From the IMG/VR virus record IMGVR_UViG_3300042890_006716: a stretch of DNA of 64,000 nucleotides; one strand, written 5' to 3'. Position 1 is the first letter of the stretch; each line of letters starts with the position of its first letter. A program made the position numbers and the translations under genes. Under the pieces are notes generated by a model. That model worked only from the letters and a program-made list of their open reading frames with translations. It was not told where the DNA came from and did not search any database. The stretch comes from an uncultured virus (IMG/VR IMGVR_UViG_3300042890_006716). Its lineage: Duplodnaviria > Heunggongvirae > Uroviricota > Caudoviricetes. Positions 1-64,000 of the stretch are shown here, one piece after another.

Positions 1-648
1 ATGAGTCAAACAGTTACCATACCTAATATTACAGCAAACTTACCGTTTGAGGTTTTTTATTGCGATAGTTTTAGTGGGAACTGTGTTTCAGTTGCAACTG
101 TTGCAAGTGCCCCTTATACATTTGATGTTCCTGATTCATATTCTTCATTAGACTTTGTGATTAAAATTGTTGATGCTGCGGGTTGTACCGTTTATCAGAC
201 TCTTTACATAACACCAACTCCAACACCAACTAATACGCCAACACAAACTCCAACACAAACACATACTCCAACTACAACACCAACCGCTAGTATTACACCA
301 ACACCTTCAACAACACTTCAAGCGACCCCAACACCTACATCAAGTAACACGCCTACTCCAACACCAACAAGTTTGGTTTATCCGCATCAAATAGGTAGAA
401 ATTTATATGTTAATTCATCAAGTGCGTGTTTGGATACACTTTTAGATGACTATTACTATACTTCTTATGTTGCGACACCATCAACACCTGTAATAGGTGC
501 AACAGTTTATCAAACAAACATTGGTGGTAGTTTATTCAACCCTGTAAATCAAGGTAATAGATGGAGAAAAATGATATTCGGAGCTAACACATATGCGGTA
601 CAAATAGATTCAAGTGGAATCATAATCAACTTTACACTCTGCGTATAA
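1..648 (+). CDS. Pro/Thr-rich (TPTPT linker) probable virion structural protein
   Basis: 215-aa ORF with a long TPTPTPT tract between two Cys-containing beta-rich domains; starts at the window edge. Confidence 0.7.
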   Translation: MSQTVTIPNITANLPFEVFYCDSFSGNCVSVATVASAPYTFDVPDSYSSLDFVIKIVDAAGCTVYQTLYITPTPTPTNTPTQTPTQTHTPTTTPTASITPTPSTTLQATPTPTSSNTPTPTPTSLVYPHQIGRNLYVNSSSACLDTLLDDYYYTSYVATPSTPVIGATVYQTNIGGSLFNPVNQGNRWRKMIFGANTYAVQIDSSGIIINFTLCV

Positions 649-2639
649 TGGCTTGTACTACTTGTATTAGATGGATGGTATGGAATGAGTCTGAATCTCC
701 TCAGATTTTTTATTCGTATTCTTGTAATGATGGAACTACATCACAAAGTGCAACCATACAACCTGGTAATTTTTATAGTGTTTGTGGTTGTCAAGAAAGT
801 GGTTCATACGCAACGAGTCAAGATGTTTATATTGAAAATGGTGGAAGTGGTTTTATAAATTTTAATGGTATTTTATTAAATCCTTGTGTTGATGAACCCG
901 AGCCAAGTATAACACCAACACCATTCCCAACTAGAACACCTAATTATACTCCAACACCAACATCTATTGTTTGTGGTTCAGGATATACGACTAGTGAGAA
1001 GTGTTATTACTACGATTGTTGTGGAAACTATGTATATGGAACAAGTTCTGGCACAACAATTATATTTGACTACACTAAACCACATAACGGAGTTACAAAA
1101 CTATTTGTTCCGGCATCTACAACTTGCCCAACTCAAACACCAACGGCTACACCTTATTCAACACCAACTGCTACAGTTACTCCAACAGTTACATCAACCG
1201 TAACTTCAAGCCCAACTAATACACCAACACCAACTCCGACACCAACAAACAATGTTATTTATGTCCCAAAGAATGATTGTGATGTGTTCACAGTATTCCC
1301 AATGGGAGTTAGTTGTTATGGTGTTAACCCATCAACACCAAAAAGTTTTGATGGTAAATTATATCTAACTATCACAGGTGGAACACCACCTTACGATATA
1401 ACTTGGGAGGGTGGACAAAAAACACCTTACTTATTTAACTTAAAGGGGGGGTCTTACCAAGTTGTTGTATCCGACTTTTATGGTGATTTCACAGCATATA
1501 CATCTTGTTCGTTAATAGCACCATCACCTACACCAACTAATACACCAACACCTTCAATCACACCATCTGCAACACCTGTGTATCCAAACTTATGTATGTT
1601 TATCCAATGGGGTCAGAACACTCCTGAACAAATCCAATTCTTCCCGAATGGTAGTATTAATGGTAAACCAAGTTGGTCAAATGGTTCAACTTATGGTATG
1701 GTATGGAACCCACAGAATAGTACTTGGTATGTAACTGGTTACACTCAATATGGTGGAACTGTTGCTTCTCAAGACGCTTCATCAGTACCATTATCAGGAT
1801 GGTATCCTGTTGGAGCTACTAAAAATGCTAACGTAACAGTTTACACTGGTACTTGTTCAACAATTAATGTTATAAGTGCTAAAGTAACTGCACAGGCATC
1901 AAGTTGTCTAAGTAGTTGTGATGGAGCGATAACAATTTTACCATCTGGCGGAATCGGACCTTATTTATATTCAACAGATAACGGAGTTACATTCAATGGA
2001 ACCAATGTCGTAAACGGATTATGTCCTGGCGCATATTCTGTAGTGGTAAAAGACCAAAATAACGCTCAATACCAACAAACTGTCGTAGTTGCTTCACAAG
2101 CATCACCGGTAACATACTCAGTTGGAATACAACAATTAACCCAAGCGACTAACGCTACATTTAGTAGAAATATTACTTGGAGAGTAAATGTACTGCCACC
2201 TTTATCACCTGGTGTTACATTATCATTTGATTTAGGAATCGATGTTGAACAAATTGAAAAACAACCTGGTGATGGTAGTGCAACTTACACACTGACAACT
2301 AAGAAGAATACAAACGTACTTACACCTACAACAACAGGTTCGTCATCTGTTGACCCAAGACCATTCTGTGCACCAAATAACCAATACACAACTGATTATG
2401 TTAATACATACCCAATTACTATGGTTGCTGGTGATGTGGTAAGTGGAGCTTGTAACTCAAATGTTAATATAACCACTCCGTTGAATGTTAATGGATGTAT
2501 GACTGAGGTAACACAAAATATTACAGTATACTTAAGTAACGTTTCAATTAACGGATGTAATTGTTGTTCAGCGTTATACAATCAAGGAGAGGCTAAATTA
2601 AGTCATACAATAAATGCATCACAAGTAACAGTACAATAA
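648..2639 (+). CDS. Pro/Thr-rich, Cys-rich protein with SprB-like repeats; probable tail or fibre-associated protein
   Basis: Three PT tracts; SprB-repeat-like segments DGKLYLTITGGTPPYDITW and DGAITILPSGGIGPYLYS. Confidence 0.65.
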   Translation: MACTTCIRWMVWNESESPQIFYSYSCNDGTTSQSATIQPGNFYSVCGCQESGSYATSQDVYIENGGSGFINFNGILLNPCVDEPEPSITPTPFPTRTPNYTPTPTSIVCGSGYTTSEKCYYYDCCGNYVYGTSSGTTIIFDYTKPHNGVTKLFVPASTTCPTQTPTATPYSTPTATVTPTVTSTVTSSPTNTPTPTPTPTNNVIYVPKNDCDVFTVFPMGVSCYGVNPSTPKSFDGKLYLTITGGTPPYDITWEGGQKTPYLFNLKGGSYQVVVSDFYGDFTAYTSCSLIAPSPTPTNTPTPSITPSATPVYPNLCMFIQWGQNTPEQIQFFPNGSINGKPSWSNGSTYGMVWNPQNSTWYVTGYTQYGGTVASQDASSVPLSGWYPVGATKNANVTVYTGTCSTINVISAKVTAQASSCLSSCDGAITILPSGGIGPYLYSTDNGVTFNGTNVVNGLCPGAYSVVVKDQNNAQYQQTVVVASQASPVTYSVGIQQLTQATNATFSRNITWRVNVLPPLSPGVTLSFDLGIDVEQIEKQPGDGSATYTLTTKKNTNVLTPTTTGSSSVDPRPFCAPNNQYTTDYVNTYPITMVAGDVVSGACNSNVNITTPLNVNGCMTEVTQNITVYLSNVSINGCNCCSALYNQGEAKLSHTINASQVTVQ

Positions 2640-2668
2640 AAAAATATTGTAAAACTATTTAATATTAT

Positions 2669-4837
2669 ATGGGATATATCATTAAAAATACTTCAGGGTT
2701 AATCAACACTAGACTTACTGATGTTGGAAGAAGAAACATTTCTCAGGGAAGTTTCCAGATTTCCTATTTTTCAATTGGGGACAGTGAAGTAAATTACACT
2801 GCGGTACCAAGTTATAGTGTTACAAATAATGACATATTGATGCCGGCATTTAATGCTCAGAATGATAACGGTGTCCCACAGTCTAACAAAGAGAATATTA
2901 AATACCCGTTATTTGTTAAAGGAGTAACAGGAAATACTTACGGAATACCGTTTATGGATTCCAATATCGACTACATTTATAATTCACAAGTTCCTTATGG
3001 GTTTTTTGTGACAGGTAATACCTACCCATTTAGTGCTCAGACAAGTTCAGCCTACACAGTTACATCTAACTATGTTGTTGAGATGAATACTTTATCAGGA
3101 CAAACAAGTGGGGTTTCAATTACTTATGACTTTGCCGCGTCAACAACAGGGACACCATCAATCGGTGATTTCATTACATTCTTCTTTGATGGTAATGGAT
3201 ACAATACAGGTGAATTTACAACATCTCCTGTTTTAACATACAAGATACAGGATATTGACCCTGCAACAGGAACAACAGGAACAACAACTTGGACACTAAC
3301 ATTAGACAGAGCTGTACCAATTTATACTGGTCAGTCTGCGGGTGTTATTGCAAGATGTTTAGTATATCCTTCAGGTATGACAGAACTTTACGATACTATT
3401 GTTCCGACACTACCAACTGATGAGTGTGAAAAAGAAAGTACTTTAATTTGGAATATGAATATTCCTTGGAGCGAATCACCCGCAGGAGTTTTCACATCAA
3501 CATATGAAGGGTTTAATCAATACAATTCTGTTACTTATATTGGAACCAAAGAATATCTTGGTTATCAAGAAAATAGTGGTCAGACTGATACAAGCCAAAC
3601 TTTTTATTATAATTCTTTTGATGAAAAAGTAGTGGTTCAACCTAAGGACCAAAAAACTATTGCAATTATCCACTACACTAATCAATCTATTGATAATGTT
3701 TATGCTGAGAAATTTGCAACAGTTCCTTTTGACCCACAAAACCCAACATCAGACCCAGGATTAGCAAGAAACTTTAAGTTGACAATTCCAACATTGATGT
3801 GGCACAAGTCAACTGGTAATACAACGGGTGAAGTATTTTACATAGACCCTCCGGGATATGACTTATGTGTCCCATATTATATTAAGTCGGTTCCAAATCC
3901 TGATATGAATGACCCGGGTATTAGATATTATCATTTATATGATACCAACCCTGACGATAACAATAATCTTAACAGAATTGGTAAGGTATTCCCTGACCAA
4001 GAAATTGTTATTATAGATGATGAAGAAGTTGTTGCTGCACTTTCATATAAGGCAAATAGAAACTGGACGATACCTGCACCACAACTTAGTTTGATTACGC
4101 CTAACACTTGTTTTACAAATAACAATTCAGGTCAAGGTGTGATGAATAATGAAACTGAAAAGATGTGGGTCACTTATAGATTTGATTCAACAGGATTCAC
4201 TGATTCGTTACATTGTAACTACTATTCAAGTATTCTTGGACCAACAACTGCTTGTACCGAGAATTCACAGAACGTTGCAATTAGATTTGGTAATGAGTTC
4301 CCATTCTTAGGTACTGGTTCTACTGAAGGGTTTACTGCAACAAGTATGAAGATTATTTGTCAGTTAGTTTCAGGTGATACAAGACCACAACCAAACTTAT
4401 GGAGAGAAATTGATGTTACCGACCAATTATCGGGAACAACAATAAATGATTTCATAACCGCTTCAGGTATTACTAGCCAAGTGTTCCAAATATCTTTGGA
4501 GGATTACACAGGTGCAACCACATACAATTTAGCGAATTACATAGACATACCTCAAAACGGACAAACAGAGTTACTCAACTTTGGGGATGAATATTATTTC
4601 TATGGTAATCTACAAACTGATGTTGCGGCGACAATATACGAGATGAGATATCTAATCAACTTGGGTAATAATCAATTTACAACGAGTTCAAACCCAACAT
4701 TTGTAACAGGGACAAACCCTTACATTACTGAAATTGGGCTTTACGATTCTAATTTAGACCTTATTGTTATATCTAAACTACAATCTCCTGTTCTAAGAGC
4801 GGGTATACAACAGTTTGTAGTTAAATTAGATTTTTAA
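2669..4837 (+). CDS. Probable baseplate/tail structural protein
   Basis: N-terminal LTDVGRRNISQG...FSIGDSEVNY and C-terminal YITEIGLYD...ISKLQSPV motifs typical of large-phage baseplate/tail-collar proteins. Confidence 0.6.
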   Translation: MGYIIKNTSGLINTRLTDVGRRNISQGSFQISYFSIGDSEVNYTAVPSYSVTNNDILMPAFNAQNDNGVPQSNKENIKYPLFVKGVTGNTYGIPFMDSNIDYIYNSQVPYGFFVTGNTYPFSAQTSSAYTVTSNYVVEMNTLSGQTSGVSITYDFAASTTGTPSIGDFITFFFDGNGYNTGEFTTSPVLTYKIQDIDPATGTTGTTTWTLTLDRAVPIYTGQSAGVIARCLVYPSGMTELYDTIVPTLPTDECEKESTLIWNMNIPWSESPAGVFTSTYEGFNQYNSVTYIGTKEYLGYQENSGQTDTSQTFYYNSFDEKVVVQPKDQKTIAIIHYTNQSIDNVYAEKFATVPFDPQNPTSDPGLARNFKLTIPTLMWHKSTGNTTGEVFYIDPPGYDLCVPYYIKSVPNPDMNDPGIRYYHLYDTNPDDNNNLNRIGKVFPDQEIVIIDDEEVVAALSYKANRNWTIPAPQLSLITPNTCFTNNNSGQGVMNNETEKMWVTYRFDSTGFTDSLHCNYYSSILGPTTACTENSQNVAIRFGNEFPFLGTGSTEGFTATSMKIICQLVSGDTRPQPNLWREIDVTDQLSGTTINDFITASGITSQVFQISLEDYTGATTYNLANYIDIPQNGQTELLNFGDEYYFYGNLQTDVAATIYEMRYLINLGNNQFTTSSNPTFVTGTNPYITEIGLYDSNLDLIVISKLQSPVLRAGIQQFVVKLDF

Positions 4838-4838
4838 T

Positions 4839-5438
4839 ATGGCAAAACTTCAAAAAAATTCTCCTAAAGTATTAGGTTTAGATGTTAGTACGAAAACTAT
4901 TGGATTCGCATTGTTCGATATCCAAACTCAACAACTATTAGAACTTACTCACTTATCCCCTCAACCAAAACCAAAATCTGAAAATAAGATTGAAGAGTTG
5001 ATTACCAAAAGTATAATTTTTAAAGAAAAACTTATGGAGTATCAAAATCTTGGTATCACCAAAGTCATTATTGAAGAACCACTATTAAACTCAAATAACG
5101 TTTACACTGTTGGAACTCTTATGAGATACAACACACTTATCTGTAAAGATGTATATGATGTGTTTGGTATTGTACCTGAGTTGATATCTACTTATAATGC
5201 TCGTAAATGTGCATTCCCTGAATTGGTACAAAAGAATGATAAGGGTAAGTTTGTATTATTTGGGGGGTACCCAAAAACGATTGATAAGAAAGAAGTCATT
5301 TGGGATATGGTTGCCAAACGAGAACCTCAAATCACTTGGTTATACACCAGAAACAACACACTTAAAAAGGAAAACTTTGATATGAGTGACTCATATACTT
5401 GTGTGTTAGGATTTATGAAACAAGAAAAATTTTGGTAA
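4839..5438 (+). CDS. RuvC-like Holliday junction resolvase
   Basis: LGLDVSTKTIGFA, VIIEEP and DMSDSY RNase H-fold catalytic motifs. Confidence 0.75.
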   Translation: MAKLQKNSPKVLGLDVSTKTIGFALFDIQTQQLLELTHLSPQPKPKSENKIEELITKSIIFKEKLMEYQNLGITKVIIEEPLLNSNNVYTVGTLMRYNTLICKDVYDVFGIVPELISTYNARKCAFPELVQKNDKGKFVLFGGYPKTIDKKEVIWDMVAKREPQITWLYTRNNTLKKENFDMSDSYTCVLGFMKQEKFW

Positions 5439-5453
5439 TTTAAAAAATATGTG

Positions 5454-5461
5454 TATCTTTG
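5454..5461 (+). promoter_or_regulatory. Bacteroidota -7 promoter element TAnnTTTG (example of a recurring class)
   Basis: TATCTTTG 4 nt before an ATG. Other copies near 7639, 24538, 27116, 42275, 50468, 50709, 51664, 53000, 53570, 59088, 59780, 61618 and 63265. Confidence 0.75.
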
Positions 5462-5465
5462 TACT

Positions 5466-5834
5466 ATGAAAATGGTCAAAGACACTCACATTTCTTACTT
5501 GAACAAGGTTATGGCATCATATCCTTTCAGTGTCTATGACAAAATCAATGGTTCCTTAAAGGTTAAAAAAGTCCGTAAATACAATGAGGGCGGACCTCAC
5601 GTGTATGAAATCGATATCATCTTCGACGGAGTAATCTTTGCCAGACTTGACAACAGATACTCTGAATGGTTAACGTCTGAGATTTTAGTTACACACAACA
5701 TTTCTAAAGTTAAACTCAATAAAATGATTAGAAGATGTGCGGAATACGCAATAAGAAAGGACATTGAGTTATTTGGGATAAACCAGTGGAGTTTCATCAT
5801 AAAAAAAGTAGAGTGGAAACTCAAATTAAACTGA
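5466..5834 (+). CDS. Hypothetical protein
   Basis: ORF; ATG at 5466 directly follows the promoter motif. Confidence 0.7.
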   Translation: MKMVKDTHISYLNKVMASYPFSVYDKINGSLKVKKVRKYNEGGPHVYEIDIIFDGVIFARLDNRYSEWLTSEILVTHNISKVKLNKMIRRCAEYAIRKDIELFGINQWSFIIKKVEWKLKLN

Positions 5835-5838
5835 TAAA

Positions 5839-6753
5839 ATGAGTGAAGAATCTGAAGTTATAGTTGAGTTACTTAAAGATTTCTTAGGAAAGGAGAAACT
5901 TCATTACGAGTCGAAAGGTCAAATATCTTTCGACTGTCCCGTTTGCTCTATGGAGAAAGGGTTAGACAAGGGAGATGGTAAAGGTAACTTAGAAATTAAC
6001 TATAACATAGGTGTATACAAATGTTGGGCTTGTTCCGAAACCTATGGAACTCAAGGAGCGTTGGGTAAACTATTTGACCAGTTCGCAACCAAAAAACAAA
6101 AACAGATTTTTGAGTTAATCAGACCAAAAAAAGAAGGGGAGGATGAAAAACCAAAAGTTAAGTTACGTTTACCTGAGGGGTTTGTTAAATTCAAAGACTC
6201 TAACTCAAGATTTATTCCACACAGAGAAGCATTAAATTACTTACACTCCCGTGGTATTACTGATGAGATGATTGATAAGTATGATATTGGTTATACCGTA
6301 AGCGGTGATTACGCATATCGTATTATTGTTCCCTCATTTGATATGAACGGTCAGTTGAATTATTTTGTTGGACGAGCTTGGGCAAATAAAAAGATGAAGT
6401 ATAAAAACCCTGCGGTACCAAAAGATGAAATAATCTTCAACGAAAGTAGGATTGATTGGACCAAAGATGTGTATCTATGTGAAGGTGTGTTTGACGCGTT
6501 CTTCCTACCAAATCCAATCCCAATGTTAGGTAAACACCTTTCAAATTTGTTGTTTGAAAAACTATACAATAATGTTCAGGGTTATATTCACATATGTTTG
6601 GATGGTGACGCTTGGAGTAACGCACTTAAACTATATCACACTTTAAATGGTGGTGTGTTATATGATAAAATTAAAATTTTGAAATTACCTAAAGACAAGG
6701 ACGTATGTGACTTGGGGGGTAAAATTGACGAGTATTATTACGAAATAAAATAG
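5839..6753 (+). CDS. dnaG: DNA primase (DnaG-like, Zn finger + TOPRIM)
   Basis: CPVC...CWAC zinc motif; RIIVP; KYKNP; CEGVFD and LDGDA TOPRIM motifs. Confidence 0.85.
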   Translation: MSEESEVIVELLKDFLGKEKLHYESKGQISFDCPVCSMEKGLDKGDGKGNLEINYNIGVYKCWACSETYGTQGALGKLFDQFATKKQKQIFELIRPKKEGEDEKPKVKLRLPEGFVKFKDSNSRFIPHREALNYLHSRGITDEMIDKYDIGYTVSGDYAYRIIVPSFDMNGQLNYFVGRAWANKKMKYKNPAVPKDEIIFNESRIDWTKDVYLCEGVFDAFFLPNPIPMLGKHLSNLLFEKLYNNVQGYIHICLDGDAWSNALKLYHTLNGGVLYDKIKILKLPKDKDVCDLGGKIDEYYYEIK

Positions 6754-7614
6754 ATGATGTTAGATTTAAAAATTGCTGCTGAAGAAATTCGTCAAATTTT
6801 GGACGATAAAAGAAAAGAATTTGGACTTGAGTTTTTTGAGGATAATCACAAATATAATATGAAAGGTCTTGATGGGGAATTACGTTCTGATTTCCCATCG
6901 GTATCAAAACTTCTGAAAAACTTTTACGAGGAGTTCCCGACAGAAGAGGCGGCACTTAAGAAGGCGAAAGGTGATTATAAAGAAGCCGAAAGATTAAAAG
7001 AAGAGTGGAAGATGTTGGCAGACGAATCCACTAACTTGGGTAGTAGAACACACTATCATTTGGAAGTTGAGGCTTTGTCTCGTTTTGGACTTACCAAAGA
7101 AGTTAGACAACCTGTCTTTGAGTGTGATATTTTTTCTGAAGCTAGAAGTGAAAGTATGATTCGTGCTGGTCACAAATATTTGGATTTATGTGACGACAGA
7201 GGATTGGTATTATTGGATACTGAAGTTGTCTTGGGTCATCCTGAACTTGGTTATACAGGACAAGGTGACAAAGTATGGTTAACACTTAATGCGACTGGCA
7301 CTGAAATTGGTTTCTTGGTTACTGATTGGAAAACAAATAAACAGAAGAATTTTGAAACCAATAAGTTTACCAAGACAATGTATCATCCATTTGACTTATA
7401 TCCTAATAATGCTTTGGGACACTACTATCTTCAGTTACCTTTCTACGGTAAACTATTGTTAAAGATGTTGGAAGGTACAAAGTATGGTGATATGAAGTTG
7501 TTGGGTAGTATTGTGGTATTACTCAAAGATGATGGGGATTACCAAGAATACCGTGTCCCTAAAGATGTTATCAATACAGTTCTTAATATGGATATGAAAA
7601 ATATCCTTGGATAG
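6754..7614 (+). CDS. PD-(D/E)XK family exonuclease
   Basis: PSVSKLL, GSRTHYHLE, GQGD, TDWKT and YYLQLPFY motifs. Confidence 0.75.
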   Translation: MMLDLKIAAEEIRQILDDKRKEFGLEFFEDNHKYNMKGLDGELRSDFPSVSKLLKNFYEEFPTEEAALKKAKGDYKEAERLKEEWKMLADESTNLGSRTHYHLEVEALSRFGLTKEVRQPVFECDIFSEARSESMIRAGHKYLDLCDDRGLVLLDTEVVLGHPELGYTGQGDKVWLTLNATGTEIGFLVTDWKTNKQKNFETNKFTKTMYHPFDLYPNNALGHYYLQLPFYGKLLLKMLEGTKYGDMKLLGSIVVLLKDDGDYQEYRVPKDVINTVLNMDMKNILG

Positions 7615-7660
7615 TTTGTCATACTAAGGTTTAATTCTTATCTTTGAAAAAAATATTATT

Positions 7661-8533
7661 ATGTCGAAAGTAGATGAATTGTGGAAGACTTATAGTAGTA
7701 ACGTAAGTGCTGGTATTTTTAATAAATTTCGTGCTGCGGATAATACCAGCACACACAAATATTTACCATTTCTTTTAAAAGTATGGGCTAATAAGAAAAA
7801 AATTGGTAAAAACTTTACATCAGAAACACTAATTAATTTAGTTAGAAGTTTTGAGTTGTATCAAAATTACATAGAGGTTAAGGACATTTACAATCCAATG
7901 TACCAAAATTTTGATACATTGAAAAAAACTGTTGAAGACGCCATTTTAAAACACGAAGAAAAAACATTTGACCGAGATGCTCATATTAGAGTTCTTTGGG
8001 AGAATGAAAATTTACTTATGTTACAACCTTTAACTCACAAAGGTTCCCTTAAGTATGGTGCGGCAACAAGATGGTGTACGGCATCTAAAACCAATGAATC
8101 AACATTTAATCGTTACGTGAAAAATGGTTTTTTAGTGTATGTAATTTCTAAAAAAGAAGTTTCAGGAAACTATTCTAAATTTGCATTATTCAATGAGGAA
8201 ACTTCTAATCCTATGGGTGGTGAAGTGAGTATTTACAACCCTTCAGACATAACTGTTAATGATTCAACGCTAGTATCAAATGGATGGGAATGGGATGATG
8301 TGATGACCTGTATAACTCTTTACCGTGTTGAATGTGCTAAAGAGTTCAGAAAAAGAAGAGCAAAACAAGACATTAACAAGATGGTTAACACAATCAAAAA
8401 TATTGACTTAAGTAGTATCCAAAAAAACATTGCAATTGCTGCTGGACAAGAATTGGACTCAGACCTTGTTAGAATGGCTAATGAATCCTTGAGTAACTTA
8501 ATAACTAAACTAAATTTACAATTAAACAAATAA
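7661..8533 (+). CDS. Hypothetical protein with YG..TRWCT domain (PcfJ-like)
   Basis: KYGAATRWCTAS...FNRY motif, shared with ORFs at 25446 and 39710. Confidence 0.6.
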   Translation: MSKVDELWKTYSSNVSAGIFNKFRAADNTSTHKYLPFLLKVWANKKKIGKNFTSETLINLVRSFELYQNYIEVKDIYNPMYQNFDTLKKTVEDAILKHEEKTFDRDAHIRVLWENENLLMLQPLTHKGSLKYGAATRWCTASKTNESTFNRYVKNGFLVYVISKKEVSGNYSKFALFNEETSNPMGGEVSIYNPSDITVNDSTLVSNGWEWDDVMTCITLYRVECAKEFRKRRAKQDINKMVNTIKNIDLSSIQKNIAIAAGQELDSDLVRMANESLSNLITKLNLQLNK

Positions 8534-8534
8534 T

Positions 8535-8744
8535 ATGAACGATTTACGACCACAAATTAGTCTTAAAGACGCAGAAACAATTAAATGTGATGCCTGCGAA
8601 AATGAAACCTTCCAAGAAGTCCTCTCTTTCAAGAAAGTGAGTAAACTACTTACAGGTTCGGCAAACGATTCTATCGTACCCTTCCCAATCTACAAGTGTG
8701 ATGCTTGTGGACATATAAATCCTGAATTTGCAATGCCAGAATGA
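8535..8744 (+). CDS. Small zinc-ribbon protein
   Basis: CDAC...CDACGH. Confidence 0.7.
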   Translation: MNDLRPQISLKDAETIKCDACENETFQEVLSFKKVSKLLTGSANDSIVPFPIYKCDACGHINPEFAMPE

Positions 8745-9523
8745 TAAACAGATTAATTCACTTTTCTGATTTACATATTCGTTTGTTTAAAGACCACGAA
8801 TTGTATAAATCCATTCTGGCAAAAGCATTTGATGAGTGGAGAGCATTGAATCCTGACAGGATTGTCTTTACGGGTGATTTGGTGCATTCTAAGAACCAAA
8901 TGACACCTGAGCTTATTGATATGGTTGCTTGGACACTTACCGAGTGTTCTAAAATTGCTAAAACAGTTTTGATAATCGGTAACCACGACTTCCTTGAAAA
9001 CAACCAGTCAAGATTAGACGCTCTGACACCTATTATCGATTCATTGAATAATCCTGAAATTGTTTATTATAAAAACAGGGGTGTGTATGAAGATGAAAAC
9101 ATTGATTGGGTGGTATATTCATTGATGGACCATAACATCCCGCCTGACATTGAAAAGAGTGATAGGGTTAAGATTGGGTTGTTCCACGGACCTGTAGTTG
9201 GTTTATCTACAGATATTGGATACAAGTTTGAAGATGGGTTCGACTCTTCTAAATTCAAAGGGTGTGACCTAGTTCTTTGTGGTGATATCCATAAAAGACA
9301 AGTGTTTGATATTCCTGGTAAAAAGAAGGCTTATATGGTAGGGTCTACGATTCAACAAAACTTTGGTGAGACATTAACTAAACACGGATATGGTGTCTAC
9401 GAGGTTAAAAAAGATGAATATACGTTTATTGACCTACCAAATCCTAAACCATTTTTGGCATTTAAAATTAGTTCTTATGATGACCTTGTTGAAGGGTCTG
9501 AAAGATTGGTAAACGCAGGGTAA
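8741..9523 (+). CDS. Mre11/SbcD-like metallophosphoesterase nuclease
   Basis: SDLH, TGDLVH, GNHD and GDIH motifs; Rad50-like gene lies downstream. Confidence 0.85.
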   Translation: MINRLIHFSDLHIRLFKDHELYKSILAKAFDEWRALNPDRIVFTGDLVHSKNQMTPELIDMVAWTLTECSKIAKTVLIIGNHDFLENNQSRLDALTPIIDSLNNPEIVYYKNRGVYEDENIDWVVYSLMDHNIPPDIEKSDRVKIGLFHGPVVGLSTDIGYKFEDGFDSSKFKGCDLVLCGDIHKRQVFDIPGKKKAYMVGSTIQQNFGETLTKHGYGVYEVKKDEYTFIDLPNPKPFLAFKISSYDDLVEGSERLVNAG

Positions 9524-10416
9524 TGTATTCAGTCCAACTTAAAAATACCAAAGAGATTTACGATTTCTGTATGATGAATGGAATCACAGATATCAACAAG
9601 TTTGTGCAAGATAGCTTCAAACAGGGGTTTGATATTCAGAGATATGGTCTTTTGGGTAAAATGGGTGGAGAACAAGAAAAATGGGTGGAAAAGGAGGTAA
9701 TCCGAGAAAAACGGGTGGAAATTCCCGTTGAAGTCATTAAAGAGGTTGAAGTAATCAAGGAAATTGAGGTCATCAAGGAAGTTCCTGTGGAAGTTACTGT
9801 GGAAGTTCCTGTGGAAGTTACTGTGGAAGTTCCTGTGGAAGTTATCAGGGAAATCCCTGTTGAAAAAGTTGTTATCAAAGAAGTTGTCAAAGAGGTACCT
9901 GTAGACAGAGTAGTTGAAAAAGAAGTTTACATAACCGATGACGAACAGGTGAAGGAACTTGGTGGTAAAATTGAAAAGTTGGATATTGAGAGAACTGAAC
10001 TGTTGTTAAAAATACAACAGTTGGAAACTGAAAAACAAAAATTTTCCACTAAACTAACAGAAACTGAGGGTAAACTACAAATATTTTCCACTAAAACGAC
10101 AGAAATGGAAAATATTTTCCACGATAAAATGTCTAAAAAGGATGAAGAACTAGATGAACTTAGACGTAGTTTAGACGAAGTTTTAGACAAACCACCAGTT
10201 GAAATTGTAAAAGAAGTTTACATTGAAAAACAGTCTGATAACGATAATAGTAAGAAACTACAAGATACTCTTGTAAAATTAAGACAAAATATTTTGGATA
10301 AAGATTCTAAAATAGTTGAACTTGAAAGTAAGATTTCTGAACTTATGAGGTTACAAGATGAAAAAAAAGCGTTATATTTAAGAGGTTCTAATTTAGACGA
10401 TAAACTTTATAAATAA
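9523..10416 (+). CDS. Coiled-coil protein with V/E/K/P-rich repeats
   Basis: EVPVEV repeats followed by a long heptad region. Confidence 0.7.
   Translation: MYSVQLKNTKEIYDFCMMNGITDINKFVQDSFKQGFDIQRYGLLGKMGGEQEKWVEKEVIREKRVEIPVEVIKEVEVIKEIEVIKEVPVEVTVEVPVEVTVEVPVEVIREIPVEKVVIKEVVKEVPVDRVVEKEVYITDDEQVKELGGKIEKLDIERTELLLKIQQLETEKQKFSTKLTETEGKLQIFSTKTTEMENIFHDKMSKKDEELDELRRSLDEVLDKPPVEIVKEVYIEKQSDNDNSKKLQDTLVKLRQNILDKDSKIVELESKISELMRLQDEKKALYLRGSNLDDKLYK
9778..9844 (+). repeat. Coding tandem repeat, 24-nt unit built from 12-nt subunits
   Basis: gaagttcctgtggaagttactgtg repeated about 2.7 times without mismatch. Confidence 0.85.
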
Positions 10417-10423
10417 AAAAAAT

Positions 10424-10759
10424 ATGTTGTTATTAACTTGGTTACTTTTGGCTTATGGATTTAGTCAAATTTTAGTTTTCGGAAGTATCTTCAGCGGTTT
10501 GCGTGAAGGAATTCATAAATGGGGAGGTAATGATTATGCTCCGTTCCAATTCATTGGGAAATTCTTGTCAGGTTTGATTGCTTGTATGATGTGTACTAGC
10601 ACTTGGGTGGGATTCTTCTTGGGATTGACTATCTTCTCTCCAATTAACGCCTTTTTTATGACACCAATTAAAATCTCTTGGTTCTTTGATGGACTATTAG
10701 CTTCAGGTGGTGTTTGGGCAATTAACTCCATTGTAGAATGGTTTGAACACAGAAATTAA
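10424..10759 (+). CDS. DUF1360-like membrane protein
   Basis: Hydrophobic helices with CMMCTSTWVG. Confidence 0.6.
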   Translation: MLLLTWLLLAYGFSQILVFGSIFSGLREGIHKWGGNDYAPFQFIGKFLSGLIACMMCTSTWVGFFLGLTIFSPINAFFMTPIKISWFFDGLLASGGVWAINSIVEWFEHRN

Positions 10760-10764
10760 TTAAA

Positions 10765-10971
10765 ATGGGAAAAAAAGCAAAAGAACATCGTAAAAAGGTT
10801 GCTGCTCGCAACCAACAAATTAAAGCGGCTCAGAACGCTTATCAAAAAATGATGAACGAGCAAATGCAAAAGTATTTAGCTGACTTGAGAGAAAACGCTC
10901 TTAAACAACAAGAACAAGAAGGTGACGTACAAAATAGCGGAACCACAGGATTCAGCGGAATTCAAGGATAA
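10765..10971 (+). CDS. Hypothetical basic protein
   Basis: ORF coupled to the Rad50-like gene (TAATG overlap). Confidence 0.65.
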   Translation: MGKKAKEHRKKVAARNQQIKAAQNAYQKMMNEQMQKYLADLRENALKQQEQEGDVQNSGTTGFSGIQG

Positions 10972-13343
10972 TGGACTTATTCAACCCACCAAAATTATTT
11001 GATTACAAAAATATGCCTAAAAAAATTAAAATAGAAGAATACGAAAATCCATACGTACAAGTTATATGGGAAGATACGCCCGAGAACTTTACTCAAGAAA
11101 GAATTAAAAGTGTTAAACAATACTTCACTAAAAAGTATAACACAACCAACGTTAACGTTATTACAAAGAGTAAACAATCTGAAGAAGTTACTCAAACAGT
11201 TGACGTGTCTTTCAATATTATGGATAAGAACTACCAACGAGAACTTATTAAAAGTATGTTGGAGTCTAAAGGTTCTATGGATTTGTATGACTCAATAATT
11301 TCTATTGATGGTGCGGTTGATAATAAATTGTTGGTTGAAGATGTTGAACTAACACCATTCAAAAAATGGTTCATTAAGAAAATACATTTTTCAAACTTTC
11401 TAAGTTATGGGGACAATCAAGTTTTGGATTTTGAAAAATGTAATGGTATTACGGTTGTGGAATCAGACCCACCAAACTTTGGTGGTAAGACAGTATTAAC
11501 TGTAGATTTATTGATGTTTTTGTTTTTCAACACAACATCCAAAACTCAAAAGGCTGAAGAAATCTTTAACAGGTTCCGAGATTCTAATAAAGTTTCTGTA
11601 AGAGGTGAAATTGTTATTGACGGTGATGAATACATTGTTAGTCGTAACATTGAAAGAAAAAAAGCAAAGTCTGGTGATTGGAATGTTAAAACAGAATTGG
11701 ACTTCTTGAAAAAATTACCTGATGGTAGTTATCAAAATTTTACTGGTGAACAACGTAGAGAGACTGAAAAGTTTATCAAAAATTCTATTGGTGAAATGGA
11801 TGATTTCTTGATGACAATTTTAACAACCTCTAGTAATCTTGAAGAACTTATTGATTCCAAACCAACTGCTCGTGGACAAGTGTTATCAAGATTTATGGGA
11901 CTTGAGTTTCTAAAAAGAAAAGAAGAAGCTGCCAAGGAGATTTACAGTGAATTTTCAAAAGGTATGTTGTCTAACGTTTACAATTCAGAGACTTTAAAGC
12001 AAGAGATTACCACATCACAGGAACAAATTATAACTGTTAAACAAAGTGATGAAAATCTTGAGAAAGAGTTAAAAGATGTTAGTGACCGTTTATCAAGAGG
12101 TCAAGAATATAAAGATGGTTTATTAAATGCCAAATTTAGTGACATTGACCAAGAATTGTTATCATTAAACCCACTATCACTTAAAAGTGAGATATCAAAT
12201 GTTGAGGGTGAATGTGAAAAAATAGAACAACAAATAAAGTCAGTTGTTGTTAAAGAACCGACTCAATATTATCACGAGGATAAACACGATGTGGTTAGAC
12301 GTGAGATTAGTGACGTTAATATTCAAATTGCTCAGATTGAGATTCAAATTGAAGGGTTGGAGAAATTAAAGTCTGAGGTTTCAGGTGGCATAAAGTGTGA
12401 GCACTGTGGGATTGAATTAATGAACGCTGCAATTACACAGGCAAAAATCGCCGAGCTTGACGGATTTATCGTGCAAAAAGACGAGAAATTGAAGTTAATG
12501 CAGGATTTAACCGTCAAAGAACAAGGATTCACACAACTTAAAAAAGAGTTTGACGAATATGAGAAGAATAAACTTATTCGTGAAAAGTATGAGGTTTCTC
12601 TCGAGGCAACAAAGTTGAAACTTGAAAGAGTTAAGGACAAACTAAGAAGATATGAGGAGTCTCAAGAAAAAATTAAAAAGAACCAGGAACTTGAAGCTCA
12701 GATTTTAAAGGCACAACTTCGTATTGATGAACTTATAAATCAAAAAAGAGGATTTGAGAGACAACAAGTACAAAACGCGAATCAAATTCAAAACTTTGAA
12801 GATAAAATTAGTAAGAATACAGATTTGATTACTAAAATTGGACAAGAGTTTGAACGTGAAAAGGTCTATAAATTGTATTTGGAGTTGTATGGTAAGAATG
12901 GTATTTCTAAAATTATTATGAAGACTATGATGCCTGTCATCAACCAAGAATTACAAAGACTTTTACAAGACTCTTGTTATTTCAACCTTGAAATTAGAAT
13001 TAATGATAAGAATGAGGTTGAGTTCATTATGATTGATAATTCTACTGGAGTTGAAAAACTTATGGCTTCTGGTTCAGGGTATGAGAGAACAATTGCAAGT
13101 ATGGCACTTCGTTCAGTCTTAAGTAAGATATGTTCACTACCAAAACCAAATGTTATTGTTTGGGATGAGGTATTCGGTAAAATCTCCAATGAGAATCTGG
13201 AATTAGTTGGTGAGTTCTTTTCTAAGATTAAAGATTACTTTGAAAAGATATTTGTTATCACACACAATCCTTTAGTGTCCAACTGGGCTGACAATATCGT
13301 TAAGATTAAAAAGGATGATAACGTATCAAATGTTATACAATAG
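10971..13343 (+). CDS. Rad50/SbcC (gp46-like) SMC ATPase
   Basis: NFLSYG, variant Walker A NFGGKT, coiled coil with CEHC zinc hook, SGYE signature, IVWDE Walker B, ITH. Confidence 0.9.
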   Translation: MDLFNPPKLFDYKNMPKKIKIEEYENPYVQVIWEDTPENFTQERIKSVKQYFTKKYNTTNVNVITKSKQSEEVTQTVDVSFNIMDKNYQRELIKSMLESKGSMDLYDSIISIDGAVDNKLLVEDVELTPFKKWFIKKIHFSNFLSYGDNQVLDFEKCNGITVVESDPPNFGGKTVLTVDLLMFLFFNTTSKTQKAEEIFNRFRDSNKVSVRGEIVIDGDEYIVSRNIERKKAKSGDWNVKTELDFLKKLPDGSYQNFTGEQRRETEKFIKNSIGEMDDFLMTILTTSSNLEELIDSKPTARGQVLSRFMGLEFLKRKEEAAKEIYSEFSKGMLSNVYNSETLKQEITTSQEQIITVKQSDENLEKELKDVSDRLSRGQEYKDGLLNAKFSDIDQELLSLNPLSLKSEISNVEGECEKIEQQIKSVVVKEPTQYYHEDKHDVVRREISDVNIQIAQIEIQIEGLEKLKSEVSGGIKCEHCGIELMNAAITQAKIAELDGFIVQKDEKLKLMQDLTVKEQGFTQLKKEFDEYEKNKLIREKYEVSLEATKLKLERVKDKLRRYEESQEKIKKNQELEAQILKAQLRIDELINQKRGFERQQVQNANQIQNFEDKISKNTDLITKIGQEFEREKVYKLYLELYGKNGISKIIMKTMMPVINQELQRLLQDSCYFNLEIRINDKNEVEFIMIDNSTGVEKLMASGSGYERTIASMALRSVLSKICSLPKPNVIVWDEVFGKISNENLELVGEFFSKIKDYFEKIFVITHNPLVSNWADNIVKIKKDDNVSNVIQ

Positions 13344-13392
13344 GTTGGTTATTTAGAAATTAAGTTGTATCTTAGCATTATAATTTTAATCT

Positions 13393-13935
13393 ATGACAAA
13401 GTACAACTTAATTATCTCTTTTAAGGACTTTAACGACAAACACAAAAACGATATTATTATGGTGGTATCACCAGTCGTTGGGTCTGAAAATTTTTCTTAT
13501 CTTTACAATTCAGGTTTGTTTTTTTTTCATTTCAAGAGTGAAATGACTAAAGATGAGATTAAATCATATGTTCACGATGCTTTTTACGGTAACATATATG
13601 GAATTTTTGTCAGTGAAACTGACAATATGTCAGTCTTTTTACCTGATGATGACGAAAAGTGGTTTTTTAACATCGATAATCCAAATTCGGAACTAAATTT
13701 GTCATCTGTTAATATGACGAATGTTAAGAATGGAACGGAAGGGTTTTCAATATTAGAATTTCTTGAAAATGAAGATGACGATGATGATGAAGACGACATT
13801 ATTGATATCATTCGTCGCTCAAAAAACAAAATCAAGATACCTACATTAGACGACCTTTTAGAAAAAATATACGACCAAGGACTTGAAACACTAACAGAAG
13901 AAGAACAACAAATTTTAAAAACCTACATTAAGTGA
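13393..13935 (+). CDS. Hypothetical protein with acidic tract and DUF6576-like C-terminus
   Basis: C-terminal LDDLLEKIYDQGLETLTEEEQQIL. Confidence 0.6.
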   Translation: MTKYNLIISFKDFNDKHKNDIIMVVSPVVGSENFSYLYNSGLFFFHFKSEMTKDEIKSYVHDAFYGNIYGIFVSETDNMSVFLPDDDEKWFFNIDNPNSELNLSSVNMTNVKNGTEGFSILEFLENEDDDDDEDDIIDIIRRSKNKIKIPTLDDLLEKIYDQGLETLTEEEQQILKTYIK

Positions 13936-14741
13936 GACATATGAAAGACAAAAATTTAAGTATCCCTATTAATCAAGAAGAGATTGCAACTTATCTTAAA
14001 GATATTCGTAAGATAAAAGTTATGACACCTGATAGAGAAAAACAACTCGCTCAGAGAATGTTATCGGATGATTTGACGTTAACAGAGAAACGTCAAATTG
14101 AACAAGAATTGTTAACAGGTAATCTCCGATTTGTAATTACTGTTGCCAAACAATACCAAAATCAAGGATTAGAACTTTGTGACCTAATTGCTGAAGGTAA
14201 TCTTGGATTACTTAAAGCTGTTGAAAATTTCGATTGGTCCAAACAGCTAAGGTTTATTTCATATGCGGTTTGGTGGGTAAGACAATCAATCCTACAATCA
14301 CTTAACGAGAATGCGAGAACTATTCGTCTTCCTGTGAATGTTGTTCAAGAACTTCAAAAGGCTAAAAAAGAACTTGAGAAGAGTGGGGTTGAGTTACCCG
14401 AAAAGTTTGTAACCCTTCCTTATACGGTTAATTATGATAATCCCCTCAATGAAGATGGTGATACTTTGTTGGATGTTTTGAGTAATCCTGATGCTTTGGC
14501 ACCTGACTCCGGATTTCATACAAAAGACATCCTTAAAGACAAGTTGAAAGGTATCTTAGAAGTTTTAGATGACCGTGAAAAAATTATCATTGAAGATTAC
14601 TACGGATTGTCAGGAAATACCCGTACACTTGAAGATATTGGTAATGACTTCCAATTAACTAAGGAACGTGTTAGACAAATTAAAGAGAAGGCTTTACGTA
14701 AGTTGCGTAATGAGTCTAGTGAACTTTTTGATTATCTATAA
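13932..14741 (+). CDS. RNA polymerase sigma-70 factor (Bacteroidota RpoD-like)
   Basis: Region 1.2 YLKDI; region 2 NLRFVITVAKQYQNQG and RFISYAVWWVRQSI; region 4 TLEDIG..LTKERVRQIKEKALRKLR. True start may be the ATG at 13941. Confidence 0.92.
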   Translation: MRHMKDKNLSIPINQEEIATYLKDIRKIKVMTPDREKQLAQRMLSDDLTLTEKRQIEQELLTGNLRFVITVAKQYQNQGLELCDLIAEGNLGLLKAVENFDWSKQLRFISYAVWWVRQSILQSLNENARTIRLPVNVVQELQKAKKELEKSGVELPEKFVTLPYTVNYDNPLNEDGDTLLDVLSNPDALAPDSGFHTKDILKDKLKGILEVLDDREKIIIEDYYGLSGNTRTLEDIGNDFQLTKERVRQIKEKALRKLRNESSELFDYL

Positions 14742-14773
14742 GATTTTTGGATATTTATTTATAAAAAAAAACT

Positions 14774-15061
14774 ATGAAAGAATTTATTAAAAAGAATTTC
14801 ACTGTGATTGTTTTGGTAATTGCGGTGTTGAGTTTCTTCAAAAGTTGTGGAGACACTCGTGAGTTGTCAAAAATTAGAAAAGAGATTGGTGTAATCAAAG
14901 ACTCCACATACACTAAAGAAGAATTGAATTTAAGACTTCAGATTGAAGGGTTGAAATCCGAAAAAAGAATGATTCAATCAACTGATAGAAAAATTTTAGA
15001 TGTTAATAGACAAACTCAAATTGACAATGAAATTTCGTCATTAGAAGCTAAAATGAAATAA
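14774..15061 (+). CDS. Small membrane-anchored or lipoprotein-like protein
   Basis: N-terminal hydrophobic helix ending KSCG. Confidence 0.65.
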   Translation: MKEFIKKNFTVIVLVIAVLSFFKSCGDTRELSKIRKEIGVIKDSTYTKEELNLRLQIEGLKSEKRMIQSTDRKILDVNRQTQIDNEISSLEAKMK

Positions 15062-15063
15062 CT

Positions 15064-15744
15064 ATGAATTGGATACAAAGGAATTTTAAAAAAATCATCT
15101 ACTTTGCATTTTTGATTCCAATTCTAACAGTTGCATTTGTTTCAATATCTCACGTTACTACTTGGTATGGAATAAGTAATCCTGTTACTTGGGCAATCTA
15201 TCTATCAGTAGGTATTGAAATTGCTGCGTTGTCAGCACTTGCTGCAATATCAGCACAAATGGGTAGAAAAGTTTATTTACCATTTGGTATTGTAACATTA
15301 ATACAATTTATTGGTAACATATTTTTTGCTTATCAGTATATTGATATGAATGGAGATATGTTCAAGAGTTGGGTTGAAATGACAGACCCTCTCGTTTCAT
15401 ATATTGGAGTTGAATCTGGTAACCTTGTGTCACATAAAAGATTCTTAGCGTTCTTTGCTGGTGGTATGTTACCACTAATTTCTCTTTCGTTTTTACATAT
15501 GTTAGTTAAATTTGAGGAACAGGATAAGAAAACTTTACCACCTGACGTTGACATTGACGAAATATCGAAAGAAGTTGCTAAGAAAGAATTCGAAAGAGAT
15601 GAGAATGAAAGGTTAAAAGCGTCACAAGAAGAGATTGAAAGACTACAAAAACTTCTTGATGAAATGAACAGGAAAAAGTTTGAAAATTTATCCGAAGAAC
15701 AAAACAATATAAACCGACTATCCTATACAGGACGAAATGGATGA
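15064..15744 (+). CDS. Multi-pass membrane protein
   Basis: About 4 hydrophobic segments and a charged C-terminal tail. Confidence 0.7.
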   Translation: MNWIQRNFKKIIYFAFLIPILTVAFVSISHVTTWYGISNPVTWAIYLSVGIEIAALSALAAISAQMGRKVYLPFGIVTLIQFIGNIFFAYQYIDMNGDMFKSWVEMTDPLVSYIGVESGNLVSHKRFLAFFAGGMLPLISLSFLHMLVKFEEQDKKTLPPDVDIDEISKEVAKKEFERDENERLKASQEEIERLQKLLDEMNRKKFENLSEEQNNINRLSYTGRNG

Positions 15745-16348
15745 AGTAATCGTTTACGGTAAATTTAAGACACAAAAAAAACTTAAAGAAAAAAGACAGA
15801 TTGTGCTCTGTCATACATCAAGGGAGGCAAGTGAATACTTGACCTCCCTTAAGTTTAGAATGGGGGGTAACTATACTAAGTTACCTCACTATCTAATAAC
15901 TCGAGAAGGTAGAGTATTAGAGATATTATCACCGAATTACACTAGTGATTTTTTAATTAATGATAGGATTAAAAAAAATCATATAATTGTTTGTTTTGAA
16001 AACTATGGATGGTTAAATAAAAAACCTCTTTCTGAACACTACTTGAATTGGATTGGTAATATTTATAAAGATAATGTATATGAAAAGAAGTGGAGAGACT
16101 ATTTCTTTTGGCAACCATACACGGATGTTCAAATCGAGAAATCTGTTGAACTTTGTAAAATGTTGTGTGAGAAATTTTCAATACCAAATAAATTCGTAGG
16201 GCATAATACAAAATTCGATGGCATCGAAAACTTCAAGGGAATAGTTTCAAGAAGTAATTATGACCAAAGATTTACAGATTTAAGTCCTGCATTTCCTTTC
16301 ACATCATTCAAAAAACAAATAGAAGATGAACAACTTAGCGAACAATAG
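15737..16348 (+). CDS. N-acetylmuramoyl-L-alanine amidase-like protein (Amidase_2 fold)
   Basis: IVLCHT, PHYLITREG, IIVCFEN, YTDVQI and DLSPAF motifs; some catalytic residues look divergent. Confidence 0.7.
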   Translation: MDEVIVYGKFKTQKKLKEKRQIVLCHTSREASEYLTSLKFRMGGNYTKLPHYLITREGRVLEILSPNYTSDFLINDRIKKNHIIVCFENYGWLNKKPLSEHYLNWIGNIYKDNVYEKKWRDYFFWQPYTDVQIEKSVELCKMLCEKFSIPNKFVGHNTKFDGIENFKGIVSRSNYDQRFTDLSPAFPFTSFKKQIEDEQLSEQ

Positions 16349-16901
16349 GTACGACGAAATTAAAGACTTGTTAAAGACATCAAGATTGGTGATGGAACAA
16401 TTAAACGCCGAAAAACTTGGACCAATGAATATTGGTAAGAGTATCGAAGATGAAATCGAACAGGATGAATACGATACTGCTGAGAATGGTAAAGAAAAAG
16501 AGGCTGACGATGAGTATGTCCAAAAATATAGAATATCAGGTGGGATACTAGCCATTCACGGAAAAGAAAAATCTGATACAGACATTACAACTGACGATAA
16601 AGTTGCTTTCCAAGAGACTATGGATGACTTCTCTGAAGAGGTTTCAGACCTTTCAGATTTTAATCAATTAAACCTATACCCAACTACTGTTGAATGGTCA
16701 GGTAAAATTATCGATAAAGATATTGATTTTATTTATACTATTGGTGAAAGTAGTGGTACTTACATCAACGGGAATATGTTGAAAGTTGATGATGAGACTT
16801 TAGAAACAATTAATAAGTTAAAAAGTTTTTACGATAAATTTAAAGTTAAGTGGTCGAGGGTTTTAGCTTCAAGAAAACAAACAACACAAGATGAAGAGTA
16901 A
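16326..16901 (+). CDS. Hypothetical protein
   Basis: 191-aa ORF overlapping both neighbours. Confidence 0.7.
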   Translation: MNNLANNRYDEIKDLLKTSRLVMEQLNAEKLGPMNIGKSIEDEIEQDEYDTAENGKEKEADDEYVQKYRISGGILAIHGKEKSDTDITTDDKVAFQETMDDFSEEVSDLSDFNQLNLYPTTVEWSGKIIDKDIDFIYTIGESSGTYINGNMLKVDDETLETINKLKSFYDKFKVKWSRVLASRKQTTQDEE

Positions 16902-17259
16902 TCTAATCATATCATATATTAAGAACAACTACAAATCTATATTAATATTTGTTGTGTGTCTTTTTATATTGTATTGGATGATTTTTGTTTTAACACCTTT
17001 AAGTAAGATGAGTGAAGAAGCTCGTTTTGAAATTAGAGAGTTAAATAATAAGATTGAAAATATCGAAAAAAAACAAGAGAAACTACAAACTGAGATTGAA
17101 AAGTATGAAGTTAAAATTGAAGAGACAAACAACAGTATACAACAAATAAAAGAGATTAGAATTAAAGTAGGGAATGAATATGGTAAAAAGATTAATTCTG
17201 TTAGTAATTTTACTGACACTGAGCTTACCAAGTTTTTCACAGACCGTTACTCAAAGTAA
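16891..17259 (+). CDS. Membrane-anchored coiled-coil protein (i-spanin-like)
   Basis: N-terminal TM segment and coiled coil; overlaps the next gene by 86 nt. Confidence 0.5.
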   Translation: MKSNLIISYIKNNYKSILIFVVCLFILYWMIFVLTPLSKMSEEARFEIRELNNKIENIEKKQEKLQTEIEKYEVKIEETNNSIQQIKEIRIKVGNEYGKKINSVSNFTDTELTKFFTDRYSK

Positions 17260-17602
17260 AGATAGCCAGGTAGTAGTTTTACCTGTTAAAGTTGCTAGAG
17301 AGGTTGTTAAAGATTTGATGAGGGGTGATTCGGCGATTGCTCAATTATCTTTGGCTAATATTCAAATCACACAATTAGAATTAAAAGTTACTTATCAAGA
17401 TTCAGTAATACAAAAACTAAAGTCAAAAGAGGATAATTACATTACCTTAGTTGAAAGTGAAAAAAGAAAAAATGAAATCTTAAACGATGAGATAAAAACC
17501 ACTCAAAAAGAATTAAGAAAAGTTAAAACAAAAAAAACTTTTTCTCAGATAATTTCAGGAGCAATAATTCTGACTTTGAGTTATTTATACATAACAAAGT
17601 AA
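17174..17602 (+). CDS. Exported coiled-coil protein with C-terminal TM (spanin-like partner)
   Basis: Signal peptide, heptads and a hydrophobic C-terminus. Confidence 0.5.
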   Translation: MNMVKRLILLVILLTLSLPSFSQTVTQSKDSQVVVLPVKVAREVVKDLMRGDSAIAQLSLANIQITQLELKVTYQDSVIQKLKSKEDNYITLVESEKRKNEILNDEIKTTQKELRKVKTKKTFSQIISGAIILTLSYLYITK

Positions 17603-17847
17603 TGGCACTAACAAGTTCAGACGTAAAAGAAATAGAGGTATTAATTCGTAAAGAAATAAAGAGCTTTATGAATACTAATACTATTAAGCAATTCGAAGAC
17701 AAAATGATGGACACGATTGCCAAAGAAATAAAAAGAGGTAAACTTCAAGGAGACATTAAAGATATTACTTTAAGAATGTTTAGAGAGTTCTACCAATTTA
17801 TGTGGATGAACCGTTCATATTGGGAACCAAGATTAAGAAACGCATAA
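17602..17847 (+). CDS. Hypothetical protein
   Basis: ORF in operon. Confidence 0.65.
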   Translation: MALTSSDVKEIEVLIRKEIKSFMNTNTIKQFEDKMMDTIAKEIKRGKLQGDIKDITLRMFREFYQFMWMNRSYWEPRLRNA

Positions 17848-17848
17848 G

Positions 17849-18820
17849 ATGAGAAGTAGTTCAGATTTATTTAAAAAAGGTATTATGGCGGCTTATACAT
17901 CACAGCCGAATGTCAAATTAAATTCTGACACTATTGGGGATGCTTTGAAATATTCTATGAATATGGAGGGTGAGACAAAAGAATCTGAATACGAAGATGC
18001 TAAAAATAAATTCAAAGAAGATTTGAAATTAGATTCTGATTTTGTTGAGTTTAAGAAAAAATCTAGAAAACACGATAAAGACACTGGTGACCAATACAGT
18101 TACGGTGTTCCAAATGCGGCGTCTAATGACCCATTTGTAAAAAAGAAAAAATATGGTAGGGTTAATAAAATAGAGGCTGATGAGGCAACAGGTGCATCAT
18201 CTGCAGGTCCATTTTCAGCACCATTATTTACTAAAGAGGAAACAAATGAAACTGAAAAGATACCTGGTGGTTTAGCCAAAGGTAAAACACTTAAGGATAT
18301 TGCTAAAATGCACTCTAAAGGTAAAATGAAGGGTGAAATTGAAGATGTGTTTAAAACCTTAAAGAAAGAACTTGTTAAGGGTGTTAAAACTGAATTAGAA
18401 CATACCGATAGTATTAAAATTGCAATGGAGATTGCAAAAGACCATTTATATGAAGACCCACATTACTATACAAAATTATCTAAGATTGAGAGTAAAGAAG
18501 GTGATATAGAAAAGGTTGAAGCAACAGAAGCAACTACGTCAGCCTCAGTAGGAGCTTACTCAACACCGGCATTTATTGCTAAAAATAAGAAAAACTGGAG
18601 AGGGGGTAAGAAACCAATTTATAAAGGAGGAAAGTTTGTTAAGGTCAAAAAGAAATGTTTGACCTTTCCCTATTGTAATCAAGGGGCAGGTGCAGTTAAA
18701 ATTTTTGAAAATGGTTCAGTTAAAGAAGCAATTAATTCGGCTAGTCAAAAATTGGGTGTTGATGAACAAATAATCAAAAAGATACTTTATTACAATCTAA
18801 AAACTAAAAACAAAAAATAA
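17849..18820 (+). CDS. Protein with DUF5661-like domain
   Basis: KGVKTELEHT...EIAKDHLYEDPHYYTKL; duplicated EAT.ASS.G.(F/Y)S.P motif. Confidence 0.6.
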   Translation: MRSSSDLFKKGIMAAYTSQPNVKLNSDTIGDALKYSMNMEGETKESEYEDAKNKFKEDLKLDSDFVEFKKKSRKHDKDTGDQYSYGVPNAASNDPFVKKKKYGRVNKIEADEATGASSAGPFSAPLFTKEETNETEKIPGGLAKGKTLKDIAKMHSKGKMKGEIEDVFKTLKKELVKGVKTELEHTDSIKIAMEIAKDHLYEDPHYYTKLSKIESKEGDIEKVEATEATTSASVGAYSTPAFIAKNKKNWRGGKKPIYKGGKFVKVKKKCLTFPYCNQGAGAVKIFENGSVKEAINSASQKLGVDEQIIKKILYYNLKTKNKK

Positions 18821-18860
18821 AACGATTACATAATCGTGGATATTTATAATTAAAAATCGT

Positions 18861-20600
18861 ATGGACAATTTTTCAAAATATATTGACAACATCGTTGAAA
18901 AAGCATTAAATGAAGCTTTGGAGGCTAAGGCTGACCAAATTGTTTCTGAAATTGCCAAAAAAGTTGAAACCACTGAAAAACTACACGGTAGACAAAGTGA
19001 GTTAGACAAGAACAAGAATAATAAAATAGATGCTGGGGACTTCAAACTTCTACGTAAGAAAAAACCTATGAAAGAATACACTATGGGTGATGATGACATT
19101 GAAGGGGTTAAACCTTACGGTGATTTTGAAACTGATAGTCCTAAAAAAGTAGGCAAGGTTAAAAATGTAGGATACAATTACGAAAAGAAAGTTGCTAAAG
19201 AATTCAATGAAAGTAAATTTTTAGGTCAAAACAGAGGTGATAAAGAGTATTGGACTGATGAAAGGGATAGAGAGTACACTGGTGGTTTTGATTTTGATTA
19301 TGACGAGGAAGAGTTTGATGATTATGATTCATTTACTGAAAAGGCTGGCAATCAAAGGTGGTTTCAAAGTGGAGACCAAAGTGATAGTGGTAGAAGAATA
19401 TTTAACACATATCGTGACAAATGGGGACCATTGAAATTACGTAAAAAAAGAATGGATATTGGTGAAGAAGATAGAGATGAGTTTGATGGTAGACCATCTA
19501 AAGTTATTGGTGTTTACTCGGATATAAAAAAACAAAGAATGGGTGAACAAGGAGAGACTGAAGAAGGTAATGCATTCTCAGGGGCTTTAGCAAAGGCTAA
19601 GAAAGAAGGTAAAGATAGTTTTACTGTTGACGGTAAAAAATATGAAGTTACTGAAAAGTGGAAAGGAAATGTTGATGTTAAACAAACTGGTCAATATTCT
19701 GATATGACAATTGATGATTTAGATAAGGCAATCAAAAAATTGAAAGACAAGACTCAGAAATTAAAAGATGATGGTAAGAAAGTACCACATACTGATAAGA
19801 CAAAAATGAGTCAATTATACTTTGCAAAAAGAGCTAAAAAAGATTGGCCTGGTAAAGGTAAAGCTAAAGTTAATGAAAGTGTTAAATTGACTGAAAATGA
19901 AATAATTGATTTAATTGAAAGAATTGTAATGGAACAATCAAATATTAGTAAAAAAAGTTCTTCAGTTGAACCCGATTTCAATAAGGTTGAAAAGAAAAAC
20001 AAAGAGGTTAATGACAAACACATCAAAGACACTGTTAAGAAGATGAAAGAGTATTTAAAAGATGCTTCTGAAGGTGAATATGATATGGAACCTAAGAAAT
20101 TCCCAAGGGGTAACGGTGAAATGAAAGAAACACCTAAGAAAGCTTATAAAGCTTCAGATGCTGTTGAGGAATACATTGACGATTTTGCATATCCTGGTAT
20201 GACTAATTTGGTTTATGACGAGATTAAACCAAATGATGAGTGGATTGAGGCTAACTTAAAAGGTTCATCTAAAACGGGTAATGCTCAAGTTGACAAAGAT
20301 GGGAATGCTTTAGGTAATGTTGTTCCATCAGAACTTGGTGAAAAGATGTATAAAAACTTTGAGGATAATGTTTATGGTGCAGAACAAATGAACGCGTCTT
20401 ATAAGAGATATCCACAACCTGTGGACCAAGCTGGTGAGTCAACAGAACAAGGTGATTTGAAACTTAAGAAAGGTGCTAAAAAATCACAAGACATCTTCAA
20501 AAAATTAGGTGAGAGTAAAGAAAATAAACAAGAGAAATTAATTTCTGAAGAGATTCAAAAAATGAAAAGTCTTGTTGATTATAACAAAAAAACTCAATAA
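18861..20600 (+). CDS. Large charged protein, probable head/internal protein
   Basis: KLTENEIIDLIERIVMEQ and LISEEIQKMKSL motifs; TATTTAT upstream. Confidence 0.6.
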   Translation: MDNFSKYIDNIVEKALNEALEAKADQIVSEIAKKVETTEKLHGRQSELDKNKNNKIDAGDFKLLRKKKPMKEYTMGDDDIEGVKPYGDFETDSPKKVGKVKNVGYNYEKKVAKEFNESKFLGQNRGDKEYWTDERDREYTGGFDFDYDEEEFDDYDSFTEKAGNQRWFQSGDQSDSGRRIFNTYRDKWGPLKLRKKRMDIGEEDRDEFDGRPSKVIGVYSDIKKQRMGEQGETEEGNAFSGALAKAKKEGKDSFTVDGKKYEVTEKWKGNVDVKQTGQYSDMTIDDLDKAIKKLKDKTQKLKDDGKKVPHTDKTKMSQLYFAKRAKKDWPGKGKAKVNESVKLTENEIIDLIERIVMEQSNISKKSSSVEPDFNKVEKKNKEVNDKHIKDTVKKMKEYLKDASEGEYDMEPKKFPRGNGEMKETPKKAYKASDAVEEYIDDFAYPGMTNLVYDEIKPNDEWIEANLKGSSKTGNAQVDKDGNALGNVVPSELGEKMYKNFEDNVYGAEQMNASYKRYPQPVDQAGESTEQGDLKLKKGAKKSQDIFKKLGESKENKQEKLISEEIQKMKSLVDYNKKTQ

Positions 20601-20629
20601 CACTACAATTAATATAATTTGATTTTATG

Positions 20630-20659
20630 ATTCTCCATAGGAAACTATGGAGAATTTTT
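20630..20659 (+). terminator. GAAA-capped hairpin overlapping the downstream start codon
   Basis: ATTCTCCATAG-GAAA-CTATGGAGAAT followed by TTTT. Confidence 0.55.
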
Positions 20660-21111
20660 ATAATTGGATAACCCAACCTGTGCCAAAGGAAGACGTTGAG
20701 ATATGGTTTAATATCCATAATATGATACCTGAAAGGGTTGAGTTATTTAATGATATTGTTGAATCTTTAACCACATTAGTGGTAACAACATATCTTGGTG
20801 ACGACACATTAGAAACTAAAATTAAATTTTCTGAAGAAGATATAACAAATCACTTTAATTGGTGTTGGAACAAAATATTAGAAAACTTCCAAAAGGAAAA
20901 TATTCTCATAGATTCTGATGGTGAACATAAAGATTATATGAAGGTGTTTATGAACGACAGCTTTTATAATCAAAAAGATGAGAACATCAGAAAATCAATC
21001 AACTTATTTGTAAAAGACTTATTTGACTTAGACAAAACTTTTGTTAAATCTGACCTGGATATATTAACAGAGGTTTATAAACTATTTAATCGTTCTGTAA
21101 TTCATTTATAA
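20647..21111 (+). CDS. Hypothetical protein
   Basis: 154-aa ORF. Confidence 0.7.
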   Translation: MENFYNWITQPVPKEDVEIWFNIHNMIPERVELFNDIVESLTTLVVTTYLGDDTLETKIKFSEEDITNHFNWCWNKILENFQKENILIDSDGEHKDYMKVFMNDSFYNQKDENIRKSINLFVKDLFDLDKTFVKSDLDILTEVYKLFNRSVIHL

Positions 21112-21182
21112 TTGGGTTGATTATGGTTTAATCTATATTATAATTAAACCAACAAATAAACAGATTTTATTTTTAATTGAAA

Positions 21183-21356
21183 ATGGAAACTTTGAAGCAA
21201 ATTAAAGATTTAACCGAAACTCTATCGTTTGACACGGAGAAGTTCTACAAAGGTAATAAAAGTGCCGGTACAAGAGCTAGAAAGACTTGTCAAGAATTGA
21301 AAGCTTTGTTACAACAACTTCGCGTAGAGATTTTGGATGAGAGTAAAAAAGACTAA
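21183..21356 (+). CDS. Histone H1-like (Hc1-family) small protein, absent from the ORF track
   Basis: Manual translation METLKQIKDLTETLSFDTEKFYKGNKSAGTRARKTCQELKALLQQLRVEILDESKKD; GNKSAGTRARK motif. Confidence 0.8.
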   Translation: METLKQIKDLTETLSFDTEKFYKGNKSAGTRARKTCQELKALLQQLRVEILDESKKD

Positions 21357-21359
21357 GTT

Positions 21360-21539
21360 ATGTTGAATATTAACACTATTTTTTTATTTGTGTTTATATT
21401 TTCAATATTGGTTAGTTTAAGGAACCTCGTAAGATTAATAGGGGCCCTGTTAGGAAACGAACTTAAGTTATCTAACAGGGACTTATTGTTTTTTGGGCTT
21501 TCTATTAGTTATATTTTAACCTATATTTTACAAGTATGA
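21360..21539 (+). CDS. Small two-TM membrane protein, absent from the ORF track
   Basis: 59-aa ORF MLNINTIFLFVFIFSILVS...; ATGA overlap with the next gene. Confidence 0.6.
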   Translation: MLNINTIFLFVFIFSILVSLRNLVRLIGALLGNELKLSNRDLLFFGLSISYILTYILQV

Positions 21540-21973
21540 ACTTATACCAACACATAGAATCCTTCGGGAGTTACTTTGTCTCAATGAGAAAACTTGAGAC
21601 TTATATGTCTATAGACTTAGCCTTCCCCTCAAATTGGGGATTACCAAAATCAATTCAAGAGATTTGTAGTATTGTTCCATTTGATTCTGGCGTGGAAAAT
21701 ATGAAAGGAATTAGTTTTGTCTGTGAAATGAGTGAAATATCTTTTGAGAAAACAATTACAGGTATCAATAAAGTTATTAGATTGAATAAGGAACGTGAAA
21801 TGAAAGATGAATTATTCAATCTTGCGGTACAACAACTTAAAGAAACTTTTGCTAAGAGAGATTTAGACACTTTAAAGACCTTACAATTTGAGTTTGGAGA
21901 TAAACCACAATTACTTGATATTATAGATGAGCCACGAGGAGAAAATGTTGAACTGGCTGAAGAAGGAAATTGA
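21536..21973 (+). CDS. Hypothetical protein
   Basis: 145-aa ORF. Confidence 0.7.
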   Translation: MNLYQHIESFGSYFVSMRKLETYMSIDLAFPSNWGLPKSIQEICSIVPFDSGVENMKGISFVCEMSEISFEKTITGINKVIRLNKEREMKDELFNLAVQQLKETFAKRDLDTLKTLQFEFGDKPQLLDIIDEPRGENVELAEEGN

Positions 21974-22109
21974 TAAAGACCAAGCCGAGTTAAACAACGA
22001 AAAGACTAAGTTCGCTGAAGAACTTAAAAAACTAAAAAAAGATGAATTATTCGTCAAACCAAAAGAAACATTATGGAGCAAGATAAAGAGAATTCTCTGG
22101 ACGAATTAG
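21927..22109 (+). CDS. Hypothetical protein
   Basis: 60-aa ORF overlapping both neighbours. Confidence 0.55.
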   Translation: MSHEEKMLNWLKKEIDKDQAELNNEKTKFAEELKKLKKDELFVKPKETLWSKIKRILWTN

Positions 22110-22303
22110 GAAAGATGGCATTACTGTCTGATTATTTGGTTGACCTTTTTCCTGAAGGTGACACAATAGTTGTTTTTGAATTAAATAAAGAAGACTATAG
22201 TAAAATGATTGGAAAATTCAGGGAAATTGACAGACATCACAACCAGTTTACTGTTGAAATATCAGGGGTTGATTTTCATTTTATGTTGACCGAGGATAAG
22301 TAG
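22073..22303 (+). CDS. Hypothetical protein
   Basis: 76-aa ORF. Confidence 0.6.
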   Translation: MEQDKENSLDELGKMALLSDYLVDLFPEGDTIVVFELNKEDYSKMIGKFREIDRHHNQFTVEISGVDFHFMLTEDK

Positions 22304-22922
22304 TGTGTTTACGGTATAACATTTTTTTATCAAACCCATATTCTGAAAGTAATTTAATTAGATATTTCTTTTGAGGTTTGGAAGTATCATTCACAAACAT
22401 ACAATCTTTTCTTTTTTGAGTGTAGATATGTTCAGATAAACACTCAATGAACCTCATACATTCACTCTCACTTTTTAATGAGAATAGTTTTAAGTTATCA
22501 TCATTTTGCAATATAATTTTGTTGTTAAGAGGATAGATAACTTTTAAACTATCGTCCTTTTTTAATAAGGAAACAAAATCGGTTATTGATATTTTTTTAT
22601 TATTGGAAATATCGAATATAGTTTCTTCAACTTTGTATGGTGATATTTTTATTGCGGTAAAAGAATCATCCTCAAATGTTACTTTAATATTTCTACCAAT
22701 CTCATCTTGAATATAGATTTGATTTGATTTTGGTTTTTTATCTGACAATAAACCAATGTCGTATTTTGAGGGTTTCCCGTTATCAAATAACTTTTCAAAA
22801 ATAACACTTTTATTTTCTTTTAACATTTCGTTATAAAAATCCTCGGCTTTTTTTGAATTAGAAAATTTCTTTATTATCTTTTTCTTAGTCTTATCCTTAA
22901 ACAATACAATATAGAAGTTCAT
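22281..22922 (-). CDS. Hypothetical protein
   Basis: 213-aa ORF; local base skew switches to the minus-strand coding pattern. Confidence 0.75.
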   Translation of the reverse strand: MNFYIVLFKDKTKKKIIKKFSNSKKAEDFYNEMLKENKSVIFEKLFDNGKPSKYDIGLLSDKKPKSNQIYIQDEIGRNIKVTFEDDSFTAIKISPYKVEETIFDISNNKKISITDFVSLLKKDDSLKVIYPLNNKIILQNDDNLKLFSLKSESECMRFIECLSEHIYTQKRKDCMFVNDTSKPQKKYLIKLLSEYGFDKKMLYRKHTTYPRST

Positions 22923-22933
22923 ATAATAGCTGA

Positions 22934-23869
22934 ATGAAAAATTATTTCGAAATTTTAGGTGTTTCTGAAAACGCGTCTGACGATGAAATCAAAAAAGCGT
23001 ATAGGAAATTAAGTAAACAATATCACCCAGATGTAAACCCTGAAGGTGCTGAAAAGTTTAAAGAAATCGCCGAGGCGTATGATATATTATCAAATCCGTC
23101 TAAAAAAGAATCATATCTTAACTCACAAAACAATCCCTTTGCAGGTTCTCAATTTGAGGACTTTTTTAGAGAGATGTTTCAAAATGGGGGGAGAGGTAAT
23201 CCAAGACATAGAAAAGTTCCTGATAAAGTTTTAAAGGTTGATGTCAGTGTTTTAGAATCTTATAAGGGGGTTACTAAAAACTTAAGTTACCAAAGAGATG
23301 TTGCTTGTAATAGTTGTTCAGGTTCTGGTGGTGATAGAGTTGGTTGTAATGGATGTGGTGGCACAGGTGCTATCACTCAAATCCTTGGTTCAGGATTCTT
23401 CCAACAACAAGTTAGAAGTGCTTGTCCACAATGTCAGGGTAAAGGGTATAATTTAGCCAGATTCTGTAGTAATTGTTCTGGTGTTGGTACAACAAAGAAA
23501 TTTGAAAGTATAAGTGTAAACTTACCTAAAGGGGTTGATGAAGGTCAGTTCTTCAAGATGGACCAAAAGGGTGACTTCCAACAAGGTATGTATGGAGATT
23601 TAATCTTAAAAATAGAAATTGTTGAATCAGAAGGATTTCAAAAAATGGGGGATGATTTGATTTATAATCTCGTATTGGATTATAAAGATTTAACTGAGGA
23701 TTATTATACTATCCCACATCCCGATGGTGAATTGAAAGTTGCCGCACCTAAAGTGTTTGATAGTAACGTACCGTTGAGATTAAAAGGTAAAGGATTCAAC
23801 GGGGCGTATATGTATGTTAAATTAAGTGTTAAGTTCGATAAGGCTACTTTAGAAGCCAACGAAAAATAA
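22934..23869 (+). CDS. dnaJ: DnaJ chaperone
   Basis: J-domain with HPD; four CxxCxGxG zinc-finger repeats; C-terminal domain. Confidence 0.95.
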   Translation: MKNYFEILGVSENASDDEIKKAYRKLSKQYHPDVNPEGAEKFKEIAEAYDILSNPSKKESYLNSQNNPFAGSQFEDFFREMFQNGGRGNPRHRKVPDKVLKVDVSVLESYKGVTKNLSYQRDVACNSCSGSGGDRVGCNGCGGTGAITQILGSGFFQQQVRSACPQCQGKGYNLARFCSNCSGVGTTKKFESISVNLPKGVDEGQFFKMDQKGDFQQGMYGDLILKIEIVESEGFQKMGDDLIYNLVLDYKDLTEDYYTIPHPDGELKVAAPKVFDSNVPLRLKGKGFNGAYMYVKLSVKFDKATLEANEK

Positions 23870-23981
23870 CATAAGTGGTGTATATCGTAGCACTAACCAT
23901 ATATGCTCCGGCAATCAATGACAACCACTGATTTTTAGTTAATCTTATTGGTGAACCTTTTTTACAATCTTGACAAGCCAT
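23844..23981 (-). CDS. Small CxxC + TM protein, absent from the ORF track
   Basis: MACQDCKKGSPIRLTKNQWLSLIAGAYMVSATIYTTYVIFRWLLK. Confidence 0.55.
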   Translation of the reverse strand: MACQDCKKGSPIRLTKNQWLSLIAGAYMVSATIYTTYVIFRWLLK

Positions 23982-23994
23982 AGTATTTATTATT

Positions 23995-24171
23995 ATGAGA
24001 GATTTAATTAAATCAATTATTAAAGAATATATTCAAACAAACGAGGCAAGTAAATCTAATTTCAAAAAACCTCGTAAGTGGAGTCAATCATATTGTAAAA
24101 AAACCCCGTGTAGCAAGATGGGGTTTTCTCAAAAAGCGTCTTGTCGCCCATACAAAAACTGTTATCAGTGA
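23995..24171 (+). CDS. Small Cys-rich protein, absent from the ORF track
   Basis: MRDLIKSIIKEY...YCKKTPCSKMGFSQKASCRPYKNCYQ; TATTTAT 4 nt upstream. Confidence 0.65.
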   Translation: MRDLIKSIIKEYIQTNEASKSNFKKPRKWSQSYCKKTPCSKMGFSQKASCRPYKNCYQ

Positions 24172-24407
24172 TTGTTTCTCTGAAGCTCTCTAAGTCTTAG
24201 ATAATCTTCTTTACTTATTGTGGTTCTTGAAACGATGACATAATACTCACCATCCCTTTCAACCCAACGTTGTCTATGAATTGGTCGCACTTCTGACACA
24301 ACTTCTGTATTTTGTTGTGTCTTGTGTTTCTTCTTTCCTTTTCCGCCTTGAGCGAATGATGGTGTGAATAATAAACCCATCATTAAAACCAATAAAAACT
24401 TTTTCAT
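24165..24407 (-). CDS. Small secreted protein
   Basis: Signal peptide MKKFLLVLMMGLLFTPSFA-Q. Confidence 0.7.
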   Translation of the reverse strand: MKKFLLVLMMGLLFTPSFAQGGKGKKKHKTQQNTEVVSEVRPIHRQRWVERDGEYYVIVSRTTISKEDYLRLRELQRNNH

Positions 24408-24559
24408 TTTATTTTAATTTATTTTGGTTTATGAAAAGTGTTAACACTCTCTTAACATAAGTATAAGGTTGTGTTAACATATATCAATATCTTGAAAAAA
24501 CTTAACATTGGGGGTTGCTTTTTAAGAATCTAATTCTTATCTTTGTAAAAAAGAATTCT

Positions 24560-25399
24560 ATGCTCAGTTATATTGGAGGTAAAAGTAAGATTGGTAAATG
24601 GATAGTTGATTTCTATCCAACAGATATGGAAACGTATGTTGAAACATTCGGAGGAATGTTTTGGTGTTTTTATAATATGGATTTAAAAAAATTCCCTAAT
24701 TTAAAAACTGTTGTTTACAACGACTTTAATCCATTGAATCACAATTTATTTTCTTGTCTTAAGAATCCAAAAGAACTACTCAAGGCTGTTAATTCAATTC
24801 CTTGTCAACAACTTGGAGAGGAGACAACTCCTACAATCTATAAAGAACAATTTGTGGAGTTCCAGAGAGAATTATTTTCGGACGGGTTAGAGATTAATAA
24901 TCCTGATTATAATATTGCGGCAAAATATGCATATGTTCTAACACAAGTGTTTAGTGGGAGTAGACCAGAAACAAGTTCGTTCATTGATTTGAAAGGTAAA
25001 TACAAGTCAAAGTATCTAACATTTAGGGATAAGTTATCTAAGCCTGAGTGGGTGGAACATTTCTTGAAAATTAGTGTGGTCGAAAATATGGATTTTGCTG
25101 AAGTAATTGCTAAGTATGATTCACCAACTACATACATTTATTTGGACCCACCATATTGGAAAACTGAGAACTACTACTCAAATCACGATTTTGATAGAGA
25201 CGACCACGAAAGGTTGGCAAATGTATTAGATGAGGTTAAGGGTAAATTCAGTTTATCCTATTATGATTTTGAATTACTACATACTTGGTTCCCTGAAGAC
25301 AAGTATCGATGGGAGAAAAAACTTTTTGCCAAGGCAGCTGCGGCAACCAAAGGTAAAACTCAAAATATGGGGGAAGAGATTCTTATAATGAATTATTAG
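24560..25399 (+). CDS. DNA adenine methyltransferase (D12/Dam class)
   Basis: YIGGKS, YVETFGG, YNDFN and YLDPPY motifs. Confidence 0.9.
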   Translation: MLSYIGGKSKIGKWIVDFYPTDMETYVETFGGMFWCFYNMDLKKFPNLKTVVYNDFNPLNHNLFSCLKNPKELLKAVNSIPCQQLGEETTPTIYKEQFVEFQRELFSDGLEINNPDYNIAAKYAYVLTQVFSGSRPETSSFIDLKGKYKSKYLTFRDKLSKPEWVEHFLKISVVENMDFAEVIAKYDSPTTYIYLDPPYWKTENYYSNHDFDRDDHERLANVLDEVKGKFSLSYYDFELLHTWFPEDKYRWEKKLFAKAAAATKGKTQNMGEEILIMNY

Positions 25400-25445
25400 A
25401 ATAATTTGTGGTTAATTGTATATTTATTATTAAATTTGTAAGATA

Positions 25446-26780
25446 ATGAAGTTCGCAAACGTACTTAAGAAAATCATATTGGAACAATCAAGACTTGAAG
25501 TTTTGATGGATAAGTTTGTATTACCTAAAAAAGATAAAGAAGGTAAACCTTTAAAGGCTCCATTGAGCAAACAAGAGTTCTTCGAATTAATCCAAGCCGA
25601 CCCAACATCTCGTTTAAATGATGTTGATTTGGAAAGAGCATCAAAAGAGGAATTATCTCGAGTTAAAGTTGGTGAATACACTCCTTGGTTAATTAAGAGT
25701 TATATGAACGTTAAGACTGAAATCCCAAGAGGTGAACAAGGTCACGAGAGAGAAGTTAAAGTTATGAGAGAAAGGTTTATGGAAGACCTTTACAAAGTGA
25801 CTGAGGATTTGACCAAGTTTAAAAGGTTTAAAGGTAAGTTACCTCTTGAAATGAGGGATATCAATAAACTAACACCTGAAGCTTTATACGATGCTGTTAA
25901 GGACTTTGACTTAACTATGGCGACAACAACTAAAGCCGAAAGAAAGGCTGCGCCAGTACACCCTGGTGCTGAATCTGGATTTGAGGGTAAAAATTGGAGA
26001 GTTATTAAGATATCTGATAAAGGAGAAAGAGGTAAAGAAGCCGCTTGTTTTTACGGTGGTAATCAACAAGAGACTCGTTGGTGTACTTCAGCACCTGGTT
26101 TAAGTTACTTCGATAGATACATTAAAGACGGACCTTTGTATGTTATCTATAATCCAAATGATACTAATGTATCTCCAACAACAGGATTACCAAAAGAAAG
26201 ATACCAATTCCATTTCCAATCAAATCAGTTTATGGATAAGGATGACCGTAGTGTTAATTTAATTGAGTATTTGAACGGTCCTATGGCAGAACTTAAAGAT
26301 TACTTCAAACCTGAATTTGCTAAAGGTTTAACACACCAAGGTAAAGAATTGGTTATTGATAACTTTGAGTCTGGTTCTGTAGGTAAGTTTATTGGGTTGT
26401 ATGGTTTGGATGAGTTATTTGATTCATTACCTGACGACATACACAAAATTAATATCTCAACTAGAAACACTAGAACACCAATTACATTTAGAATTCCTGA
26501 TACAATTTCAAGATTCACAAACTTAGATAGGCTTACATTTGATGGGTGTATAACTAGTGTTCCTGATGCGATATGTGAACTTAAAAAATTAGCATATTTT
26601 GCAGTTCTAAATTGTCCTGAGGTTAAGTCAATACCTGCGTGTGTTGCCACTTTACCTGAGATTATGATTATGAATATTATGGGTTCAAATAATATAGTAT
26701 TACCTAAGGAAATCACTGATGTGGCATTCGAGGTTGGTCCAGGTCTATATGACTTCACAGAGTTAGAAGGAAGAAGATAA
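25446..26780 (+). CDS. TRWCT-domain protein with C-terminal leucine-rich repeats
   Basis: ACFYGG...TRWCTSAPG; LRR-like units IPDTISRFTNLDRL, VPDAICELKKLAYF, IPACVATLPEIMIM. Confidence 0.7.
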   Translation: MKFANVLKKIILEQSRLEVLMDKFVLPKKDKEGKPLKAPLSKQEFFELIQADPTSRLNDVDLERASKEELSRVKVGEYTPWLIKSYMNVKTEIPRGEQGHEREVKVMRERFMEDLYKVTEDLTKFKRFKGKLPLEMRDINKLTPEALYDAVKDFDLTMATTTKAERKAAPVHPGAESGFEGKNWRVIKISDKGERGKEAACFYGGNQQETRWCTSAPGLSYFDRYIKDGPLYVIYNPNDTNVSPTTGLPKERYQFHFQSNQFMDKDDRSVNLIEYLNGPMAELKDYFKPEFAKGLTHQGKELVIDNFESGSVGKFIGLYGLDELFDSLPDDIHKINISTRNTRTPITFRIPDTISRFTNLDRLTFDGCITSVPDAICELKKLAYFAVLNCPEVKSIPACVATLPEIMIMNIMGSNNIVLPKEITDVAFEVGPGLYDFTELEGRR

Positions 26781-26798
26781 TTATTAAATTTTATTGTT

Positions 26799-27086
26799 AT
26801 GAGTGTTGATGTAAAAATTTACATTGCAGGAGTTAAGAAGTTTTTCAATTCTAATGAAGATGATTTAAAAAGTCTTGTTCCCTTAGAAAAGAAAGAAGAG
26901 TTTTACAAAGAAATCGAAAAGGTTGCACAACAAAACTTTGATAGTGGTGAAGAAATAACTTTAACACAATCACAATATATTGATATATGTTTGAAGTTGA
27001 ATGGTGGACCTAAGAAGAACAAAGAAAAACACAGAGAACAAATACAATTTATTGAAAATGCTTTCGGTAAGATATTTTTAAATTAA
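26799..27086 (+). CDS. Hypothetical protein
   Basis: 95-aa ORF followed by a terminator. Confidence 0.7.
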   Translation: MSVDVKIYIAGVKKFFNSNEDDLKSLVPLEKKEEFYKEIEKVAQQNFDSGEEITLTQSQYIDICLKLNGGPKKNKEKHREQIQFIENAFGKIFLN

Positions 27087-27110
27087 GGGAGGTTTACTCC
27101 CTTTTTTATT
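27085..27110 (+). terminator. Intrinsic terminator
   Basis: aagggag-gttta-ctccctt followed by a T-run. Confidence 0.7.
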
Positions 27111-27138
27111 TTCATATATTTTGTAGTAAAATAATATT

Positions 27139-27447
27139 ATGGAAAGACCGAGGTATATTGAAAGTATTGAACAAAAAGAGGGGGTTATATTTTCAGAGTT
27201 TAATTTAGGGAACGTTGATATTGACGGTAAAAAATTCAACAAGCTTGAATTGGTATACGTAAAGGATAGTTACCCTACAAATAATCTTAGAGAGATGATT
27301 TACTCGGCGAATAAAAAAGAACAAATATATCTACACGTACAGGAATGGGATAGTAATACACGATTTAGTATTGTGTGTTATTTCTTACCTGAAAAAATGA
27401 ACGTTGTGGAAATATATTTAAGGTCACTTTTAAATAAAAAAAACTAA
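27139..27447 (+). CDS. Hypothetical protein
   Basis: ORF after a TATATTTG promoter. Confidence 0.65.
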   Translation: MERPRYIESIEQKEGVIFSEFNLGNVDIDGKKFNKLELVYVKDSYPTNNLREMIYSANKKEQIYLHVQEWDSNTRFSIVCYFLPEKMNVVEIYLRSLLNKKN

Positions 27448-27456
27448 TTATAGAAT

Positions 27457-27765
27457 ATGGAACAGTTAACGACAGAACAATTGAAAGAAAAAATAAATAA
27501 CAAGGAAAGTTTCCTCTTAGATTTATACGCAACTTGGTGTGGGCCTTGTAAAGTATTGTTATCATCACTTGAGAAAATCACATCTGAGAATGAAACAAAA
27601 ATACCTGTATACAAATACGATATTGACACAGACCACGACTTCGTAAGAACAGAGATGGGAATCAGAGCGGTACCGACTTTAAAACTCTTCAAAAATGGTG
27701 TAGTTGATATGACAAGAACAGGAGTTGTGCCGACACCTGAATTAACTGAAATACTAATGAACTAA
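27457..27765 (+). CDS. trxA: Thioredoxin
   Basis: WCGPC active site; IRAVPT. Confidence 0.9.
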   Translation: MEQLTTEQLKEKINNKESFLLDLYATWCGPCKVLLSSLEKITSENETKIPVYKYDIDTDHDFVRTEMGIRAVPTLKLFKNGVVDMTRTGVVPTPELTEILMN

Positions 27766-28046
27766 TGAGTAAAACAATTATTGTTTATACAATGAAAGGC
27801 TGTCCTCATTGTACTGACTTCAAAGAGATGTTAGTCAAAGAGAACATTGACTTCGTTGATAGAGACATTGATGAGTATGAAGAAGAGTATGATATCTTTT
27901 CACAATTAACAGAAAATGATTTTGTACCAGCATTACTCATTATTGAAGAAACTAAAGAAAAAACCATTCCTCATATGTATACTCCTGATAGGGACTATAA
28001 TGAATTAACTGAAGCTGTTGATATAATCAAAAAACATATTATTTAA
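27765..28046 (+). CDS. Glutaredoxin-like protein
   Basis: YTMKGCPHC; FVP. Confidence 0.85.
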   Translation: MSKTIIVYTMKGCPHCTDFKEMLVKENIDFVDRDIDEYEEEYDIFSQLTENDFVPALLIIEETKEKTIPHMYTPDRDYNELTEAVDIIKKHII

Positions 28047-28107
28047 TTGTTTTTTGTTTATCTAAAAAGCATAAGAATTGTATTTATAGAGAGTAGAAAA
28101 ATCCCTG

Positions 28108-31100
28108 ATGGCAAAAAATATAACAATTGTACCTGGTAATTTAGTCCCGAATCCCGGAAGGATTCCCTATATTGATTTTGAAAATACGGGAACTTTGAGG
28201 TTAGAGGTCAGACCTTATGGTGCTGGTACTTCTATAAAGTGGGGTTCTACATTATTAATGTCATCGGGTGGTATCCAAGCGTATGATGATATTAATATCA
28301 TTAATAATCTAACTATTGGAGGAATTCAAGTATTAAATGGTACAGGTGCTTGGTTAGGACCTGGAACAAATATAACAGGATTCCAAGGTAATCAAGGAGC
28401 TCAAGGAGCCATTGGAAATACGGGTGCTCAGGGTTCACAAGGTTCACAAGGTGGAAAGGGTAATCAAGGAGCTCAAGGTTCAGCAAATGCTCAAGGTTCT
28501 CAAGGACATCCTGGTGCACAAGGAAACGTGGGACCAACAGGTGCTCAGGGTAATCAGGGCGCTCAGGGTAATGTCGGACCAACAGGTAACGGAGGAGCGA
28601 CAGGTGCACAAGGAGCTCAGGGTTCAACAGGACATCCTGGCGCACAAGGTAATGTGGGAGCTCAAGGTTCTCAAGGTAATCAAGGTGCTCAGGGTAATGT
28701 CGGACCAACAGGTAACGGAGGTGCGACAGGTGCTCAAGGAGCTCAGGGTTCAACAGGACATCCTGGTGCACAAGGTAATGTGGGAGCTCAAGGTTCTCAA
28801 GGTAATCAAGGTGCTCAGGGTAATGTCGGACCAACAGGAGCGACAGGGTCACAAGGTTCACAAGGTAATCAGGGAGCACAAGGTAATGTCGGACCAACAG
28901 GTGCAACAGGGTCACAAGGTTCACAAGGTAATCAGGGCGCTCAGGGTAATGTCGGACCAACAGGTAACGGAGGTGCGACAGGAGCACAAGGCGCTCAGGG
29001 TTCAACAGGACATACAGGTGCTCAAGGTAATACTGGTAATACAGGTGCACAAGGAAATCAAGGTTCTCAGGGTAACGTAGGACCAACAGGTAATGCGGGA
29101 GCTACAGGAGCACAAGGTGCTCAGGGTTCAACAGGACACACAGGTGCACAAGGAAACGTGGGGCCAACAGGTGCTCAAGGTAATCAGGGAGCTCAGGGTA
29201 ATGTCGGACCAACAGGTTCAACAGGACCACAAGGAGCACAAGGAGCACAAGGTTCACAAGGTAATGTAGGACCACAAGGGGCTCAAGGGGCTCAAGGGGC
29301 ACAAGGGGCTCAAGGTTCACAAGGTAATGTAGGGCCTACAGGTAATGGTGGGGCAACAGGTGCACAAGGTGCTCAGGGCTCAACAGGACATACAGGTGCA
29401 CAAGGAAACACAGGTAATCAAGGAGCACAAGGTAACACAGGTTTCCAAGGAGCGGTTGGACCAACAGGTAATGGAGGTGCAACAGGAGCTCAAGGAGCAC
29501 AAGGTTCAACAGGACATACAGGAGCCCAAGGAAATACCGGTAACCAAGGAGCTCAAGGTAATACAGGTTCACAAGGAGCCGTTGGACCTACAGGTAACCA
29601 AGGTGCACAAGGAGCACAAGGTGCTCAGGGTTCACAAGGAGCCGTTGGACCTACAGGTAATGTGGGTGCACAAGGAGCACAAGGTGCTCAGGGTTCACAA
29701 GGAGCCGTTGGACCGCAAGGTTCAGGAGGACCACAAGGAGCACAAGGAGCACAAGGTTCACAAGGAGCCGTTGGACCGCAAGGTTCAGGAGGACCACAAG
29801 GAGCACAAGGAGCTCAAGGTTCACAAGGAGCCGTTGGACCTACAGGTAACCAAGGTGCGCAAGGAGCCCAAGGAGCTCAGGGTTCACAAGGAGCCGTTGG
29901 ACCTACAGGTAACCAAGGTGCACAAGGAGCACAAGGTGCTCAGGGTTCACAAGGAGCCGTTGGACCTACAGGTAATGTGGGTGCACAAGGAGCACAAGGT
30001 GCTCAGGGTTCACAAGGGGCTCGAGGTCCACAAGGTTCAGGAGGACCACAAGGAGCACAAGGAGCTCAAGGAACGGTAGGAGTCTTTGGGCCAACAGGTA
30101 ATTCAGGTACAATAGGTGCTCAAGGAGCTCAAGGAGCTCAGGGTTCTCAAGGGGCCGTTGGACCACAAGGGGCTCAAGGAGCTCAAGGTTCTCAAGGTTC
30201 TACAGGATTTCCAGGTTTTGCGGGTCCTGTGGGAGGAGGAGGACCACAAGGGGCTCAAGGAGCTCAAGGTTCACAAGGTAATGTTGGAAATACTGGTGCT
30301 ACAGGAGCTCAAGGTTCTCAAGGAGCGGGTGGAGCAACAGGTCCGGTTGGGCCTACAGGTTCTCAAGGAGCTCAAGGTGCCACAGGTTTTTCAGGTGCAC
30401 AAGGTGATGTTGGAAATACAGGTGCTGGTGGTGGTACCGGTACTTTTGGATTTCAAGGTTCACAAGGAGATGTTGGACCAACAGGTGCAACAGGTGCCAC
30501 AGGTGCACAAGGAAACACAGGATTTCCTGGTGTTCAAGGACCACAAGGAGCTCAAGGAACAGGTCCTGGTCCTATTGGAAATATCGGTGCAACAGGTGCT
30601 CAAGGTTCTCCCGGACCTACAGGTGCTCAAGGAAATGTTGGAACACAAGGAATTGCTGGACTTCCTGGACCACAAGGTGCTACAGGGGCTCAAGGACCAA
30701 CAGGTGCTACTCAAGGTGCTCAAGGACCTCTTGGATTCCAAGGAGCTCAAGGAGCAGGTGGAGGACAAGGTGCACAAGGTGCTCAAGGACCTACACCAAT
30801 TGTACCATCAGGTGCTCAGGGGGCTCAAGGGGGAATAGGGGAACTTAGAGGTGCCGGTCCATTAGGTGCACAAGGAGCACCAGGACCTACAGGTGCAAAA
30901 GGACCACAAGGTGCACAAGGCGCTCAAGGACCACAAGGTGCACAAGGGTTAACACAAGGTGCTCAAGGAGCACCAGGACCTGCAGGTGCCGACGGACTAA
31001 CAGGTGCTACGGGAGCTCAAGGTGATACGGGACCACAAGGTGCTCAGGGTGCTCCTGGAGCGCCAGGACCGGCAGGACCACCATCAGCATCTTGTTTTCA

Positions 31101-31686
31101 ATATTCAGGTTATTATGCGGGTGACCCGGGTAGTGCTTGTTCATTAAACCGCGGATTTTATGGGGACATATACTCGCCAGACGATATTACTACTTGGACT
31201 AACAACACATCTGTGTTTGAAAATGCGACTGACTGTGCAAATCTTAGTTGTGTAACTCCTTTACCTGCTCCCGTATGGTATGACTTATCATCACTTTATT
31301 ACGACCTAGACACAGGAGGTTGTTTAATTATTGGTGTTCCTAATACTTGTCCTTCAGATATTAGTTTAAAACAAGAAATTACTACTATTGAAAACTCGTT
31401 AGAAAGTGTTTTACAATTAAATCCTGTTGAATTTGATTGGAACGAATTAGACCCCAACTATGAGGCAATGAAACGAGATGGTAAACTACACTCGTTTGGT
31501 TTTATTGCACAAGAAGTTAGAAGTGTAATACCAGATATAATTGAATTAAGGGGTGGCGGTTATTATAGTTTAAACTATACCTCACTTAACGCTTATTTAG
31601 TAGAAGCCATAAAAGAGCAACAAGTATTTATTGATGACTTGGATTCTCTATTAACAAATTTAGAAGAAAAGGTTGAAAGAAATTAA
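28108..31686 (+). CDS. Collagen-like (Gly-X-Y) fibre protein 1 with Cys-rich domain and S74-type intramolecular chaperone
   Basis: About 900 aa of G-X-Y; C-terminal [10 protein letters not shown]...FDW...GFIAQEV. Confidence 0.9.
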
Positions 31687-34600
31687 TATATGGCAGACGT
31701 AATAATATATCCAAGTGGAACTACAGGAAACTCATCGCCTCATATAGTATACGAGGGGGCGTCTGCTGCGGATAGTATCCAAATTAATATGGTTGCACCG
31801 GGTGATGTCAAATTTTCTGCAACAACAAGTCCATCATTAGTAGTTTTCAGTAATAATGACATAACAACTACAGGTGTTACAATATCAAGTTCACCATCAG
31901 GTTTATGGGTTGGTGGTCAAAATATGATTAATAATGCCGGTGTATGGATTGGACCACAAACAACTATTAAAGGTGCTCAAGGAGCTCAAGGAAATGTTGG
32001 GGCACAAGGAACAACGGGAGCTCAAGGTGGGGGTGGTAGTACAGGAGCTCAAGGAGCACAAGGTAGTACTGGTGCTCAAGGAGCAGTAGGAGCACAAGGT
32101 GCTCAAGGAGCGTCTCAAGGGGCGCAAGGAACAACAGGGGCACAAGGTGCTCAAGGTATTGCAGGTGCTCAAGGTGGTGTCCAAGGAAATCAGGGAGCAC
32201 AAGGTGCTCAAGGAGCCGTTGGTTCACAAGGAGCTCAAGGAGGTTCACAAGGTGCTCAAGGTACGACAGGTGCTCAAGGTGCTCAAGGTAGTACAGGTGC
32301 TCAAGGTGGGACACAAGGAGGACAAGGAGCCCAAGGTGCTCAGGGAGCCGTTGGTTCACAAGGTGCTCAAGGAGGTTCACAAGGTGCTCAAGGTACGACA
32401 GGGGCACAAGGTGCTCAAGGTAGTACAGGTGCTCAAGGAGGAACACAAGGAGCGACAGGAGCCACAGGTGCCCAAGGTGCCCAAGGTAGTACGGGCGCTC
32501 AAGGAGGAACGCAAGGAGCGACAGGGGCGACAGGAGCTCAAGGTGCTCAAGGGACAACAGGTGCTCAAGGTGGTGTCCAAGGAAATCAGGGAGCACAAGG
32601 TGCTCAAGGAGCCGTTGGTTCACAAGGAGCTCAAGGTGCATCACAAGGTGCTCAAGGTGCTCAAGGTACGACAGGTGCCCAAGGACCTACGGGAGCTCAA
32701 GGTGGTGTCCAAGGAAATCAGGGAGCACAAGGTGCTCAAGGAGCCGTTGGTTCACAAGGTGCACAAGGTGCTTCTCAGGGTGCTCAGGGTACGACAGGTG
32801 CTCAAGGAGCTCAAGGTAGTACGGGAGCTCAAGGAGGTGTCCAAGGGGCAACAGGTGCGACAGGTGCCACAGGAGCACAAGGACCTACAGGTGCTCAAGG
32901 TGGAGTTCAGGGGGCAACAGGTGCCGCTGGTACAACAGGTGCACAAGGACCTACAGGAGCACAAGGTGGAGTTCAGGGAAATCAGGGAGCACAGGGTGCA
33001 CAAGGAGCCGTTGGTTCACAAGGAGCTCAAGGGGCTTCTCAAGGGGCTCAAGGTGCTCAAGGTACAACAGGTGCCCAAGGACCTACAGGAGCACAAGGTG
33101 GAGTTCAGGGAAATCAGGGAGCACAAGGTGCTCAAGGAGCCGTTGGTTCACAAGGAGCACAAGGAGCTTCTCAAGGAGCTCAAGGTGCTCAAGGTACAAC
33201 AGGTGCCCAAGGACCAACAGGTGCACAAGGAGGACCTCAAGGGGCTCAAGGTGCTAATGGAACAACAGGTGCACAAGGGCCAACAGGTGCTCAAGGTGGA
33301 GTTCAGGGGGCAACGGGTGCTAATGGAACAACAGGTGCACAAGGACCTACAGGTGCTCAAGGTGGAGTTCAGGGTGCAACAGGGGCCACAGGAGCTACAG
33401 GAGCTCAAGGACCAACAGGTGCTCAAGGTGGAGTTCAGGGTGCGACGGGAGCCACAGGAGCTACAGGAGCTCAAGGACCTGTTGGTGCACAAGGAGGACC
33501 TCAAGGGGCTACAGGAGCCACAGGTGCAACAGGGGCTCAAGGACCAACAGGTGCTCAAGGAGGAACGCAAGGAGCGACAGGTGCCACAGGTGCGACAGGA
33601 GCTCAAGGACCAACAGGTTCTCAAGGAGGTGTACAAGGAGGACAAGGTGCTCAAGGAGCCCAAGGTGCTCAAGGACCAACAGGTGCACAGGGAGGACCAA
33701 CAGGTGCACAGGGTGCTCAAGGTGGACAAGGAGCCCAAGGTGCTCAGGGAAATCCAGGAGGACCTCAAGGTGCTCAAGGGGCACAAGGTGCGACTGGACA
33801 AACAGGTGCTGTTGGTAATCAAGGTGCTCAAGGAGCGGTCCAAGGAGCAACAGGCTCTACAGGACCAACAGGAGCTCAAGGTGCTCAAGGACCACAAGGT
33901 ACTCCGCAAGGGGCTCCAGGTGCTACAGGTGCTACAGGTGCTCAAGGACCTGTTGGTGCACAAGGAGGACCTCAAGGGGCTCAGGGTGCTACAGGTGCTA
34001 CAGGACCTCAGGGATTCCAAGGTGCTACAGGAGGTACTCAAGGTGCAACAGGTGCTACAGGAGCTCAAGGAGCCCAAGGTCCGATAGGGGCTCAAGGAGG
34101 TCCTCAAGGAGCTCAAGGAGCAAAAGGACCTCAAGGCCCACAAGGAGCCACAGGTGCTCAAGGAGGTACCCAAGGAGCTCAGGGTGCCACAGGAGCAACA
34201 GGTTCACAAGGACCACAAGGGAATCCGAGTGTTACACAAGGTGCTCAAGGACCCGCTGGAGCTCAAGGTTCTCAAGGGTCTCAAGGAGCGACAGGTCCTA
34301 CAGGAGGTCCAGGTCCTACAGGTGCTCAAGGTGCGGGAGGAACAAAAGGACCTGCGGGTGCGACACAGGGGGCTCAAGGTGCTGCAGGTCAGACAGGAGG
34401 ACAAGGTGTACAAGGGTCAAGAGGACCTCAAGGACCAACAGGAGCTCAAGGACCATCGGGACCAAAAGGTGCTACAGGTGCAACAGGAAAGGCCGGAACT
34501 CAGGGTTCCACAGGAGCACAAGGTGCTCAAGGAGGAAAAGGAGCTGCAGGGGCACAAGGAGCACAAGGCGCTCAAGGAGCTGTTACAGGTGGGACAGGTC

Positions 34601-37600
34601 CACAAGGAGTCCAAGGAGCTCAAGGTGCAACAGGACCTGCAGGAGGTACTGGTTCTCAAGGAGCTCAAGGTGCTAGTGTTACAGGACCACAAGGTGCTCA
34701 AGGTGCTCAAGGTAATGCTGGTAAAACGGGACCACAAGGAGCACAAGGTGCTCAAGGACCTCAAGGGCCACCTTCAGATAGAAGATTGAAAGAAAACATC
34801 AAGAAATTTGATAGAGCTATTGATGTTGTTAATATGAATGGTGTATCTTTTGATTGGGTTGAAAATATACCACAACTTTCATTGTATAAAGACAATGAAA
34901 AGTATTTACTTAAAAAACGAAGTATAGGTTTTATCGCCCAACAAGTTGAAAAATATTTTCCTGAAATTGTTTGGGAAGATAAGTTTGGTTATAAATCTTT
35001 ACAGTATGAACTACTTGTTACTCTTGGAGTATCTTTTGTAAAAGAAAATCAAAAAAGAATGGATGTCCTTAAAACATCATTAACTGAATTAGAAGAAAAA
35101 TTACGTGGCTGAGAATATAATAATAGTACCTGCAAGTATAACAATACAATTTTATGATTCGGGGAATACTCGAAGTGATTTGGTATATTCTAGTTCTACA
35201 TTGAATTATGTTGTAAATCAAACAACAACATATCTAAAAATTGCCAAGACAGCACCTATATTCCAAGTACAAAATACAAATTTAAGTGCTAATACAGTTA
35301 CAAACAATTACGGATTAATAATAGACTCTACCGGATGGAAAGGTAATGTAAATGCTGGACCACAAGGCGCTCAAGGTAATCAAGGTGCCCAAGGAGGACA
35401 AGGTGCTCAGGGTAATACTGGTAACCAAGGTGCTCAAGGAGCGGTTGGTAGTCAAGGAGCCCAAGGAGCTCAAGGTTCCCAAGGAGCAACAGGAGGGCAA
35501 GGTTCACAAGGCGCACAAGGAGCTCAAGGGGCAACAGGTAACCAAGGGGCTCAAGGAGGACAAGGTGCTCAAGGTGCTCAAGGCGCCCAAGGTGGAAAAG
35601 GTAATCAAGGCGCTCAAGGTGGACAAGGAGCTCAAGGAGCTCAAGGTTCACAAGGAGCGGTTGGTAACCAAGGTGCCCAAGGAGGACAAGGAGCTCAAGG
35701 AGCTCAAGGCGCTCAAGGTGGAAAAGGTAATCAAGGTGCTCAAGGTGGACAAGGTGCTCAAGGAGCTCAAGGTTCACAAGGAGCGGTTGGTAACCAAGGC
35801 GCCCAAGGAGGACAAGGAGCTCAAGGAGCTCAAGGTTCACAAGGAGCGGTTGGTAACCAAGGTGCACAAGGTGGACAGGGAGCTCAAGGAGCTCAAGGGG
35901 CTCAGGGTGCGACAGGTAATCAGGGTGCTCAAGGTGGACAAGGGGCCCAAGGAGCACAAGGTGCTCAAGGTGGAAAGGGTAACCAAGGTGCCCAAGGTGG
36001 ACAAGGAGCCCAAGGAGCACAAGGTGCTCAAGGTGCAACAGGAACACAGGGTGCTCAAGGTGGACAAGGAGCCCAAGGAGCACAAGGTGCTCAAGGTGGA
36101 AAGGGTAACCAAGGTGCCCAAGGTGGACAAGGAGCCCAAGGAGCACAAGGTGCTCAAGGTGCAACAGGAACACAGGGTGCTCAAGGTGGACAAGGAGCCC
36201 AAGGAGCACAAGGGGCTCAAGGAGCAACAGGAACACAGGGTGCTCAAGGTGGACAAGGTTTCCAAGGAGCTCAAGGTGCTCAAGGTGCAACGGGAACACA
36301 AGGTGCTCAAGGAGGACAAGGTGCTCAAGGAGCACAAGGGGCTCAAGGTGCTCAAGGTGGACAAGGAGCGCAAGGTGGACAAGGAGCGCAAGGGGCTCAA
36401 GGTTCACAAGGGGCAGTTGGTAACCAAGGTGCTCAAGGTGGTCAAGGAGCCCAAGGGGCGCAAGGAGCTCAAGGGGCTAAAGGTAATCAGGGAGCCCAAG
36501 GTGGACAAGGAGCACAAGGGGCTCAAGGTTCACAAGGGGCAGTTGGTAACCAAGGTGCTCAAGGTGGTCAAGGAGCTCAAGGAGCTCAAGGAGCGCAAGG
36601 AGCGACAGCAACTCAGGGTGCTCAGGGTGGACAGGGAGCACAAGGAGCTCAAGGTGCACAAGGAGCGACAGGAACCCAAGGGGCTCAAGGAGGTCAAGGT
36701 TTCCAAGGAGCTCAAGGGGCTCAAGGTGCAACAGGAACCCAAGGTGCTCAAGGTTTCCAAGGAGCTCAAGGAGCTCAAGGAGCTCAAGGAGCAACAGGAA
36801 CCCAAGGAGCTCAAGGAGGACAAGGTTTTCAAGGAGCTCAAGGGGCTCAAGGTACAACAGGAACTCAAGGTGCTCAAGGAGGTCAAGGTTTCCAAGGGGC
36901 TCAAGGAGCTCAAGGTGTATCAGGAACTCAAGGTGCTCAAGGAGGACAAGGGGCTCAAGGTTCTCAAGGTTCTGTAGGTATATCAGGTACTCAAGGTGCT
37001 CAAGGAGGACAAGGTTTCCAAGGAGCACAAGGGGCTCAAGGTGCTGTTGGAGTACAAGGTGCACAAGGAGGTCAGGGGGCTCAAGGTTTCCAAGGAGCTC
37101 AAGGTGCTGTTGGTAACCAAGGTGCGCAAGGAGCAACAGGTGGACAAGGAGTCCAAGGAGCAACAGGAGGACAAGGAGCACAAGGAGCTCAAGGCGCAAC
37201 AGGAGGACAGGGAGCACAAGGGGCTCAAGGTGCTCAAGGAGCAACAGGAACTCAAGGGGCTCAAGGAGGACAAGGTTTTCAAGGAGCACAAGGTTTCCAA
37301 GGAGCAATAGGTCCACAAGGAGCGCAAGGTGGGCAGGGAGCTCAAGGTGCTCAAGGTGCCACAGGAGCTCAAGGTCCACAAGGGGCGCAAGGAGGACAAG
37401 GTTTTCAGGGAGCTCAAGGAGGAACAGGTGCTCAAGGGTCTCAAGGAGCAACAGGAGGACAAGGATTCCAAGGAGCGCAAGGTGCTCAAGGGGACGTAGG
37501 TGGAATAGGACCTAATGGTCAGCAGGGATTCCAAGGAGCCACAGGTGCTCAAGGACCTGTTGGAGCTCAAGGAGCTCAAGGTGCAACAGGACCAACAGGA

Positions 37601-38066
37601 CCTCAAGGGGCTCAAGGTTCACAAGGAGCCGTAGGACCTACAGGGGGTCAAGGATTTCAAGGTGCTCAAGGTGCAACAGGACCAACAGGACCTCAAGGTG
37701 CAACAGGACCAACAGGACCTCAAGGTGCTCAAGGTTCAGGTACAGCCGGCGCTCAAGGTGCTCAAGGCGCTCAAGGAAATTCAGGTGCTATTGGAGCTCA
37801 AGGAGCTCAAGGGGCTCAAGGGCCAACGTCTCCTAATGGACCACAAGGTGCACAAGGTGCAACAGGGGCTCAAGGAGCTCAAGGTTCACAAGGTTTTGAG
37901 GGAGCCGTCGGTGCACAAGGACCTACAGGTCTTAAAGGACCAACAGGTGCTCAAGGTTCTGCAACACCAGGTCCAACAGGGGCACAAGGAGCACCAGGGG
38001 CTCAAGGAGGTGCTAGTTCAACATTCGGAGCACAAGGAGCTCAAGGTCCACAAGGACCAACAGGTC
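28378..38066 (+). repeat. Three blocks of coding 9-nt (GGN GCN CAR) repeats with 63/66/126-nt higher-order units
   Basis: ggtgctcaa/ggagcacaa arrays within the three collagen genes; locally GC-rich. Confidence 0.9.
31690..35112 (+). CDS. Collagen-like fibre protein 2 with S74-type chaperone
   Basis: About 930 aa of G-X-Y with regular one-residue insertions; [10 protein letters not shown]...IGFIAQQV. Confidence 0.9.
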
Positions 38067-38389
38067 CTTCAGATGAAAGACTGAAAAAAGATGTTAAACC
38101 TATCGGTGATGCTCTAAATAAGATATTAAGTATTAGAGGTGTCACATTTAAATGGAGAGGTAAAGAATATAGTTCTAATGACAAAAAAGCTATTGGATTT
38201 ATTGCTCAAGAAGTTTTGCCTTATGTTCCTGAAGTTATTTATACTGAAGGTAAAGTGTTAACAATGAATTATAAAGAAATGATTGCCGTTAACATTGAAG
38301 CGTTAAAAGAACAAGAGGTTAGAATAACATCTCTTGAAGAGAGAGCTAAAAAAGTTTTGGATAAAGCTAAACTAAAGGGGATTATTTAA
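35105..38389 (+). CDS. Collagen-like fibre protein 3 with S74-type chaperone
   Basis: GTG start overlapping the previous stop; about 900 aa of [13 protein letters not shown]...IGFIAQEV. Confidence 0.9.
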
Positions 38390-39408
38390 AAATAGTCACC
38401 AAAAAGTTCGTTAATATTTTCTTTTGTTTTTGGCCAATCCGCATAATCAGGCGTGTAATATACCAAACAATTGGCACTACCATAACTAATATTTTCACTC
38501 AAAATACTAAGATAGTCACCATAATTACTTAATGGTTCATTATGATTCTTCGCGTTATTAAGGTAATCGGAAATCTCTGAATCAAAATTATTTATTTTAA
38601 CTTTGAAATAGGTATAAGATTTGTTTGGGTTTACACTACTTGGAACTGTTATCCAATCAGAATGGCGCATATCAAAAAATGTTTCAAGTTCATCCATTAT
38701 ACCACTATACACCTCATCTTCATAAGCATTTGCATATGCTCTGTTATGTAATGAGTGTAAATCTGATTTAATGTTTTCGGTTTCATTCAAAATACTTTCT
38801 GTTGAATCCTCATCATTGAATATTCTGTCGTGAATCAACTCGGGGGTTAAGGTTACATATTCAGGATGACCTTGTTCCTCGGCAATTTCTTCTAACAATT
38901 CTGTTTCAGGTTCTACCTTAACGTCAGATAATTCGTTACTTATTTTTTTTGATAAATAAGTAAGATTATCCTTATTTAGTTCTTGAATAACATCCCTATA
39001 AACATTATCGGTAGTATCCCAAAAATCAAAATCCCATTCACCATCTAGTATCTCTGATATTGTTGATTGAGACATACCATTTCTTCTATCATCACAAAAA
39101 AGATACGCGAGTCTACTTTTATCATTCAAAGTCACATAGTATTCACCATTTTCATAAGTAACATCACTTAATGAAGATAAAACATATTCTCTAAATTTTT
39201 CGGGATTATGTTCTTTAATTGCGAGGGCTATTTTGTTAACTTCATATTCGAATTCTTCTTCGTTGTTAATAAGGTCTAATTCGTGTATCAAACCTTTTTT
39301 ACCAAGATAGTCCAAAAAAGTTTCCATATCACCAAAAAAATCTTTGATAATATCAAATTTACCATTATTAACATCGTCGATTAATCTTTGTAATTTCCCT
39401 GTCATCAC
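38386..39408 (-). CDS. Acidic hypothetical protein
   Basis: 340-aa ORF; TATTTAT immediately upstream on the minus strand. Confidence 0.75.
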
Positions 39409-39420
39409 TTATAAATATAA

Positions 39421-39447
39421 AAAAAGGGTGAATTTCTTCACCCTTTT
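39421..39447. terminator. Intrinsic terminator, potentially bidirectional
   Basis: aaaagggtgaa-tttc-ttcaccctttt. Confidence 0.75.
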
Positions 39448-39469
39448 AATTTTACTAACATATTACAAC

Positions 39470-39622
39470 TTAACGTTTGTAATATTTCTCAACTGTTTTC
39501 TTAATGGCATCTTTAACAGTCTCTTGAACATACTGAGCTCTTTGAGCGGTTGCTTGAGTCTGTTGTTGACTTGATTGAGTGTTAGTACTGTTGTTTGCTT
39601 TGTTTTTACAACCACATCCCAT
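39470..39622 (-). CDS. Small MGCGCK protein, absent from the ORF track
   Basis: MGCGCKNKANNSTNTQSSQQQTQATAQRAQYVQETVKDAIKKTVEKYYKR; lies between a TATTTAT motif and a terminator. Confidence 0.7.
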   Translation of the reverse strand: MGCGCKNKANNSTNTQSSQQQTQATAQRAQYVQETVKDAIKKTVEKYYKR

Positions 39623-39709
39623 AATTTTGTAGTATTGGAGTTTTATTACATATAAATAGTAAACTTGTAGAAATATAAATCAATCAAAGTATTTATCAAA
39701 TAAAAAATA

Positions 39710-41461
39710 ATGTCAATCCGTAAGTTATTAAAAGAACAAAGTAAGTCTGATTTTACAACAAAATATAAGGACAAACTGAGTTTACCACTCTTATCGTCAA
39801 TAGTAAAATACATCCAACCTGAGTATTGGGATTGGGTTGCAAACAAATTCCCTGAAGAAGGGGATAATATTAACTTAATTAATATTATTGATTTGACACA
39901 GAAATTTGAAAGACTTAAAGGTGTTTTACAAACAACTGACATTAATAAGTTTGGTTCATATGAAGATTTAAAAAACCAAATAGATAGTTTTACCGGTCAA
40001 TATCTAAACAATATGACCACTACCAATAACAAGTCCATAATATTTGAAGATGATAAATTATTGATTGTTTCACCATCTACCCAATCAGGCGCTTGTTATT
40101 ATGGTAAAGATTCTGTAGGATGTGTCGACGTTAGTAGTGAAAACTCGTTTAACATAACATATGGGGAATATGGGGACAAAAAAATTGTCTATTTAATTAA
40201 TAAAAATAATCCTGAGGAAAAAATAACAATTGTTTTTGTTAGAAACTCCAAACCTTATTTTTATGTTAAAAATGTGAGAGTTGGTATGGAGGATGTTTTA
40301 AATTCTATACCAAACTTTAATGTTGTGTATTCGTTTATTATTAGTTTTCTTGAGAGAAAATATGAAGACAAAATGAGTAATTTAGATTACTACATAACAA
40401 AGACTGATATTGATAAAAAAGAACAAGAAAAAAGGATTGCTCAAGAAAAAAGATTGTCTATGGAAGAAGCAAATGAACGAAGAATTGATAAAGAGTGGGA
40501 GTTAGGTCCTGATTGCCCAACTATAGGATTGATGGCACACGCACTTTTTGATTATTTGGTTTCAGAGGGAGAAATCGAATCTATGAGTGAAGATGATGAA
40601 GAAAGAAGAACGGATATTTTAGAAAGAATAAGTGAACTTCAAGAAGAATATGAAAATTCTGATACTGTAAGGTATGATTTATTATCTCAGATTGAACAAT
40701 TAGAAGAAGAGTTAGATGAGTTTAAAGAATATAAAGACGTTTACGATTTAATACCTTTGGAATCCCAACACTATGGAATGCAAAAATTTGCAACTGAACT
40801 ATATGGTGATGAATATACTGTGGGTACCGAGACGGAGATGGATGATGCGTTGAGAGAGTATGTTGAGGATATGGTTGATACTGAAGGGTATGATGGGTTT
40901 GCTAGTTGGGTTAAGGATAATGCGGTTAATGAGGATGAAATACTTAATTGGTTTGATGATTATTTCAATCAGGACGTTTACCAAGAGCCTGATGCTTATT
41001 TAGACGATTCCCAAAGACAATTAGATTCAAAACAAGTTGAAACTATTAAAATTATTGACGCTAGAGTTTTACAAACACAAAGGGAGATAGAAAGACTTGA
41101 AAAAATTAAATATGGGATTGATGATGAAGATAAGGTTGATAAAATTGACGATAGAATTAGTCAATTGGAAGACTATATTACTGAATTAGAAGAACAAAAA
41201 GAAGAAATAGAAGAAAATCCTGAAGGTGATTTTTCAGACGATGATATTGAAAATATGATTGAAAGTAAGTTGGATGAAGTTAGATACAACCCAACTGGAT
41301 ACGCGGAGGATTACGGATTAGAATTAGATGATTTTATTGATAAGGAAAAATTTATAGATACTGTTATCGATAATGAGAGTTATGATATGATGTCACACAA
41401 TGATGGGGCGGTTCACGAAGAGACCGTCCAAGGAGAGACTTATTACATTATAAAACTTTAA
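39710..41461 (+). CDS. Acidic protein with degenerate TRWCT-family N-terminal domain
   Basis: DINKF...ACYYG; very D/E-rich coiled-coil C-terminal half. Confidence 0.7.
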   Translation: MSIRKLLKEQSKSDFTTKYKDKLSLPLLSSIVKYIQPEYWDWVANKFPEEGDNINLINIIDLTQKFERLKGVLQTTDINKFGSYEDLKNQIDSFTGQYLNNMTTTNNKSIIFEDDKLLIVSPSTQSGACYYGKDSVGCVDVSSENSFNITYGEYGDKKIVYLINKNNPEEKITIVFVRNSKPYFYVKNVRVGMEDVLNSIPNFNVVYSFIISFLERKYEDKMSNLDYYITKTDIDKKEQEKRIAQEKRLSMEEANERRIDKEWELGPDCPTIGLMAHALFDYLVSEGEIESMSEDDEERRTDILERISELQEEYENSDTVRYDLLSQIEQLEEELDEFKEYKDVYDLIPLESQHYGMQKFATELYGDEYTVGTETEMDDALREYVEDMVDTEGYDGFASWVKDNAVNEDEILNWFDDYFNQDVYQEPDAYLDDSQRQLDSKQVETIKIIDARVLQTQREIERLEKIKYGIDDEDKVDKIDDRISQLEDYITELEEQKEEIEENPEGDFSDDDIENMIESKLDEVRYNPTGYAEDYGLELDDFIDKEKFIDTVIDNESYDMMSHNDGAVHEETVQGETYYIIKL

Positions 41462-41491
41462 TAAATTTTCTTTTTAATTATCATTTAGTAA

Positions 41492-42277
41492 ATGGGAAGA
41501 AAGAGAAAAACACAATTTAAGTTGAGTCCTGAATGGATGTTTCAGGAACCAATAGATTTTGAGTATAACAAATATACGCTATTAGATTACATACAAAAAT
41601 GTGAGAGTAGTTTTGACGATTATAAGATATACCCTGATTTTGTCGAGATTTCACTTCATTTAGCTAATGTCCAATCAATTAATCGAGAAAATACATTATT
41701 ACTTACGAATAAAAAATTCGAAACTTGTGATGATGAAATTCTATTGAAAGAATTATACCCAAAAAAATTACCTAATCTAAATGAAGACCAAAGTTTAGAA
41801 TTAAAGAAAACTTTATATTACTCAAACTCAAAACTTATGGATGTTTTCAGTATTGGTAAATCCATATGGTCTATTGTTTACGAATCTACAGATATACAAC
41901 ATAAAAAAAATAAGAACTACTTACACAAAGGTTATGGGTACTTAGTTTATACTCGTAAACCTGAAAAAGAGTTATACATTTGGGAGTACTCAATAAGAAA
42001 GATAAAAAAGTCAAAAGACTCTAAATTACATCTTGAGTCTATTTTTTCAGGAGTTACTGATGGTAGAACAGTTAATCAAATAATTAATGAATCTACAAAT
42101 TGGAAACAAGACGTGTACCAAAGTAAATTACCTGTGTTTGAGTTTCAATCAAGACAACATTTCCCTTTTGAAGAGACGCTTATCCCAATGGCGAAAAGAA
42201 AACTTCTTTCATATATTCTTCAAAGTGTCCCAAAAGAAAAGTTAGAAAATTTTGATAATTTAAAAATTGTTTCGTAA
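41492..42277 (+). CDS. Conserved hypothetical protein
   Basis: W...IDFEYNKYTLLDY and PFEETLIPMAKR motifs resemble a Bacteroidota hypothetical family. Confidence 0.65.
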   Translation: MGRKRKTQFKLSPEWMFQEPIDFEYNKYTLLDYIQKCESSFDDYKIYPDFVEISLHLANVQSINRENTLLLTNKKFETCDDEILLKELYPKKLPNLNEDQSLELKKTLYYSNSKLMDVFSIGKSIWSIVYESTDIQHKKNKNYLHKGYGYLVYTRKPEKELYIWEYSIRKIKKSKDSKLHLESIFSGVTDGRTVNQIINESTNWKQDVYQSKLPVFEFQSRQHFPFEETLIPMAKRKLLSYILQSVPKEKLENFDNLKIVS

Positions 42278-42286
42278 TTTTGTGAT

Positions 42287-43131
42287 ATGGGTTTTCACAG
42301 ACGATACATTTCAGAACAAACAACCTTACATTACTTATACAAATACAATTTGGACGGTCTCTATGGTAAGGCTGACGCAATCATCTTTATGGATGAGTTT
42401 TCAAGCAAAGTTTATAAACTTTATGAGAAGAATTTGTCAGAACAAGAAATCATTACTACATTTAACTTAAAATCTAATACTACTAAAAATGAAATGCATT
42501 AAAGCTATCAAAGAAACATCTCAGTACGAGGTGGGACGAATTATGCGCGTTGAAGACAAGGTTGCGGACCAACGAGTTTCAACGGGTTATTGGAAGTTCA
42601 TTCCAAAGAACGAATGGAAAGAAGATGGACGAGTTGCTCCAATCATTACCGAAGTTAAGAAAAAAGAAAAAACGGAGGGTGTTGAGAAAAAGTACAAAAA
42701 GAAAAAGAAATGAAATACTCAATTGTAGGTCCACCAGAAGAACTATCATTCTCTTATACAACTCAATATAAGGTCAAGGATGATAAGGGTAAAACTTTTG
42801 AACTTAAATATACCCGAACAAATATCTCAGATGAATATTTGATATGGGATGGAAATAAAGGAAAATGGGTTGATATGGATTATGACCACCCATTTTTAGA
42901 ATTTTTGGAAGACAATGATAAATTTTTAGATTATTAATTATGGAAGACAAGACGCTCAAGACACTACTTTCTAAGTTGAGACAACCAATTCACATCAGTT
43001 ACATTTCAAAATACATTTTGAAAGAGACTGAAAATGAAACTGAAGTTAAATTAAATAAACTAATGGATGAAGGATTGATTGAGGAGTCTAGTTATTCCAA
43101 AGGTTACTACGTTGTAAAAAAAGAAAATTAA
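42287..43131 (+). CDS. Four small coupled hypothetical ORFs (42287-42502, 42489-42713, 42710-42937, 42940-43131)
   Basis: Abutting or overlapping ORFs after a TAATTTTG promoter; the last is winged-helix-like. Confidence 0.6.
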
Positions 43132-43136
43132 ATAAT

Positions 43137-44300
43137 ATGAAAGTTAAATTAGAATATGTGTGGTTGGATGGGTATCAGCCAGAACCTAATCTTAGAAGTA
43201 AGGTTAAGGTGATTGAAAAAGAAGAGACTGGTCTTCAGAATATTCCATATGGGGATATTATAACACTGAAGGATTGCCCTGAGTGGAGTTTTGATGGTTC
43301 ATCAACACAACAAGCTGACGGACATTTTTCTGATTGTATTTTGAAACCTGTTAGAGTTTATCACAACTCACTTAACGAAGGTGGTCTATGGTCTTTCTTG
43401 GTGTTGTGTGAGGTTATGAATCCCGATGGGACTCCACACGTATCAAATACAAGAAGTCTTGTTGGGGAAGAAGAAGAGGACCTTTGGTTTGGTTTTGAAC
43501 AAGAGTATACCATTATGAAAGATGGTAGACCTTTGGGTTTCCCTGAGAATGGATATCCTGAACCACAAGGAAAATACTATTGTGGTGTAGGTAACGGACA
43601 AGTTAACGGTAGAAAATTTGTGGATACTCATATGGAAAATTGTATCTTGGCAGGTATTGAAATTACAGGTACAAACGCCGAGGTCTTATTGGGTCAGTGG
43701 GAGTACCAGGTATTCTCCAAAGGTAAATTAAAGGCCGGTGATGATTTGTGGATGTCGAGATACATTTTACAACAAATGTCTGAGGACTATGGTTTTAAGA
43801 TTGAATTCCACCCTAAACCTGTGATGGGTGATTGGAATGGTTCAGGATTACACTGTAACTTCTCAAATGACAAGATGAGAAATGAAGGTGGTGATGAATA
43901 CTTCAAAAACATCTTTAACGCCTTTGATTCACGTCATCAGTTACACATTAACAATTACGGTTCTGATAACAATCTTCGTTTGACTGGTAAACACGAAACC
44001 CAATCTATTGACAAGTTTAGTTGGGGGGTTGCTGACCGAGGTGCATCAATCAGAGTTCCATTGTCTACATCAAAAGAATGGAAGGGTTATGTTGAAGACC
44101 GTAGACCGGCATCAAATGGTGACCCATATAAAATTGTTGGTATCATATCCGAAACTCTGGACTTTGCATTAACTCTTGATAAGATTATTCATAATATGAA
44201 TACTAAAGTTGATACTCAAAAATCACCACTTAAAGATATTATGGAACAACATCAATTCGAAGAGTCTGAAAATAAAAGTGGTTCAATTTATAACGATTAA
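43137..44300 (+). CDS. glnII: Glutamine synthetase type II
   Basis: LEYVWLDG, WSFDGSST, WFGFEQEY, PQGKYYCGVG, NAEVLLGQWEYQ, DWNGSGLHCNFS, RLTGKHET, EDRRPASNGDPY. Confidence 0.95.
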   Translation: MKVKLEYVWLDGYQPEPNLRSKVKVIEKEETGLQNIPYGDIITLKDCPEWSFDGSSTQQADGHFSDCILKPVRVYHNSLNEGGLWSFLVLCEVMNPDGTPHVSNTRSLVGEEEEDLWFGFEQEYTIMKDGRPLGFPENGYPEPQGKYYCGVGNGQVNGRKFVDTHMENCILAGIEITGTNAEVLLGQWEYQVFSKGKLKAGDDLWMSRYILQQMSEDYGFKIEFHPKPVMGDWNGSGLHCNFSNDKMRNEGGDEYFKNIFNAFDSRHQLHINNYGSDNNLRLTGKHETQSIDKFSWGVADRGASIRVPLSTSKEWKGYVEDRRPASNGDPYKIVGIISETLDFALTLDKIIHNMNTKVDTQKSPLKDIMEQHQFEESENKSGSIYND

Positions 44301-44303
44301 TAT

Positions 44304-45473
44304 ATGAGTGAACAAGTAAATCACCCTCAACATTATGGGGGAAAGAATAATCCATATGAAGCAATAAAAGTTATTGAAGCTTGGGACTTAGGATTTAATC
44401 TTGGGAATACTGTAAAATATATTTCAAGGGCAGGTAAAAAGGGGACTGACAAGGAACTTCAAGATTTGAATAAAGCTCTATGGTATCTCAACCGTGAGGT
44501 TCAGAATAAAAGTGGAAATGGTGATAAACCTCATCGTAGACTGATAATCCATAACCCAACAAATGACAAAACTCGATACTATCGTAATTACAATTTATTT
44601 TGGGATGAGTTAACCCAAGAACTATCAGAACGATATGAGGTTATTGAGAACAGGCATTTTGAGAATGCTCACTTTGACAGACAAGAAATTAAATTAAAAA
44701 AAGGTCTTGCCAAAGAATTCTTATTGTTGGAGTGTGAATATGTTATTGAAGATGCTGACTCTGGTGAGTTTTGGATTATGAGTGTCTCTGATGACTTGGG
44801 TTACGCAACTATGAATGAGAAACACAATCCTTTATGTAAGAAGGTTTTGATTTCACAGTTCATTGATTACAAGATTAAACACCACGTTGATAATAACTAT
44901 GACAAATACTCACCTTGGATTTATTTCCCATCTGGTTTGATTGACTTGGAACAGTTTTATCACAAAAGAAAACACGTTCAAAACAAAGTACCTTTAATGT
45001 ATTTCAGAGGTAATGTTTCACAAAGACCCGCTTTAAAACATTTCTCGGATGAGTTGTTGTATTGTCCCGAAACACCAACAACCCCTGAAGCATACTTCAA
45101 TGATATGATAGATTACCAAGTGTCGTTGTCTATGGCAGGAGTGGGAGAACTTTGTTATAGAGACATTGAATGTATGGCGATTGGAATGCCATTGATTAGA
45201 TTTGAGTTCCAAGTTGAAATGCACGAAAAGTTAATTCCAAACGTACATTACATTTCTGTTCCATATCCTGATGATATGCCAAGACACAATGGAGTTGCCA
45301 GTGACCGACTATCAGGACCTCACCACGTAAAAATGATTGAGGAAAGATTCAAAGAGGTTGTTGATGACCACGAATTTTTAAGTTATATTTCTAAAAACGC
45401 AAGGGAGTATTATGAAAGAAACTTGTCACCACAAAGTAGAGTGAATAAAACCCTTGAAATTTTAGGATTATAA
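44304..45473 (+). CDS. DUF3310 (SaV-like) domain fused to a glycosyltransferase-like domain
   Basis: VNHPQHY...FNLGNTVKYISRAGKK...DLNKALWYL; C-terminal YFRG, LSMAGVGELCYRDIECMAIG, LIPNVHYI, ISKNAREYYE. Confidence 0.7.
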   Translation: MSEQVNHPQHYGGKNNPYEAIKVIEAWDLGFNLGNTVKYISRAGKKGTDKELQDLNKALWYLNREVQNKSGNGDKPHRRLIIHNPTNDKTRYYRNYNLFWDELTQELSERYEVIENRHFENAHFDRQEIKLKKGLAKEFLLLECEYVIEDADSGEFWIMSVSDDLGYATMNEKHNPLCKKVLISQFIDYKIKHHVDNNYDKYSPWIYFPSGLIDLEQFYHKRKHVQNKVPLMYFRGNVSQRPALKHFSDELLYCPETPTTPEAYFNDMIDYQVSLSMAGVGELCYRDIECMAIGMPLIRFEFQVEMHEKLIPNVHYISVPYPDDMPRHNGVASDRLSGPHHVKMIEERFKEVVDDHEFLSYISKNAREYYERNLSPQSRVNKTLEILGL

Positions 45474-45474
45474 T

Positions 45475-46344
45475 ATGGAAGATTTAATTGGAAGAGTAAT
45501 TAATGGAGATTGTATTGAAGTGATGGCTTCGATGCCTGAAGGTTCAGTGGACCTGATTGTTACATCACCACCTTATGGTGTTGGTATCGATTATGATGTT
45601 CACGAAGATGATATGGTTTGGGAGGAATATGTAAAATTTACATATTCGTGGATGGAACAAGCATACCGTGTATTGAAAGATGATGGTAGGATTGCTCTTA
45701 ACATCCCATACGAAATCAACCGTCAGGATAAAGGAGGTAGAATCTTTATGGTCAGTGAAGTGTGGCAGATTATGAAACAGATTGGTTACAAATTCTTCGG
45801 AGTTGTTGACCTTGAAGAAGAATCACCACATAGAAGTCGTACCACGGCTTGGGGGTCTTGGATGAGCCCTTCAGCCCCTTACATCTATAACCCAAAAGAA
45901 TGTGTTATTTTGGCATACAAAAACAAACACATTAAGAAAGTAAAAGGTCAACCTGAATGGACTGGCGAAATGGGAGAAGTAGAAGGTAAGGATGGTAATA
46001 TGAGACCAAAGATGATGTATACGGAACAACAAAAACGTGAGTTCATCGATTTGGTTTTCGGACAGTGGAAATACTTTGCTGACACACGAAGTCTAACTAA
46101 AGCCACGTTCTCAATGGATATTCCAACCAAGGCAATCAAAATTCTTACGTATAAGAATGACATTGTTCTTGACCCATTCGCAGGTTCAGGTACAAGTTTG
46201 GTCGCCGCTGAGACACTTGACAGAAGATGGATTGGTATTGAACTGAGTCCAAACTATTCTAAAGTGGCTCGAGACAGAGTCGGGTTATTCGTAGAACAAC
46301 GAAGACAACAAGTCATCGATTTCAACAATCAGAACCCTCACTAA
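45475..46344 (+). CDS. DNA methyltransferase (N4-cytosine/N6-adenine, beta class)
   Basis: VTSPPY preceding VLDPFAGSGT. Confidence 0.9.
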   Translation: MEDLIGRVINGDCIEVMASMPEGSVDLIVTSPPYGVGIDYDVHEDDMVWEEYVKFTYSWMEQAYRVLKDDGRIALNIPYEINRQDKGGRIFMVSEVWQIMKQIGYKFFGVVDLEEESPHRSRTTAWGSWMSPSAPYIYNPKECVILAYKNKHIKKVKGQPEWTGEMGEVEGKDGNMRPKMMYTEQQKREFIDLVFGQWKYFADTRSLTKATFSMDIPTKAIKILTYKNDIVLDPFAGSGTSLVAAETLDRRWIGIELSPNYSKVARDRVGLFVEQRRQQVIDFNNQNPH

Positions 46345-46365
46345 AAAAGTGGGGGTTTTCTTTTT
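46333..46365 (+). terminator. Intrinsic terminator (ccctcac/gtggggg family)
   Basis: aaccctcac-taaaaaa-gtgggggtt followed by a T-run. Confidence 0.7.
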
Positions 46366-46395
46366 AACTTCTTGGTATTTATTGTAAAAGAATTT

Positions 46396-47427
46396 ATGCC
46401 TCAAGTAATATTAACGGAATCCCAACTTGAAATCATTAAGAGTGTTATGGTATTGGAAAAAACTTCTGATACTAAAACTCTTAACGAGGACAATTGGAAA
46501 AATGATGTGTTAAGTTTGGTTGGGATTGTAGACCCAACAGGAATTGCTGATTTAATAAACGCAATATCTTATTACAGACAAGGCGATAACCTTTATGCCT
46601 TTTTATCGTTAATTTCTGTTGTCCCTTACATTGGTGATGCTTTAGGTAAATCTGTTATGGGAGCGATGAAAGTTGGGGGTAAAACACCTCAATTAATGAG
46701 AGCGGTATCTAAAGCAGTTGATGCTGGTGATACTGTTAAAGCGCAAAAATATCTAAATCAAATTGCTAAAAGTGAAGGTGCTCTTGGTACTTTCGCAAGA
46801 AAAGGTAGAGAATGGGCACCAAAAGTTGATGAATTCATTGACCGTATACCTGGTGGAGCCATCACAAGAGGATTTAAAAACACCATCAAAGAATGGGTAA
46901 GACTTTTTAGAGGTGTTGGAACTGAGGCGGCTTCTTTAGCGAAAAGATTACCTACTAAATCTGCTAAACAACAACAAGAACTAATTCAAGGACTTGAGTC
47001 GTTAGTTAAGAGAGAAAAATTCTTGGACCCCACAATTTTAAACAAACCAAATTTTTTACAAAGATTTTTTTATGGTGGTGGATTAGGTGCTGGAAGAGTT
47101 TCGGACCTATGGAGAAAAGGTAATATGAAGATTAGAGTTTTGATGGGTAAAACCAAATTCTATTTAGGATTCTTAGATTATTTAGGTGTTGCAAATTTTG
47201 TTGGACCAGATGAACTTGAAAAAATAGTTGGAGGGGAAGACGAATTATTAGCCAAGATGGAGAAGTATGAAAAAACTCCTGAAGCACAAACATATTTACA
47301 AGAGGATTTCCCAAAAGTATCAGATGAAGTTAAAGATGGTGGTAACGAAATGTCTTTAGGTTCACAAAAAATGGATATAATGGGTATGTTTATGAATACA
47401 TTAATAAAAGGACCAATGACGGCTTAA
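46396..47427 (+). CDS. Hypothetical protein with pre-toxin-TG-like hydrophobic hairpin
   Basis: DPTGIADLINAISY...SLISVVPYIGD; N-terminal VILTESQL. Confidence 0.6.
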   Translation: MPQVILTESQLEIIKSVMVLEKTSDTKTLNEDNWKNDVLSLVGIVDPTGIADLINAISYYRQGDNLYAFLSLISVVPYIGDALGKSVMGAMKVGGKTPQLMRAVSKAVDAGDTVKAQKYLNQIAKSEGALGTFARKGREWAPKVDEFIDRIPGGAITRGFKNTIKEWVRLFRGVGTEAASLAKRLPTKSAKQQQELIQGLESLVKREKFLDPTILNKPNFLQRFFYGGGLGAGRVSDLWRKGNMKIRVLMGKTKFYLGFLDYLGVANFVGPDELEKIVGGEDELLAKMEKYEKTPEAQTYLQEDFPKVSDEVKDGGNEMSLGSQKMDIMGMFMNTLIKGPMTA

Positions 47428-47428
47428 A

Positions 47429-47800
47429 ATGAAAGAAGAAGTAATATTAAAATTAGTACAAATACAAAACCAATTTAGATTTATACATTGGCAAACTATG
47501 TATGACGCAAAACACAGAGCATACGGTAAAGTATACGATAAAATGGGGGGATTCATTGATGACTTTGTTGAAGGTATGATGGGTAAATATGGTAGACCTG
47601 AATTTACAGAATCATTCTCAATTATGTTTCAAGACTTAGAATCAATGTCATTACAAAGCTTTATTGATGGTACGTGTGAATTTTTAATTTCACTTACTGA
47701 CAGATTAGACCCTAAAGTTGATAGCGACTTACTCAACTTGAGAGATGAGATGTTACTATTAATAAACAAATTAAAATACCTATTAACACTTAAATACTAA
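47429..47800 (+). CDS. Ferritin/Dps-like protein (DUF5856-like)
   Basis: HWQT...HRAYG..YD...IDDFVE...LNLRDEM...KYLLTL. Confidence 0.7.
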   Translation: MKEEVILKLVQIQNQFRFIHWQTMYDAKHRAYGKVYDKMGGFIDDFVEGMMGKYGRPEFTESFSIMFQDLESMSLQSFIDGTCEFLISLTDRLDPKVDSDLLNLRDEMLLLINKLKYLLTLKY

Positions 47801-48171
47801 TGAAAAAAGTTATTAGATTAACAGAGTCAGAATTAACTAACTTAATTCGTAAGGTTGTTAGTGAACAGACACAACCTGAATCTTTTTACGTTAAAAAAGC
47901 GGAAGAGATTCTTAAAAAAGGTCCTAAACCAACTGAAGCCGGTGCAAAATATTGTTTCACTAAAGAAGATTTAGTTAAAGATATTAAAAACGAAGGTGTG
48001 CAAAACATAATGTTGTATAAAATCAAACCTGGTGATAGTTTGAGTAAATTAGAAGATATGACGATGCAAGCGAACCATATGTATAAATTCAATCATTTGT
48101 GTAATTTAAAGGCTAAAAATGGGTTAAGAGCTAACGATGTGGTTCTTATGAGTATGTTACCATCAATGTAA
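47800..48171 (+). CDS. Hypothetical protein with LysM-like C-terminus
   Basis: MKKVIRLTESELTNLIRKVVSEQ; YKIKPGDSLSKL. Confidence 0.6.
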   Translation: MKKVIRLTESELTNLIRKVVSEQTQPESFYVKKAEEILKKGPKPTEAGAKYCFTKEDLVKDIKNEGVQNIMLYKIKPGDSLSKLEDMTMQANHMYKFNHLCNLKAKNGLRANDVVLMSMLPSM

Positions 48172-48180
48172 TTAGTGTGT

Positions 48181-49593
48181 ATGAAAAAAATAATTAAGGA
48201 ATCAGGTTTAAGAGACATTAAGGCTTTGGCACAAAGATACCCAAAGGCTAAAATATATTTCCACCAAGATTTGGATGGTGTAACAACTGCAATTGCAATG
48301 AAAAAATACCTTGAAGATAATGGTATTAAAGTTGTTGATAGTGAGGTTATACAGTATGGAGATAAAGAATTCTCAGTTAAAAAACCTGATGCATCTGGTG
48401 ATGTAATGCCAGTCTTAGTTGATTTTGCTCACGGTAAACCAATGTTTGTTATTCACACTGACCACCACGACAAACAAGTCGGTGCTGAGAAAGACGCTTC
48501 AAAGTCTTTTAGACAGGCAAGGTCAAACGTTGAAACCATTTCACAAATTATCTCACCAAAAGAATTATTTCCTGCTGATGACATTAGATTAATATCAACT
48601 GTCGACTCAGCAGACTTTGCCAAATATGGTTTAACAACCAAGGATGTAATCAATTATTTGTTTAGACTTAACAAAGAAAAAGATTTGGCTAGTAACAAAA
48701 TGTTGTTAGGATTTGTTACAAACAAACTATTGTTGGCGTTCAAAAACAAGAAAGGGTTCCTTGAATACTTGGTTAATGATTCGGAACCATCCTTACTTTC
48801 AATATTAAACAACATCAAATCTTGGATGGGTTCCAATACAAGAGAAAAACCTGAGGACCTTCAAAGAAACGCTGAGACCTATATGGACTCAATGAAAGGT
48901 CATCCAAATGTTAGGAAGATTGGTAATATCATCGTTCAGTATGGTATGGGTAGTTTAAAAGGTACTGGGTCATATGACCGATACACTCCTTTTAGAAACA
49001 ATCCTGAAGCTGACTTCTTAATTATTATGTGGCCGTTAGGGTTAGTACAGGCATCTTGTAATCCATTCAAAAAAGATAGAGAACTCAAAGGTGTTAATCT
49101 CGGTGAGATTGCACAAGAGGTTCTGGCCAAATGGGAGGGACAACTTAAAGATAGAACAATCCCATTATCAACGATAAAGTATGTGAGTGAATCATCAGTT
49201 GGACCTGAATCAGTAGGATTTACATTCAAAGACTTCGATGCAATTTATGGTGGTAAGTTGATGATGATGGATGGTGGTGAAAAAATCCTTGATAAAATTA
49301 AGGATATGATGGAAAAACCATACGACCAACTATCTGAAGAAGAAATGCAAATGTTAGATAAGATTGGTATCAACGCTTGGGACTTGATTCAAGCTAACTC
49401 AGGTGGACACAAATGTATTACCAACATATCAGGACTTAACTATCTTGGAAGAAGTACAAGACCACCAAGAGGTTCATACAGATACGACCCTGAAAGAGAG
49501 GACGCTCCTTACATTAAGTTTGTTAAAATGATTGGTGAGGAATTTTTGAGAAAGTTACAAGAGAAGATTGATGCTAGTCAACAAGAATCTTAA
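48181..49593 (+). CDS. DHH-family phosphoesterase
   Basis: FHQDLDG, LVDF, TDHH, TVDSAD and SGGH motifs. Confidence 0.75.
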   Translation: MKKIIKESGLRDIKALAQRYPKAKIYFHQDLDGVTTAIAMKKYLEDNGIKVVDSEVIQYGDKEFSVKKPDASGDVMPVLVDFAHGKPMFVIHTDHHDKQVGAEKDASKSFRQARSNVETISQIISPKELFPADDIRLISTVDSADFAKYGLTTKDVINYLFRLNKEKDLASNKMLLGFVTNKLLLAFKNKKGFLEYLVNDSEPSLLSILNNIKSWMGSNTREKPEDLQRNAETYMDSMKGHPNVRKIGNIIVQYGMGSLKGTGSYDRYTPFRNNPEADFLIIMWPLGLVQASCNPFKKDRELKGVNLGEIAQEVLAKWEGQLKDRTIPLSTIKYVSESSVGPESVGFTFKDFDAIYGGKLMMMDGGEKILDKIKDMMEKPYDQLSEEEMQMLDKIGINAWDLIQANSGGHKCITNISGLNYLGRSTRPPRGSYRYDPEREDAPYIKFVKMIGEEFLRKLQEKIDASQQES

Positions 49594-49924
49594 TCTCATC
49601 ACCTTTTTTGATATCGAGTTCTTTTGCAGAACCACCCATAATTTCTAAAATCATTCCACCCTTTCCACAATAACTTGGACAGTCATCTTCTTTACAAGGA
49701 GGACAGTCGTGGTGTATCTTAGTTATTACTCTATTATCAATGAATATGATATCAAGAGGAATGACGCAGTTCTTCATCCAAAAACAACTTGAGTCTTCAT
49801 CCATAAAGAATAACATACCGTTATACTCGTCAGTAAATTTACGACCCATCATACCCATAGCACGACCTTTATTGTCGTGTCTAATCTTCACATTGAATAT
49901 ATTTTCACCTATTTTTACTCTCAT
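49574..49924 (-). CDS. DUF192 family protein
   Basis: GMMGR...GMLF...FWMKNCVIPLDIIFI...ILEI.GG. Confidence 0.85.
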   Translation of the reverse strand: MRVKIGENIFNVKIRHDNKGRAMGMMGRKFTDEYNGMLFFMDEDSSCFWMKNCVIPLDIIFIDNRVITKIHHDCPPCKEDDCPSYCGKGGMILEIMGGSAKELDIKKGDEIKILVD

Positions 49925-49938
49925 AGATATCTATAAAT

Positions 49939-50358
49939 ATGAATGATTACAAAAGATACGTCGGTGTACTAGTCAAAGTTGGTGACAAATGCTTACTATG
50001 TAAGAGAAATAAGAAGGGTAGTTTCCCTGGTATGTGGTCTGTTCCTGCGGGAAAAATTGAAGAGGGGGAAGAGACAAGGGTGGCAGCTGTTAGAGAATTT
50101 AAAGAAGAAACTGATTTAGATTTGAATCCTGATAACTTAAAGTTCACTGGTATGTTACCAAGATTTACGCGTGATGGTAAACACTTCAAGGGACTAATGT
50201 ATCTATATGAATACAATAGCGATACGGAACTTATACCTGATTTGGAGAGTGCCAAAGACGGTGAGGAACACACCGAATGTGGTTATTTTACCAAAAAACA
50301 AGTAAAAAACCTTGAAACAGGAGAAAAATTAAATAAATTGTTAATGAATATACTGTAA
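49939..50358 (+). CDS. NUDIX hydrolase
   Basis: GKIEEGEETRVAAVREFKEETDL Nudix box. Confidence 0.9.
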   Translation: MNDYKRYVGVLVKVGDKCLLCKRNKKGSFPGMWSVPAGKIEEGEETRVAAVREFKEETDLDLNPDNLKFTGMLPRFTRDGKHFKGLMYLYEYNSDTELIPDLESAKDGEEHTECGYFTKKQVKNLETGEKLNKLLMNIL

Positions 50359-50443
50359 GACTTGGTTTTTTCCAATTTTAGCATATATTTATAAAACTCT
50401 ACCGAAAGGTAGATAATACCCCCAAAAAAAGTTTCATAAACAA

Positions 50444-50475
50444 TTTGACAAGTCCAAAATTTGTTCGTAAGTTTG
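50444..50475 (+). promoter_or_regulatory. Promoter for the tRNA leader (TTTGACA ... TAAGTTTG)
   Basis: Bacteroidota -33/-7 elements; same spacing as the promoter at 50686-50716. Confidence 0.7.
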
Positions 50476-50588
50476 TGAGACACTCGGAAGAAGAGGAGTA
50501 GAATCCTCAAACCCCAAATCCCAAAATGAGTGTTCGAGAGGATATAAGTTTTGGGATTTTTTTTCGAATCACGTTCTTTAAAATATAT

Positions 50589-50662
50589 CGCGGGGTGGTA
50601 GCAGTTGGTAGCTCGCAAGGCTCATAACCTTGAGGCCGTCGGTTCGAGTCCGACTCCCGCAA
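50589..50662 (+). tRNA. tRNA-Met (CAT), initiator-like
   Basis: Cloverleaf: acceptor CGCGGGG/TCCCGCA with C1:A72 mismatch, anticodon arm CAAGG-CTCATAA-CCTTG, T arm GTCGG-TTCGAGT-CCGAC; CCA not encoded. Confidence 0.93.
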
Positions 50663-50685
50663 CAAAAAAAACTTTTACAAAGTGC

Positions 50686-50716
50686 TTGACAGATTAAAAT
50701 AATCTTCTTAACTTTG
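50686..50716 (+). promoter_or_regulatory. Promoter for the large ncRNA (TTGACA ... TAACTTTG)
   Basis: -33/-7 elements followed by CACGTTCTTT, a boxA-like motif. Confidence 0.7.
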
Positions 50717-50751
50717 TGAAACAATTAACGAAACACGTTCTTTTACATATT

Positions 50752-51610
50752 TGATTATCCTTCTAACCAACAGGTTAGTAAATAAGATAATTGGCCGCCT
50801 ATGGTCAATAAATAAACCACGAAAGTGGGATAAAGTGGTCTCCGAAGGTTAACGGAGACTGCGGTTCTTTGAACTTCGGTTCTTAGAGCTCGAGTAGGCA
50901 AGCGGGATATCATTGTTCCTGAGTAGTCGAGGGTGACACTGTAGACAAAATGGAATGATGACTCAGCGATGTGGGTCGTTGAGTTGAGTTCGGAAGAACA
51001 ATAAGAATAACTCGTAGAATTGTTGTGAGAAGTAAAGTCATCCAACTTTACAATCACGGGATTCAATATCAGAGGTGTCTTAAAGACGAAAGTCATGTTA
51101 TCGTACAGGTGGTGCTGTTGGTAACCTTAGTTAGAATCTACCAAGATTTTAATTATGAAGATTTCTTGAAGTATCGAGGTAGGGATATCTCAGAGAGTAG
51201 TTCAGTATCGAGTCGTTCAAAAGATGGCTTGTCTGGTTGGCAGACCGCTACTTTCACCATCCACAGACCAACAACTTTGCATTTTGAAGTATGCAAATAC
51301 TAAAAGACGAAGGAAAAGTGTCTGTCAGTCGTAGGCGAAAGGTGACTACATAGTAATGAGATGTTCATTGCCATTATGGGTTCCCAAGACCCAAATGATT
51401 CTTGAGAAAGTTCTCTAATCCCGCAAGGATTCACTGGGGTGGCAACCTCGGAGAGTAACAAGTACAAAGAGAGTAACCGCACGACTCAAGGAATGGTACC
51501 CCTAAGGAACCGTCACTAAGAATTACTACTCAAAAGGTAGTGGAAACGGGAAGAAACAATAATGTCCCTAAAGATTCTTAATCGAAGGTGTATTCTCAAC
51601 CTAAGTGCCA
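50752..51610 (+). ncRNA. Giant structured ncRNA, probably GOLLD-class
   Basis: About 860 nt with no credible ORF, raised GC and many helices with GAAA/TTCG/GCAA loops; directly after a tRNA; has its own promoter and terminator. Boundaries approximate. Confidence 0.72.
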
Positions 51611-51611
51611 G

Positions 51612-51642
51612 AACCCGAAGAAAAAAATCTTCGGGTTTTTTT
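51612..51642 (+). terminator. Intrinsic terminator of the ncRNA
   Basis: aacccgaaga-aaaaaa-tcttcgggtt followed by a T-run. Confidence 0.85.
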
Positions 51643-51675
51643 GTTTATATGAAAAGTTATTTCTATATTTGTGGT

Positions 51676-51969
51676 ATGAAAATCAATTTTACATACAATA
51701 TTAGGATTGAGAACGAGAAGTTCGGGACCCTCTTGAATGAAACCTTTGTTGACGGTATTCAGTTTAAGTTGTTTTTGAAAATGGTTCACGGTTGTTTGGA
51801 ACTCAAAGGAGATTTGGATTTCTTCAATGGTACCGACTTCTTGGTTCACATTCCGTACAAATATTTGGTTGATTCAATTGTTTTGACTTCATTGATTACA
51901 CCCACGGTTGGTGAGGTATCATTGTCAGAACATATGAAATCCAAAGTGGAAGCTTTGGTTACCAAGTAA
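51676..51969 (+). CDS. Hypothetical protein
   Basis: ATG 4 nt after TATATTTG; the ORF track's longer start lies inside the ncRNA and terminator. Confidence 0.7.
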   Translation: MKINFTYNIRIENEKFGTLLNETFVDGIQFKLFLKMVHGCLELKGDLDFFNGTDFLVHIPYKYLVDSIVLTSLITPTVGEVSLSEHMKSKVEALVTK

Positions 51970-52023
51970 ATCCTGGTAGTCCAGGTGGTGGAGTCGATTG
52001 ACAAATCCTGTCAGTCCCAAAAG

Positions 52024-52052
52024 AAAAGGTCAGATATCATCTGACCTTTTTT
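52024..52052. terminator. Bidirectional terminator between convergent genes
   Basis: aaaaggtcagat-atc-atctgacctttt. Confidence 0.8.
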
Positions 52053-52575
52053 ATTTTTTCCTATTTCCTAAAACTACCGGAACTCCTAAGTAATTTGAAA
52101 TTGACCTTTGTATGACAGACATCCAATCTTCTATTGCATCATCAAGTTGGTAAGGTTCTTCATCAGATATCACTTCAAAAAGTTCGTCTAATGTATATGT
52201 TTGAGTATTACCTTCATCATCCATAAACTCGACTAAAGAATCTTTTAATTGCCAATCTTCAATCAAAATACCAATGTAAGGGTTACCAACTTCTTCTAAA
52301 ACCGTATTTGAATTACTAAAATCCAAATCAAGATAACTTGGGTTATCCTGTCCCCATTGAGCATATGGGTAAATTTTAAATACACCATCTTTTTGAGATA
52401 AACGTTTTACTGAGGTGTCGAAGAACTTATCGGCCCCTGATTCACCAAATCTATCTGCAACCATTTGGGCGAACTTGATTTTGTTCAGATTCATAAAATC
52501 CAAAATATCTGTTGCTTTTGGGTTTGGGTAACCACCTGAATGTTTGAAAATTCTTAAAACGTCATCTAATTTCAT
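52051..52575 (-). CDS. Hypothetical protein
   Basis: 174-aa ORF; TATTTAT upstream on the minus strand. Confidence 0.7.
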   Translation of the reverse strand: MKLDDVLRIFKHSGGYPNPKATDILDFMNLNKIKFAQMVADRFGESGADKFFDTSVKRLSQKDGVFKIYPYAQWGQDNPSYLDLDFSNSNTVLEEVGNPYIGILIEDWQLKDSLVEFMDDEGNTQTYTLDELFEVISDEEPYQLDDAIEDWMSVIQRSISNYLGVPVVLGNRKK

Positions 52576-52663
52576 ATTTTACCTCAAGATATTTAATAAA
52601 TACCACAAGACTGGTATCTTGTTTACATACAAACAACTTAAAACTATTTTTACAAAAAAAACT

Positions 52664-52969
52664 ATGGAAATAAAAATCACATCAAAAGAAATACTCTCCC
52701 ACCCAAACGATTATTCTCTCGGTGAATATGTTCGTCAAAAATATTGGAATGAGATTGAGTTAATGAAATCTAACCGAGATGAACACGTTACGTTACAGAT
52801 AGACGAGAACGGTATGGTTACAAGTTTAGGTAACAGTATCGATGGGTTTGAAGTTTGTATCCAATGTGGTAGAAAAACAAACGTACCAACAGGAACCCAC
52901 GTTGACTTCAGGACCAACTACTACGAAGGTGCCGGACAAGGTTGTGACGGAAGTTGTAGAAATTCTTAA
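52664..52969 (+). CDS. Hypothetical protein with C-terminal Cys motif
   Basis: CIQCG...YEGAGQGCDGSC. Confidence 0.65.
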   Translation: MEIKITSKEILSHPNDYSLGEYVRQKYWNEIELMKSNRDEHVTLQIDENGMVTSLGNSIDGFEVCIQCGRKTNVPTGTHVDFRTNYYEGAGQGCDGSCRNS

Positions 52970-53034
52970 AAAAAGTTTTGGCAGTTTGGATAATATCACT
53001 ATCTTTGTAGTGTTAAAAACAAATACACACACAT

Positions 53035-53499
53035 ATGACAACCACAACCACCACCCCAAAATCTATCATCAAAGTTACTGAAGGCGTAATGGCAGGAGAC
53101 GTATTCTACGGAAGTTTCGAAACCATTGTAAAGAGCAAACGTCACACTGTATCGGTTTCTAACCACCTTAAAGACGAGAACAAAGAGTATGAGTTCCGTA
53201 TCGCTGGTAAGTGTCGAGCAGGGTTCATCAGTATCCACGACACCAAAGGAACTCCCAAGCGAGTTATCAGTGGATACAAGAAGAACACACTTGTTAACGT
53301 TCAAGTGAAGGACGAATACGGTAACTGGATGAACGTATTGACCACCAAAGGAAACAAGTGGAACAGTATCGACAAAGGATTCTTGGACGTGTTGACTGTA
53401 GGTACAATGAGAGAGTCTTTCCCCGATATGTGTGATATGAAGATTTGGGAATTCTTCGGAGCTAAGACTTGGGCAGACCAAGCCTTCACTCAAAACTAA
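53035..53499 (+). CDS. Hypothetical protein, probable early gene
   Basis: Own TATCTTTG promoter and terminator at about 53507-53539. Confidence 0.75.
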   Translation: MTTTTTTPKSIIKVTEGVMAGDVFYGSFETIVKSKRHTVSVSNHLKDENKEYEFRIAGKCRAGFISIHDTKGTPKRVISGYKKNTLVNVQVKDEYGNWMNVLTTKGNKWNSIDKGFLDVLTVGTMRESFPDMCDMKIWEFFGAKTWADQAFTQN

Positions 53500-53600
53500 G
53501 AGTGACAATCCCCTCTAAAAAAAGAGGGGATTTTTTTTTGAATTGTGTTGTGGGAACCAAAACTTTCCTTATCTTTGTATTGAATTTAAAACCAACCAAT

Positions 53601-54341
53601 ATGACAACCACCATCACTACCCAAGAAAAAGTTCGTAACTACCAAGGTAACAACAGCTTCATCCTTAAAATGAAAGAATCTCTTAACCAGTGGGGTCGTT
53701 TGACTCCCAAGCAAGTCGAAGCCGCTGAGAAATGTCTCAATGCACCTGTAACCACTTTGAACGTTGAGGAACGTCCCGAGTTGAAGAAAATCGTTGAATA
53801 CAACGGTGAGAGCACCTTCGTGAAAGACATCTCTCTTAAACTTCAAAAGTGGGGAACGTTGACCAACAAACAAATCAACGCAGCTCTCAAACAAATCGAG
53901 AAGGAAGAAGACAAGTCTAAGACTATCAACTTCAAACTTCCAACCGTAGGAGAAACCATCAAGGTTGGACGTAAAATCGGTCAACAAATGAAGGAGACTT
54001 ACAACCTTGAGTTCAACCCAACAATCTTGGATATCACTAAGATTTTGGCTATCTCACCAAAGGCGGTTAAGTTCTCAGGTAAGATGACCGTAAGCCGTAT
54101 GAAGGTTTGTATGTGTTGTGGTAAAGATTTGACTGATGAGTTCTCAATGTTGACAGGAATGGGTAAGATTTGTTCAAAGCATATGAGAATCCCTTACATC
54201 AAGAACTCTTCTGAAGCCGGAGCTTACCGTGAGGCATACCTCAAACGAGTTGAGGAAATCGGAGAGATGGAGTTTTGGGTTCCGAAACGTCAAATCAAAG
54301 AATGGAACGGGAAGTCTCAGATTATGATGGAGTGGGTATAA
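53601..54341 (+). CDS. Hypothetical protein with two LTxKQ repeats and a DUF6011-like Zn motif
   Basis: WGRLTPKQ and WGTLTNKQ; CMCCGKDLTDEFS...GMGKIC. Confidence 0.7.
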   Translation: MTTTITTQEKVRNYQGNNSFILKMKESLNQWGRLTPKQVEAAEKCLNAPVTTLNVEERPELKKIVEYNGESTFVKDISLKLQKWGTLTNKQINAALKQIEKEEDKSKTINFKLPTVGETIKVGRKIGQQMKETYNLEFNPTILDITKILAISPKAVKFSGKMTVSRMKVCMCCGKDLTDEFSMLTGMGKICSKHMRIPYIKNSSEAGAYREAYLKRVEEIGEMEFWVPKRQIKEWNGKSQIMMEWV

Positions 54342-54356
54342 GATGGTTGGTGAATT

Positions 54357-54383
54357 GGTCCTCGAAAGAGGACCTTTTCTTTT
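54357..54383 (+). terminator. Intrinsic terminator
   Basis: ggtcctc-gaaa-gaggacc followed by a T-rich tract. Confidence 0.8.
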
Positions 54384-54428
54384 ATATGAACTTTACAACA
54401 ACACTTTAAATAACTATGTTTTGAACGT

Positions 54429-55676
54429 ATGAAGACAAAAAAACCGTCAGCAATAGTGTATGGATTAGGTACGGAAGGTGAAACAACCTTAATCTCACAA
54501 ATATACTGGGAAGAACATCTGTTTGATGATGTTGTTGTTTATAATCTACCATATACAAACGATGTCGTTGGTGATTATACAAAATATAAACCTGACTTAA
54601 TTATAAGTTTTGGTGAAGAAGTAAACATCCCACACTATCATTTGAAAAGATTTCACATTCACTATGATGAACCGATTGATGAAGCAATTTTGGCGAACGT
54701 AATTGTTTGTCAGACTGTGTTTAGAAACTGTGAATATTTTAGACCAAGATTTACAATTTTCACACCAACCTACAAAACAGGAGAAAGGATTTATAGGACT
54801 TATGAGTCTTTAAACAACCAAACCTTTGATAATTGGGAATGGGTTGTGGTTGATGATTCGCCTGACCCTGAAACTTGGGAGATGATAACTGAAATTGCGG
54901 AGAAAGACTATCGGGTAAAACCTCACAGGATTTATCCATTATCGGGTGGTAATATTGGTTTGGCTAAACATCGTGCAGCTATGTTAGGTGATGGTGATTG
55001 GTTGATTGAATTGGACCACGATGATTGTTTGGTTACAACTTGTCTTGAAACCGCTAATGATGCAATATTAAAATACCCTGACGCGGGATTTCTTTATACT
55101 GATTGTTCAGAGATATACGAGGACGGTGAACCTAAGTTTTATGACCACGATTGGACTGGTAATTGGTATGCTCGTCACGATAACTATTTTGACTTTGGGT
55201 ATGCTGGACACAGTTGGGTAAATGTTGACGGTGTTGATAGACTTGCTCATTGGTACCCTGATGTAAACCCACTCACAATTAGATTCAATATCACAATGCC
55301 AAACCACGCTAGAATGTGGGAGAGAAGTGTTTATCATAATATTTCAGGACACAATAAATTAACACCTGTTGCTGATGACTTGGAGATTCTTATTCGTACA
55401 TTTTTAGAAACCAAGATGATTCACGTAAAGAAGGTGTTATATCTACAATACAACAATAACAACTCAACAGTTGATAATAATGCAACAGATATTAATCGTA
55501 GGGCCAGATTAATCAGGGACTTCTATGATAAAAGAATACACGACAGAATTGAAGAAATGGGTTATTTTGATTGGAATTGGGATGAGATTACACAACACTC
55601 ACAAAAGTTCCAAAACAGTGTCCCAATCAAAAAATACTATAAACAAGAACAAGTAATGAATTACATTTATGAATAA
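54429..55676 (+). CDS. Glycosyltransferase family 2
   Basis: TIFTPTY, WEWVVVDDS, ELDHDD and ADDLE motifs. Confidence 0.85.
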   Translation: MKTKKPSAIVYGLGTEGETTLISQIYWEEHLFDDVVVYNLPYTNDVVGDYTKYKPDLIISFGEEVNIPHYHLKRFHIHYDEPIDEAILANVIVCQTVFRNCEYFRPRFTIFTPTYKTGERIYRTYESLNNQTFDNWEWVVVDDSPDPETWEMITEIAEKDYRVKPHRIYPLSGGNIGLAKHRAAMLGDGDWLIELDHDDCLVTTCLETANDAILKYPDAGFLYTDCSEIYEDGEPKFYDHDWTGNWYARHDNYFDFGYAGHSWVNVDGVDRLAHWYPDVNPLTIRFNITMPNHARMWERSVYHNISGHNKLTPVADDLEILIRTFLETKMIHVKKVLYLQYNNNNSTVDNNATDINRRARLIRDFYDKRIHDRIEEMGYFDWNWDEITQHSQKFQNSVPIKKYYKQEQVMNYIYE

Positions 55677-56826
55677 AAAAACCAAAATTTGCTTAAACGC
55701 GATGGTGGCTAATGAGGCCAGAACTATCACAAGAATGTTAGACTCCTGTTTCCAATATATTGATTATTGGGTTATACAGGACAATGGGTCTACTGACGGA
55801 ACACAAGACATTATAAGAAACTACTTCAAAGAAAAAGGGATTCCTGGATTCCTGTATGAGATTGAATGGCAATATCCAGGATGGAATAGAGACCATACCT
55901 TACAGGAATGTTTGAAGGCTGACCACGGATGTGATTGGATTCTGAGAATGGATGCTGATGAACAACTAATTGTTGATGAGGACTTTGATTGGACTGTATT
56001 GGAAGACACTTCAATTGATTCATTCAACATTACAGCTCAGGCAATGGGTACAAAGTATTACAGAACTTGGTTATGGAATGCAAAAAGACCTTGGTTTTTT
56101 CAACACGATAAAAGACACGAAACAATTCACTTACCTGAAGTCGGTGAAAATTTCCAAAGAATGGTTCTACCTTTTGGATTTAGACACTTAATCACAAATG
56201 ATGGTCAGACTTGGTTTGCACCAAGAAAGTTTTTGAGAGATGCTTTGGAATTAGAAATTGACAAAGTTGTTGGAAACACCATCAATGAGGATATGTATCA
56301 TCTTTGGTATGTTGGTAAGAGTTATGCTGATTGTTATGGAAATCCTGATGAACTTGCATTTGGAAAGGACCACTCAGACGAATATGCTCGTAGAGCGATT
56401 TTCTACTTTAATAAGTTTTTAGCACTTAATCACAACTGGTTTAATACTGGTAAACCTGCAAGATTAGATGAGATGTCATATCTAACATTTATACTTTTGG
56501 GTGAAGCATATAACTTTAGAGGGGAGTATGATAAAGCGGAAGAACACTACAAATCTGCAGGACCGTTCTCTCCAACAAGAAATGAACACTTGATGTATTT
56601 GGCATTCTTTTATGAGAAAAGACAAAGGAACAAAGAAGCTCTTGAGGTTGTTGAACAAATGATTAATGAAGGTAGAGAAAACCCATATCCTAATTTGTGT
56701 TTCTTGATTGAGGATAGATGTTATACTAATTCATCTAACTTCTTGTATGAGTTCAAAGAAAGATTAGAGAACAAGATTAATAAACCTGTATTATCTCCTG
56801 ACAGTGTCGTTTTTGACTTCCTATAG
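55669..56826 (+). CDS. Glycosyltransferase family 2 with TPR-like C-terminus
   Basis: CLNAMVANEA, QDNGSTDGT, RMDADE, HE; helical TPR-like repeats. Confidence 0.85.
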   Translation: MNKKTKICLNAMVANEARTITRMLDSCFQYIDYWVIQDNGSTDGTQDIIRNYFKEKGIPGFLYEIEWQYPGWNRDHTLQECLKADHGCDWILRMDADEQLIVDEDFDWTVLEDTSIDSFNITAQAMGTKYYRTWLWNAKRPWFFQHDKRHETIHLPEVGENFQRMVLPFGFRHLITNDGQTWFAPRKFLRDALELEIDKVVGNTINEDMYHLWYVGKSYADCYGNPDELAFGKDHSDEYARRAIFYFNKFLALNHNWFNTGKPARLDEMSYLTFILLGEAYNFRGEYDKAEEHYKSAGPFSPTRNEHLMYLAFFYEKRQRNKEALEVVEQMINEGRENPYPNLCFLIEDRCYTNSSNFLYEFKERLENKINKPVLSPDSVVFDFL

Positions 56827-57931
56827 ACATTATGACTTTGTAATCGTGGGGGCAGGTCTCTTTGGAGCAATCTGCGCCCACGAACTAAGTAAGAAATTCA
56901 ACGTATTAGTTGTTGAAAAAAGAAATCATATCGGTGGAAACTGTTATACTGAAAATATAGACGGTATACACGTTCACAAGTATGGTGCTCACATATTCCA
57001 TACTAATGATGAAAGAGTTTGGAACTACGTAAACAGATTTGCAACTTTTAATCAGTTTGTTAATTCACCTTTGGCTAACTATAAGGGTGAGATTTACTCA
57101 TTACCTTTCAATATGTGGACATTCAATCAACTGTGGGGTGTTAACACACCTGAAAAGGCACAGTATATGATTGATGAACAAAAATATAAGGGACCTATCA
57201 CTAATTTGGAAGAACAAGCTCTTTCAATGGTAGGGACTGACATATATGAAAAGTTGATTAAAGGTTATACTGAGAAACAATGGGATAAGAAATGTTCTGA
57301 ACTACCACCATCCATTATTAAAAGATTACCTGTTAGATTTACTTGGAATAACAATTATTTCAATGACAAGTACCAAGGAATTCCTGACGGAGGTTATACC
57401 CAAATTTTTGAAAAACTACTATCAGGTATTGAAGTACTGACTGAATTTGATTTTTTTGAGAATAGAGATATCCTTGAGTCTTTATCTGATAAGATAATTT
57501 ACACAGGACCAATTGATAAGTTTTACGATTACGAATTTGGTCGATTGGAATATCGTAGTCTTAGATGGGAGAATTACCAATTAGAAGTTGACAACTTCCA
57601 AGGAAACCCTGTAATGAATTTTACTGATTCTGATACTAAGTATACTCGAATATTAGAACATAAATGGTTTGACCCTAAGAATCAAAAAGGTACTTATATC
57701 AGTAAGGAATACTCTTGTGAGTATACTGGTGAGAACGAACCATATTACCCAATCAGAGACGGTAAAAATGTTGAGATTTATGAAAAATATAAATCATTGA
57801 CAGAGTCTGAATCTAAATACATATTTGGGGGTAGACTTGGGACCTATGCTTATTATGATATGCACCAAGTGGTTGCTCAAGCGTTACATACGGTAGATGG
57901 GATTTTTCGTAAATACGACTACTCGAAGTAA
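56804..57931 (+). CDS. glf: UDP-galactopyranose mutase
   Basis: VGAGLFG, HIGGNCY, HKYGAHIFHT, YTEKQW, EPYYP, GRLGTYAYYDMHQ. Confidence 0.95.
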   Translation: MSFLTSYRHYDFVIVGAGLFGAICAHELSKKFNVLVVEKRNHIGGNCYTENIDGIHVHKYGAHIFHTNDERVWNYVNRFATFNQFVNSPLANYKGEIYSLPFNMWTFNQLWGVNTPEKAQYMIDEQKYKGPITNLEEQALSMVGTDIYEKLIKGYTEKQWDKKCSELPPSIIKRLPVRFTWNNNYFNDKYQGIPDGGYTQIFEKLLSGIEVLTEFDFFENRDILESLSDKIIYTGPIDKFYDYEFGRLEYRSLRWENYQLEVDNFQGNPVMNFTDSDTKYTRILEHKWFDPKNQKGTYISKEYSCEYTGENEPYYPIRDGKNVEIYEKYKSLTESESKYIFGGRLGTYAYYDMHQVVAQALHTVDGIFRKYDYSK

Positions 57932-58206
57932 TAGTCGGTGAGACAGAAAGTGTCTTTTGTTAGTTGTGATGTAACAGAATCAATTCTTTCTTTTATTTGA
58001 GAAATTATTTGAGGTTGGTTAACATCATCGTTATATGTCTTGATAGTAAGACCATAAACCCAATCACACATTGCGCTTCTAACAGGAGATTTAAGTAAGA
58101 ATTGTATTTCAACTGAACGAATATTTTTGAATGCAGGATTTTTACTAACCATATTTTTTACAATTTTGGTCAATACTCTTCTCATATAAAAATTCCTGTC
58201 GGCCAT
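57919..58206 (-). CDS. Hypothetical protein
   Basis: 95-aa ORF; TATCTTTG upstream on the minus strand. Confidence 0.6.
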   Translation of the reverse strand: MADRNFYMRRVLTKIVKNMVSKNPAFKNIRSVEIQFLLKSPVRSAMCDWVYGLTIKTYNDDVNQPQIISQIKERIDSVTSQLTKDTFCLTDYYFE

Positions 58207-58265
58207 AATGAATCAAAGATATATGATAAATACTTTGTAATTGTATATTTATAGATAAAAATATT

Positions 58266-59060
58266 ATGTCAAAACCACTTTTGAAAGAAGTTAATAAGCA
58301 GTTTAGACTTATGGGTTTAAATGAACAAGCTATTGGGAGACTTGCCGATTTTTTAAAAACCCTTTCAGCATTTGCGCCTGAAGAGAAACCAAAAGGTGAT
58401 GAGGTTAAAACCGACGACCTTGAAGTTTCCGATAATGGTAAAATCAAACACAGTTATAGTGGTGAAGCCGGCAGAAACGTAGAAATCGTGATAGATGAAA
58501 TGAATAAAATGGGTATTACTGATGTTGATACTCAAATTGGTATATTAAGTGTTTTGGCCAAAGAATCTGGTTTTCAGATGGGTTCTGAAATTGGTTACGG
58601 TAATACAAGTAACGATAGAATCAGAAGTATTTTTGGTAAAAGAGCCCAAAGGTTAAGTGATAGACAGTTAACGAGACTTAAAAAAAGTAATAAGGACTTT
58701 TTTGAATATATGTATGGGTACAAATCAGGTATCAGATTGGGTAACACTGAACCTGGTGATGGATACAAATACAGAGGTAGAGGGTTCAATGGACTAACAG
58801 GTAGAGCGAACTACAAAAAATATGGTAGTCTTGTTGGTGAAAACCTTGAAGGTAATCCTGATTCATTAGATGACCCAAGAGTAGCTGCCAAAGTTGCAAT
58901 TGCCTTTATGTTAAAAGGTAAATCACCAAATTCACTTCCTAAATTTGATAATGAAAAAGACGCGTCTAACTATTTTGCTGACTTGAATGCTGGTGGTTCA
59001 TCAGGTATGGCACGTTCTAAAGCAAGTGAAACTTTATCTAAGTTTGAAAAAATCGCGTAA
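58266..59060 (+). CDS. Glycoside hydrolase family 19 (chitinase-like peptidoglycan hydrolase)
   Basis: KESG...LGNTEPGDGYKYRGRGFNGLTGRANY. Confidence 0.85.
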   Translation: MSKPLLKEVNKQFRLMGLNEQAIGRLADFLKTLSAFAPEEKPKGDEVKTDDLEVSDNGKIKHSYSGEAGRNVEIVIDEMNKMGITDVDTQIGILSVLAKESGFQMGSEIGYGNTSNDRIRSIFGKRAQRLSDRQLTRLKKSNKDFFEYMYGYKSGIRLGNTEPGDGYKYRGRGFNGLTGRANYKKYGSLVGENLEGNPDSLDDPRVAAKVAIAFMLKGKSPNSLPKFDNEKDASNYFADLNAGGSSGMARSKASETLSKFEKIA

Positions 59061-59099
59061 TTTTTTGATTTAATCTATATTTTATTTTACCTTTGTCCT

Positions 59100-59768
59100 A
59101 TGAAACTTGTATTAGAGAAAGGACAGCGGTTATTTTTTACCAGTGATACTCACTATGGTCACGGTAATATTTGTAGCGCAACTACAAAATGGGTTGGCGC
59201 TGAAAATCTAACTCGAGATTTCAAATCCCTTGACCATATGAATGATGTCTTGGTCAACAACATCAATGAGATGATTGGTGAGAATGATATATTGATTCAC
59301 TTAGGTGACTGGTCTTTCGGTGGATTCGATAAGATTGAAGAGTTTCGTAACAGAATCTTATGTAAAAACGTTTACTTAGTTTTTGGTAACCACGACCACC
59401 ACATTCGTAGAGATAAAGAAGACATCCAAAGGGTGTTCAAAGGATGTTTTGATTACTTACATTTAGATTTGAGGATTCCCAACGGAAAGATTGTAGATAA
59501 GATTTCTATCGTATGTCTACACTATCCAATAGCGTCTTGGAATGGTATGAATGATGGGGTAATTCACTTACACGGACACGTTCACTTACCATCACATCTT
59601 AAGATTGCTGATGGACGAGCAATGGACGTTGGGGTTGACGGTAACAACTTATATCCTTATGATTTAAGTGAGATTCGTTCTTTGTTGAAGGACCGACCAA
59701 AAGTAAGGTTAACACTTCCTAAAGACCATCACGAAAAAAGAATTGACCCCACGGAAGTTGACAGTTAA
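59100..59768 (+). CDS. Calcineurin-like metallophosphoesterase
   Basis: SDTHYGH, HLGD, GNHD, HYP, HGHVH and DVGVD motifs. Confidence 0.9.
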   Translation: MKLVLEKGQRLFFTSDTHYGHGNICSATTKWVGAENLTRDFKSLDHMNDVLVNNINEMIGENDILIHLGDWSFGGFDKIEEFRNRILCKNVYLVFGNHDHHIRRDKEDIQRVFKGCFDYLHLDLRIPNGKIVDKISIVCLHYPIASWNGMNDGVIHLHGHVHLPSHLKIADGRAMDVGVDGNNLYPYDLSEIRSLLKDRPKVRLTLPKDHHEKRIDPTEVDS

Positions 59769-59807
59769 TAAAAAACATTTATATTTGTAAAACTTAAATA
59801 GAAGATT

Positions 59808-60242
59808 ATGACGATTAAACAAGCACTAAAACAAAAAGCTCGATTGGTGAAAAGTATCAATGAGAGAATTGTTCGAATTGAAAAAGATAACTCAGTTATC
59901 GAAGGAGCCATCCGTAGTTATGACCCACAGACAGAATTGCAGAGTTTGTTGGAAGAAACTAACCAATTGATTGAATTGAAGACTGCAATCCACAGGGCGA
60001 ATAATGAAGTTTATGACAAGATTTTCCGTTTGTCTGAATTGAAAAATTTGGTTAAGACCTTGAAGAAAATGGATACCCAAGAGGGTAACGTTAGTCGTAG
60101 AGGTTATGGTGAATCAATGTTGTTGAACTATAATGTAGTTATCAGCGCTAGCACCCGAGACAAAATGGTTAAGTCTTATGAAGACGAGATTGACGCTCTT
60201 CAGGACGAGTTAGACACATACAACGCGACAAAAACGTTGTAA
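59808..60242 (+). CDS. DIP1984/DUF6847-like coiled-coil protein
   Basis: MTIKQALK...LIELKTAIHRAN...IDALQDELDTYNATK pattern. Confidence 0.65.
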   Translation: MTIKQALKQKARLVKSINERIVRIEKDNSVIEGAIRSYDPQTELQSLLEETNQLIELKTAIHRANNEVYDKIFRLSELKNLVKTLKKMDTQEGNVSRRGYGESMLLNYNVVISASTRDKMVKSYEDEIDALQDELDTYNATKTL

Positions 60243-60251
60243 AAGAAAGTT

Positions 60252-60425
60252 GTGTTTGGTTGGTGTTTTTGGAGATTTAGTTACATAAAAACTCTACTAT
60301 CCATTAGATAATTGATGACGTTAAAGTATTCAAAAATTAGATTGTTCACCTGTTCAAAAATCACTGAGAGAGTCAAACCTTAAAACTCATTAAAACCTTT
60401 ATTGAAGAAAACCTAGCCAACACAC
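60252..60425 (+). ncRNA. Candidate structured RNA in the 3' region of the DIP1984-like gene
   Basis: Long closing stem between 60252-60270 and 60407-60425, enclosing repeated TTCAAAAAT and TTAAAAC motifs; lies inside the terminator. Confidence 0.45.
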
Positions 60426-60426
60426 T

Positions 60427-60454
60427 AACCCCTCACTTCGGTGGGGGGTTTTTT
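60427..60454 (+). terminator. Intrinsic terminator (ccctcac/gtggggg family)
   Basis: aacccctcac-ttcg-gtggggggtt followed by a T-run. Confidence 0.85.
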
Positions 60455-60466
60455 AAAAAAACGAGT

Positions 60467-60712
60467 ATGAAAAATATCCTTATAAAAACGTTATTCCATT
60501 TAGCATTAATCGTAATCACTGTATTGGTGATGTGGGAAATTATGGACTATTCATTTATTTTTATGAATAAACCTGACAGTGCACTTGTAATAATTGGCTT
60601 CGCATTTTTATTAGCAACCTTTATTGGCGGAGTTTATGTAATTAAAAATGTTGCGGATTCATTAATTAATTTATTTAAAACAAACAAAAAAGAAGATGAG
60701 CAATCTAACTAA
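60467..60712 (+). CDS. Two-TM membrane protein
   Basis: Two hydrophobic helices; overlaps the SPFH gene. Confidence 0.65.
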   Translation: MKNILIKTLFHLALIVITVLVMWEIMDYSFIFMNKPDSALVIIGFAFLLATFIGGVYVIKNVADSLINLFKTNKKEDEQSN

Positions 60713-61550
60713 AATTTTGGGAAGCGTAATTGCTTTGGTATTAATTTTCACTATGTTCGCAGGATGTGAACGTATTGATGCAGGACACGTAGGTGTTAAG
60801 GTAAATCTCTATGGAGATGGTAAAGGTGTTGATGATGTTACTGAGGTAACAGGGTGGGTATTTTATAACCCAATCAGTACAAAAATTGTTGAGTTCCCAA
60901 CATACGTTCAACACAAAGAATATAAGTTGGACAGGGAGAATGAAATCGATGAGTCGTTTGTTGTTAACTCAAAAGACGGTTCCGAGTTTCACGTATCACC
61001 ATTGTTGAACTACTCAGTTAAACGTGAAAAAGTACCTTACATTTTTTCAAAGTATCGTGTTGAGTTGGGTGATATTGAAGGTGGATTTCTAAAGACGGCT
61101 GTGTATGATGCTTTCCGAGTTGTTGCTAACTCATACACTGCGGATGAATTGATTTCAAACCGTGAATTGTTTGAGTTGAAGGTTAGAAGTGTTTTGGTAA
61201 AACAACTTGAACCTGAAGGGTTTATTCTAAGTCAGTTTACATCTAACTTGGTTTACCCTGAAACATTCAAGAAAGCAATTGAAGCTAAGAATAACGCGGT
61301 CCAAGCGGCTTTAACGGCTGAGAACAAAGTAAAACAAGCTGAGGCTGAGGCTAAGATTAAAGTGGCAACTGCTGAAGGTAACGCTCAGGCGATGTTAACA
61401 AGAGCTAAGGCTGAAGCGGAAGCAAACCGACTACGACAACAAACACTAACTCCTATGTTGATTCAACAACAATGGATTGAGAAGTGGAAAGGTAACGTAC
61501 CGTCCACGGTCCTGGGAAATGGAACCAATCTAATGTATGGGATTAAGTAA
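60696..61550 (+). CDS. SPFH/Band-7 (prohibitin-like) protein
   Basis: RIDAGHVGVKV, AIEAK, AEAEAKIK...AEGNA, QQWIEKW.G.VP. Confidence 0.9.
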   Translation: MSNLTKILGSVIALVLIFTMFAGCERIDAGHVGVKVNLYGDGKGVDDVTEVTGWVFYNPISTKIVEFPTYVQHKEYKLDRENEIDESFVVNSKDGSEFHVSPLLNYSVKREKVPYIFSKYRVELGDIEGGFLKTAVYDAFRVVANSYTADELISNRELFELKVRSVLVKQLEPEGFILSQFTSNLVYPETFKKAIEAKNNAVQAALTAENKVKQAEAEAKIKVATAEGNAQAMLTRAKAEAEANRLRQQTLTPMLIQQQWIEKWKGNVPSTVLGNGTNLMYGIK

Positions 61551-61555
61551 CTTTG

Positions 61556-61583
61556 AAACCCTCACCAATCGGTGGGGGTTTTT
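61556..61583 (+). terminator. Intrinsic terminator (ccctcac/gtggggg family)
   Basis: aaaccctcacc-aatc-ggtgggggttt. Confidence 0.8.
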
Positions 61584-61630
61584 ACTTTATGATGACAATA
61601 TTCTGAAATATATGTTCTATATTTGAAATT

Positions 61631-62473
61631 ATGAAAAAACTATTTACGCTTTTAATGCTTTTGGTCTCCTTAGCAACAGCGAACGCAAAATGTGATTGGA
61701 GCACACTAAAACTCCAACAATCAAATCAACGTAATCTTTACAAATGGTATGTGAGTGGTCAAGTACTTGATGACACTTGTGTTGATTATATGTTTATGGT
61801 TTACGACTTCCAAACCAAAAAGACTGATACTATTAGAGATAATAGGGGGTTGATTCAAGTTCAATTTAATGTTAAAGGTAAATATAAAATGTATTTGAAG
61901 GTTTGGAACAGGTGTACAAAATGTGATACGGCCATCTACCGACCTTTAGAAATTATTAAGTTTCCAGGCGCTACTGTAAGTTCGAATGTGTATCCAAATA
62001 GTTGTAAGCAGTATAAATTTGAAATGAGCACTATTAAAGGTTACCCATTAAAAGATACTTGTATGAGCTACTACTTAATGTTCTACTCAGGACCTTGGAT
62101 GGCTAAAATGACTCAAAGTGAGTGGGACTCACTTAGTGATTACCAAATTGGAATGGAATATGATTTTCCAGATGCGGACTTCTTAGGTTATGGTGATACA
62201 AGGCTTTTTAACTTTGTATTTAAAGACACTGGTCGTGTATTAGTAGTTGCTCAATGGTGGAACAAATGTGTTAGTCAGGACACATTCATGTTTAGGAAAT
62301 TAGATGTTTGTAAGCGTTCTAATCTTTCAAGTGTGATTACATTTACCAAACCTGAACCAAAAGTAATTGGGATGTATGACATGATGGGTCGACCTGTTTA
62401 TAATGTTCGTAAAGAAGAAATTATAATTTATCTTTATGATAATGGTAAAACCGAGAAGGTCTTGATACACTAA
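61631..62473 (+). CDS. Secreted protein with two Cys-containing repeats and a T9SS-CTD-like tail
   Basis: Signal peptide; repeats DTC..Y...WN(R/K)C...DT; C-terminal IGMYDMMGRPV...IYLYDNGKTEKV. Confidence 0.65.
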   Translation: MKKLFTLLMLLVSLATANAKCDWSTLKLQQSNQRNLYKWYVSGQVLDDTCVDYMFMVYDFQTKKTDTIRDNRGLIQVQFNVKGKYKMYLKVWNRCTKCDTAIYRPLEIIKFPGATVSSNVYPNSCKQYKFEMSTIKGYPLKDTCMSYYLMFYSGPWMAKMTQSEWDSLSDYQIGMEYDFPDADFLGYGDTRLFNFVFKDTGRVLVVAQWWNKCVSQDTFMFRKLDVCKRSNLSSVITFTKPEPKVIGMYDMMGRPVYNVRKEEIIIYLYDNGKTEKVLIH

Positions 62474-62507
62474 TATTTTTTAGTTATCATTGTTAAAAAC
62501 AAGATAT

Positions 62508-62939
62508 ATGAGTAAAGTAAAAATCTCAACAGCAAAAGGTGATATGATTGCGGAGTTGTATGACAACGAAACTCCAATCACGGTAGAAAACTTTAAGAGT
62601 TTGATTAACAAGAAATTCTATGACGGACTTAATTTCCATAGAGTGATTCCTGGATTTGTTGCCCAAGGTGGTTGTCCTAACGGTGTTGGAAATGGAGGAC
62701 CTGGATACACAATCCAATGTGAAGTAACAGCGCCAAAACAATTCCACGATAAAGGTGTTCTTTCAATGGCACACGCTGGTCGTAACACAGGAGGTTCACA
62801 GTTCTTTATCTGTCACAATAGACAGAACACCCAACACTTGGACGGTAATCATACCTGTTTTGGGAAGATTGTTGAAGGTGTTGATATCATTGACCAACTC
62901 CAACAAGGTGACCAAATCAATTCTATGGAATTGATTTAA
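62508..62939 (+). CDS. Cyclophilin-type peptidyl-prolyl isomerase
   Basis: FYDGLNFHRVIPGFVAQGG, LSMAHAGRNTGGSQFFI, HLDGNHTCFG. Confidence 0.95.
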   Translation: MSKVKISTAKGDMIAELYDNETPITVENFKSLINKKFYDGLNFHRVIPGFVAQGGCPNGVGNGGPGYTIQCEVTAPKQFHDKGVLSMAHAGRNTGGSQFFICHNRQNTQHLDGNHTCFGKIVEGVDIIDQLQQGDQINSMELI

Positions 62940-62944
62940 TCTTG

Positions 62945-62970
62945 AACCCCACTTAACGGTGGGGTTTTTT
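62945..62970 (+). terminator. Intrinsic terminator (same hairpin family)
   Basis: aaccccac-ttaacg-gtggggtt followed by a T-run. Confidence 0.8.
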
Positions 62971-62991
62971 GTTTTTAACATATTTATGAGT

Positions 62992-63235
62992 ATGGCAAAG
63001 GCAAGAAAAGAGGGGAAACCAAAAAGAAACAGGGTAAATGTTAAAAAAACCCTTGACAGAATTAGTAATAACAACGATATTATTAATCGATACATAAAAG
63101 AACTAAAAGGAAACAGTTATGACACTTGAACAGGCAAAACAAATCTTGAAAGAGAACGGTAGACCTTCTTGTCCGTGTAAGTACAGCAGTACTGAGGCGA
63201 TGATAGAAGAGGCTAAGAAATTAGTAAAAAAGTAA
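62992..63235 (+). CDS. Two tiny overlapping ORFs (62992-63129, 45 aa; 63119-63235, 38 aa)
   Basis: MAKARKEGKPKRNR... and MTLEQAKQILKENGRPSCPCK...; bracketed by TATTTAT and a terminator at about 63234-63262. Confidence 0.55.
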
Positions 63236-63276
63236 AAACCTGAGACTTCTCAGGTTTTTTTTATTATATTTGTTCT

Positions 63277-63678
63277 ATGGAAAAGATTTTATACTTAGTT
63301 AGAGGTGTCCCTGGTTCAGGTAAATCAACATTGGCAAAAAACTTGGGGGGGACTCACTTTGAGACTGACCAATACTTTATGGTCAATGGTGAATATAAGT
63401 TCGATGGTTCTAAATTGAGAGACGCCCACGAGTGGTGTCAACACAGTGTTAATACTGCAATGATTTTAAATCACACCGCAGGGTTGAACAATGTGATAGT
63501 TGTATCAAATACATTTACACAGGAGTGGGAAATGCAGAGTTACATTGATATGGCAAAAGATTGGGATTACAAGGTGTTTTCAATCATCGTAGAAAATCGT
63601 CACGGTGGAGTAAACGCTCACGGTGTTCCTGAAGATAAATTACAATCTATGAGAGATAGATTTGAGATTAAACTTTAA
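63277..63678 (+). CDS. AAA_33/N4BP2-like P-loop polynucleotide kinase
   Basis: RGVPGSGKST, AHEWC, VVSNTF, NAHGVP. Confidence 0.85.
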   Translation: MEKILYLVRGVPGSGKSTLAKNLGGTHFETDQYFMVNGEYKFDGSKLRDAHEWCQHSVNTAMILNHTAGLNNVIVVSNTFTQEWEMQSYIDMAKDWDYKVFSIIVENRHGGVNAHGVPEDKLQSMRDRFEIKL

Positions 63679-63681
63679 TGA

Positions 63682-63852
63682 ATGAATAATACCGCGTTAG
63701 TTTATATTTTATTTTTTTATGGGTTTGTTATTCTGATATCATTTTTGGGTGTCGTGTTAGAAAAAAATGCCCGAGTATTCCCAAAATCCAAGTTTAACAA
63801 TTGGTGGAGAACCAACATAATTGGAGATGGGAATAAGAATAATTTTGGTTAA
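63682..63852 (+). CDS. Small membrane protein
   Basis: 56-aa ORF with an N-terminal hydrophobic helix. Confidence 0.5.
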   Translation: MNNTALVYILFFYGFVILISFLGVVLEKNARVFPKSKFNNWWRTNIIGDGNKNNFG

Positions 63853-63879
63853 TCAAAATATTTTTTCTATCTTAGCAAT

Positions 63880-64000
63880 ATGAAGAAACTACTTACCTTT
63901 TATTTCCTTAACAGAATCATCAAGGACCCTGTGATGACTGCAACAATTTATAAAGTTCTTTATGAAGGTGGTGACCTACCTGAACGCACCTACAGTTCGG
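63880..64000 (+). CDS. Partial hypothetical protein
   Basis: ATG 4 nt after TATCTTAG; open to the window end. Confidence 0.5.
   Translation, partial: MKKLLTFYFLNRIIKDPVMTATIYKVLYEGGDLPERTYSS

Follow-up and report, generated by a model that had tools for sequence, protein, structure and literature searches.

In animals, the chains of mixed collagens such as procollagen I (C-propeptide), collagen IV (NC1) and complement C1q (A/B/C) are selected by a non-collagenous C-terminal domain. Mixed-chain collagens are regarded as an invention of animals, in which alone the mixed three-chain design has so far been described. To our knowledge, the phage fibres and spikes that carry a Peptidase_S74 domain are homotrimers of a single gene product, in which β-helical or globular tips are folded. 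Proteins with this domain (PF13884) at the C-terminus include the K1F endosialidase (PDB 3gw6), the GA-1 appendage (PDB 3gud) and the L-shaped fibre pb1 of phage T5 (PDB 4uw8), in addition to the MyRF ICA (PDB 7dc3). For the T5 fibre, PMC4690869 reports a trimeric chaperone that is removed by cleavage. Collagen motifs have long been known in phage tail fibres, as stated in a passage of PMC4621102 (citing "Bacteriophage collagen", Science 1998), and the portion of PMC8968730 that deals with prokaryotic collagen-like proteins describes them as homotrimers. Moreover, zero heterotrimers were predicted by AF3 modelling of the C. difficile BclA paralogues, according to the corresponding part of PMC13188886. 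Our literature searches returned no published description of a co-evolving three-gene collagen set.

Three adjacent collagen genes with S74 domains

The window, namely the whole stretch of 64,000 nucleotides analysed here, contains three abutting genes (g1, g2 and g3, together the trio), each encoding an N-domain, a collagen region and, like the fibres and spikes above, a C-terminal PF13884 domain that starts with a Ser-Asp ... Lys motif. Open reading frames and Pfam matches agree on this layout, as read in the initial annotation. The locus comprises the following features.

27457-27765, plus strand: thioredoxin gene, directly upstream of the trio
27765-28046, plus strand: glutaredoxin gene, directly upstream of the trio
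28108-31686, plus strand: g1, putative fibre chain 1, 1192 aa
28378-31083, plus strand: g1 collagen, 300 register-corrected triplets
28108-28377, plus strand: g1 N-domain
31084-31353, plus strand: g1 Cys-rich hypervariable tip
31354-31683, plus strand: g1 Peptidase_S74 (Pfam; AF2 model with Foldseek match to S74 chaperone structures)
31690-35112, plus strand: g2, putative fibre chain 2, 1140 aa
31690-31971, plus strand: g2 N-domain
31972-34773, plus strand: g2 collagen, 300 corrected triplets, one-residue insertion per 7 triplets
34774-35109, plus strand: g2 Peptidase_S74
35105-38389, plus strand: g3, putative fibre chain 3, 1094 aa, GTG start
35105-35356, plus strand: g3 N-domain
35357-38071, plus strand: g3 collagen, 302 corrected triplets, Gly-Gly-X triplet per 7 triplets
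38072-38386, plus strand: g3 Peptidase_S74
38386-39408, minus strand: conserved 340-aa gene (no function assigned), downstream edge of the trio cassette

The genes g1 and g2 are separated by 3 nt, and the last 8 nt of g2 are shared with g3. The N-domains of g1, g2 and g3 comprise 90, 94 and 84 aa, and the collagen regions span 902, 934 and 905 aa, with 296, 298 and 297 triplets in runs of at least three. A Cys-rich domain of ~90 aa, missed previously, lies between the collagen and S74 regions of g1 only. The trio has a GC content of 46-57% against ~32% in the flanks, as expected from its Gly, Ala and Gln codons.

The repeats match Pfam Collagen (PF01391) with E values of 1e-112, 2e-72 and 3e-93 in g1, g2 and g3, respectively. 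Their low imino-acid content (Pro 6.8, 4.9 and 2.5%; Gln 17, 20 and 26%) and the lack of a solved structure leave room for a polyglycine-II-like or other Gly-rich fold, with the matching between chains arising from some other packing. We regard this as very improbable: Gly occupies every third residue for up to 230 consecutive triplets, the Pfam E values reach 1e-112, a Pro-richer zone adjoins the S74 domain, and the g1 rod of one relative (L155) contains 21% Pro, all of which would be expected of collagen.

The S74 matches scored 48.8, 45.2 and 57.9 bits in g1, g2 and g3 (E 8e-13, 1e-11 and 1e-15), all above the curated cut-off of 22. The C-terminal motif noted earlier is well preserved, Ser, Asp and the following Lys being invariant in 16/16 g1 and g2 orthologues; in the g3 orthologues Asp and Lys are invariant and the Ser sits in the last triplet. 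An AF2 model of the C-terminal domain (g1 only, pLDDT 70.7) was matched by Foldseek to 7dc3 (E 2e-5) and more weakly to 3gw6, 3gud and 4uw8. In a fold search with the g1 tip, no hit rose above noise. The N-domain was modelled with confidence as all-β (pLDDT 88), and its fold search likewise gave no clear structural match above noise (best Z 6.1; phiKZ spike 5.7).

The tail helices of the S74 domains differ in charge, with mean net values over 16 trios of -4.6 (g1), +1.9 (g2) and -0.2 (g3). One cyclic order of the three helices gives five favourable g-e' pairs and zero repulsive ones, compared to homotrimers in which g2 would face Arg with Lys, and g1 partly Glu with Glu. In L155 the charge extends to the rods, which hold 26/5 (g1), 3/30 (g2) and 5/29 (g3) acidic/basic residues, with the acidic residues in X and the basic ones in Y position in a 6/7 spacing, as in the lattice described below.

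The initial annotation had suggested examining gene order in relatives, and the three genes were found in the same order in 28/58 related jumbo-phage records. Three PF13884 matches occur in these 28 records, one in 6 and none in 24. The initial annotation had set co-assembly against relatives with one, two or four copies varying independently; no record with two or four was found, and the single match in the 6 records is a different gene elsewhere, not at the trio locus. In 17/17 trio-less relatives checked, the position behind glutaredoxin is free of trio genes; 15 of these relatives have the 340-aa gene directly after glutaredoxin. The cassette is thus inherited all-or-none. Of the six records classed as complete, four carry the trio alone, a fifth carries nothing but a single long collagen-S74 gene elsewhere, and the sixth lacks both. 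In a maximum-likelihood tree of N and S74 domains (48 proteins), g1, g2 and g3 form one clade each (support 99/92, 100/98 and 99/99), so the triplication is older than all 16 lineages. Further trios were sought with a glutaredoxin alignment, because the N-domains vary too much for their alignment to serve in scanning the collection. Broad S74 queries, which returned mostly unrelated S74 fibres and served as background only, had any collagen ORF in 30/157 loci and at least two in 7/157.

The carrier of the trio is a large freshwater (lake) jumbo phage, which occurs in 19 sequencing runs and whose host probably belongs to the Bacteroidota. The thioredoxin and glutaredoxin genes keep their synteny in relatives whether or not the trio is present, and are therefore context rather than evidenced members of the system. 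A nearby 444-aa gene shares 30% identity with a PA5oct "structural protein". Searches of phage GenBank found no close cultured relative: record P0003 matched the trio in the S74 domains only (identity ≤44%), and megablast with positions 5839-14741 gave zero matches. The nearest record, G001, is a 15-kb fragment without an S74 match. Contigs from RNA libraries differ from the window by 5-10 letters and do not demonstrate transcription.

Rod lengths within and between trios

Between phages, the corrected rod length varies from about 118 to 346 triplets. Within trios, the three rods lie within 2% of each other in 10/16 cases, or in 11/19 with the added distinct trios, as exemplified by the window (300/300/302 triplets in g1/g2/g3) and by trios of 195/195/194, 255/254/253 and 306/305/305; a distant trio, L239, has 364/369/370. 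Lengths correlate between chains with r of 0.97-0.99. Co-variation, a check proposed at the outset, persists in 15 phylogenetically independent contrasts (r 0.93-0.95, p 1e-7 to 1e-8). The matched quantity is triplets, not residues: in 14/16 trios the spread of the register-corrected counts is narrower than that of the raw residue counts, with a median range of 1.4% vs 3.8% (Wilcoxon p 0.002).

A mismatch of 7-23% is seen in 6/19 distinct complete trios, namely L143 (340/346/276), L150 (131/160/145), L161 (157/172/170), L146 (149/140/139), L241 (265/300/288) and L261 (134/134/105). Over 12 kb, L241 and the window share 99.7% identity, yet the rods of L241 differ. Of eight other g1-g2 pairs, three are also unequal (172/159, 248/284 and 134/120). 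The mismatches amount to approximately whole repeat units, so that collapse during assembly is possible. Contigs of four other runs confirmed the unique junctions, and contig ends fall inside the repeat arrays.

We lean towards a single heterotrimeric collagen fibre with g1, g2 and g3 as its A, B and C chains, a reading against which the six mismatched trios, including the near-identical L241, stand. These trios would be harmless if the genes encoded three independent homotrimeric fibres without contact, for instance to cover three receptor specificities or to form a hair layer. Such fibres would need equal reach, and selection would therefore keep their lengths similar, so contact is not required for length matching alone. 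However, this improbable arrangement leaves the agreement to 1-2 triplets unexplained, as it does the all-or-none cassette and the tipless g2 and g3. A third arrangement, possible but rather unlikely, is that three homotrimeric rods lie packed alongside one another, axially in register, as a nine-chain bundle or a set fixed at both ends. Packing in register or anchoring at both ends would require length, period and landmarks to match, and accounts for the co-variation of length, period and slip equally well. Nevertheless, a match to one triplet in up to 300, counted in triplets, is tighter than the packing of flexible rods should need.

A shared repeat lattice and its breaks

The seven-triplet unit reported for all three chains in the initial annotation was recovered by autocorrelation of non-Gly residues, with lags of 42/21 in g1, 44/22 in g2 and 42/21 in g3. 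The g2 unit is indeed seven triplets plus one residue, a single residue being inserted once per 7 triplets, 34 times in all. These insertions, the Gly-Gly-X triplets of g3 and the Val-Gly-Pro of g1 follow one common 7-triplet lattice, in register down to the single triplet. In the window, 32/36 g2 breaks share their level with a Gly-Gly-X triplet of g3, and a Gly-x-Val of g1 lies one level before. Moreover, a single 8-triplet unit near levels 191-199 is common to all three chains, and close relatives are without this slip. Its positions are as follows.

30070-30168, plus strand: g1 single 8-triplet unit (lattice slip), levels 189-199
33748-33852, plus strand: g2 8-triplet unit, same slip as g1, insertions at levels 191 and 199
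37058-37156, plus strand: g3 8-triplet unit, same slip as g1 and g2, Gly-Gly-X at levels 191 and 199

The coincidence of g2 and g3 recurs in relatives, with values of 0.87-1.00 in L145, L147, L148, L149 and L154, and 0.88 in L251. The periodic breaks of the window trio are confined to one chain. In L161, the +1 breaks of g2 (levels 59, 73 ... 143) interleave with the -1 breaks of g3 (52, 66 ... 136), and in L155 all 35/35 lattice breaks lie in g3, with g1 and g2 unbroken. The length anomaly moves between chains across phages while the lattice stays. The period itself is not constant, being 14 triplets in L161 and 13 in L155, where a 6/7 spacing alternates in all three chains. The proposal that seven triplets reflect the single-chain repeat of a 7/2 collagen helix is therefore rejected as a general rule, because of the 13-triplet period with 6/7 spacing.

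Aperiodic breaks, counted from the S74 end, coincide between chains 32 times, where a sliding null averages 8.4 (sd 4.8, max 20; 32 reached in 0/76 shifts), a significance that is overstated because the shifts pull the break-rich C-terminal zones apart. No co-location was found in the distant trio L239, with ~50 breaks per chain. The shared phase of the lattice may be an ancestral legacy, because the four-residue element of g2 and the Gly-Gly-Gln of g3 look homologous; the shared slip and the L155 and L161 patterns alone escape this objection. Gene conversion was excluded as the source of the shared breaks and lengths, because the arrays of different genes are no more than 63-67% alike at the DNA level; the break residues are also not alike between chains. 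Anchoring of the lattice at a conserved Trp of the N-domain was tried by eye and rejected, the offset not being constant. Taken together, the lattice, the slip and the breaks at matching levels speak for chains physically coupled in register, over and above length matching.

Fibres without contact do not account for lattice breaks passing from one chain to another, for aperiodic breaks at matching levels or for complementary charges specific to each chain, and they leave the shared 8-triplet slip unexplained. The choice between one mixed helix and three packed homotrimeric rods is closer. Homotrimers take periodic +1/-1 breaks without losing Gly register, whereas in a heterotrimer a one-chain insertion violates the rule of one Gly per level and must be looped out ~34 times, for which we know of no precedent. 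Likewise, a g1 homotrimer would provide an ordinary trimeric tip, whereas in a mixed trimer the tip would be single-copy and looped out between collagen and S74. The breaks of L239, staggered rather than co-located, suit separate rods and count against the heterotrimer. Rods of opposite net charge, as in L155, could be drawn into lateral association, and the families of 3gw6, 3gud and 4uw8 are, as far as we know, all homotrimeric. On the other hand, packed rods of a single chain type give no rationale for the alternation of L161 breaks between g2 and g3, the break levels from the S74 end co-evolve between chains, homotrimers would set Arg against Lys in the g2 tail helices and, in part, Glu against Glu in those of g1, and g2 and g3 would be bare, tipless rods after cleavage.

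Proposed assembly and comparison with known systems

For the heterotrimeric reading, we infer heterotrimerisation, cleavage, folding direction, virion location and function as follows. The three chains would be translated together, because their genes abut or overlap. Their three different S74 domains would form a mixed trimer, with the complementary charges of the terminal helices aiding chain choice; this trimer would set the register and nucleate the triple helix, which would then zip up from the C-terminus to the N-terminus, as with the procollagen C-propeptide. At about every seventh triplet, the one-residue anomaly of one chain would face Gly-Gly-X in the second chain and Val-Gly-Pro in the third, the extra residue being looped out as a register code. 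Each S74 domain would then cleave itself at the Ser-Asp motif, as judged from its family, leaving a rod of ~260 nm (300 triplets × 0.86 nm) that would probably bind the receptor through its one Cys-rich hypervariable g1 tip and presumably be anchored in the virion by three paralogous N-domains. We rate as evenly poised the fuller proposal, drawn from sequence comparison, of a non-animal ABC collagen in which an S74 "propeptide" sets chain choice and register and a periodic register code migrates between chains.

If true, a viral ABC collagen would represent an independent origin of chain selection and register control, with a chain-selecting module that differs from that of animals, is very small (about 110 aa) and removes itself. 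Collagen engineers are at present without a compact natural module set for ABC heterotrimers, and the trio would supply one that yields defined heterotrimers in bacteria without hydroxyproline. The trio family offers a natural series of matched rods of about 100 to 300 nm, and its periodic single-chain interruptions make two old questions directly testable, the tolerance of the triple helix to breaks and the means by which repetitive chains keep from slipping. For phage biology, it would mean a fibre made from three genes that are gained or lost as a single cassette.

Similar to Scl1/Scl2, BclA and the collagens of phage tail fibres, the trio has a Gly-X-Y rod without hydroxyproline, flanked by globular trimerisation domains. 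Unlike the known S74 fibres, its three paralogous S74 domains co-evolve as a set with complementary tail charges, and in g2 and g3 the S74 domain sits directly on the collagen rod. The similarity to animal heterotrimers, as we know them and as the collagen overview in PMC8968730 outlines them, lies in three genes, equal helix length and, for part of the breaks, interruptions at the same level. A C-terminal domain that selects chains and nucleates folding from C to N, and that in procollagen is then removed, would be a further likeness on the side of the trio. By contrast, the trimerising domains are without relation in sequence or fold, the rod of the trio is Gln/Ala/Thr-rich with no hydroxyproline machinery seen in the 64,000-nt window, and the periodic length anomaly of one chain and the tip on a single chain set the trio apart from the animal collagens.

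Architecture and genomic setting of the three-gene cassette

The fibre genes and the other loci considered in the window are as follows.

648-2639, protein with SprB repeats
25446-26780, conserved 444-aa gene, found in about 60 relatives at 55-66% identity
27457-28046, thioredoxin and glutaredoxin genes directly upstream of g1 (PF00085, E 5e-20; PF00462, E 5e-9)
28108-38389 (+), three adjacent collagen-S74 genes g1, g2 and g3
30070-30168, 8-triplet unit of g1
33748-33852, 8-triplet unit of g2
37058-37156, 8-triplet unit of g3
43137-44300, glutamine-synthetase-like gene
54429-57931, a UDP-galactopyranose mutase (E 2e-75) plus two glycosyltransferases of family 2, one of which contains TPR repeats

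Genes g1 and g2 are separated by 3 nt and g2 and g3 overlap by 8 nt; each encodes an 84-94-aa N-domain, a collagen domain (902, 934 and 905 aa in g1, g2 and g3; Pfam Collagen E 1e-112, 2e-72 and 3e-93) and a C-terminal Peptidase_S74 domain (S74) above the Pfam cut-off. The repeat periods are 21/42, 22/44 and 21/42 residues, respectively, with a one-residue insertion after each seventh triplet of g2. The ORFs, Pfam matches and repeat periods bear out the architecture and repeat pattern described in the initial annotation, which had missed a Cys-rich domain of ~90 aa, the tip, lying between collagen and S74 in g1 only. The tip is hypervariable among orthologues except for cysteines at both ends and in the middle, and fold search matched it to no structure. 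The model of the g1 C-terminus (pLDDT 70.7) matches solved S74-type chaperones, namely 7dc3 (E 2e-5), followed by 3gw6, 3gud and 4uw8. The N-domain is homologous across the three proteins and was confidently modelled as all-beta (pLDDT 88); Foldseek returned no match at E 1e-3 or better, and VIA gave no clear match, with a best Z of 6.1 and beta-helical phage spikes at Z 5.1-5.7, below its stated noise level.

The window has a low GC content of ~32%, carries phage genes for replication and modification (primase, SbcCD-like nuclease, sigma factor, methyltransferases), and is present in 19 lake-water metagenome runs. Its relatives in the viral collection are contigs as long as 326 kb, of which six carry a complete rating; the window is therefore part of an uncultured jumbo phage. 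The 444-aa neighbour weakly matches a "structural protein" of Pseudomonas jumbo phage PA5oct (30% identity, E 2e-7), the sole hint that the neighbourhood may encode virion parts. A link of the thioredoxin and glutaredoxin to disulfides of the tip is only a thought, because the pair is also kept in relatives that lack the three genes. The glycosyltransferases and the mutase could serve to glycosylate the Thr-rich collagen or other virion components.

Using the conserved 444-aa gene as query, we retrieved 62 related loci, 58 records of which (49 + 9) were searched with PF13884, yielding three matches in 28 records, one in six and none in 24. No record gave two or four matches; the single matches belong to another gene at a separate site in the genome, which encodes a very long collagen rich in Gly-Thr-Ser and Gly-Ser-Ser with S74. 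Two examples are:

L156 1265-6385 (-), giant collagen-S74 gene, 1706 aa, 409 triplets
L157 3-7592 (-), giant collagen-S74 gene, at least 2529 aa, 722 triplets

Such a gene also occurs, away from the trio locus, in L158-L160, which lack the orthologous three-gene set (trio). Among six complete genomes, four have only the trio, one only the giant gene, one neither and none both.

We analysed 16 trios, i.e. the window and 15 of the 28 trio records, omitting 13 near-copies whose ORF sizes are identical to those of an analysed record. The gene order, whose conservation the initial annotation proposed to check, is identical in all 16: the tip-bearing chain, then a chain with a ~113-aa C-terminal part, and last a chain that starts with GTG and, except in L152, shares 8 nt with the second gene. 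In a maximum-likelihood tree of N and S74 domains (48 proteins), g1, g2 and g3 each form one clade (support 99/92, 100/98 and 99/99), so the triplication predates all lineages sampled. The backbone is syntenic with and without the trio, running from the 444-aa gene through thioredoxin, glutaredoxin and, where present, the trio to a 340-aa gene on the opposite strand; no trio gene was found at the site in 17/17 trio-less loci checked, 15 of which have the 340-aa gene directly after glutaredoxin. The trio behaves as an all-or-none cassette.

Rod lengths among relatives

Rod length was counted in register-corrected triplets, a break of g residues being taken as round(g/3) levels, where a level is a Gly-X-Y position along the rod.

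Rod lengths (g1/g2/g3, corrected triplets) in the window and 15 related loci
window 300/300/302
L149 306/305/305
L145 306/302/302
L155 255/254/253
L154 195/195/194
L151 158/158/157
L152 155/155/154
L153 154/154/153
L147 144/143/142
L105 118/120/118
L148 179/174/178
L144 306/295/303
L143 340/346/276 (mismatch)
L150 131/160/145 (mismatch)
L161 157/172/170 (mismatch)
L146 149/140/139 (mismatch)

The rods span 118-346 triplets between phages and are near-equal within most trios, agreeing within 2% in 10/16 and within 4% in 12/16, with the remaining four (L143, L150, L161 and L146) unequal. The correlations between genes are 0.97-0.99, and 15 phylogenetically independent contrasts gave r 0.93-0.95 (p 1e-7 to 1e-8). 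Corrected triplets are tighter than raw residues in 14/16 trios (median range 1.4% vs 3.8%; Wilcoxon p 0.002): what is conserved is how many Gly levels a rod has rather than its physical length alone. Some g1 chains carry non-collagen inserts inside or before the rod, one of 135 aa in L143 (8250-12752, -) and five of 16-150 aa in L146 (4583-7651, -); in L148 g1, an insert is followed by further triplets.

A scan of metagenome contigs with a glutaredoxin alignment gave 80 loci, 39 with collagen ORFs, and added three distinct complete trios: L251/L254 (254/253/252), L261 (134/134/105) and L241 (265/300/288). At eight other loci g1 and g2 are both complete; five of these pairs match (356/357, 199/197, 216/217, 302/298 and 159/156) and three do not (172/159, 248/284 and 134/120). 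Of all 19 distinct complete trios, 11 agree to within 2%, and the co-variation that the initial annotation proposed to look for holds, though 6/19 are off by 7-23%. Over 12 kb, L241 shares 99.7% identity with the window, yet in its three genes (L241 10326-20181 vs window 28108-38389) g1 is shorter by 35 triplets and g3 by 14, with g2 unchanged. The mismatches are approximately whole multiples of the 7-triplet unit, and can be explained, L241 included, by collapse of repeats during short-read assembly or by genuine slippage alleles that may be short-lived; contigs of four other runs confirmed the unique junctions but end inside the arrays. In addition, an unrelated phage (L240) has a pair of neighbouring collagen-S74 genes with 493 and 387 triplets; adjacency of collagen fibre genes thus does not always go with equal length.

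Register and breaks along the rods

In the window, the g2 insertions fall at levels 16, 23 ... 191, then 199, 206 ... 241, 255 and 279; g3 has Gly-Gly-X at the same level as 32/36 of these breaks, and g1 has Gly-x-Val then Gly-Pro one level before the g2 break. In each chain a single unit of 8 triplets occurs, and its position is common to all three. This slip is missing from the close relatives L149 and L144, and therefore arose in the window's lineage, in three genes. The g2 insertions and g3 Gly-Gly coincide at constant offset in L147, L148 and L154 (1.00), L145 and L251 (0.88), L149 (0.87) and L292 (0.83); the coincidence fails in L143 (0.20) and is weaker in other relatives. The common phase could by itself be inherited, because the g2 four-residue element and g3 Gly-Gly-Gln look like one ancestral unit and duplications of units preserve phase. 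Inheritance cannot account for the shared slip, nor for the patterns of L161 and L155. In L161, +1 breaks of g2 (59, 73 ... 143) interleave with -1 breaks of g3 (52, 66 ... 136) on one 7-triplet lattice, and in L155 all three chains have a period of 13 triplets with alternating 6/7 spacing, all 35 lattice breaks being in g3, and g1 (255 triplets) and g2 (254 triplets) running without a break. It is thus the trio, not the single gene, that conserves one length anomaly, in one chain, at roughly each seventh triplet. Independent fibres of equal reach, which leave this fine register unexplained, are improbable.

The last 60 or so triplets are Pro-richer and non-repetitive, and breaks of different chains lie at equal level counted from the S74 end, as in these examples.

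Break residues (g1/g2/g3) at shared levels from the S74 end
L152 level 6, PT/IQ/AE
L151 level 17, RL/SAP/PQ
L149 level 27, QV/NV/Q
L161 level 24, AYQ/LS/AVP

Summed over 13 genomes (near-copies L145, L151 and L153 left out), inter-chain coincidences number 32 at zero shift vs a mean of 8.4 (sd 4.8, max 20) at 76 other shifts, a null that favours shared breaks because shifting also moves break-rich zones apart. The peak is sharp (7, 17, 25, 32, 20, 14 and 15 at shifts -3 to +3), and counting from the N-end gave 19 vs 7.8. The window itself has just two such coincidences. Gene conversion was ruled out as the cause, since the chains differ in their break residues and the arrays share only 63-67% DNA identity between genes vs 70-77% within a gene. 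A distant trio (L239; three genes on the - strand, same N-terminal motifs, different gene order, Lys-rich rods) has rods of 364/369/370 triplets (1121/1126/1125 residues); its ~50 breaks per chain are staggered between chains, with no coincidence at zero shift.

Proposed assembly of the three chains

Rod charge is near nil in most trios. In L155, acidic/basic residues number 26/5 in g1, 3/30 in g2 and 5/29 in g3, with acids at X and bases at Y on the same 6/7 spacing, an arrangement by which the chains of a triple helix can form salt bridges with one another. In the g1 model the C-terminal 30 residues of S74 are one long helix, and in S74 structures such tail helices form a parallel three-helix bundle. 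The net charge of these 30 residues in 16/16 trios is -3 to -6 for g1, +1 to +4 for g2 and -2 to +2 for g3. Heptads assigned from sequence yield, for the order g3-g1-g2, five favourable g-e' pairs and no repulsive pair; a g2 homotrimer would have Arg facing Lys (12/16 each), and a g1 homotrimer partly Glu facing Glu.

Altogether, the three products very probably belong to one physical assembly, be it a heterotrimer or a bundle. We lean towards an ABC heterotrimer, which would nucleate at the S74 end, because triplets rather than residues match to within one or two, anomalies affect a single chain at any one level and can pass from chain to chain, breaks co-evolve from the C-terminal end, the tail-helix charges suit a mixed trimer, g2 and g3 would otherwise be rods without a tip, and trio and single collagen-S74 gene replace each other (four and one of the complete genomes, one having neither). 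Its main structural cost is the looping out of a single-chain insertion ~34 times along the rod, for which the opposite Gly-Gly-X might provide room. An in-register bundle of homotrimers would escape this cost and accounts for most of the co-variation, yet seems distinctly less likely.

With its SprB-repeat protein, glutamine-synthetase-like gene, glycosyltransferases and low GC, the window resembles the aquatic jumbo "moraphages" of Bacteroidota, which carry glutamine synthetase and glycosyltransferase genes; the excerpted text of that description nowhere mentions collagen (PMC12619734). Among the papers searched, none was found to describe a multi-gene or heterotrimeric collagen in phages or bacteria. 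For BclA, no heterotrimers were predicted (PMC13188886), and collagen-like tail-fibre ORFs are on record (PMC4621102).

Follow-up and report, generated by a model that had tools for sequence, protein, structure and literature searches.

GOLLD RNAs are among the largest and most elaborate RNAs of bacteria or phages and form cages larger than the ribosome; we know of no member of the family for which a function has been established. The closest described relative of the RNA reported here is env-38, an 833-nt RNA from a marine metagenome scaffold encoded downstream of a Met-tRNA. According to its cryo-EM study, env-38 assembles into a 14-mer cage with D7 symmetry, in which residues 1–420 constitute the cap and residues 421–833 the ring, and a disordered linker (residues 497–538) faces the cage interior (PMC12286853; the structure is PDB 9MEE according to PMC12990946). 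The same paper describes the 5' domains of GOLLD RNAs as the less conserved half, treats the two halves of env-38 as separate structural domains and cites a ribosome pull-down of GOLLD. The 700-nt GOLLD of Streptococcus agalactiae lacks P9, P11a–c and P21b and forms a 12-mer instead of a 14-mer; its 3' domain alone yields mainly a 10-mer, and the stoichiometry depends on the 5' domain (PMC12990946). ROOL RNA (RF03087) resembles GOLLD in being large and ornate, in occurring close to tRNAs in phages or prophages and in building an RNA-only nanocage, yet the two are unrelated in sequence and fold.

Here we describe a GOLLD RNA encoded on a 64,000-nt stretch of viral DNA (IMG/VR record IMGVR_UViG_3300042890_006716; hereafter the window). 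A previous sequence-only reading had proposed an ornate non-coding RNA of about 860 nt at 50752–51610, downstream of a tRNA, and had offered two identities for it, membership of GOLLD or a hitherto undescribed class of giant RNA. The RNA is a member of the GOLLD family. When all 64 kb were scanned with Rfam, the GOLLD model RF02032 matched 51193–51602 on the plus strand with 307.5 bits (gathering cut-off 150, E 4.3e-87), and the match spans model positions 1–416 of 416, that is, the whole of a model that describes the conserved 3' half of GOLLD only. This bears out the first of the two proposals. The scan yielded two matches at gathering score, GOLLD and a tRNA; ROOL, OLE, group I and II introns, RNase P and tmRNA, the other classes that the earlier reading had named for comparison, gave no gathering-score match within the 64 kb, a permissive Rfam scan of 50400–51300 returned nothing better than E ~4 beyond GOLLD and the tRNA, and ARAGORN did not find a tmRNA in the window. 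The RNA lies where the earlier reading had placed it, with a conserved core of 813 nt slightly inside its limits, in which a large, less conserved 5' domain precedes the conserved 3' domain (Table 1).

Table 1. Features of the GOLLD locus in the window. Bridges B1–B10 follow the numbering of env-38 (PMC12286853, supplementary tables) and were assigned by eye.
Feature	Position	Strand	Basis or remark
Promoter-like P1: TTGACA, 17 nt, TAAGTTTG	50445–50475	+	Upstream of the tRNA; consensus match only
CACGTTCTTT motif, copy 1	50570–50579	+	Ends 10 nt before the tRNA 5' end
tRNA-Met(CAT), initiator-like	50589–50663	+	ARAGORN; only tRNA in 64 kb
Promoter-like P2: TTGACA, 17 nt, TAACTTTG	50686–50716	+	Geometry identical to P1; consensus match only
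CACGTTCTTT motif, copy 2	50734–50743	+	In the GOLLD leader
Leader hairpin ctaacc-aaca-ggttag	50763–50778	+	Variable among relatives; outside the env-38 cryo-EM construct
GOLLD 5' domain	50790–51192	+	Covariation on 56 sequences, identity to huge phages, collinearity with env-38 by eye
B1: GAAA loop	50821–50824	+	Receptor hairpin 51352–51371, stem identical to env-38
B2: GAGGGUGACAC	50929–50939	+	GAGGGUxAC daisy-chain hairpin as in env-38
B3: GGAA loop	50992–50995	+	With CUU/AAG receptor helix, as in env-38
GAAA loop of the P11 hairpin (5' domain)	51088–51091	+	
B5: GGUGGUG loop and UACCA loop	51108–51114 and 51139–51143	+	Invariant in 56/56 sequences
GOLLD 3' domain, Rfam-modelled part	51193–51602	+	RF02032 match
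B6: CAAAAG loop	51215–51224	+	G-U receptor pair; as in env-38
Variable linker	51262–51308 (approximate limits)	+	Low posterior probabilities in the Rfam alignment; poorly aligned among relatives
B7: J13/15-L20	GG 51312–51313 with CC 51384–51385	+	As the env-38 contact
B8: CGCAA palindromic loop	within 51418–51430	+	As in env-38
B9: GGCA palindromic loop	within 51436–51449	+	As in env-38
B10: CAAAA loop	within 51526–51540	+	As in env-38
3' tail AAGTGCCA	51603–51610	+	Common to one sub-clade only
Intrinsic-terminator-like hairpin and T-run	51610–51639 (51612–51642 by motif search)	+	Consensus match only

The 5' domain, which RF02032 does not model, has relatives of its own. In a BLASTN comparison with phage records, 50793–51120 aligned with the genomes of two uncultured phages (634,780 bp at 71.5% identity and 642,428 bp at 68.6%), and in each of them a single RF02032 match follows shortly after the aligned region. 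The nearest record, a 15-kb fragment (G001), has a GOLLD score equal to that of the window. When IMG/VR was scanned with a 28-nt pattern derived from the first 5'-domain GAAA hairpin, at least 120 stretches were returned, and nearly all of these loci were confirmed by nhmmer as having the same 5'-plus-3' architecture. The nhmmer profile was built from a three-sequence alignment; among the matches listed there were 134, of which 76 loci are full length with both halves in the same order, the others mostly being loci present as short or cut stretches. A scan of viral_contigs with the 15-mer CAGGTGGTGCTGTTG returned at least 119 stretches; among the 119 listed, only 10 are true relatives by nhmmer and the others are chance matches.

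Covariation in the 5' domain was analysed on 56 sequences, comprising the window and 55 phage relatives. These derive from 82 full 5' domains among the matches listed, reduced to a non-redundant set by dropping any sequence with more than 60% of its 9-mers in common with one already kept; the near-identical L003 was then swapped for the window. RNAalifold predicts 100 base pairs in 21 helices, 81 of which pairs show at least one compensatory double change. Standard pairs are formed in 97.3% of the cells, as compared with 38.1–42.8% when the partners are slid by one to three columns, the covariation score is 0.634 versus 0.086–0.123 in the slid versions, and in 500 column shuffles not one of the five measures attained its observed value; prediction and test of the structure used a single alignment, which biases these figures somewhat in its favour, although the margin is very large. 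Both halves of the RNA have a conserved fold supported by covariation. The single-sequence folding energy of 50790–51602 is −248.5 kcal/mol, against −209.4 ± 7.5 kcal/mol in 20 shuffles (z = −5.2). All eight hairpins singled out in the sequence-only reading occur where it had located them, and seven of them sit in helices backed by covariation or the Rfam alignment; the remaining one, the first, falls in the variable leader outside the conserved core. The raised GC content that it had noticed is likewise real: 0.42 in 50790–51602 relative to a window median of 0.35, a value matched by no 813-nt stretch outside the collagen-like genes at 27–38.5 kb.

The published reverse primer for env-38 has no match in IMG/VR, and since no env-38 copy was found in this way the window was mapped onto env-38 by eye rather than with an aligner, using the sequence and the bridges given in Supplementary Tables 4 and 2 of PMC12286853. 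On this mapping the two RNAs have the same two-domain layout and the same core limits: env-38, after two added G's, starts at the equivalent of window position 50790 and ends at the equivalent of 51602, and the window 5' domain is collinear with env-38 residues 3–420. The window retains the sequence elements for nine of the ten intermolecular bridges of env-38. At B7 the interacting bases are paired in all of 59 sequences (the window and 58 non-redundant full-length relatives), with three types of pair at one position (CC/GG in 24, GC/GC in 31, TC/GA in 4); this pair is G-C in the window and A-U in env-38, and covariation at B7 is already known from PMC12286853, which shows it to be an intermolecular contact. 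The tenth bridge, the B4 kissing loops, could form only four pairs in the window (AUCC 51040–51043 with AGGGAU 51181–51186), as opposed to a complementarity of six bases in env-38 and in eight env-like relatives, and B4 shows no covariation signal across the 56 sequences, in which the complementarity of the loops equals that with shuffled partners (3.84 versus 3.83, with 244 of 500 shuffles reaching the observed value). P11 also differs, in that the window has a single GAC-GAAA-GTC hairpin (51085–51094) without the ~20-nt insertion, an inserted hairpin, of env-38. The variable linker, which holds a small hairpin at 51276–51297, maps to env-38 residues 497–538. Unlike env-38, which is marine, the window RNA is of freshwater origin and has an extra leader hairpin and a terminator-like site of its own; a Met-tRNA lies upstream of both. 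With the S. agalactiae GOLLD the window shares the family and the conserved 3' domain P14–P27, and differs in keeping both P21 hairpins (51418–51430 and 51436–51449) and in its longer 5' domain.

By homology, the window RNA should form an RNA-only nanocage. As in env-38 and the S. agalactiae GOLLD, it would fold into a 5' cap and a 3' ring domain and would assemble, free of protein, into a closed hollow homo-oligomer comparable with their 14-mer and 12-mer, respectively. Loop–receptor A-minor contacts and kissing loops would be expected to hold such a cage together, and the variable linker would face its interior. The S. agalactiae RNA forms a 12-mer while lacking P9, P11a–c and P21b, and the number of subunits in the window cage is therefore not readable from the sequence.

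The GOLLD RNA occurs at very high depth in RNA libraries and the flanking genes do not. The stretch was found in twenty public sequencing runs, six of which are freshwater RNA libraries containing 50–64% of its sampled words. Contigs of four RNA runs from four freshwater studies, chosen because they contain the window stretch, were placed on 49000–53000, and all four cover 50777–51601 only; as assembled contigs they reveal neither transcript ends nor strand. One run (X16) contains an exact contig of 702 nt (50777–51478) that extends across both domains, and another (X15) exact contigs of 175 and 365 nt, each with a depth of more than 1200. Binned depth in the latter run is 544–12,526 inside the region versus 0–19 in the flanking genes, and in the other three the flank depth is zero; contig depths in the region exceed those of the flanking genes by factors of hundreds to thousands, although all sequences of at least 90% likeness are added up in them, relatives included. 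The missing cover over the tRNA and the leader carries no evidential weight. We made no use of contig ends as transcript ends, since the left end shared by three runs (50813) probably reflects branching of the assembly graph among strains. The sequence-only reading had recommended metatranscriptome coverage as a check and had stated that an absence of covariation and of a discrete transcript would count against it; on both points the outcome is the opposite, with 81 compensated pairs and, in four studies, deep contigs confined to the region.

Three other accounts of the locus were considered. A new giant structured RNA class that merely resembles GOLLD, the second proposal of the earlier reading, could point to the fact that RF02032 spans only the 3' 410 nt and that 50400–51192 contains no Rfam match other than the tRNA. 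A lower degree of conservation is, however, what is described for GOLLD 5' domains (PMC12286853), the 5' half is collinear with that of env-38, and the match of the 3' half extends over the full model with a score twice the cut-off; together, the RF02032 match and the env-38 comparison already refute a new class, to which we accord next to no probability. It is very improbable, though somewhat less so, that two RNAs are encoded, an unrelated 5' RNA at 50790–51192 followed by a half-size GOLLD at 51193–51602. The two halves are separate structural domains in env-38 (PMC12286853) and the S. agalactiae 3' domain can self-assemble alone (PMC12990946), which would be compatible with such a division, but the exact 702-nt contig crosses the junction, a search of the junction found no promoter-like or terminator-like site, and the 76 full-length loci span both halves in the same order.

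That the region is coding or decayed coding sequence has a practically negligible chance of being correct and is likewise already refuted. Open reading frames of 113 aa (minus strand, 50755–51096) and 92 aa (plus strand, 51025–51303) do exist; yet neither these nor the other overlapping frames (four in all, of 60–135 aa) have a Pfam match at E≤0.1, the plus-strand frames contain 20, 11 and 16 stops, in line with the earlier statement that no credible ORF is present, and substitutions among the relatives preserve base pairs and not codons. The GOLLD reading is upheld by the full RF02032 match at twice the gathering score, the 5' domain collinear with env-38, the adjoining tRNA and the phage context. 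The best overall explanation of 50790–51602 is, with high confidence, a plus-strand GOLLD RNA of about 813 nt from a large freshwater phage, with its cage assigned by homology and its role by context. The RNA is real, complete and expressed, belongs to the env-38 type and, within a class already known, is an ordinary member.

The window is phage DNA, encoding a primase, an SbcC-like nuclease, a sigma-70 factor, a DnaJ, two DNA methyltransferases, a NUDIX hydrolase and an endolysin, with nearly all large ORFs on the plus strand, and the GOLLD gene thus has the phage or prophage context next to a tRNA that is typical of such RNAs. TAnnTTTG is the −7 promoter box of Bacteroidota. The host is probably a member of the Bacteroidota, as suggested by TAnnTTTG boxes and an SprB-repeat match. 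The combination TTG-N20-TAnnTTTG occurs nine times in the window versus 2.3 expected (one of 100 shuffles reaches nine); eight of the nine are on the plus strand and several lie just upstream of genes. Genes at 13932–14741, 22934–23869, 43137–44300, 54429–57931 and 62490–62939 make up a repertoire like that of very large phages: a sigma-70-type factor, a full DnaJ, a glutamine-synthetase-like protein, two GT2 glycosyltransferases with a UDP-galactopyranose mutase, and a cyclophilin. A further feature of the window is a set of three tandem paralogues of 1192, 1140 and 1094 aa (28108–38389, plus strand). They combine long collagen triple-helix repeats with a Peptidase_S74 (endosialidase chaperone) domain at the C terminus and match tail-fibre PHROGs; the GC content of these genes is 0.45–0.58, compared with ~0.33 for the phage, and they show a strong purine skew.

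Both a promoter and a terminator had been attributed to the RNA, and candidate sites for each exist, as consensus matches only. P2 is the probable GOLLD promoter, judging by its sequence, and the relatives have a TAnnTTTG box, located by eye, at the equivalent place; terminator-like hairpins equivalent to that of the window occur in the closest relatives. The promoter-like unit TTGACA, 17 nt, TAAsTTTGTGArAC is duplicated, with one copy before the tRNA (50445–50475) and one before GOLLD (50686–50716). Between P1 and the tRNA, at ~50481–50568 on the plus strand, is a ~90-nt leader in which a long hairpin, CCCAAAA...TTTTGGG, precedes a run of eight T; it may represent a small RNA, an attenuator or a terminator. 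A second repeated element is found in the leader itself: of 59 sequences, 58 have GTTCTT[TA], mostly as AGTTCTTTGA, in the 130 nt that precede the GOLLD core, usually after a −7 box and a small hairpin, and 13 of the 54 tRNAs of the set, window included, have GTTCTT in the 60 nt before them. Candidate roles for the leader motif (GTTCTTTGA) are those of promoter element, processing site or binding site. At the other end of the RNA, the GTGCCA that had been remarked upon is present in the window, but GCCA within 29 nt after the last hairpin is found in only 12 of 49 sequences, the window included, all from one sub-clade, and its interpretation as a tRNA-like CCA end was rejected; most relatives have a U-run directly after P27.

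A non-Watson–Crick C1xA72 mismatch, A73, and the pairs G30-C40 and G31-C39 are hallmarks of bacterial initiator tRNAs. The tRNA that had been noted upstream of the RNA is real and carries all of these, but has A29-U41; its Rfam match (50592–50659) reaches only 37 bits. It apparently has one extra base in the D arm, and CCA is not encoded. The GOLLD core begins 127 nt downstream. We surveyed the 1.3-kb flanks of the 58 non-redundant full-length relatives with ARAGORN and found 53 tRNAs, all on the GOLLD strand. The anticodon is CAT in 29 of them, distributed over 28 of the 58 loci, and of the 35 loci with at least one tRNA, 19 have tRNA(CAT) as the sole kind. A same-strand tRNA lies within 400 nt upstream of GOLLD in 20 of the 58, the nearest being tRNA(CAT) in 17 of these 20, and a tRNA lies within 400 nt downstream in 16. 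Position 1:72 is non-Watson–Crick in 23 of the 29 tRNA(CAT) (14 of them CxA) and paired in six; 23 of the 29 keep both G30-C40 and G31-C39. These counts come from relatives that share ancestry, so the events are not independent, and they relate to the GOLLD flanks rather than to whole phage genomes. In five relatives (L198, L200, L176, L157 and L201) a tRNA(CAT) starts 3–11 nt after the GOLLD 3' end, so that RNase P cleavage would set that end. A conserved stretch, CCAGCGCATGACGTGGATAGGTGAC..., which may be a gene end or another RNA, is found upstream of tRNA-Met(CAT) in one sub-group of the relatives (L013, L156, L026, L075, L055, L197 and L171).

From its context, GOLLD would be transcribed from its own Bacteroidota-type promoter just downstream of the initiator-like tRNA(CAT), and the gene order suggests that it may act while the phage infects its host, with tRNA or the translation apparatus as the most likely target. 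A stronger version can be formulated, in which GOLLD and the initiator-like tRNA(CAT) constitute one module in a clade of aquatic, probably Bacteroidota-infecting phages: the two would be specifically coupled and made or processed together by way of a common GUUCUUU...AUAU leader, and the cage would act on the initiator tRNA or on initiation. In its favour are the predominance and the initiator-like features of tRNA(CAT) in the flanks, the solitary tRNA of the window at its position upstream of GOLLD, the leader motif shared by both window genes, nearly all GOLLD cores and some of the tRNAs, the closely following tRNAs of some relatives, and the Met-tRNA upstream of env-38 and the cited ribosome pull-down of GOLLD (PMC12286853). 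Against it, 30 of the 58 relatives have no tRNA(CAT) in the 1.3-kb flanks examined, the counts share ancestry as stated, and a location close to tRNAs of whatever kind is an established trait of GOLLD (PMC5737381) that may reflect only the co-transcription of stable RNAs. On balance we regard the module as unlikely. Our literature search for GOLLD together with an initiator tRNA brought up only three plant papers, all unrelated, and the point may already stand in earlier GOLLD papers; a search for GOLLD with huge phage, jumbo phage or megaphage and tRNA-Met found no GOLLD paper among the best 20 of 262.

The window locus adds nothing categorically new and is, apart from the linkage of tRNA and leader motif, just one more member of the family; that linkage is the new part, a modest one, and is a lead and not a result. 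The locus and its relatives are nevertheless useful in three respects. Among phage contigs from freshwater the env-38-type 5' domain is widespread, it is also present in phage genomes of more than 600 kb, and lake metatranscriptomes contain the RNA in very high abundance. Its repeated association with an initiator-like tRNA, together with the common leader motif, provides a concrete and testable lead on what GOLLD RNAs may do.

What the first reader, a model, noticed from the sequence alone, without database searches (positions are those of the whole stretch)
59780..60454. DIP1984-like gene plus a structured, repeat-bearing 3' RNA: a candidate protein-RNA module
Seen: a self-contained unit of TATATTTG promoter, 144-aa coiled-coil gene, about 185 nt non-coding and a terminator, in a genome where spacers are usually a few nt. 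The spacer is closed by a stem of about 17 bp (gtgtttggttggtgttttt / gaaaacctagccaacacac). It encloses an A-rich, weakly paired region with TTCAAAAAT twice (60329, 60353), TCAAAC, and TTAAAAC twice 10 nt apart (60380, 60390). Inference: the loop presents iterated binding sites for the oligomeric protein, as in an RNP, an autoregulatory element or a type III toxin-antitoxin-like pair. I know of no described function for this arrangement.
Basis: partly seen in the sequence, partly recalled or inferred. Interest (0 to 1): 0.7.

Follow-up and report, generated by a model that had tools for sequence, protein, structure and literature searches.

The report
Phage protein gene with partner RNA
In this lake phage a small gene of unknown function is always followed by a conserved, folded RNA of about 200 bases that is in no RNA catalogue, so the two probably work together as an undescribed RNA-protein pair.

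Summary
Window 59758-60454 is one unit: a sigma-70-type promoter, a 144-aa gene, a ~180-nt structured RNA and an intrinsic terminator.

- **Protein:** it has the DIP1984/DUF6847 fold (3kdq, Z 13.6) but scores below both families' sequence cut-offs.
- **RNA structure:** a three-part closing helix surrounds a conserved, apparently unpaired core. The core carries U(C/U)AA(A/C) motifs, mostly 7 nt apart.
- **Linkage:** every homologous locus with enough downstream DNA has this RNA directly 3' of the gene. These include 62 phage contigs, 6 genome contigs and 2 huge phages, at 35-55% protein identity.
- **Covariation:** all 23 modelled pairs show double-sided changes (90% of cells paired, against 40-49% in slid controls).
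- **Strand:** G-U pairs place the structure on the gene strand.
- **Specificity:** a motif scan gave 8 RNA hits among 80 loci, and exactly those 8 carry the gene.
- **Catalogue:** Rfam 15 has no match.
- **Expression:** freshwater metatranscriptome contigs bridge gene and RNA. One contig is exactly 60248-60453.

Best reading: a stable RNA cut from the mRNA 3' end that partners the upstream protein. Binding is inferred, not shown. A type III toxin-antitoxin pair is not supported.

The parts
59758..59787 (+). Promoter: -35 TTGACA (59758-59763), 16-nt spacer, -10 TATATT (59780-59785; TATATTTG to 59787)
   Evidence: Best sigma-70-like site in 58000-62600, 11 of 12 matches. A TTGACA-N16-18-TATAAT-like pair lies 25-60 nt before the ATG in most of the 23 representative homologous loci printed (read by eye).
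59808..60242 (+). 144-aa gene for a three-helix plus beta-hairpin protein, a divergent DUF6847/DIP1984-fold member and predicted homodimer
   Evidence: ORF. NF038048 E 1.2e-5, 25.5 bits against a cut-off of 70. PF20935 E 0.02, 15.3 bits against 27; 17 of 23 homologues match PF20935 at E<=1. AF2 pLDDT 92.3. 3kdq_A: Foldseek TM 0.69; VIA-align Z 13.6, rmsd 2.6 A over 140 residues. Dimer model ipSAE 0.64 against 0.00 for the best of 3 controls.
60243..60247 (+). A-rich linker between the stop codon and the RNA; likely processing site (inferred)
   Evidence: The RNA-library contig of run X18 starts at 60248, while another contig of the same run runs from the gene into 60277.
60248..60453 (+). Whole RNA species as seen in a metatranscriptome contig (structured domain plus terminator hairpin), 206 nt
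   Evidence: X18 record 17 covers 60248-60453, and its last 30 nt repeat 60248-60277. Covariance models place the structured domain at 60251-60426: R1, built without the window, 30.6 bits, E 9.6e-4; R2 70.7 bits, E 2.3e-10.
60248..60270 (+). 5' arm of the three-part closing helix P1 (P1a, P1b, P1c)
   Evidence: MFE and centroid folds. Duplex of 25 bp, -22.9 kcal/mol, 1 of 200 shuffles as good. Covariation on alignment A6.
60298..60310 (+). Small hairpin P2 (weak in the window: UAUC/GAUA)
   Evidence: MFE fold. P2 covaries in relatives (AUCC/GGAU, GACU/AGUC). 11-16 of 41 rows have gaps at these four pairs.
60307..60398 (+). Conserved core with no consensus pairing: GAUAAUUGAUGA block, then U(C/U)AA(A/C) motifs at 60330, 60354, 60373, 60380 and 60390, ending in the near-invariant UUAAAACUC (60380-60388)
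   Evidence: Conserved columns in A1 and A6. RNAalifold predicts no pair inside the core. Interior MFE is no better than shuffles. Motif enrichment and 7-nt spacing.
60405..60426 (+). 3' arm of the closing helix P1
   Evidence: G-U pairs make the + strand duplex more stable than the - strand one (-22.9 against -11.4 kcal/mol in the window).
60428..60454 (+). Intrinsic terminator: 9-bp GC-rich stem, UUCG loop, U6 tract
   Evidence: Sequence and fold. The RNA-library contig ends at 60453, inside the U tract. Not listed by the simple scan.

Best explanation
Window 59758-60454 is a self-contained phage transcription unit. A sigma-70-type promoter drives a 144-aa DUF6847/DIP1984-fold protein, predicted to be a dimer. 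The same transcript continues into a ~180-nt structured RNA and ends at an intrinsic terminator.

The RNA has three features:
- its ends pair in a long three-part helix;
- it has one small variable hairpin;
- it has a ~90-nt conserved core with no predicted pairing, carrying 4-7 U(C/U)AA(A/C) motifs mostly 7 nt apart and ending in UUAAAACUC.

**Shown:** the RNA is real, lies on the gene strand, is under selection for structure, and is linked to this gene in both directions in every sample tested.

**Hinted by RNA-library contigs:** the gene and RNA are co-transcribed. A discrete 206-nt species (60248-60453) is released by a cut in the A-rich linker just before the helix.

**Inferred:** the RNA is the partner of the protein encoded just upstream. 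The partnership would be either a ribonucleoprotein or a mutual titration pair. The unpaired motif array would serve as a multivalent landing platform. The invariant lysine-rich N-terminal helix (MTIKQALKxKNKL), which lies outside the predicted dimer interface, is the candidate RNA-binding surface.

What the pair does for the phage is unknown. My odds: about 0.9 that the RNA is a real gene-linked structured RNA, and about 0.45 that it binds the adjacent protein.
For: **1. Conservation of the arrangement**
- 69 viral loci encode a relative at 40-55% identity.
- In 60 of 60 loci where a next + strand ORF of 50 aa or more could be called, the gap after the gene is 142 nt or more.

**2. Structure**
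- In 42 of 42 distinct downstream sequences, the first and last 45 nt form a 20-29-bp duplex. For 32 of the 42, at most 2 of 200 shuffles do as well; the worst is L040, with 33 of 200.
- On alignment A6 (41 sequences), 90.3% of cells pair, against 39.7-49.0% with slid partners.
- The covariation score is 0.692, against 0.087-0.164 with slid partners.
- 23 of 23 pairs show double-sided changes. 0 of 500 shuffles reach the observed value on four of five measures, and 3 of 500 on the fifth.
- RNAalifold independently keeps 16 P1 pairs.

**3. Strand**
- The + strand duplex is the more stable one in 41 of 42 sequences. 117 of 1056 pairs are G-U.

**4. Independent detection**
- Model R1 was built from 12 sequences of one subgroup, without the window. 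It finds window 60251-60426 (E 9.6e-4).

**5. Linkage in both directions**
- R2 gives 41 matches at E<=0.05 in 46 sources (295 kb). All lie directly 3' of the gene on its strand.
- In each of the 5 remaining sources, the top hit is at that same place.
- Two whole MAG genomes (3.1 and 2.5 Mb) have one hit each, at the gene.
- Of 80 loci fetched by a core-motif pattern, 8 are R2-positive, and exactly those 8 carry the gene just upstream. Three of the 8 are contigs already known.

**6. Depth of the linkage**
- Two huge phages at 35-36% identity keep the RNA.
- In the L040 group, L082 and L100, something is inserted between gene and RNA, yet the order is kept.

**7. Neighbouring genes differ widely**
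- Neighbours include Hsp70, a DnaJ-like protein, cyclophilin, HAD and GNAT proteins.
- In L009, L023, L027, L046, L050, L064, L067 and L070 the next gene is convergent.

**8. The same fold elsewhere is also followed by RNA**
- 6 of 6 bona fide DIP1984 loci (4 plasmids from 4 phyla and 2 genomes) have a different conserved non-coding element 22-35 nt after the stop.
- That element includes a 5-bp long-range helix that is 5 of 5 paired in all six, with compensatory changes.

**9. Motifs**
- 245 U[CU]AA[AC] motifs are observed against 86 expected in 49 RNA interiors.
- 84 of 197 spacings are 7 nt. The sequences are related, so these counts are not independent.

**10. Expression hints**
- Contigs of 4 RNA runs from 4 studies bridge the gene and the RNA.
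- X18 holds a contig that is exactly 60248-60453.

**11. Dimer model**
- ipSAE is 0.64 against 0.00 for the best of 3 controls.
- That mark was reached by 20 of 30 proteins solved as pairs of one chain and 1 of 23 solved as single chains.
- The three runs share at least 98% of contacts, and the partner's pLDDT is at least 91.
Against: - No tool here tests protein-RNA binding, so the partnership rests on synteny alone.
- The RNA follows the gene, so co-inheritance could simply reflect a shared transcript.
- The protein matches no known RNA-binding family. The PDB sequence and profile searches found nothing. The only meaningful fold match, 3kdq, has no known function.
- The dimer pass may come from the model's memory of the multi-chain 3kdq crystal. 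My own alignment was used, so the calibration holds only roughly.
- Alignment A6 was fitted to the model's structure, which favours pairing.
- The RNA-library evidence consists of contigs only. Depth is one figure per contig, DNA may be present in RNA libraries, and no raw reads were seen.
- R2 does not detect the Arcicella-type variants at E<=0.1 in whole-genome scans of G002, G005 and G006. It finds them only weakly in small searches (E 0.006-0.09).
- R2 does not hit the RNA behind bona fide DIP1984 genes. Homology between the two RNA classes is therefore not shown.
- One of the 49 interiors (L071) has no U[CU]AA[AC] motif at all.
Confidence: 0.5

Rival explanations
1. Decoy or sponge for a host factor. 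The stable RNA displays many copies of an unpaired A-rich 7-nt unit to soak up a host RNA-binding protein, the SD-independent Bacteroidota ribosome, or a tRNA-directed nuclease or modifier. The upstream protein is merely co-expressed, or acts as a helper.
For: - The core is multi-copy, has no consensus pairing and is conserved in sequence.
- The RNA contig has higher depth than the gene contig in X18 (58.8 against 9.55). This is a poor measure of expression.
- From memory, the unit YU-YAA-AA equals the anticodon loop of tRNA-Leu(YAA).
- The hosts appear to be Bacteroidota (MAG labels; a T9SS sorting domain in a neighbouring gene).
Against: - Strict two-way linkage to one protein family across 35-55% identity is not needed for a pure host-factor sponge.
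- The motif density upstream of the window's own start codons is only 1.6 per 100 nt, against 4.7 per 100 nt in the RNA core. The core is therefore not an obvious mimic of a translation start region.
- Only 1 of 43 loci has tRNA genes nearby.
- The same protein fold is followed by a different RNA in cellular genomes, which points to the protein as the constant partner.
Confidence: 0.2
2. Base-pairing small RNA derived from the mRNA 3' end. The repeated UCAAA-type motifs are redundant seeds that pair with UUUGA-containing host or phage mRNAs. The closing helix and the terminator only stabilise the RNA.
For: - The layout matches that of known 3'-UTR-derived sRNAs: it shares the mRNA's terminator, and a contig starts just 3' of the stop codon.
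- An accessible, conserved single-stranded region is present.
Against: - 5-nt motifs are too short and too common in AT-rich genomes to specify targets.
- This reading does not explain the conserved 7-nt register, or the extra conserved blocks (GAUAAUUGAU, UUAAAACUC).
- No chaperone or target could be tested here.
- It does not explain why the upstream gene is always the same family.
Confidence: 0.12
3. A purely cis-acting 3' element that protects the gene's mRNA from exonucleases or tunes termination, with no function in trans.
For: - It sits between the stop codon and the terminator.
- P1 starts 0-10 nt after the stop codon in most loci, so translation and folding could be coupled.
Against: - A terminator hairpin alone would protect the 3' end.
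- About 90 nt of sequence-conserved, apparently unpaired RNA is unexplained by this reading.
- A contig equal to the RNA alone, starting at 60248, suggests separation from the mRNA.
- In the L040 group, L082 and L100 the RNA is kept even though an insertion separates it from the gene.
Confidence: 0.08
4. Type III toxin-antitoxin-like pair: the protein is a toxin, neutralised by the repeat RNA.
For: - A protein gene and a repeat-bearing RNA share one unit with its own promoter and terminator.
- The module is mobile among phage contexts.
Against: - There is no tandem repeat array (0 rows).
- No ToxN, AbiQ or other endoribonuclease family is found, and PADLOC hits are noise (best E 0.006).
- The fold is a helical bundle like 3kdq.
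- The RNA lies after the gene, not before it with a terminator in between.
Confidence: 0.03
5. Leader or riboswitch of the downstream gene, with an aptamer closed by P1 followed by a terminator as the expression platform.
For: A P1-closed domain immediately followed by an intrinsic terminator is the classic layout of a transcription-terminating riboswitch.
Against: - The downstream genes differ widely.
- The next gene is on the opposite strand in L009, L023, L027, L046, L050, L064, L067 and L070.
- The upstream gene is always the same family.
- In L006, L010, L015 and L029 no terminator was found after the RNA.
Confidence: 0.02
6. A DNA-level element (replication origin with iterons, packaging site or recombination site) flanked by an inverted repeat.
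For: AT-rich short repeats are enclosed by an inverted repeat.
Against: - The inverted repeat tolerates G-U but not A-C. The + strand duplex is more stable in 41 of 42 sequences, and 117 of 1056 pairs are G-U.
- A promoter and a terminator bracket the element.
- An RNA-library contig has exactly the predicted RNA ends.
Confidence: 0.02

Closest known systems
DIP1984 / DUF6847 protein family (Pfam PF20935, NCBIfam NF038048; crystal structure 3kdq of Corynebacterium diphtheriae; often labelled 'septicolysin' in annotations)
   Same: - Same fold: VIA-align Z 13.6, rmsd 2.6 A over 140 of 144 residues; Foldseek TM 0.69.
- Same size, about 145-150 aa.
- 17 of 23 phage homologues touch PF20935 at E<=1.
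- All 6 bona fide members examined are also followed by a conserved non-coding element.
   Different: - The window protein is below both curated cut-offs.
- The phage branch has an invariant, more lysine-rich N-terminal helix.
- The RNA behind bona fide members is a different class that R2 does not detect.
- No function is known for the family. Text searches for 'DIP1984' (1 unrelated paper), 'DUF6847' (0) and 'septicolysin' (34 papers; the 15 listed are plasmid and genome surveys, judged from titles and abstract starts only) gave nothing on function.
Bacterial Ro (Rsr) with Y RNA (recalled from general knowledge)
   Same: - The RNA is encoded next to the gene of its protein partner.
- The RNA's 5' and 3' ends pair in a long stem that encloses a large loop region.
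   Different: - Ro is a large HEAT-repeat ring, not a 144-aa helical dimer.
- Y RNAs have a conserved bulged helix and often a tRNA-like domain.
- No Rfam family, Y RNA-like ones included, matches here.
Protein-titrating small RNAs with iterated single-stranded motifs (CsrB/RsmZ with GGA; CrcZ with A-rich motifs; recalled)
   Same: Several copies of a short motif are presented in accessible RNA. The RNA is apparently stable and abundant (a hint only).
   Different: - Here the motifs lie in one large closed loop with a 7-nt register, not in separate hairpin loops.
- The RNA is genetically fused to one protein gene.
- The motif is U(C/U)AA(A/C).
Type III toxin-antitoxin systems (ToxIN, AbiQ/antiQ, CptIN; recalled)
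   Same: A protein gene and a repeat-bearing RNA form one small mobile unit associated with phages.
   Different: - Here the RNA follows the gene.
- There is no tandem array of ~36-nt repeats.
- The protein is not an endoribonuclease family member.
3'-UTR-derived small RNAs (for example CpxQ, SroC; recalled)
   Same: The RNA lies between the stop codon and the mRNA's own terminator. RNA-library contigs bridge gene and RNA, and one contig starts just after the stop codon.
   Different: This RNA is much larger and structurally constrained, with a 19-pair closing helix that shows covariation. It is strictly tied to one protein family across very different phages.
Orphan phage-borne structured RNAs (GOLLD, ROOL) and the ~8,500 unnamed candidate RNAs predicted from IMG/VR (PMC10690425; passages and supplement tables searched)
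   Same: It is a conserved structured RNA of unknown function in uncultured phages. A GOLLD RNA lies in this same window (51193-51602).
   Different: - It is far smaller than GOLLD, and no Rfam match exists.
- Whether it is one of the unnamed IMG/VR candidates could not be checked. The model files (supplements 1 and 2) were unreadable.
- The searchable tables gave no hit for DUF6847, PF20935, septicolysin or DIP1984, nor for six metagenome ids of my loci.

Membership tests
DUF6847 / DIP1984 (PF20935, NF038048) | Sequence score above the curated cut-off | tested here: not met
   Window protein: PF20935 15.3 bits against 27 (E 0.02); NF038048 25.5 bits against 70 (E 1.2e-5, full length). Among homologues, 17 of 23 match PF20935 at E<=1, best 1.7e-6.
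DUF6847 / DIP1984 (PF20935, NF038048) | Fold of the solved member 3kdq (three long helices plus a beta-hairpin, ~150 aa) | tested here: met
   AF2 model pLDDT 92.3. 3kdq_A is the top hit in Foldseek (TM 0.69/0.66, E 4e-3). It is also top in VIA-align (Z 13.6, rmsd 2.6 A, 140 aligned); the next hit has Z 9.1 at rmsd 8.8 A.
Type III toxin-antitoxin (ToxIN-like) | Antitoxin RNA is a tandem array of ~34-36-nt direct repeats (feature recalled) | tested here: not met
   Tandem Repeats Finder gives 0 rows at score >=30 in 60200-60480. Only 5-9-nt motifs recur.
Type III toxin-antitoxin (ToxIN-like) | Toxin is a ToxN/AbiQ/CptN-type endoribonuclease (feature recalled) | tested here: not met
   No such family appears in Pfam, NCBIfam, PHROGs or PADLOC. 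The fold matches 3kdq only.
Type III toxin-antitoxin (ToxIN-like) | RNA gene precedes the toxin gene, with a terminator between them (feature recalled) | tested here: not met
   The RNA follows the gene in the window and in every related locus.
Any Rfam 15 family (including 6S, 6S-Flavo, Y RNA-like) | Covariance-model match | tested here: not met
   At gathering thresholds the window holds only GOLLD and a tRNA, both elsewhere. At E<=10 in 59700-60600 there are only weak matches far below gathering scores, the best ones over the terminator region. Ten related or comparison loci give only two tRNAs at E<=0.01.
3'-UTR-derived small RNA | Co-transcribed with the upstream ORF and sharing its terminator | tested here: inconclusive
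   Contigs of 4 RNA runs bridge gene and RNA (60010-60428, 59923-60339, 60060-60298, 59926-60277), and one ends at 60453 in the U tract. These are contigs, and DNA in the libraries cannot be excluded. A weak promoter-like site inside the gene (59976-60005, 9 of 12) cannot be excluded either.
3'-UTR-derived small RNA | Discrete processed 5' end | tested here: inconclusive
   One contig of one run starts at 60248, where the assembly graph branches. No raw reads were seen.
Protein-titrating sRNA (CsrB/CrcZ type) | Several accessible copies of one short motif | tested here: met
   245 motifs observed against 86 expected in 49 interiors; 5 against 1.9 in the window. No consensus pairing is predicted in the core. 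Interior MFE has a mean z of +0.27 in 20 representatives.
Protein-titrating sRNA (CsrB/CrcZ type) | Demonstrated binding of the motif by a protein | not testable with these tools
   The complex predictor takes no RNA chain.
Diversity-generating retroelement (Avd followed by template repeat) | A second, adenine-variable copy (VR) of the A-rich element, plus a reverse transcriptase (features recalled) | tested here: not met
   A sensitive blastn of 60243-60430 against the window finds only itself; the next best match is 31 nt at 81%. No RT is found among the 47 ORFs scanned by PHROGs. The protein fold is 3kdq, and Avd is not listed.
Intrinsic (rho-independent) terminator | GC-rich hairpin followed by a U tract | tested here: met
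   9-bp stem 60428-60436/60441-60449, UUCG loop, T6 at 60449-60454. The RNA-library contig ends at 60453. The simple scan missed it.

The most novel reading that the evidence does not exclude
DUF6847/DIP1984-fold proteins are the protein half of a widespread, undescribed family of small ribonucleoproteins. This would be the first functional lead for this protein fold.

In freshwater Bacteroidota phages, huge phages included, the dimeric protein would coat a heptad-register U(C/U)AA(A/C) array inside a helix-closed ~206-nt RNA that is cut from its own mRNA.

Two bolder extensions are not excluded:
- The RNA is circularised in vivo. One metatranscriptome contig joins U60453 to A60248.
- Its 7-nt units mimic tRNA-Leu(YAA) anticodon loops and act as decoys for a host tRNA-directed defence enzyme.
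Probability: 0.3. Interest if true: 0.85.

Novelty: new variant of a known kind. Interest (0 to 1): 0.7.

Why it matters
- **A first functional lead for the protein family.** DUF6847/DIP1984 has had a crystal structure since 2009 (release date) but no function. It is common on Acinetobacter and Enterococcus plasmids (370 plasmid records). A structured RNA following the gene in phages, and a different one in cellular genomes, would give the family its first testable role: RNA binding.
- **A new RNA family.** For RNA biology this is a well-supported, ~180-nt family absent from Rfam 15. It has an unusual layout, a long helix closing a conserved stretch with no predicted pairing that carries a 7-nt-register motif array. 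It is also present in RNA libraries from lakes.
- **A mobile phage module.** For phage biology it is a self-contained unit with its own promoter and terminator that moves between very different genome contexts. Accessory host-takeover or counter-defence functions often look like this.

Tried and rejected
- **DGR template repeat behind an Avd-like protein.** No second copy in the window, no RT seen, and the fold is not Avd.
- **6S-like or Y-RNA-like RNA.** No Rfam match, even at E<=10.
- **A third hairpin (UCAAA/UUUGA).** RNAalifold predicted it in subgroup A2, but it never varies there and is not complementary in other groups. I left it out of the models.
- **Pairing between the GAU block and the UCAA block.** At most 3-4 complementary bases, not predicted by RNAalifold.
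- **Mimicry of the phage's own translation start regions.** Motif density upstream of start codons is 1.6 per 100 nt, against 4.7 per 100 nt in the core.
- **Link to tRNA genes.** 1 of 43 loci.
- **Defence-system membership.** PADLOC hits are noise.
- **PDB searches.** Neither the single-sequence nor the profile search found anything.
- **Cultured phages.** Only 2 uncultured huge phages among 50,697 records carry the gene. The Flavobacterium 'immuto' phages share only the neighbouring phosphoesterase.
- **The window's own assembly.** It is not held, and the nearest record G001 (15 kb) has no match.
- **Bona fide DUF6847 genes in Bacteroidota genomes.** Rare: 1 of 301 and 2 of 401 genomes searched.
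- **RNA-run cover.** Parts of the stretch without contig cover in single runs were not interpreted.
- **The IMG/VR candidate-RNA catalogue (PMC10690425).** Its model files were unreadable, so overlap is unknown.
- **First MAFFT alignment A1.** It aligned the 5' arms poorly and was used only for the core.
Full report
**What is in the window**

- TATATTTG lies at 59780-59787, with a TTGACA 16 nt upstream at 59758-59763. This is the best sigma-70-like site in 58000-62600 (11 of 12 matches).
- A 144-aa ORF runs from 59808 to 60242, followed by 185 nt without an ORF.
- A GC-rich hairpin with a U6 tract lies at 60428-60454.
- The reported motifs are present: TTCAAAAAT at 60329 and 60353, TCAAAC at 60373, and TTAAAAC at 60380 and 60390.
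- The MFE and centroid folds pair 60248-60270 with 60405-60426.

The fold energy alone is unremarkable: z is -1.9 on the + strand and +0.34 on the - strand.

The window is a piece of a large phage.
- It carries a primase, SbcCD, a sigma factor, three collagen-like tail fibre genes, methyltransferases, an endolysin and a phosphoesterase.
- It also holds a GOLLD RNA and a tRNA-Met.
- Its genes are tightly packed. The median gap is 7 nt, and only 8 of 73 gaps are 150 nt or longer.

**The protein**

Sequence evidence is weak but consistent.
- NCBIfam gives a weak but full-length DIP1984 match: E 1.2e-5, 25.5 bits against a cut-off of 70.
- Pfam DUF6847 scores E 0.02 for the window protein. It touches 17 of 23 homologues at E<=1.

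Fold evidence is clear.
- An AlphaFold2 model from a 23-sequence alignment has pLDDT 92.3. It shows three helices (residues 3-27, 40-86 and 114-141) and a beta-hairpin (93-108).
- The only meaningful structural match is 3kdq, the C. diphtheriae protein of unknown function.
- Foldseek gives TM 0.69. VIA-align gives Z 13.6 and rmsd 2.6 A over 140 residues, well above the next hit (Z 9.1 at rmsd 8.8 A).

The protein is therefore DIP1984-like by fold but falls below the curated sequence thresholds.

The family is uncharacterised.
- It comprises 189 clusters of ~143-146 aa with no precomputed Pfam domain.
- The nearest ESM Atlas clusters are viral, with DUF6847 on 19-23% of members.

A two-copy complex model supports a homodimer.
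- The ipSAE is 0.64, against 0.00 for the best of 3 controls.
- That mark was reached by 20 of 30 proteins solved as pairs of one chain and by 1 of 23 solved as single chains.
- The three runs share at least 98% of contacts, and the partner's pLDDT is at least 91.
- 3kdq is a multi-chain crystal, so this pass may come from memory. My own alignment was used, so the calibration holds only roughly.
- The predicted interface runs along helix 2 and involves the conserved YNS and (M/L)DCxEG loops.
- The invariant lysine-rich N-terminus (MTIKQALKxKNKL) lies outside the interface.

**The RNA is real**

The gap after the gene is conserved.
- A back-translated search of IMG/VR gave 69 loci at 40-55% identity.
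- Five of them end inside the gene. In 60 of 60 loci where a next + strand ORF of 50 aa or more could be called, the gap after the gene is 142 nt or more.
- I kept the 62 loci with at least 200 nt of downstream DNA, plus the window. That gave 42 distinct sequences.

An alignment-free test supports the closing helix.
- In 42 of 42 sequences, the first and last 45 nt of the spacer form a 20-29-bp duplex.
- For 32 of the 42, at most 2 of 200 shuffles do as well. The worst case is L040 (33 of 200), where my boundaries were rough.
- The arm sequences differ completely between subgroups.
- The duplex is more stable on the gene strand in 41 of 42 sequences (mean -21.2 against -14.4 kcal/mol). It contains 117 G-U pairs among 1056.
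- This asymmetry argues for RNA rather than a DNA palindrome.

Covariance models give independent detection and strict placement.
- RNAalifold on one subgroup of 12 sequences gave a three-part closing helix (10 + 5 + 4 pairs) and a 4-pair hairpin, both with compensatory changes.
- Model R1, built from that subgroup alone, found the window's RNA at 60251-60426 (30.6 bits, E 9.6e-4 in 269 kb).
- Model R2 was built from 27 sequences. It gave 41 matches at E<=0.05 in 46 sources (295 kb).
- All 41 lie directly 3' of the gene on its strand, and none lies elsewhere.
- In each of the five sources it missed, the top hit is at that same place when filters are off (E 7e-4 to 0.09).

Covariation on the 41-row alignment A6 is strong.
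- 90.3% of cells pair, against 39.7-49.0% with slid partners.
- The covariation score is 0.692, against 0.087-0.164.
- 23 of 23 pairs have double-sided changes.
- This alignment is fitted to the model, which favours pairing. However, the alignment-free test and an independent RNAalifold run (16 P1 pairs) agree with it.

**The core**

- Inside P1, RNAalifold predicts no consensus pair.
- The core's folding energy is no better than shuffles: mean z is +0.27, and 13 of 20 representatives have z>0.
- Yet this is the most sequence-conserved part. It holds a GAU-rich block, then U(C/U)AA(A/C) motifs, then the near-invariant UUAAAACUC.
- Across 49 interiors the motif occurs 245 times against 86 expected.
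- Successive motifs are 7 nt apart in 84 of 197 cases, 8 nt apart in 21, and 14-15 nt apart in 38. The sequences are related, so these are not independent counts.
- One interior (L071) has no motif at all.
- Tandem Repeats Finder finds no array.

**Linkage in both directions and over deep divergence**

- Six genome contigs carry the gene. They are Bacteroidota and Flavobacteriales MAGs, Arcicella aurantiaca, an Arcicella MAG and one contig labelled Aquiluna. All show the RNA layout.
- In two whole MAG genomes (3.1 and 2.5 Mb), R2 has exactly one hit each, at the gene. It does not reach E<=0.1 in the three genomes that carry the Arcicella-type variant.
- Two huge uncultured phages at 35-36% identity keep the RNA (E ~1e-3). 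In one, the motif is shifted to GUUAAA(A) and a small lysine-rich ORF lies between the gene and the RNA.
- The L040 group has a small Cys-rich ORF inserted in the same place.
Of the 80 loci fetched, 8 are R2-positive (E<=6.4e-6).
- Exactly those 8 carry the gene just upstream (HMM E<=3e-57). The other 72 have neither. Three of the 8 are contigs I already had.
- Neighbouring genes vary widely and include convergent downstream genes. This rules out a leader of the downstream gene.
- Most loci have their own TTGACA/TATAAT-like promoter just upstream (by eye).

**Expression hints**

- Six metatranscriptome runs from six studies hold 25-43% of the sampled words of 59700-60500.
- I laid four of them. 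Only Logan contigs were available, so depth is one figure per contig and DNA carry-over cannot be excluded.
- Contigs bridge the gene and the RNA in all four runs: 60010-60428, 59923-60339, 60060-60298 and 59926-60277.
- In run X18 a 236-nt contig is exactly 60248-60453. It runs from two bases before P1 to the fifth U of the terminator.
- Its depth is 58.8, against 9.55 for the gene contig of the same run.
- Its last 30 nt repeat 60248-60277. This is a k-1 self-overlap, meaning that some reads join the 3' end to the 5' end.
- This fits a discrete RNA with those ends. Whether it is circular or a library artefact cannot be told here.

**The wider family**

Earlier notes of this scan report DIP1984-like genes next to other uncatalogued RNAs in other genomes. 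I tested that lead in part.
- Bona fide DIP1984 genes are common on plasmids (370 records).
- I examined six loci: four plasmids (Picosynechococcus, Acinetobacter, Enterococcus and Streptomyces) and two genomes.
- In all four plasmids the gene is followed by at least 268 nt without an annotated gene.
- The two genome loci also have long downstream stretches without an ORF of 60-80 aa or more in my ORF lists.
- All six share a GCGAGYRC motif 22-35 nt after the stop and an ACCRYGURCUG motif 111-159 nt further on.
- These two motifs form a 5-bp helix that is 5 of 5 paired in all six, with compensatory changes.
- R2 does not hit these regions, and Rfam has nothing there.
- The same protein fold is therefore followed by a different structured RNA class in cellular replicons. 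This makes the protein, not the neighbourhood, the constant partner.

**Interpretation**

- The best-supported reading is a stable RNA derived from the 3' end of the gene's own transcript, acting together with the DUF6847-like protein.
- I put the RNA's reality and its linkage to the gene at about 0.9, and direct binding at about 0.45.
- The main rival is a sponge for a host factor. Base-pairing and purely cis roles are less likely.
- The type III toxin-antitoxin, riboswitch-leader, DGR and DNA-element readings each fail a direct test.

**Novelty**

- No Rfam 15 family matches.
- Text searches for DIP1984, DUF6847 and septicolysin found nothing on function or on an RNA partner. For the 'septicolysin' papers I saw only the search listing.
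- A catalogue of ~8,500 unnamed IMG/VR RNA candidates exists (PMC10690425). I read passages of it and searched its supplement tables. Its model files were unreadable, so overlap with that list cannot be excluded.

Noticed in passing
window 51193-51602 (+), with tRNA-Met at 50589-50663: A full-length GOLLD RNA (307.5 bits, E 4e-87) lies about 0.5 kb from a tRNA-Met gene. This phage therefore carries at least two structured non-coding RNAs.
   Followed up: no
window 60248-60453, RNA run X18: One metatranscriptome contig equals the RNA and ends with a 30-nt repeat of its own start. This is a head-to-tail junction from U60453 to A60248. It could be a circular or concatemeric RNA, or a cDNA-ligation or template-switch artefact.
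   Followed up: partly
L203-L206, L078, L080 (downstream of bona fide DIP1984 genes): A different conserved non-coding element follows bona fide DIP1984 genes in 6 of 6 loci examined. It has the motifs GCGAGYRC and ACCRYGURCUG, which form a covarying 5-bp long-range helix. It is not in Rfam 15 and is not hit by my model R2.
   Followed up: partly
window 13932-14741 (+); promoters in L009-L056: The phage encodes its own sigma-70-family factor (phrog_351, E 4e-53). Most copies of the module are preceded by canonical TTGACA-N17-TATAAT promoters rather than the Bacteroidota TAnnTTTG type. This may reflect phage-directed transcription.
   Followed up: no
L040 2939-3126; L082 about 1985-2075; L100: Small ORFs are inserted between the gene and the RNA in some lineages, while the gene-to-RNA order is kept. 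One is a Cys-rich, zinc-ribbon-like ORF of ~60 aa; another is a lysine-rich ORF of ~28 aa.
   Followed up: partly
L037 438-2300 and 3166-4077; L001 3191-3622; window 62490-62939 and 60696-61550: The module often sits among protein-folding or quality-control genes. These include a phage Hsp70 just upstream and a DnaJ-like gene just downstream in L037, a cyclophilin next to it in L001 and 2 kb away in the window, and an SPFH/Band 7 lipoprotein in the window.
   Followed up: no
window 16902-17173, 21112-21535, 23870-24164, 39409-39709, 62940-63276: These are other ORF-free gaps of 270-420 nt in an otherwise tightly packed genome. They were not examined for RNAs or small genes.
   Followed up: no
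window 28108-38389 (+): Three consecutive very large (1094-1192 aa) collagen-like tail fibre genes have many internal repeats matching the same PHROG families.
   Followed up: no
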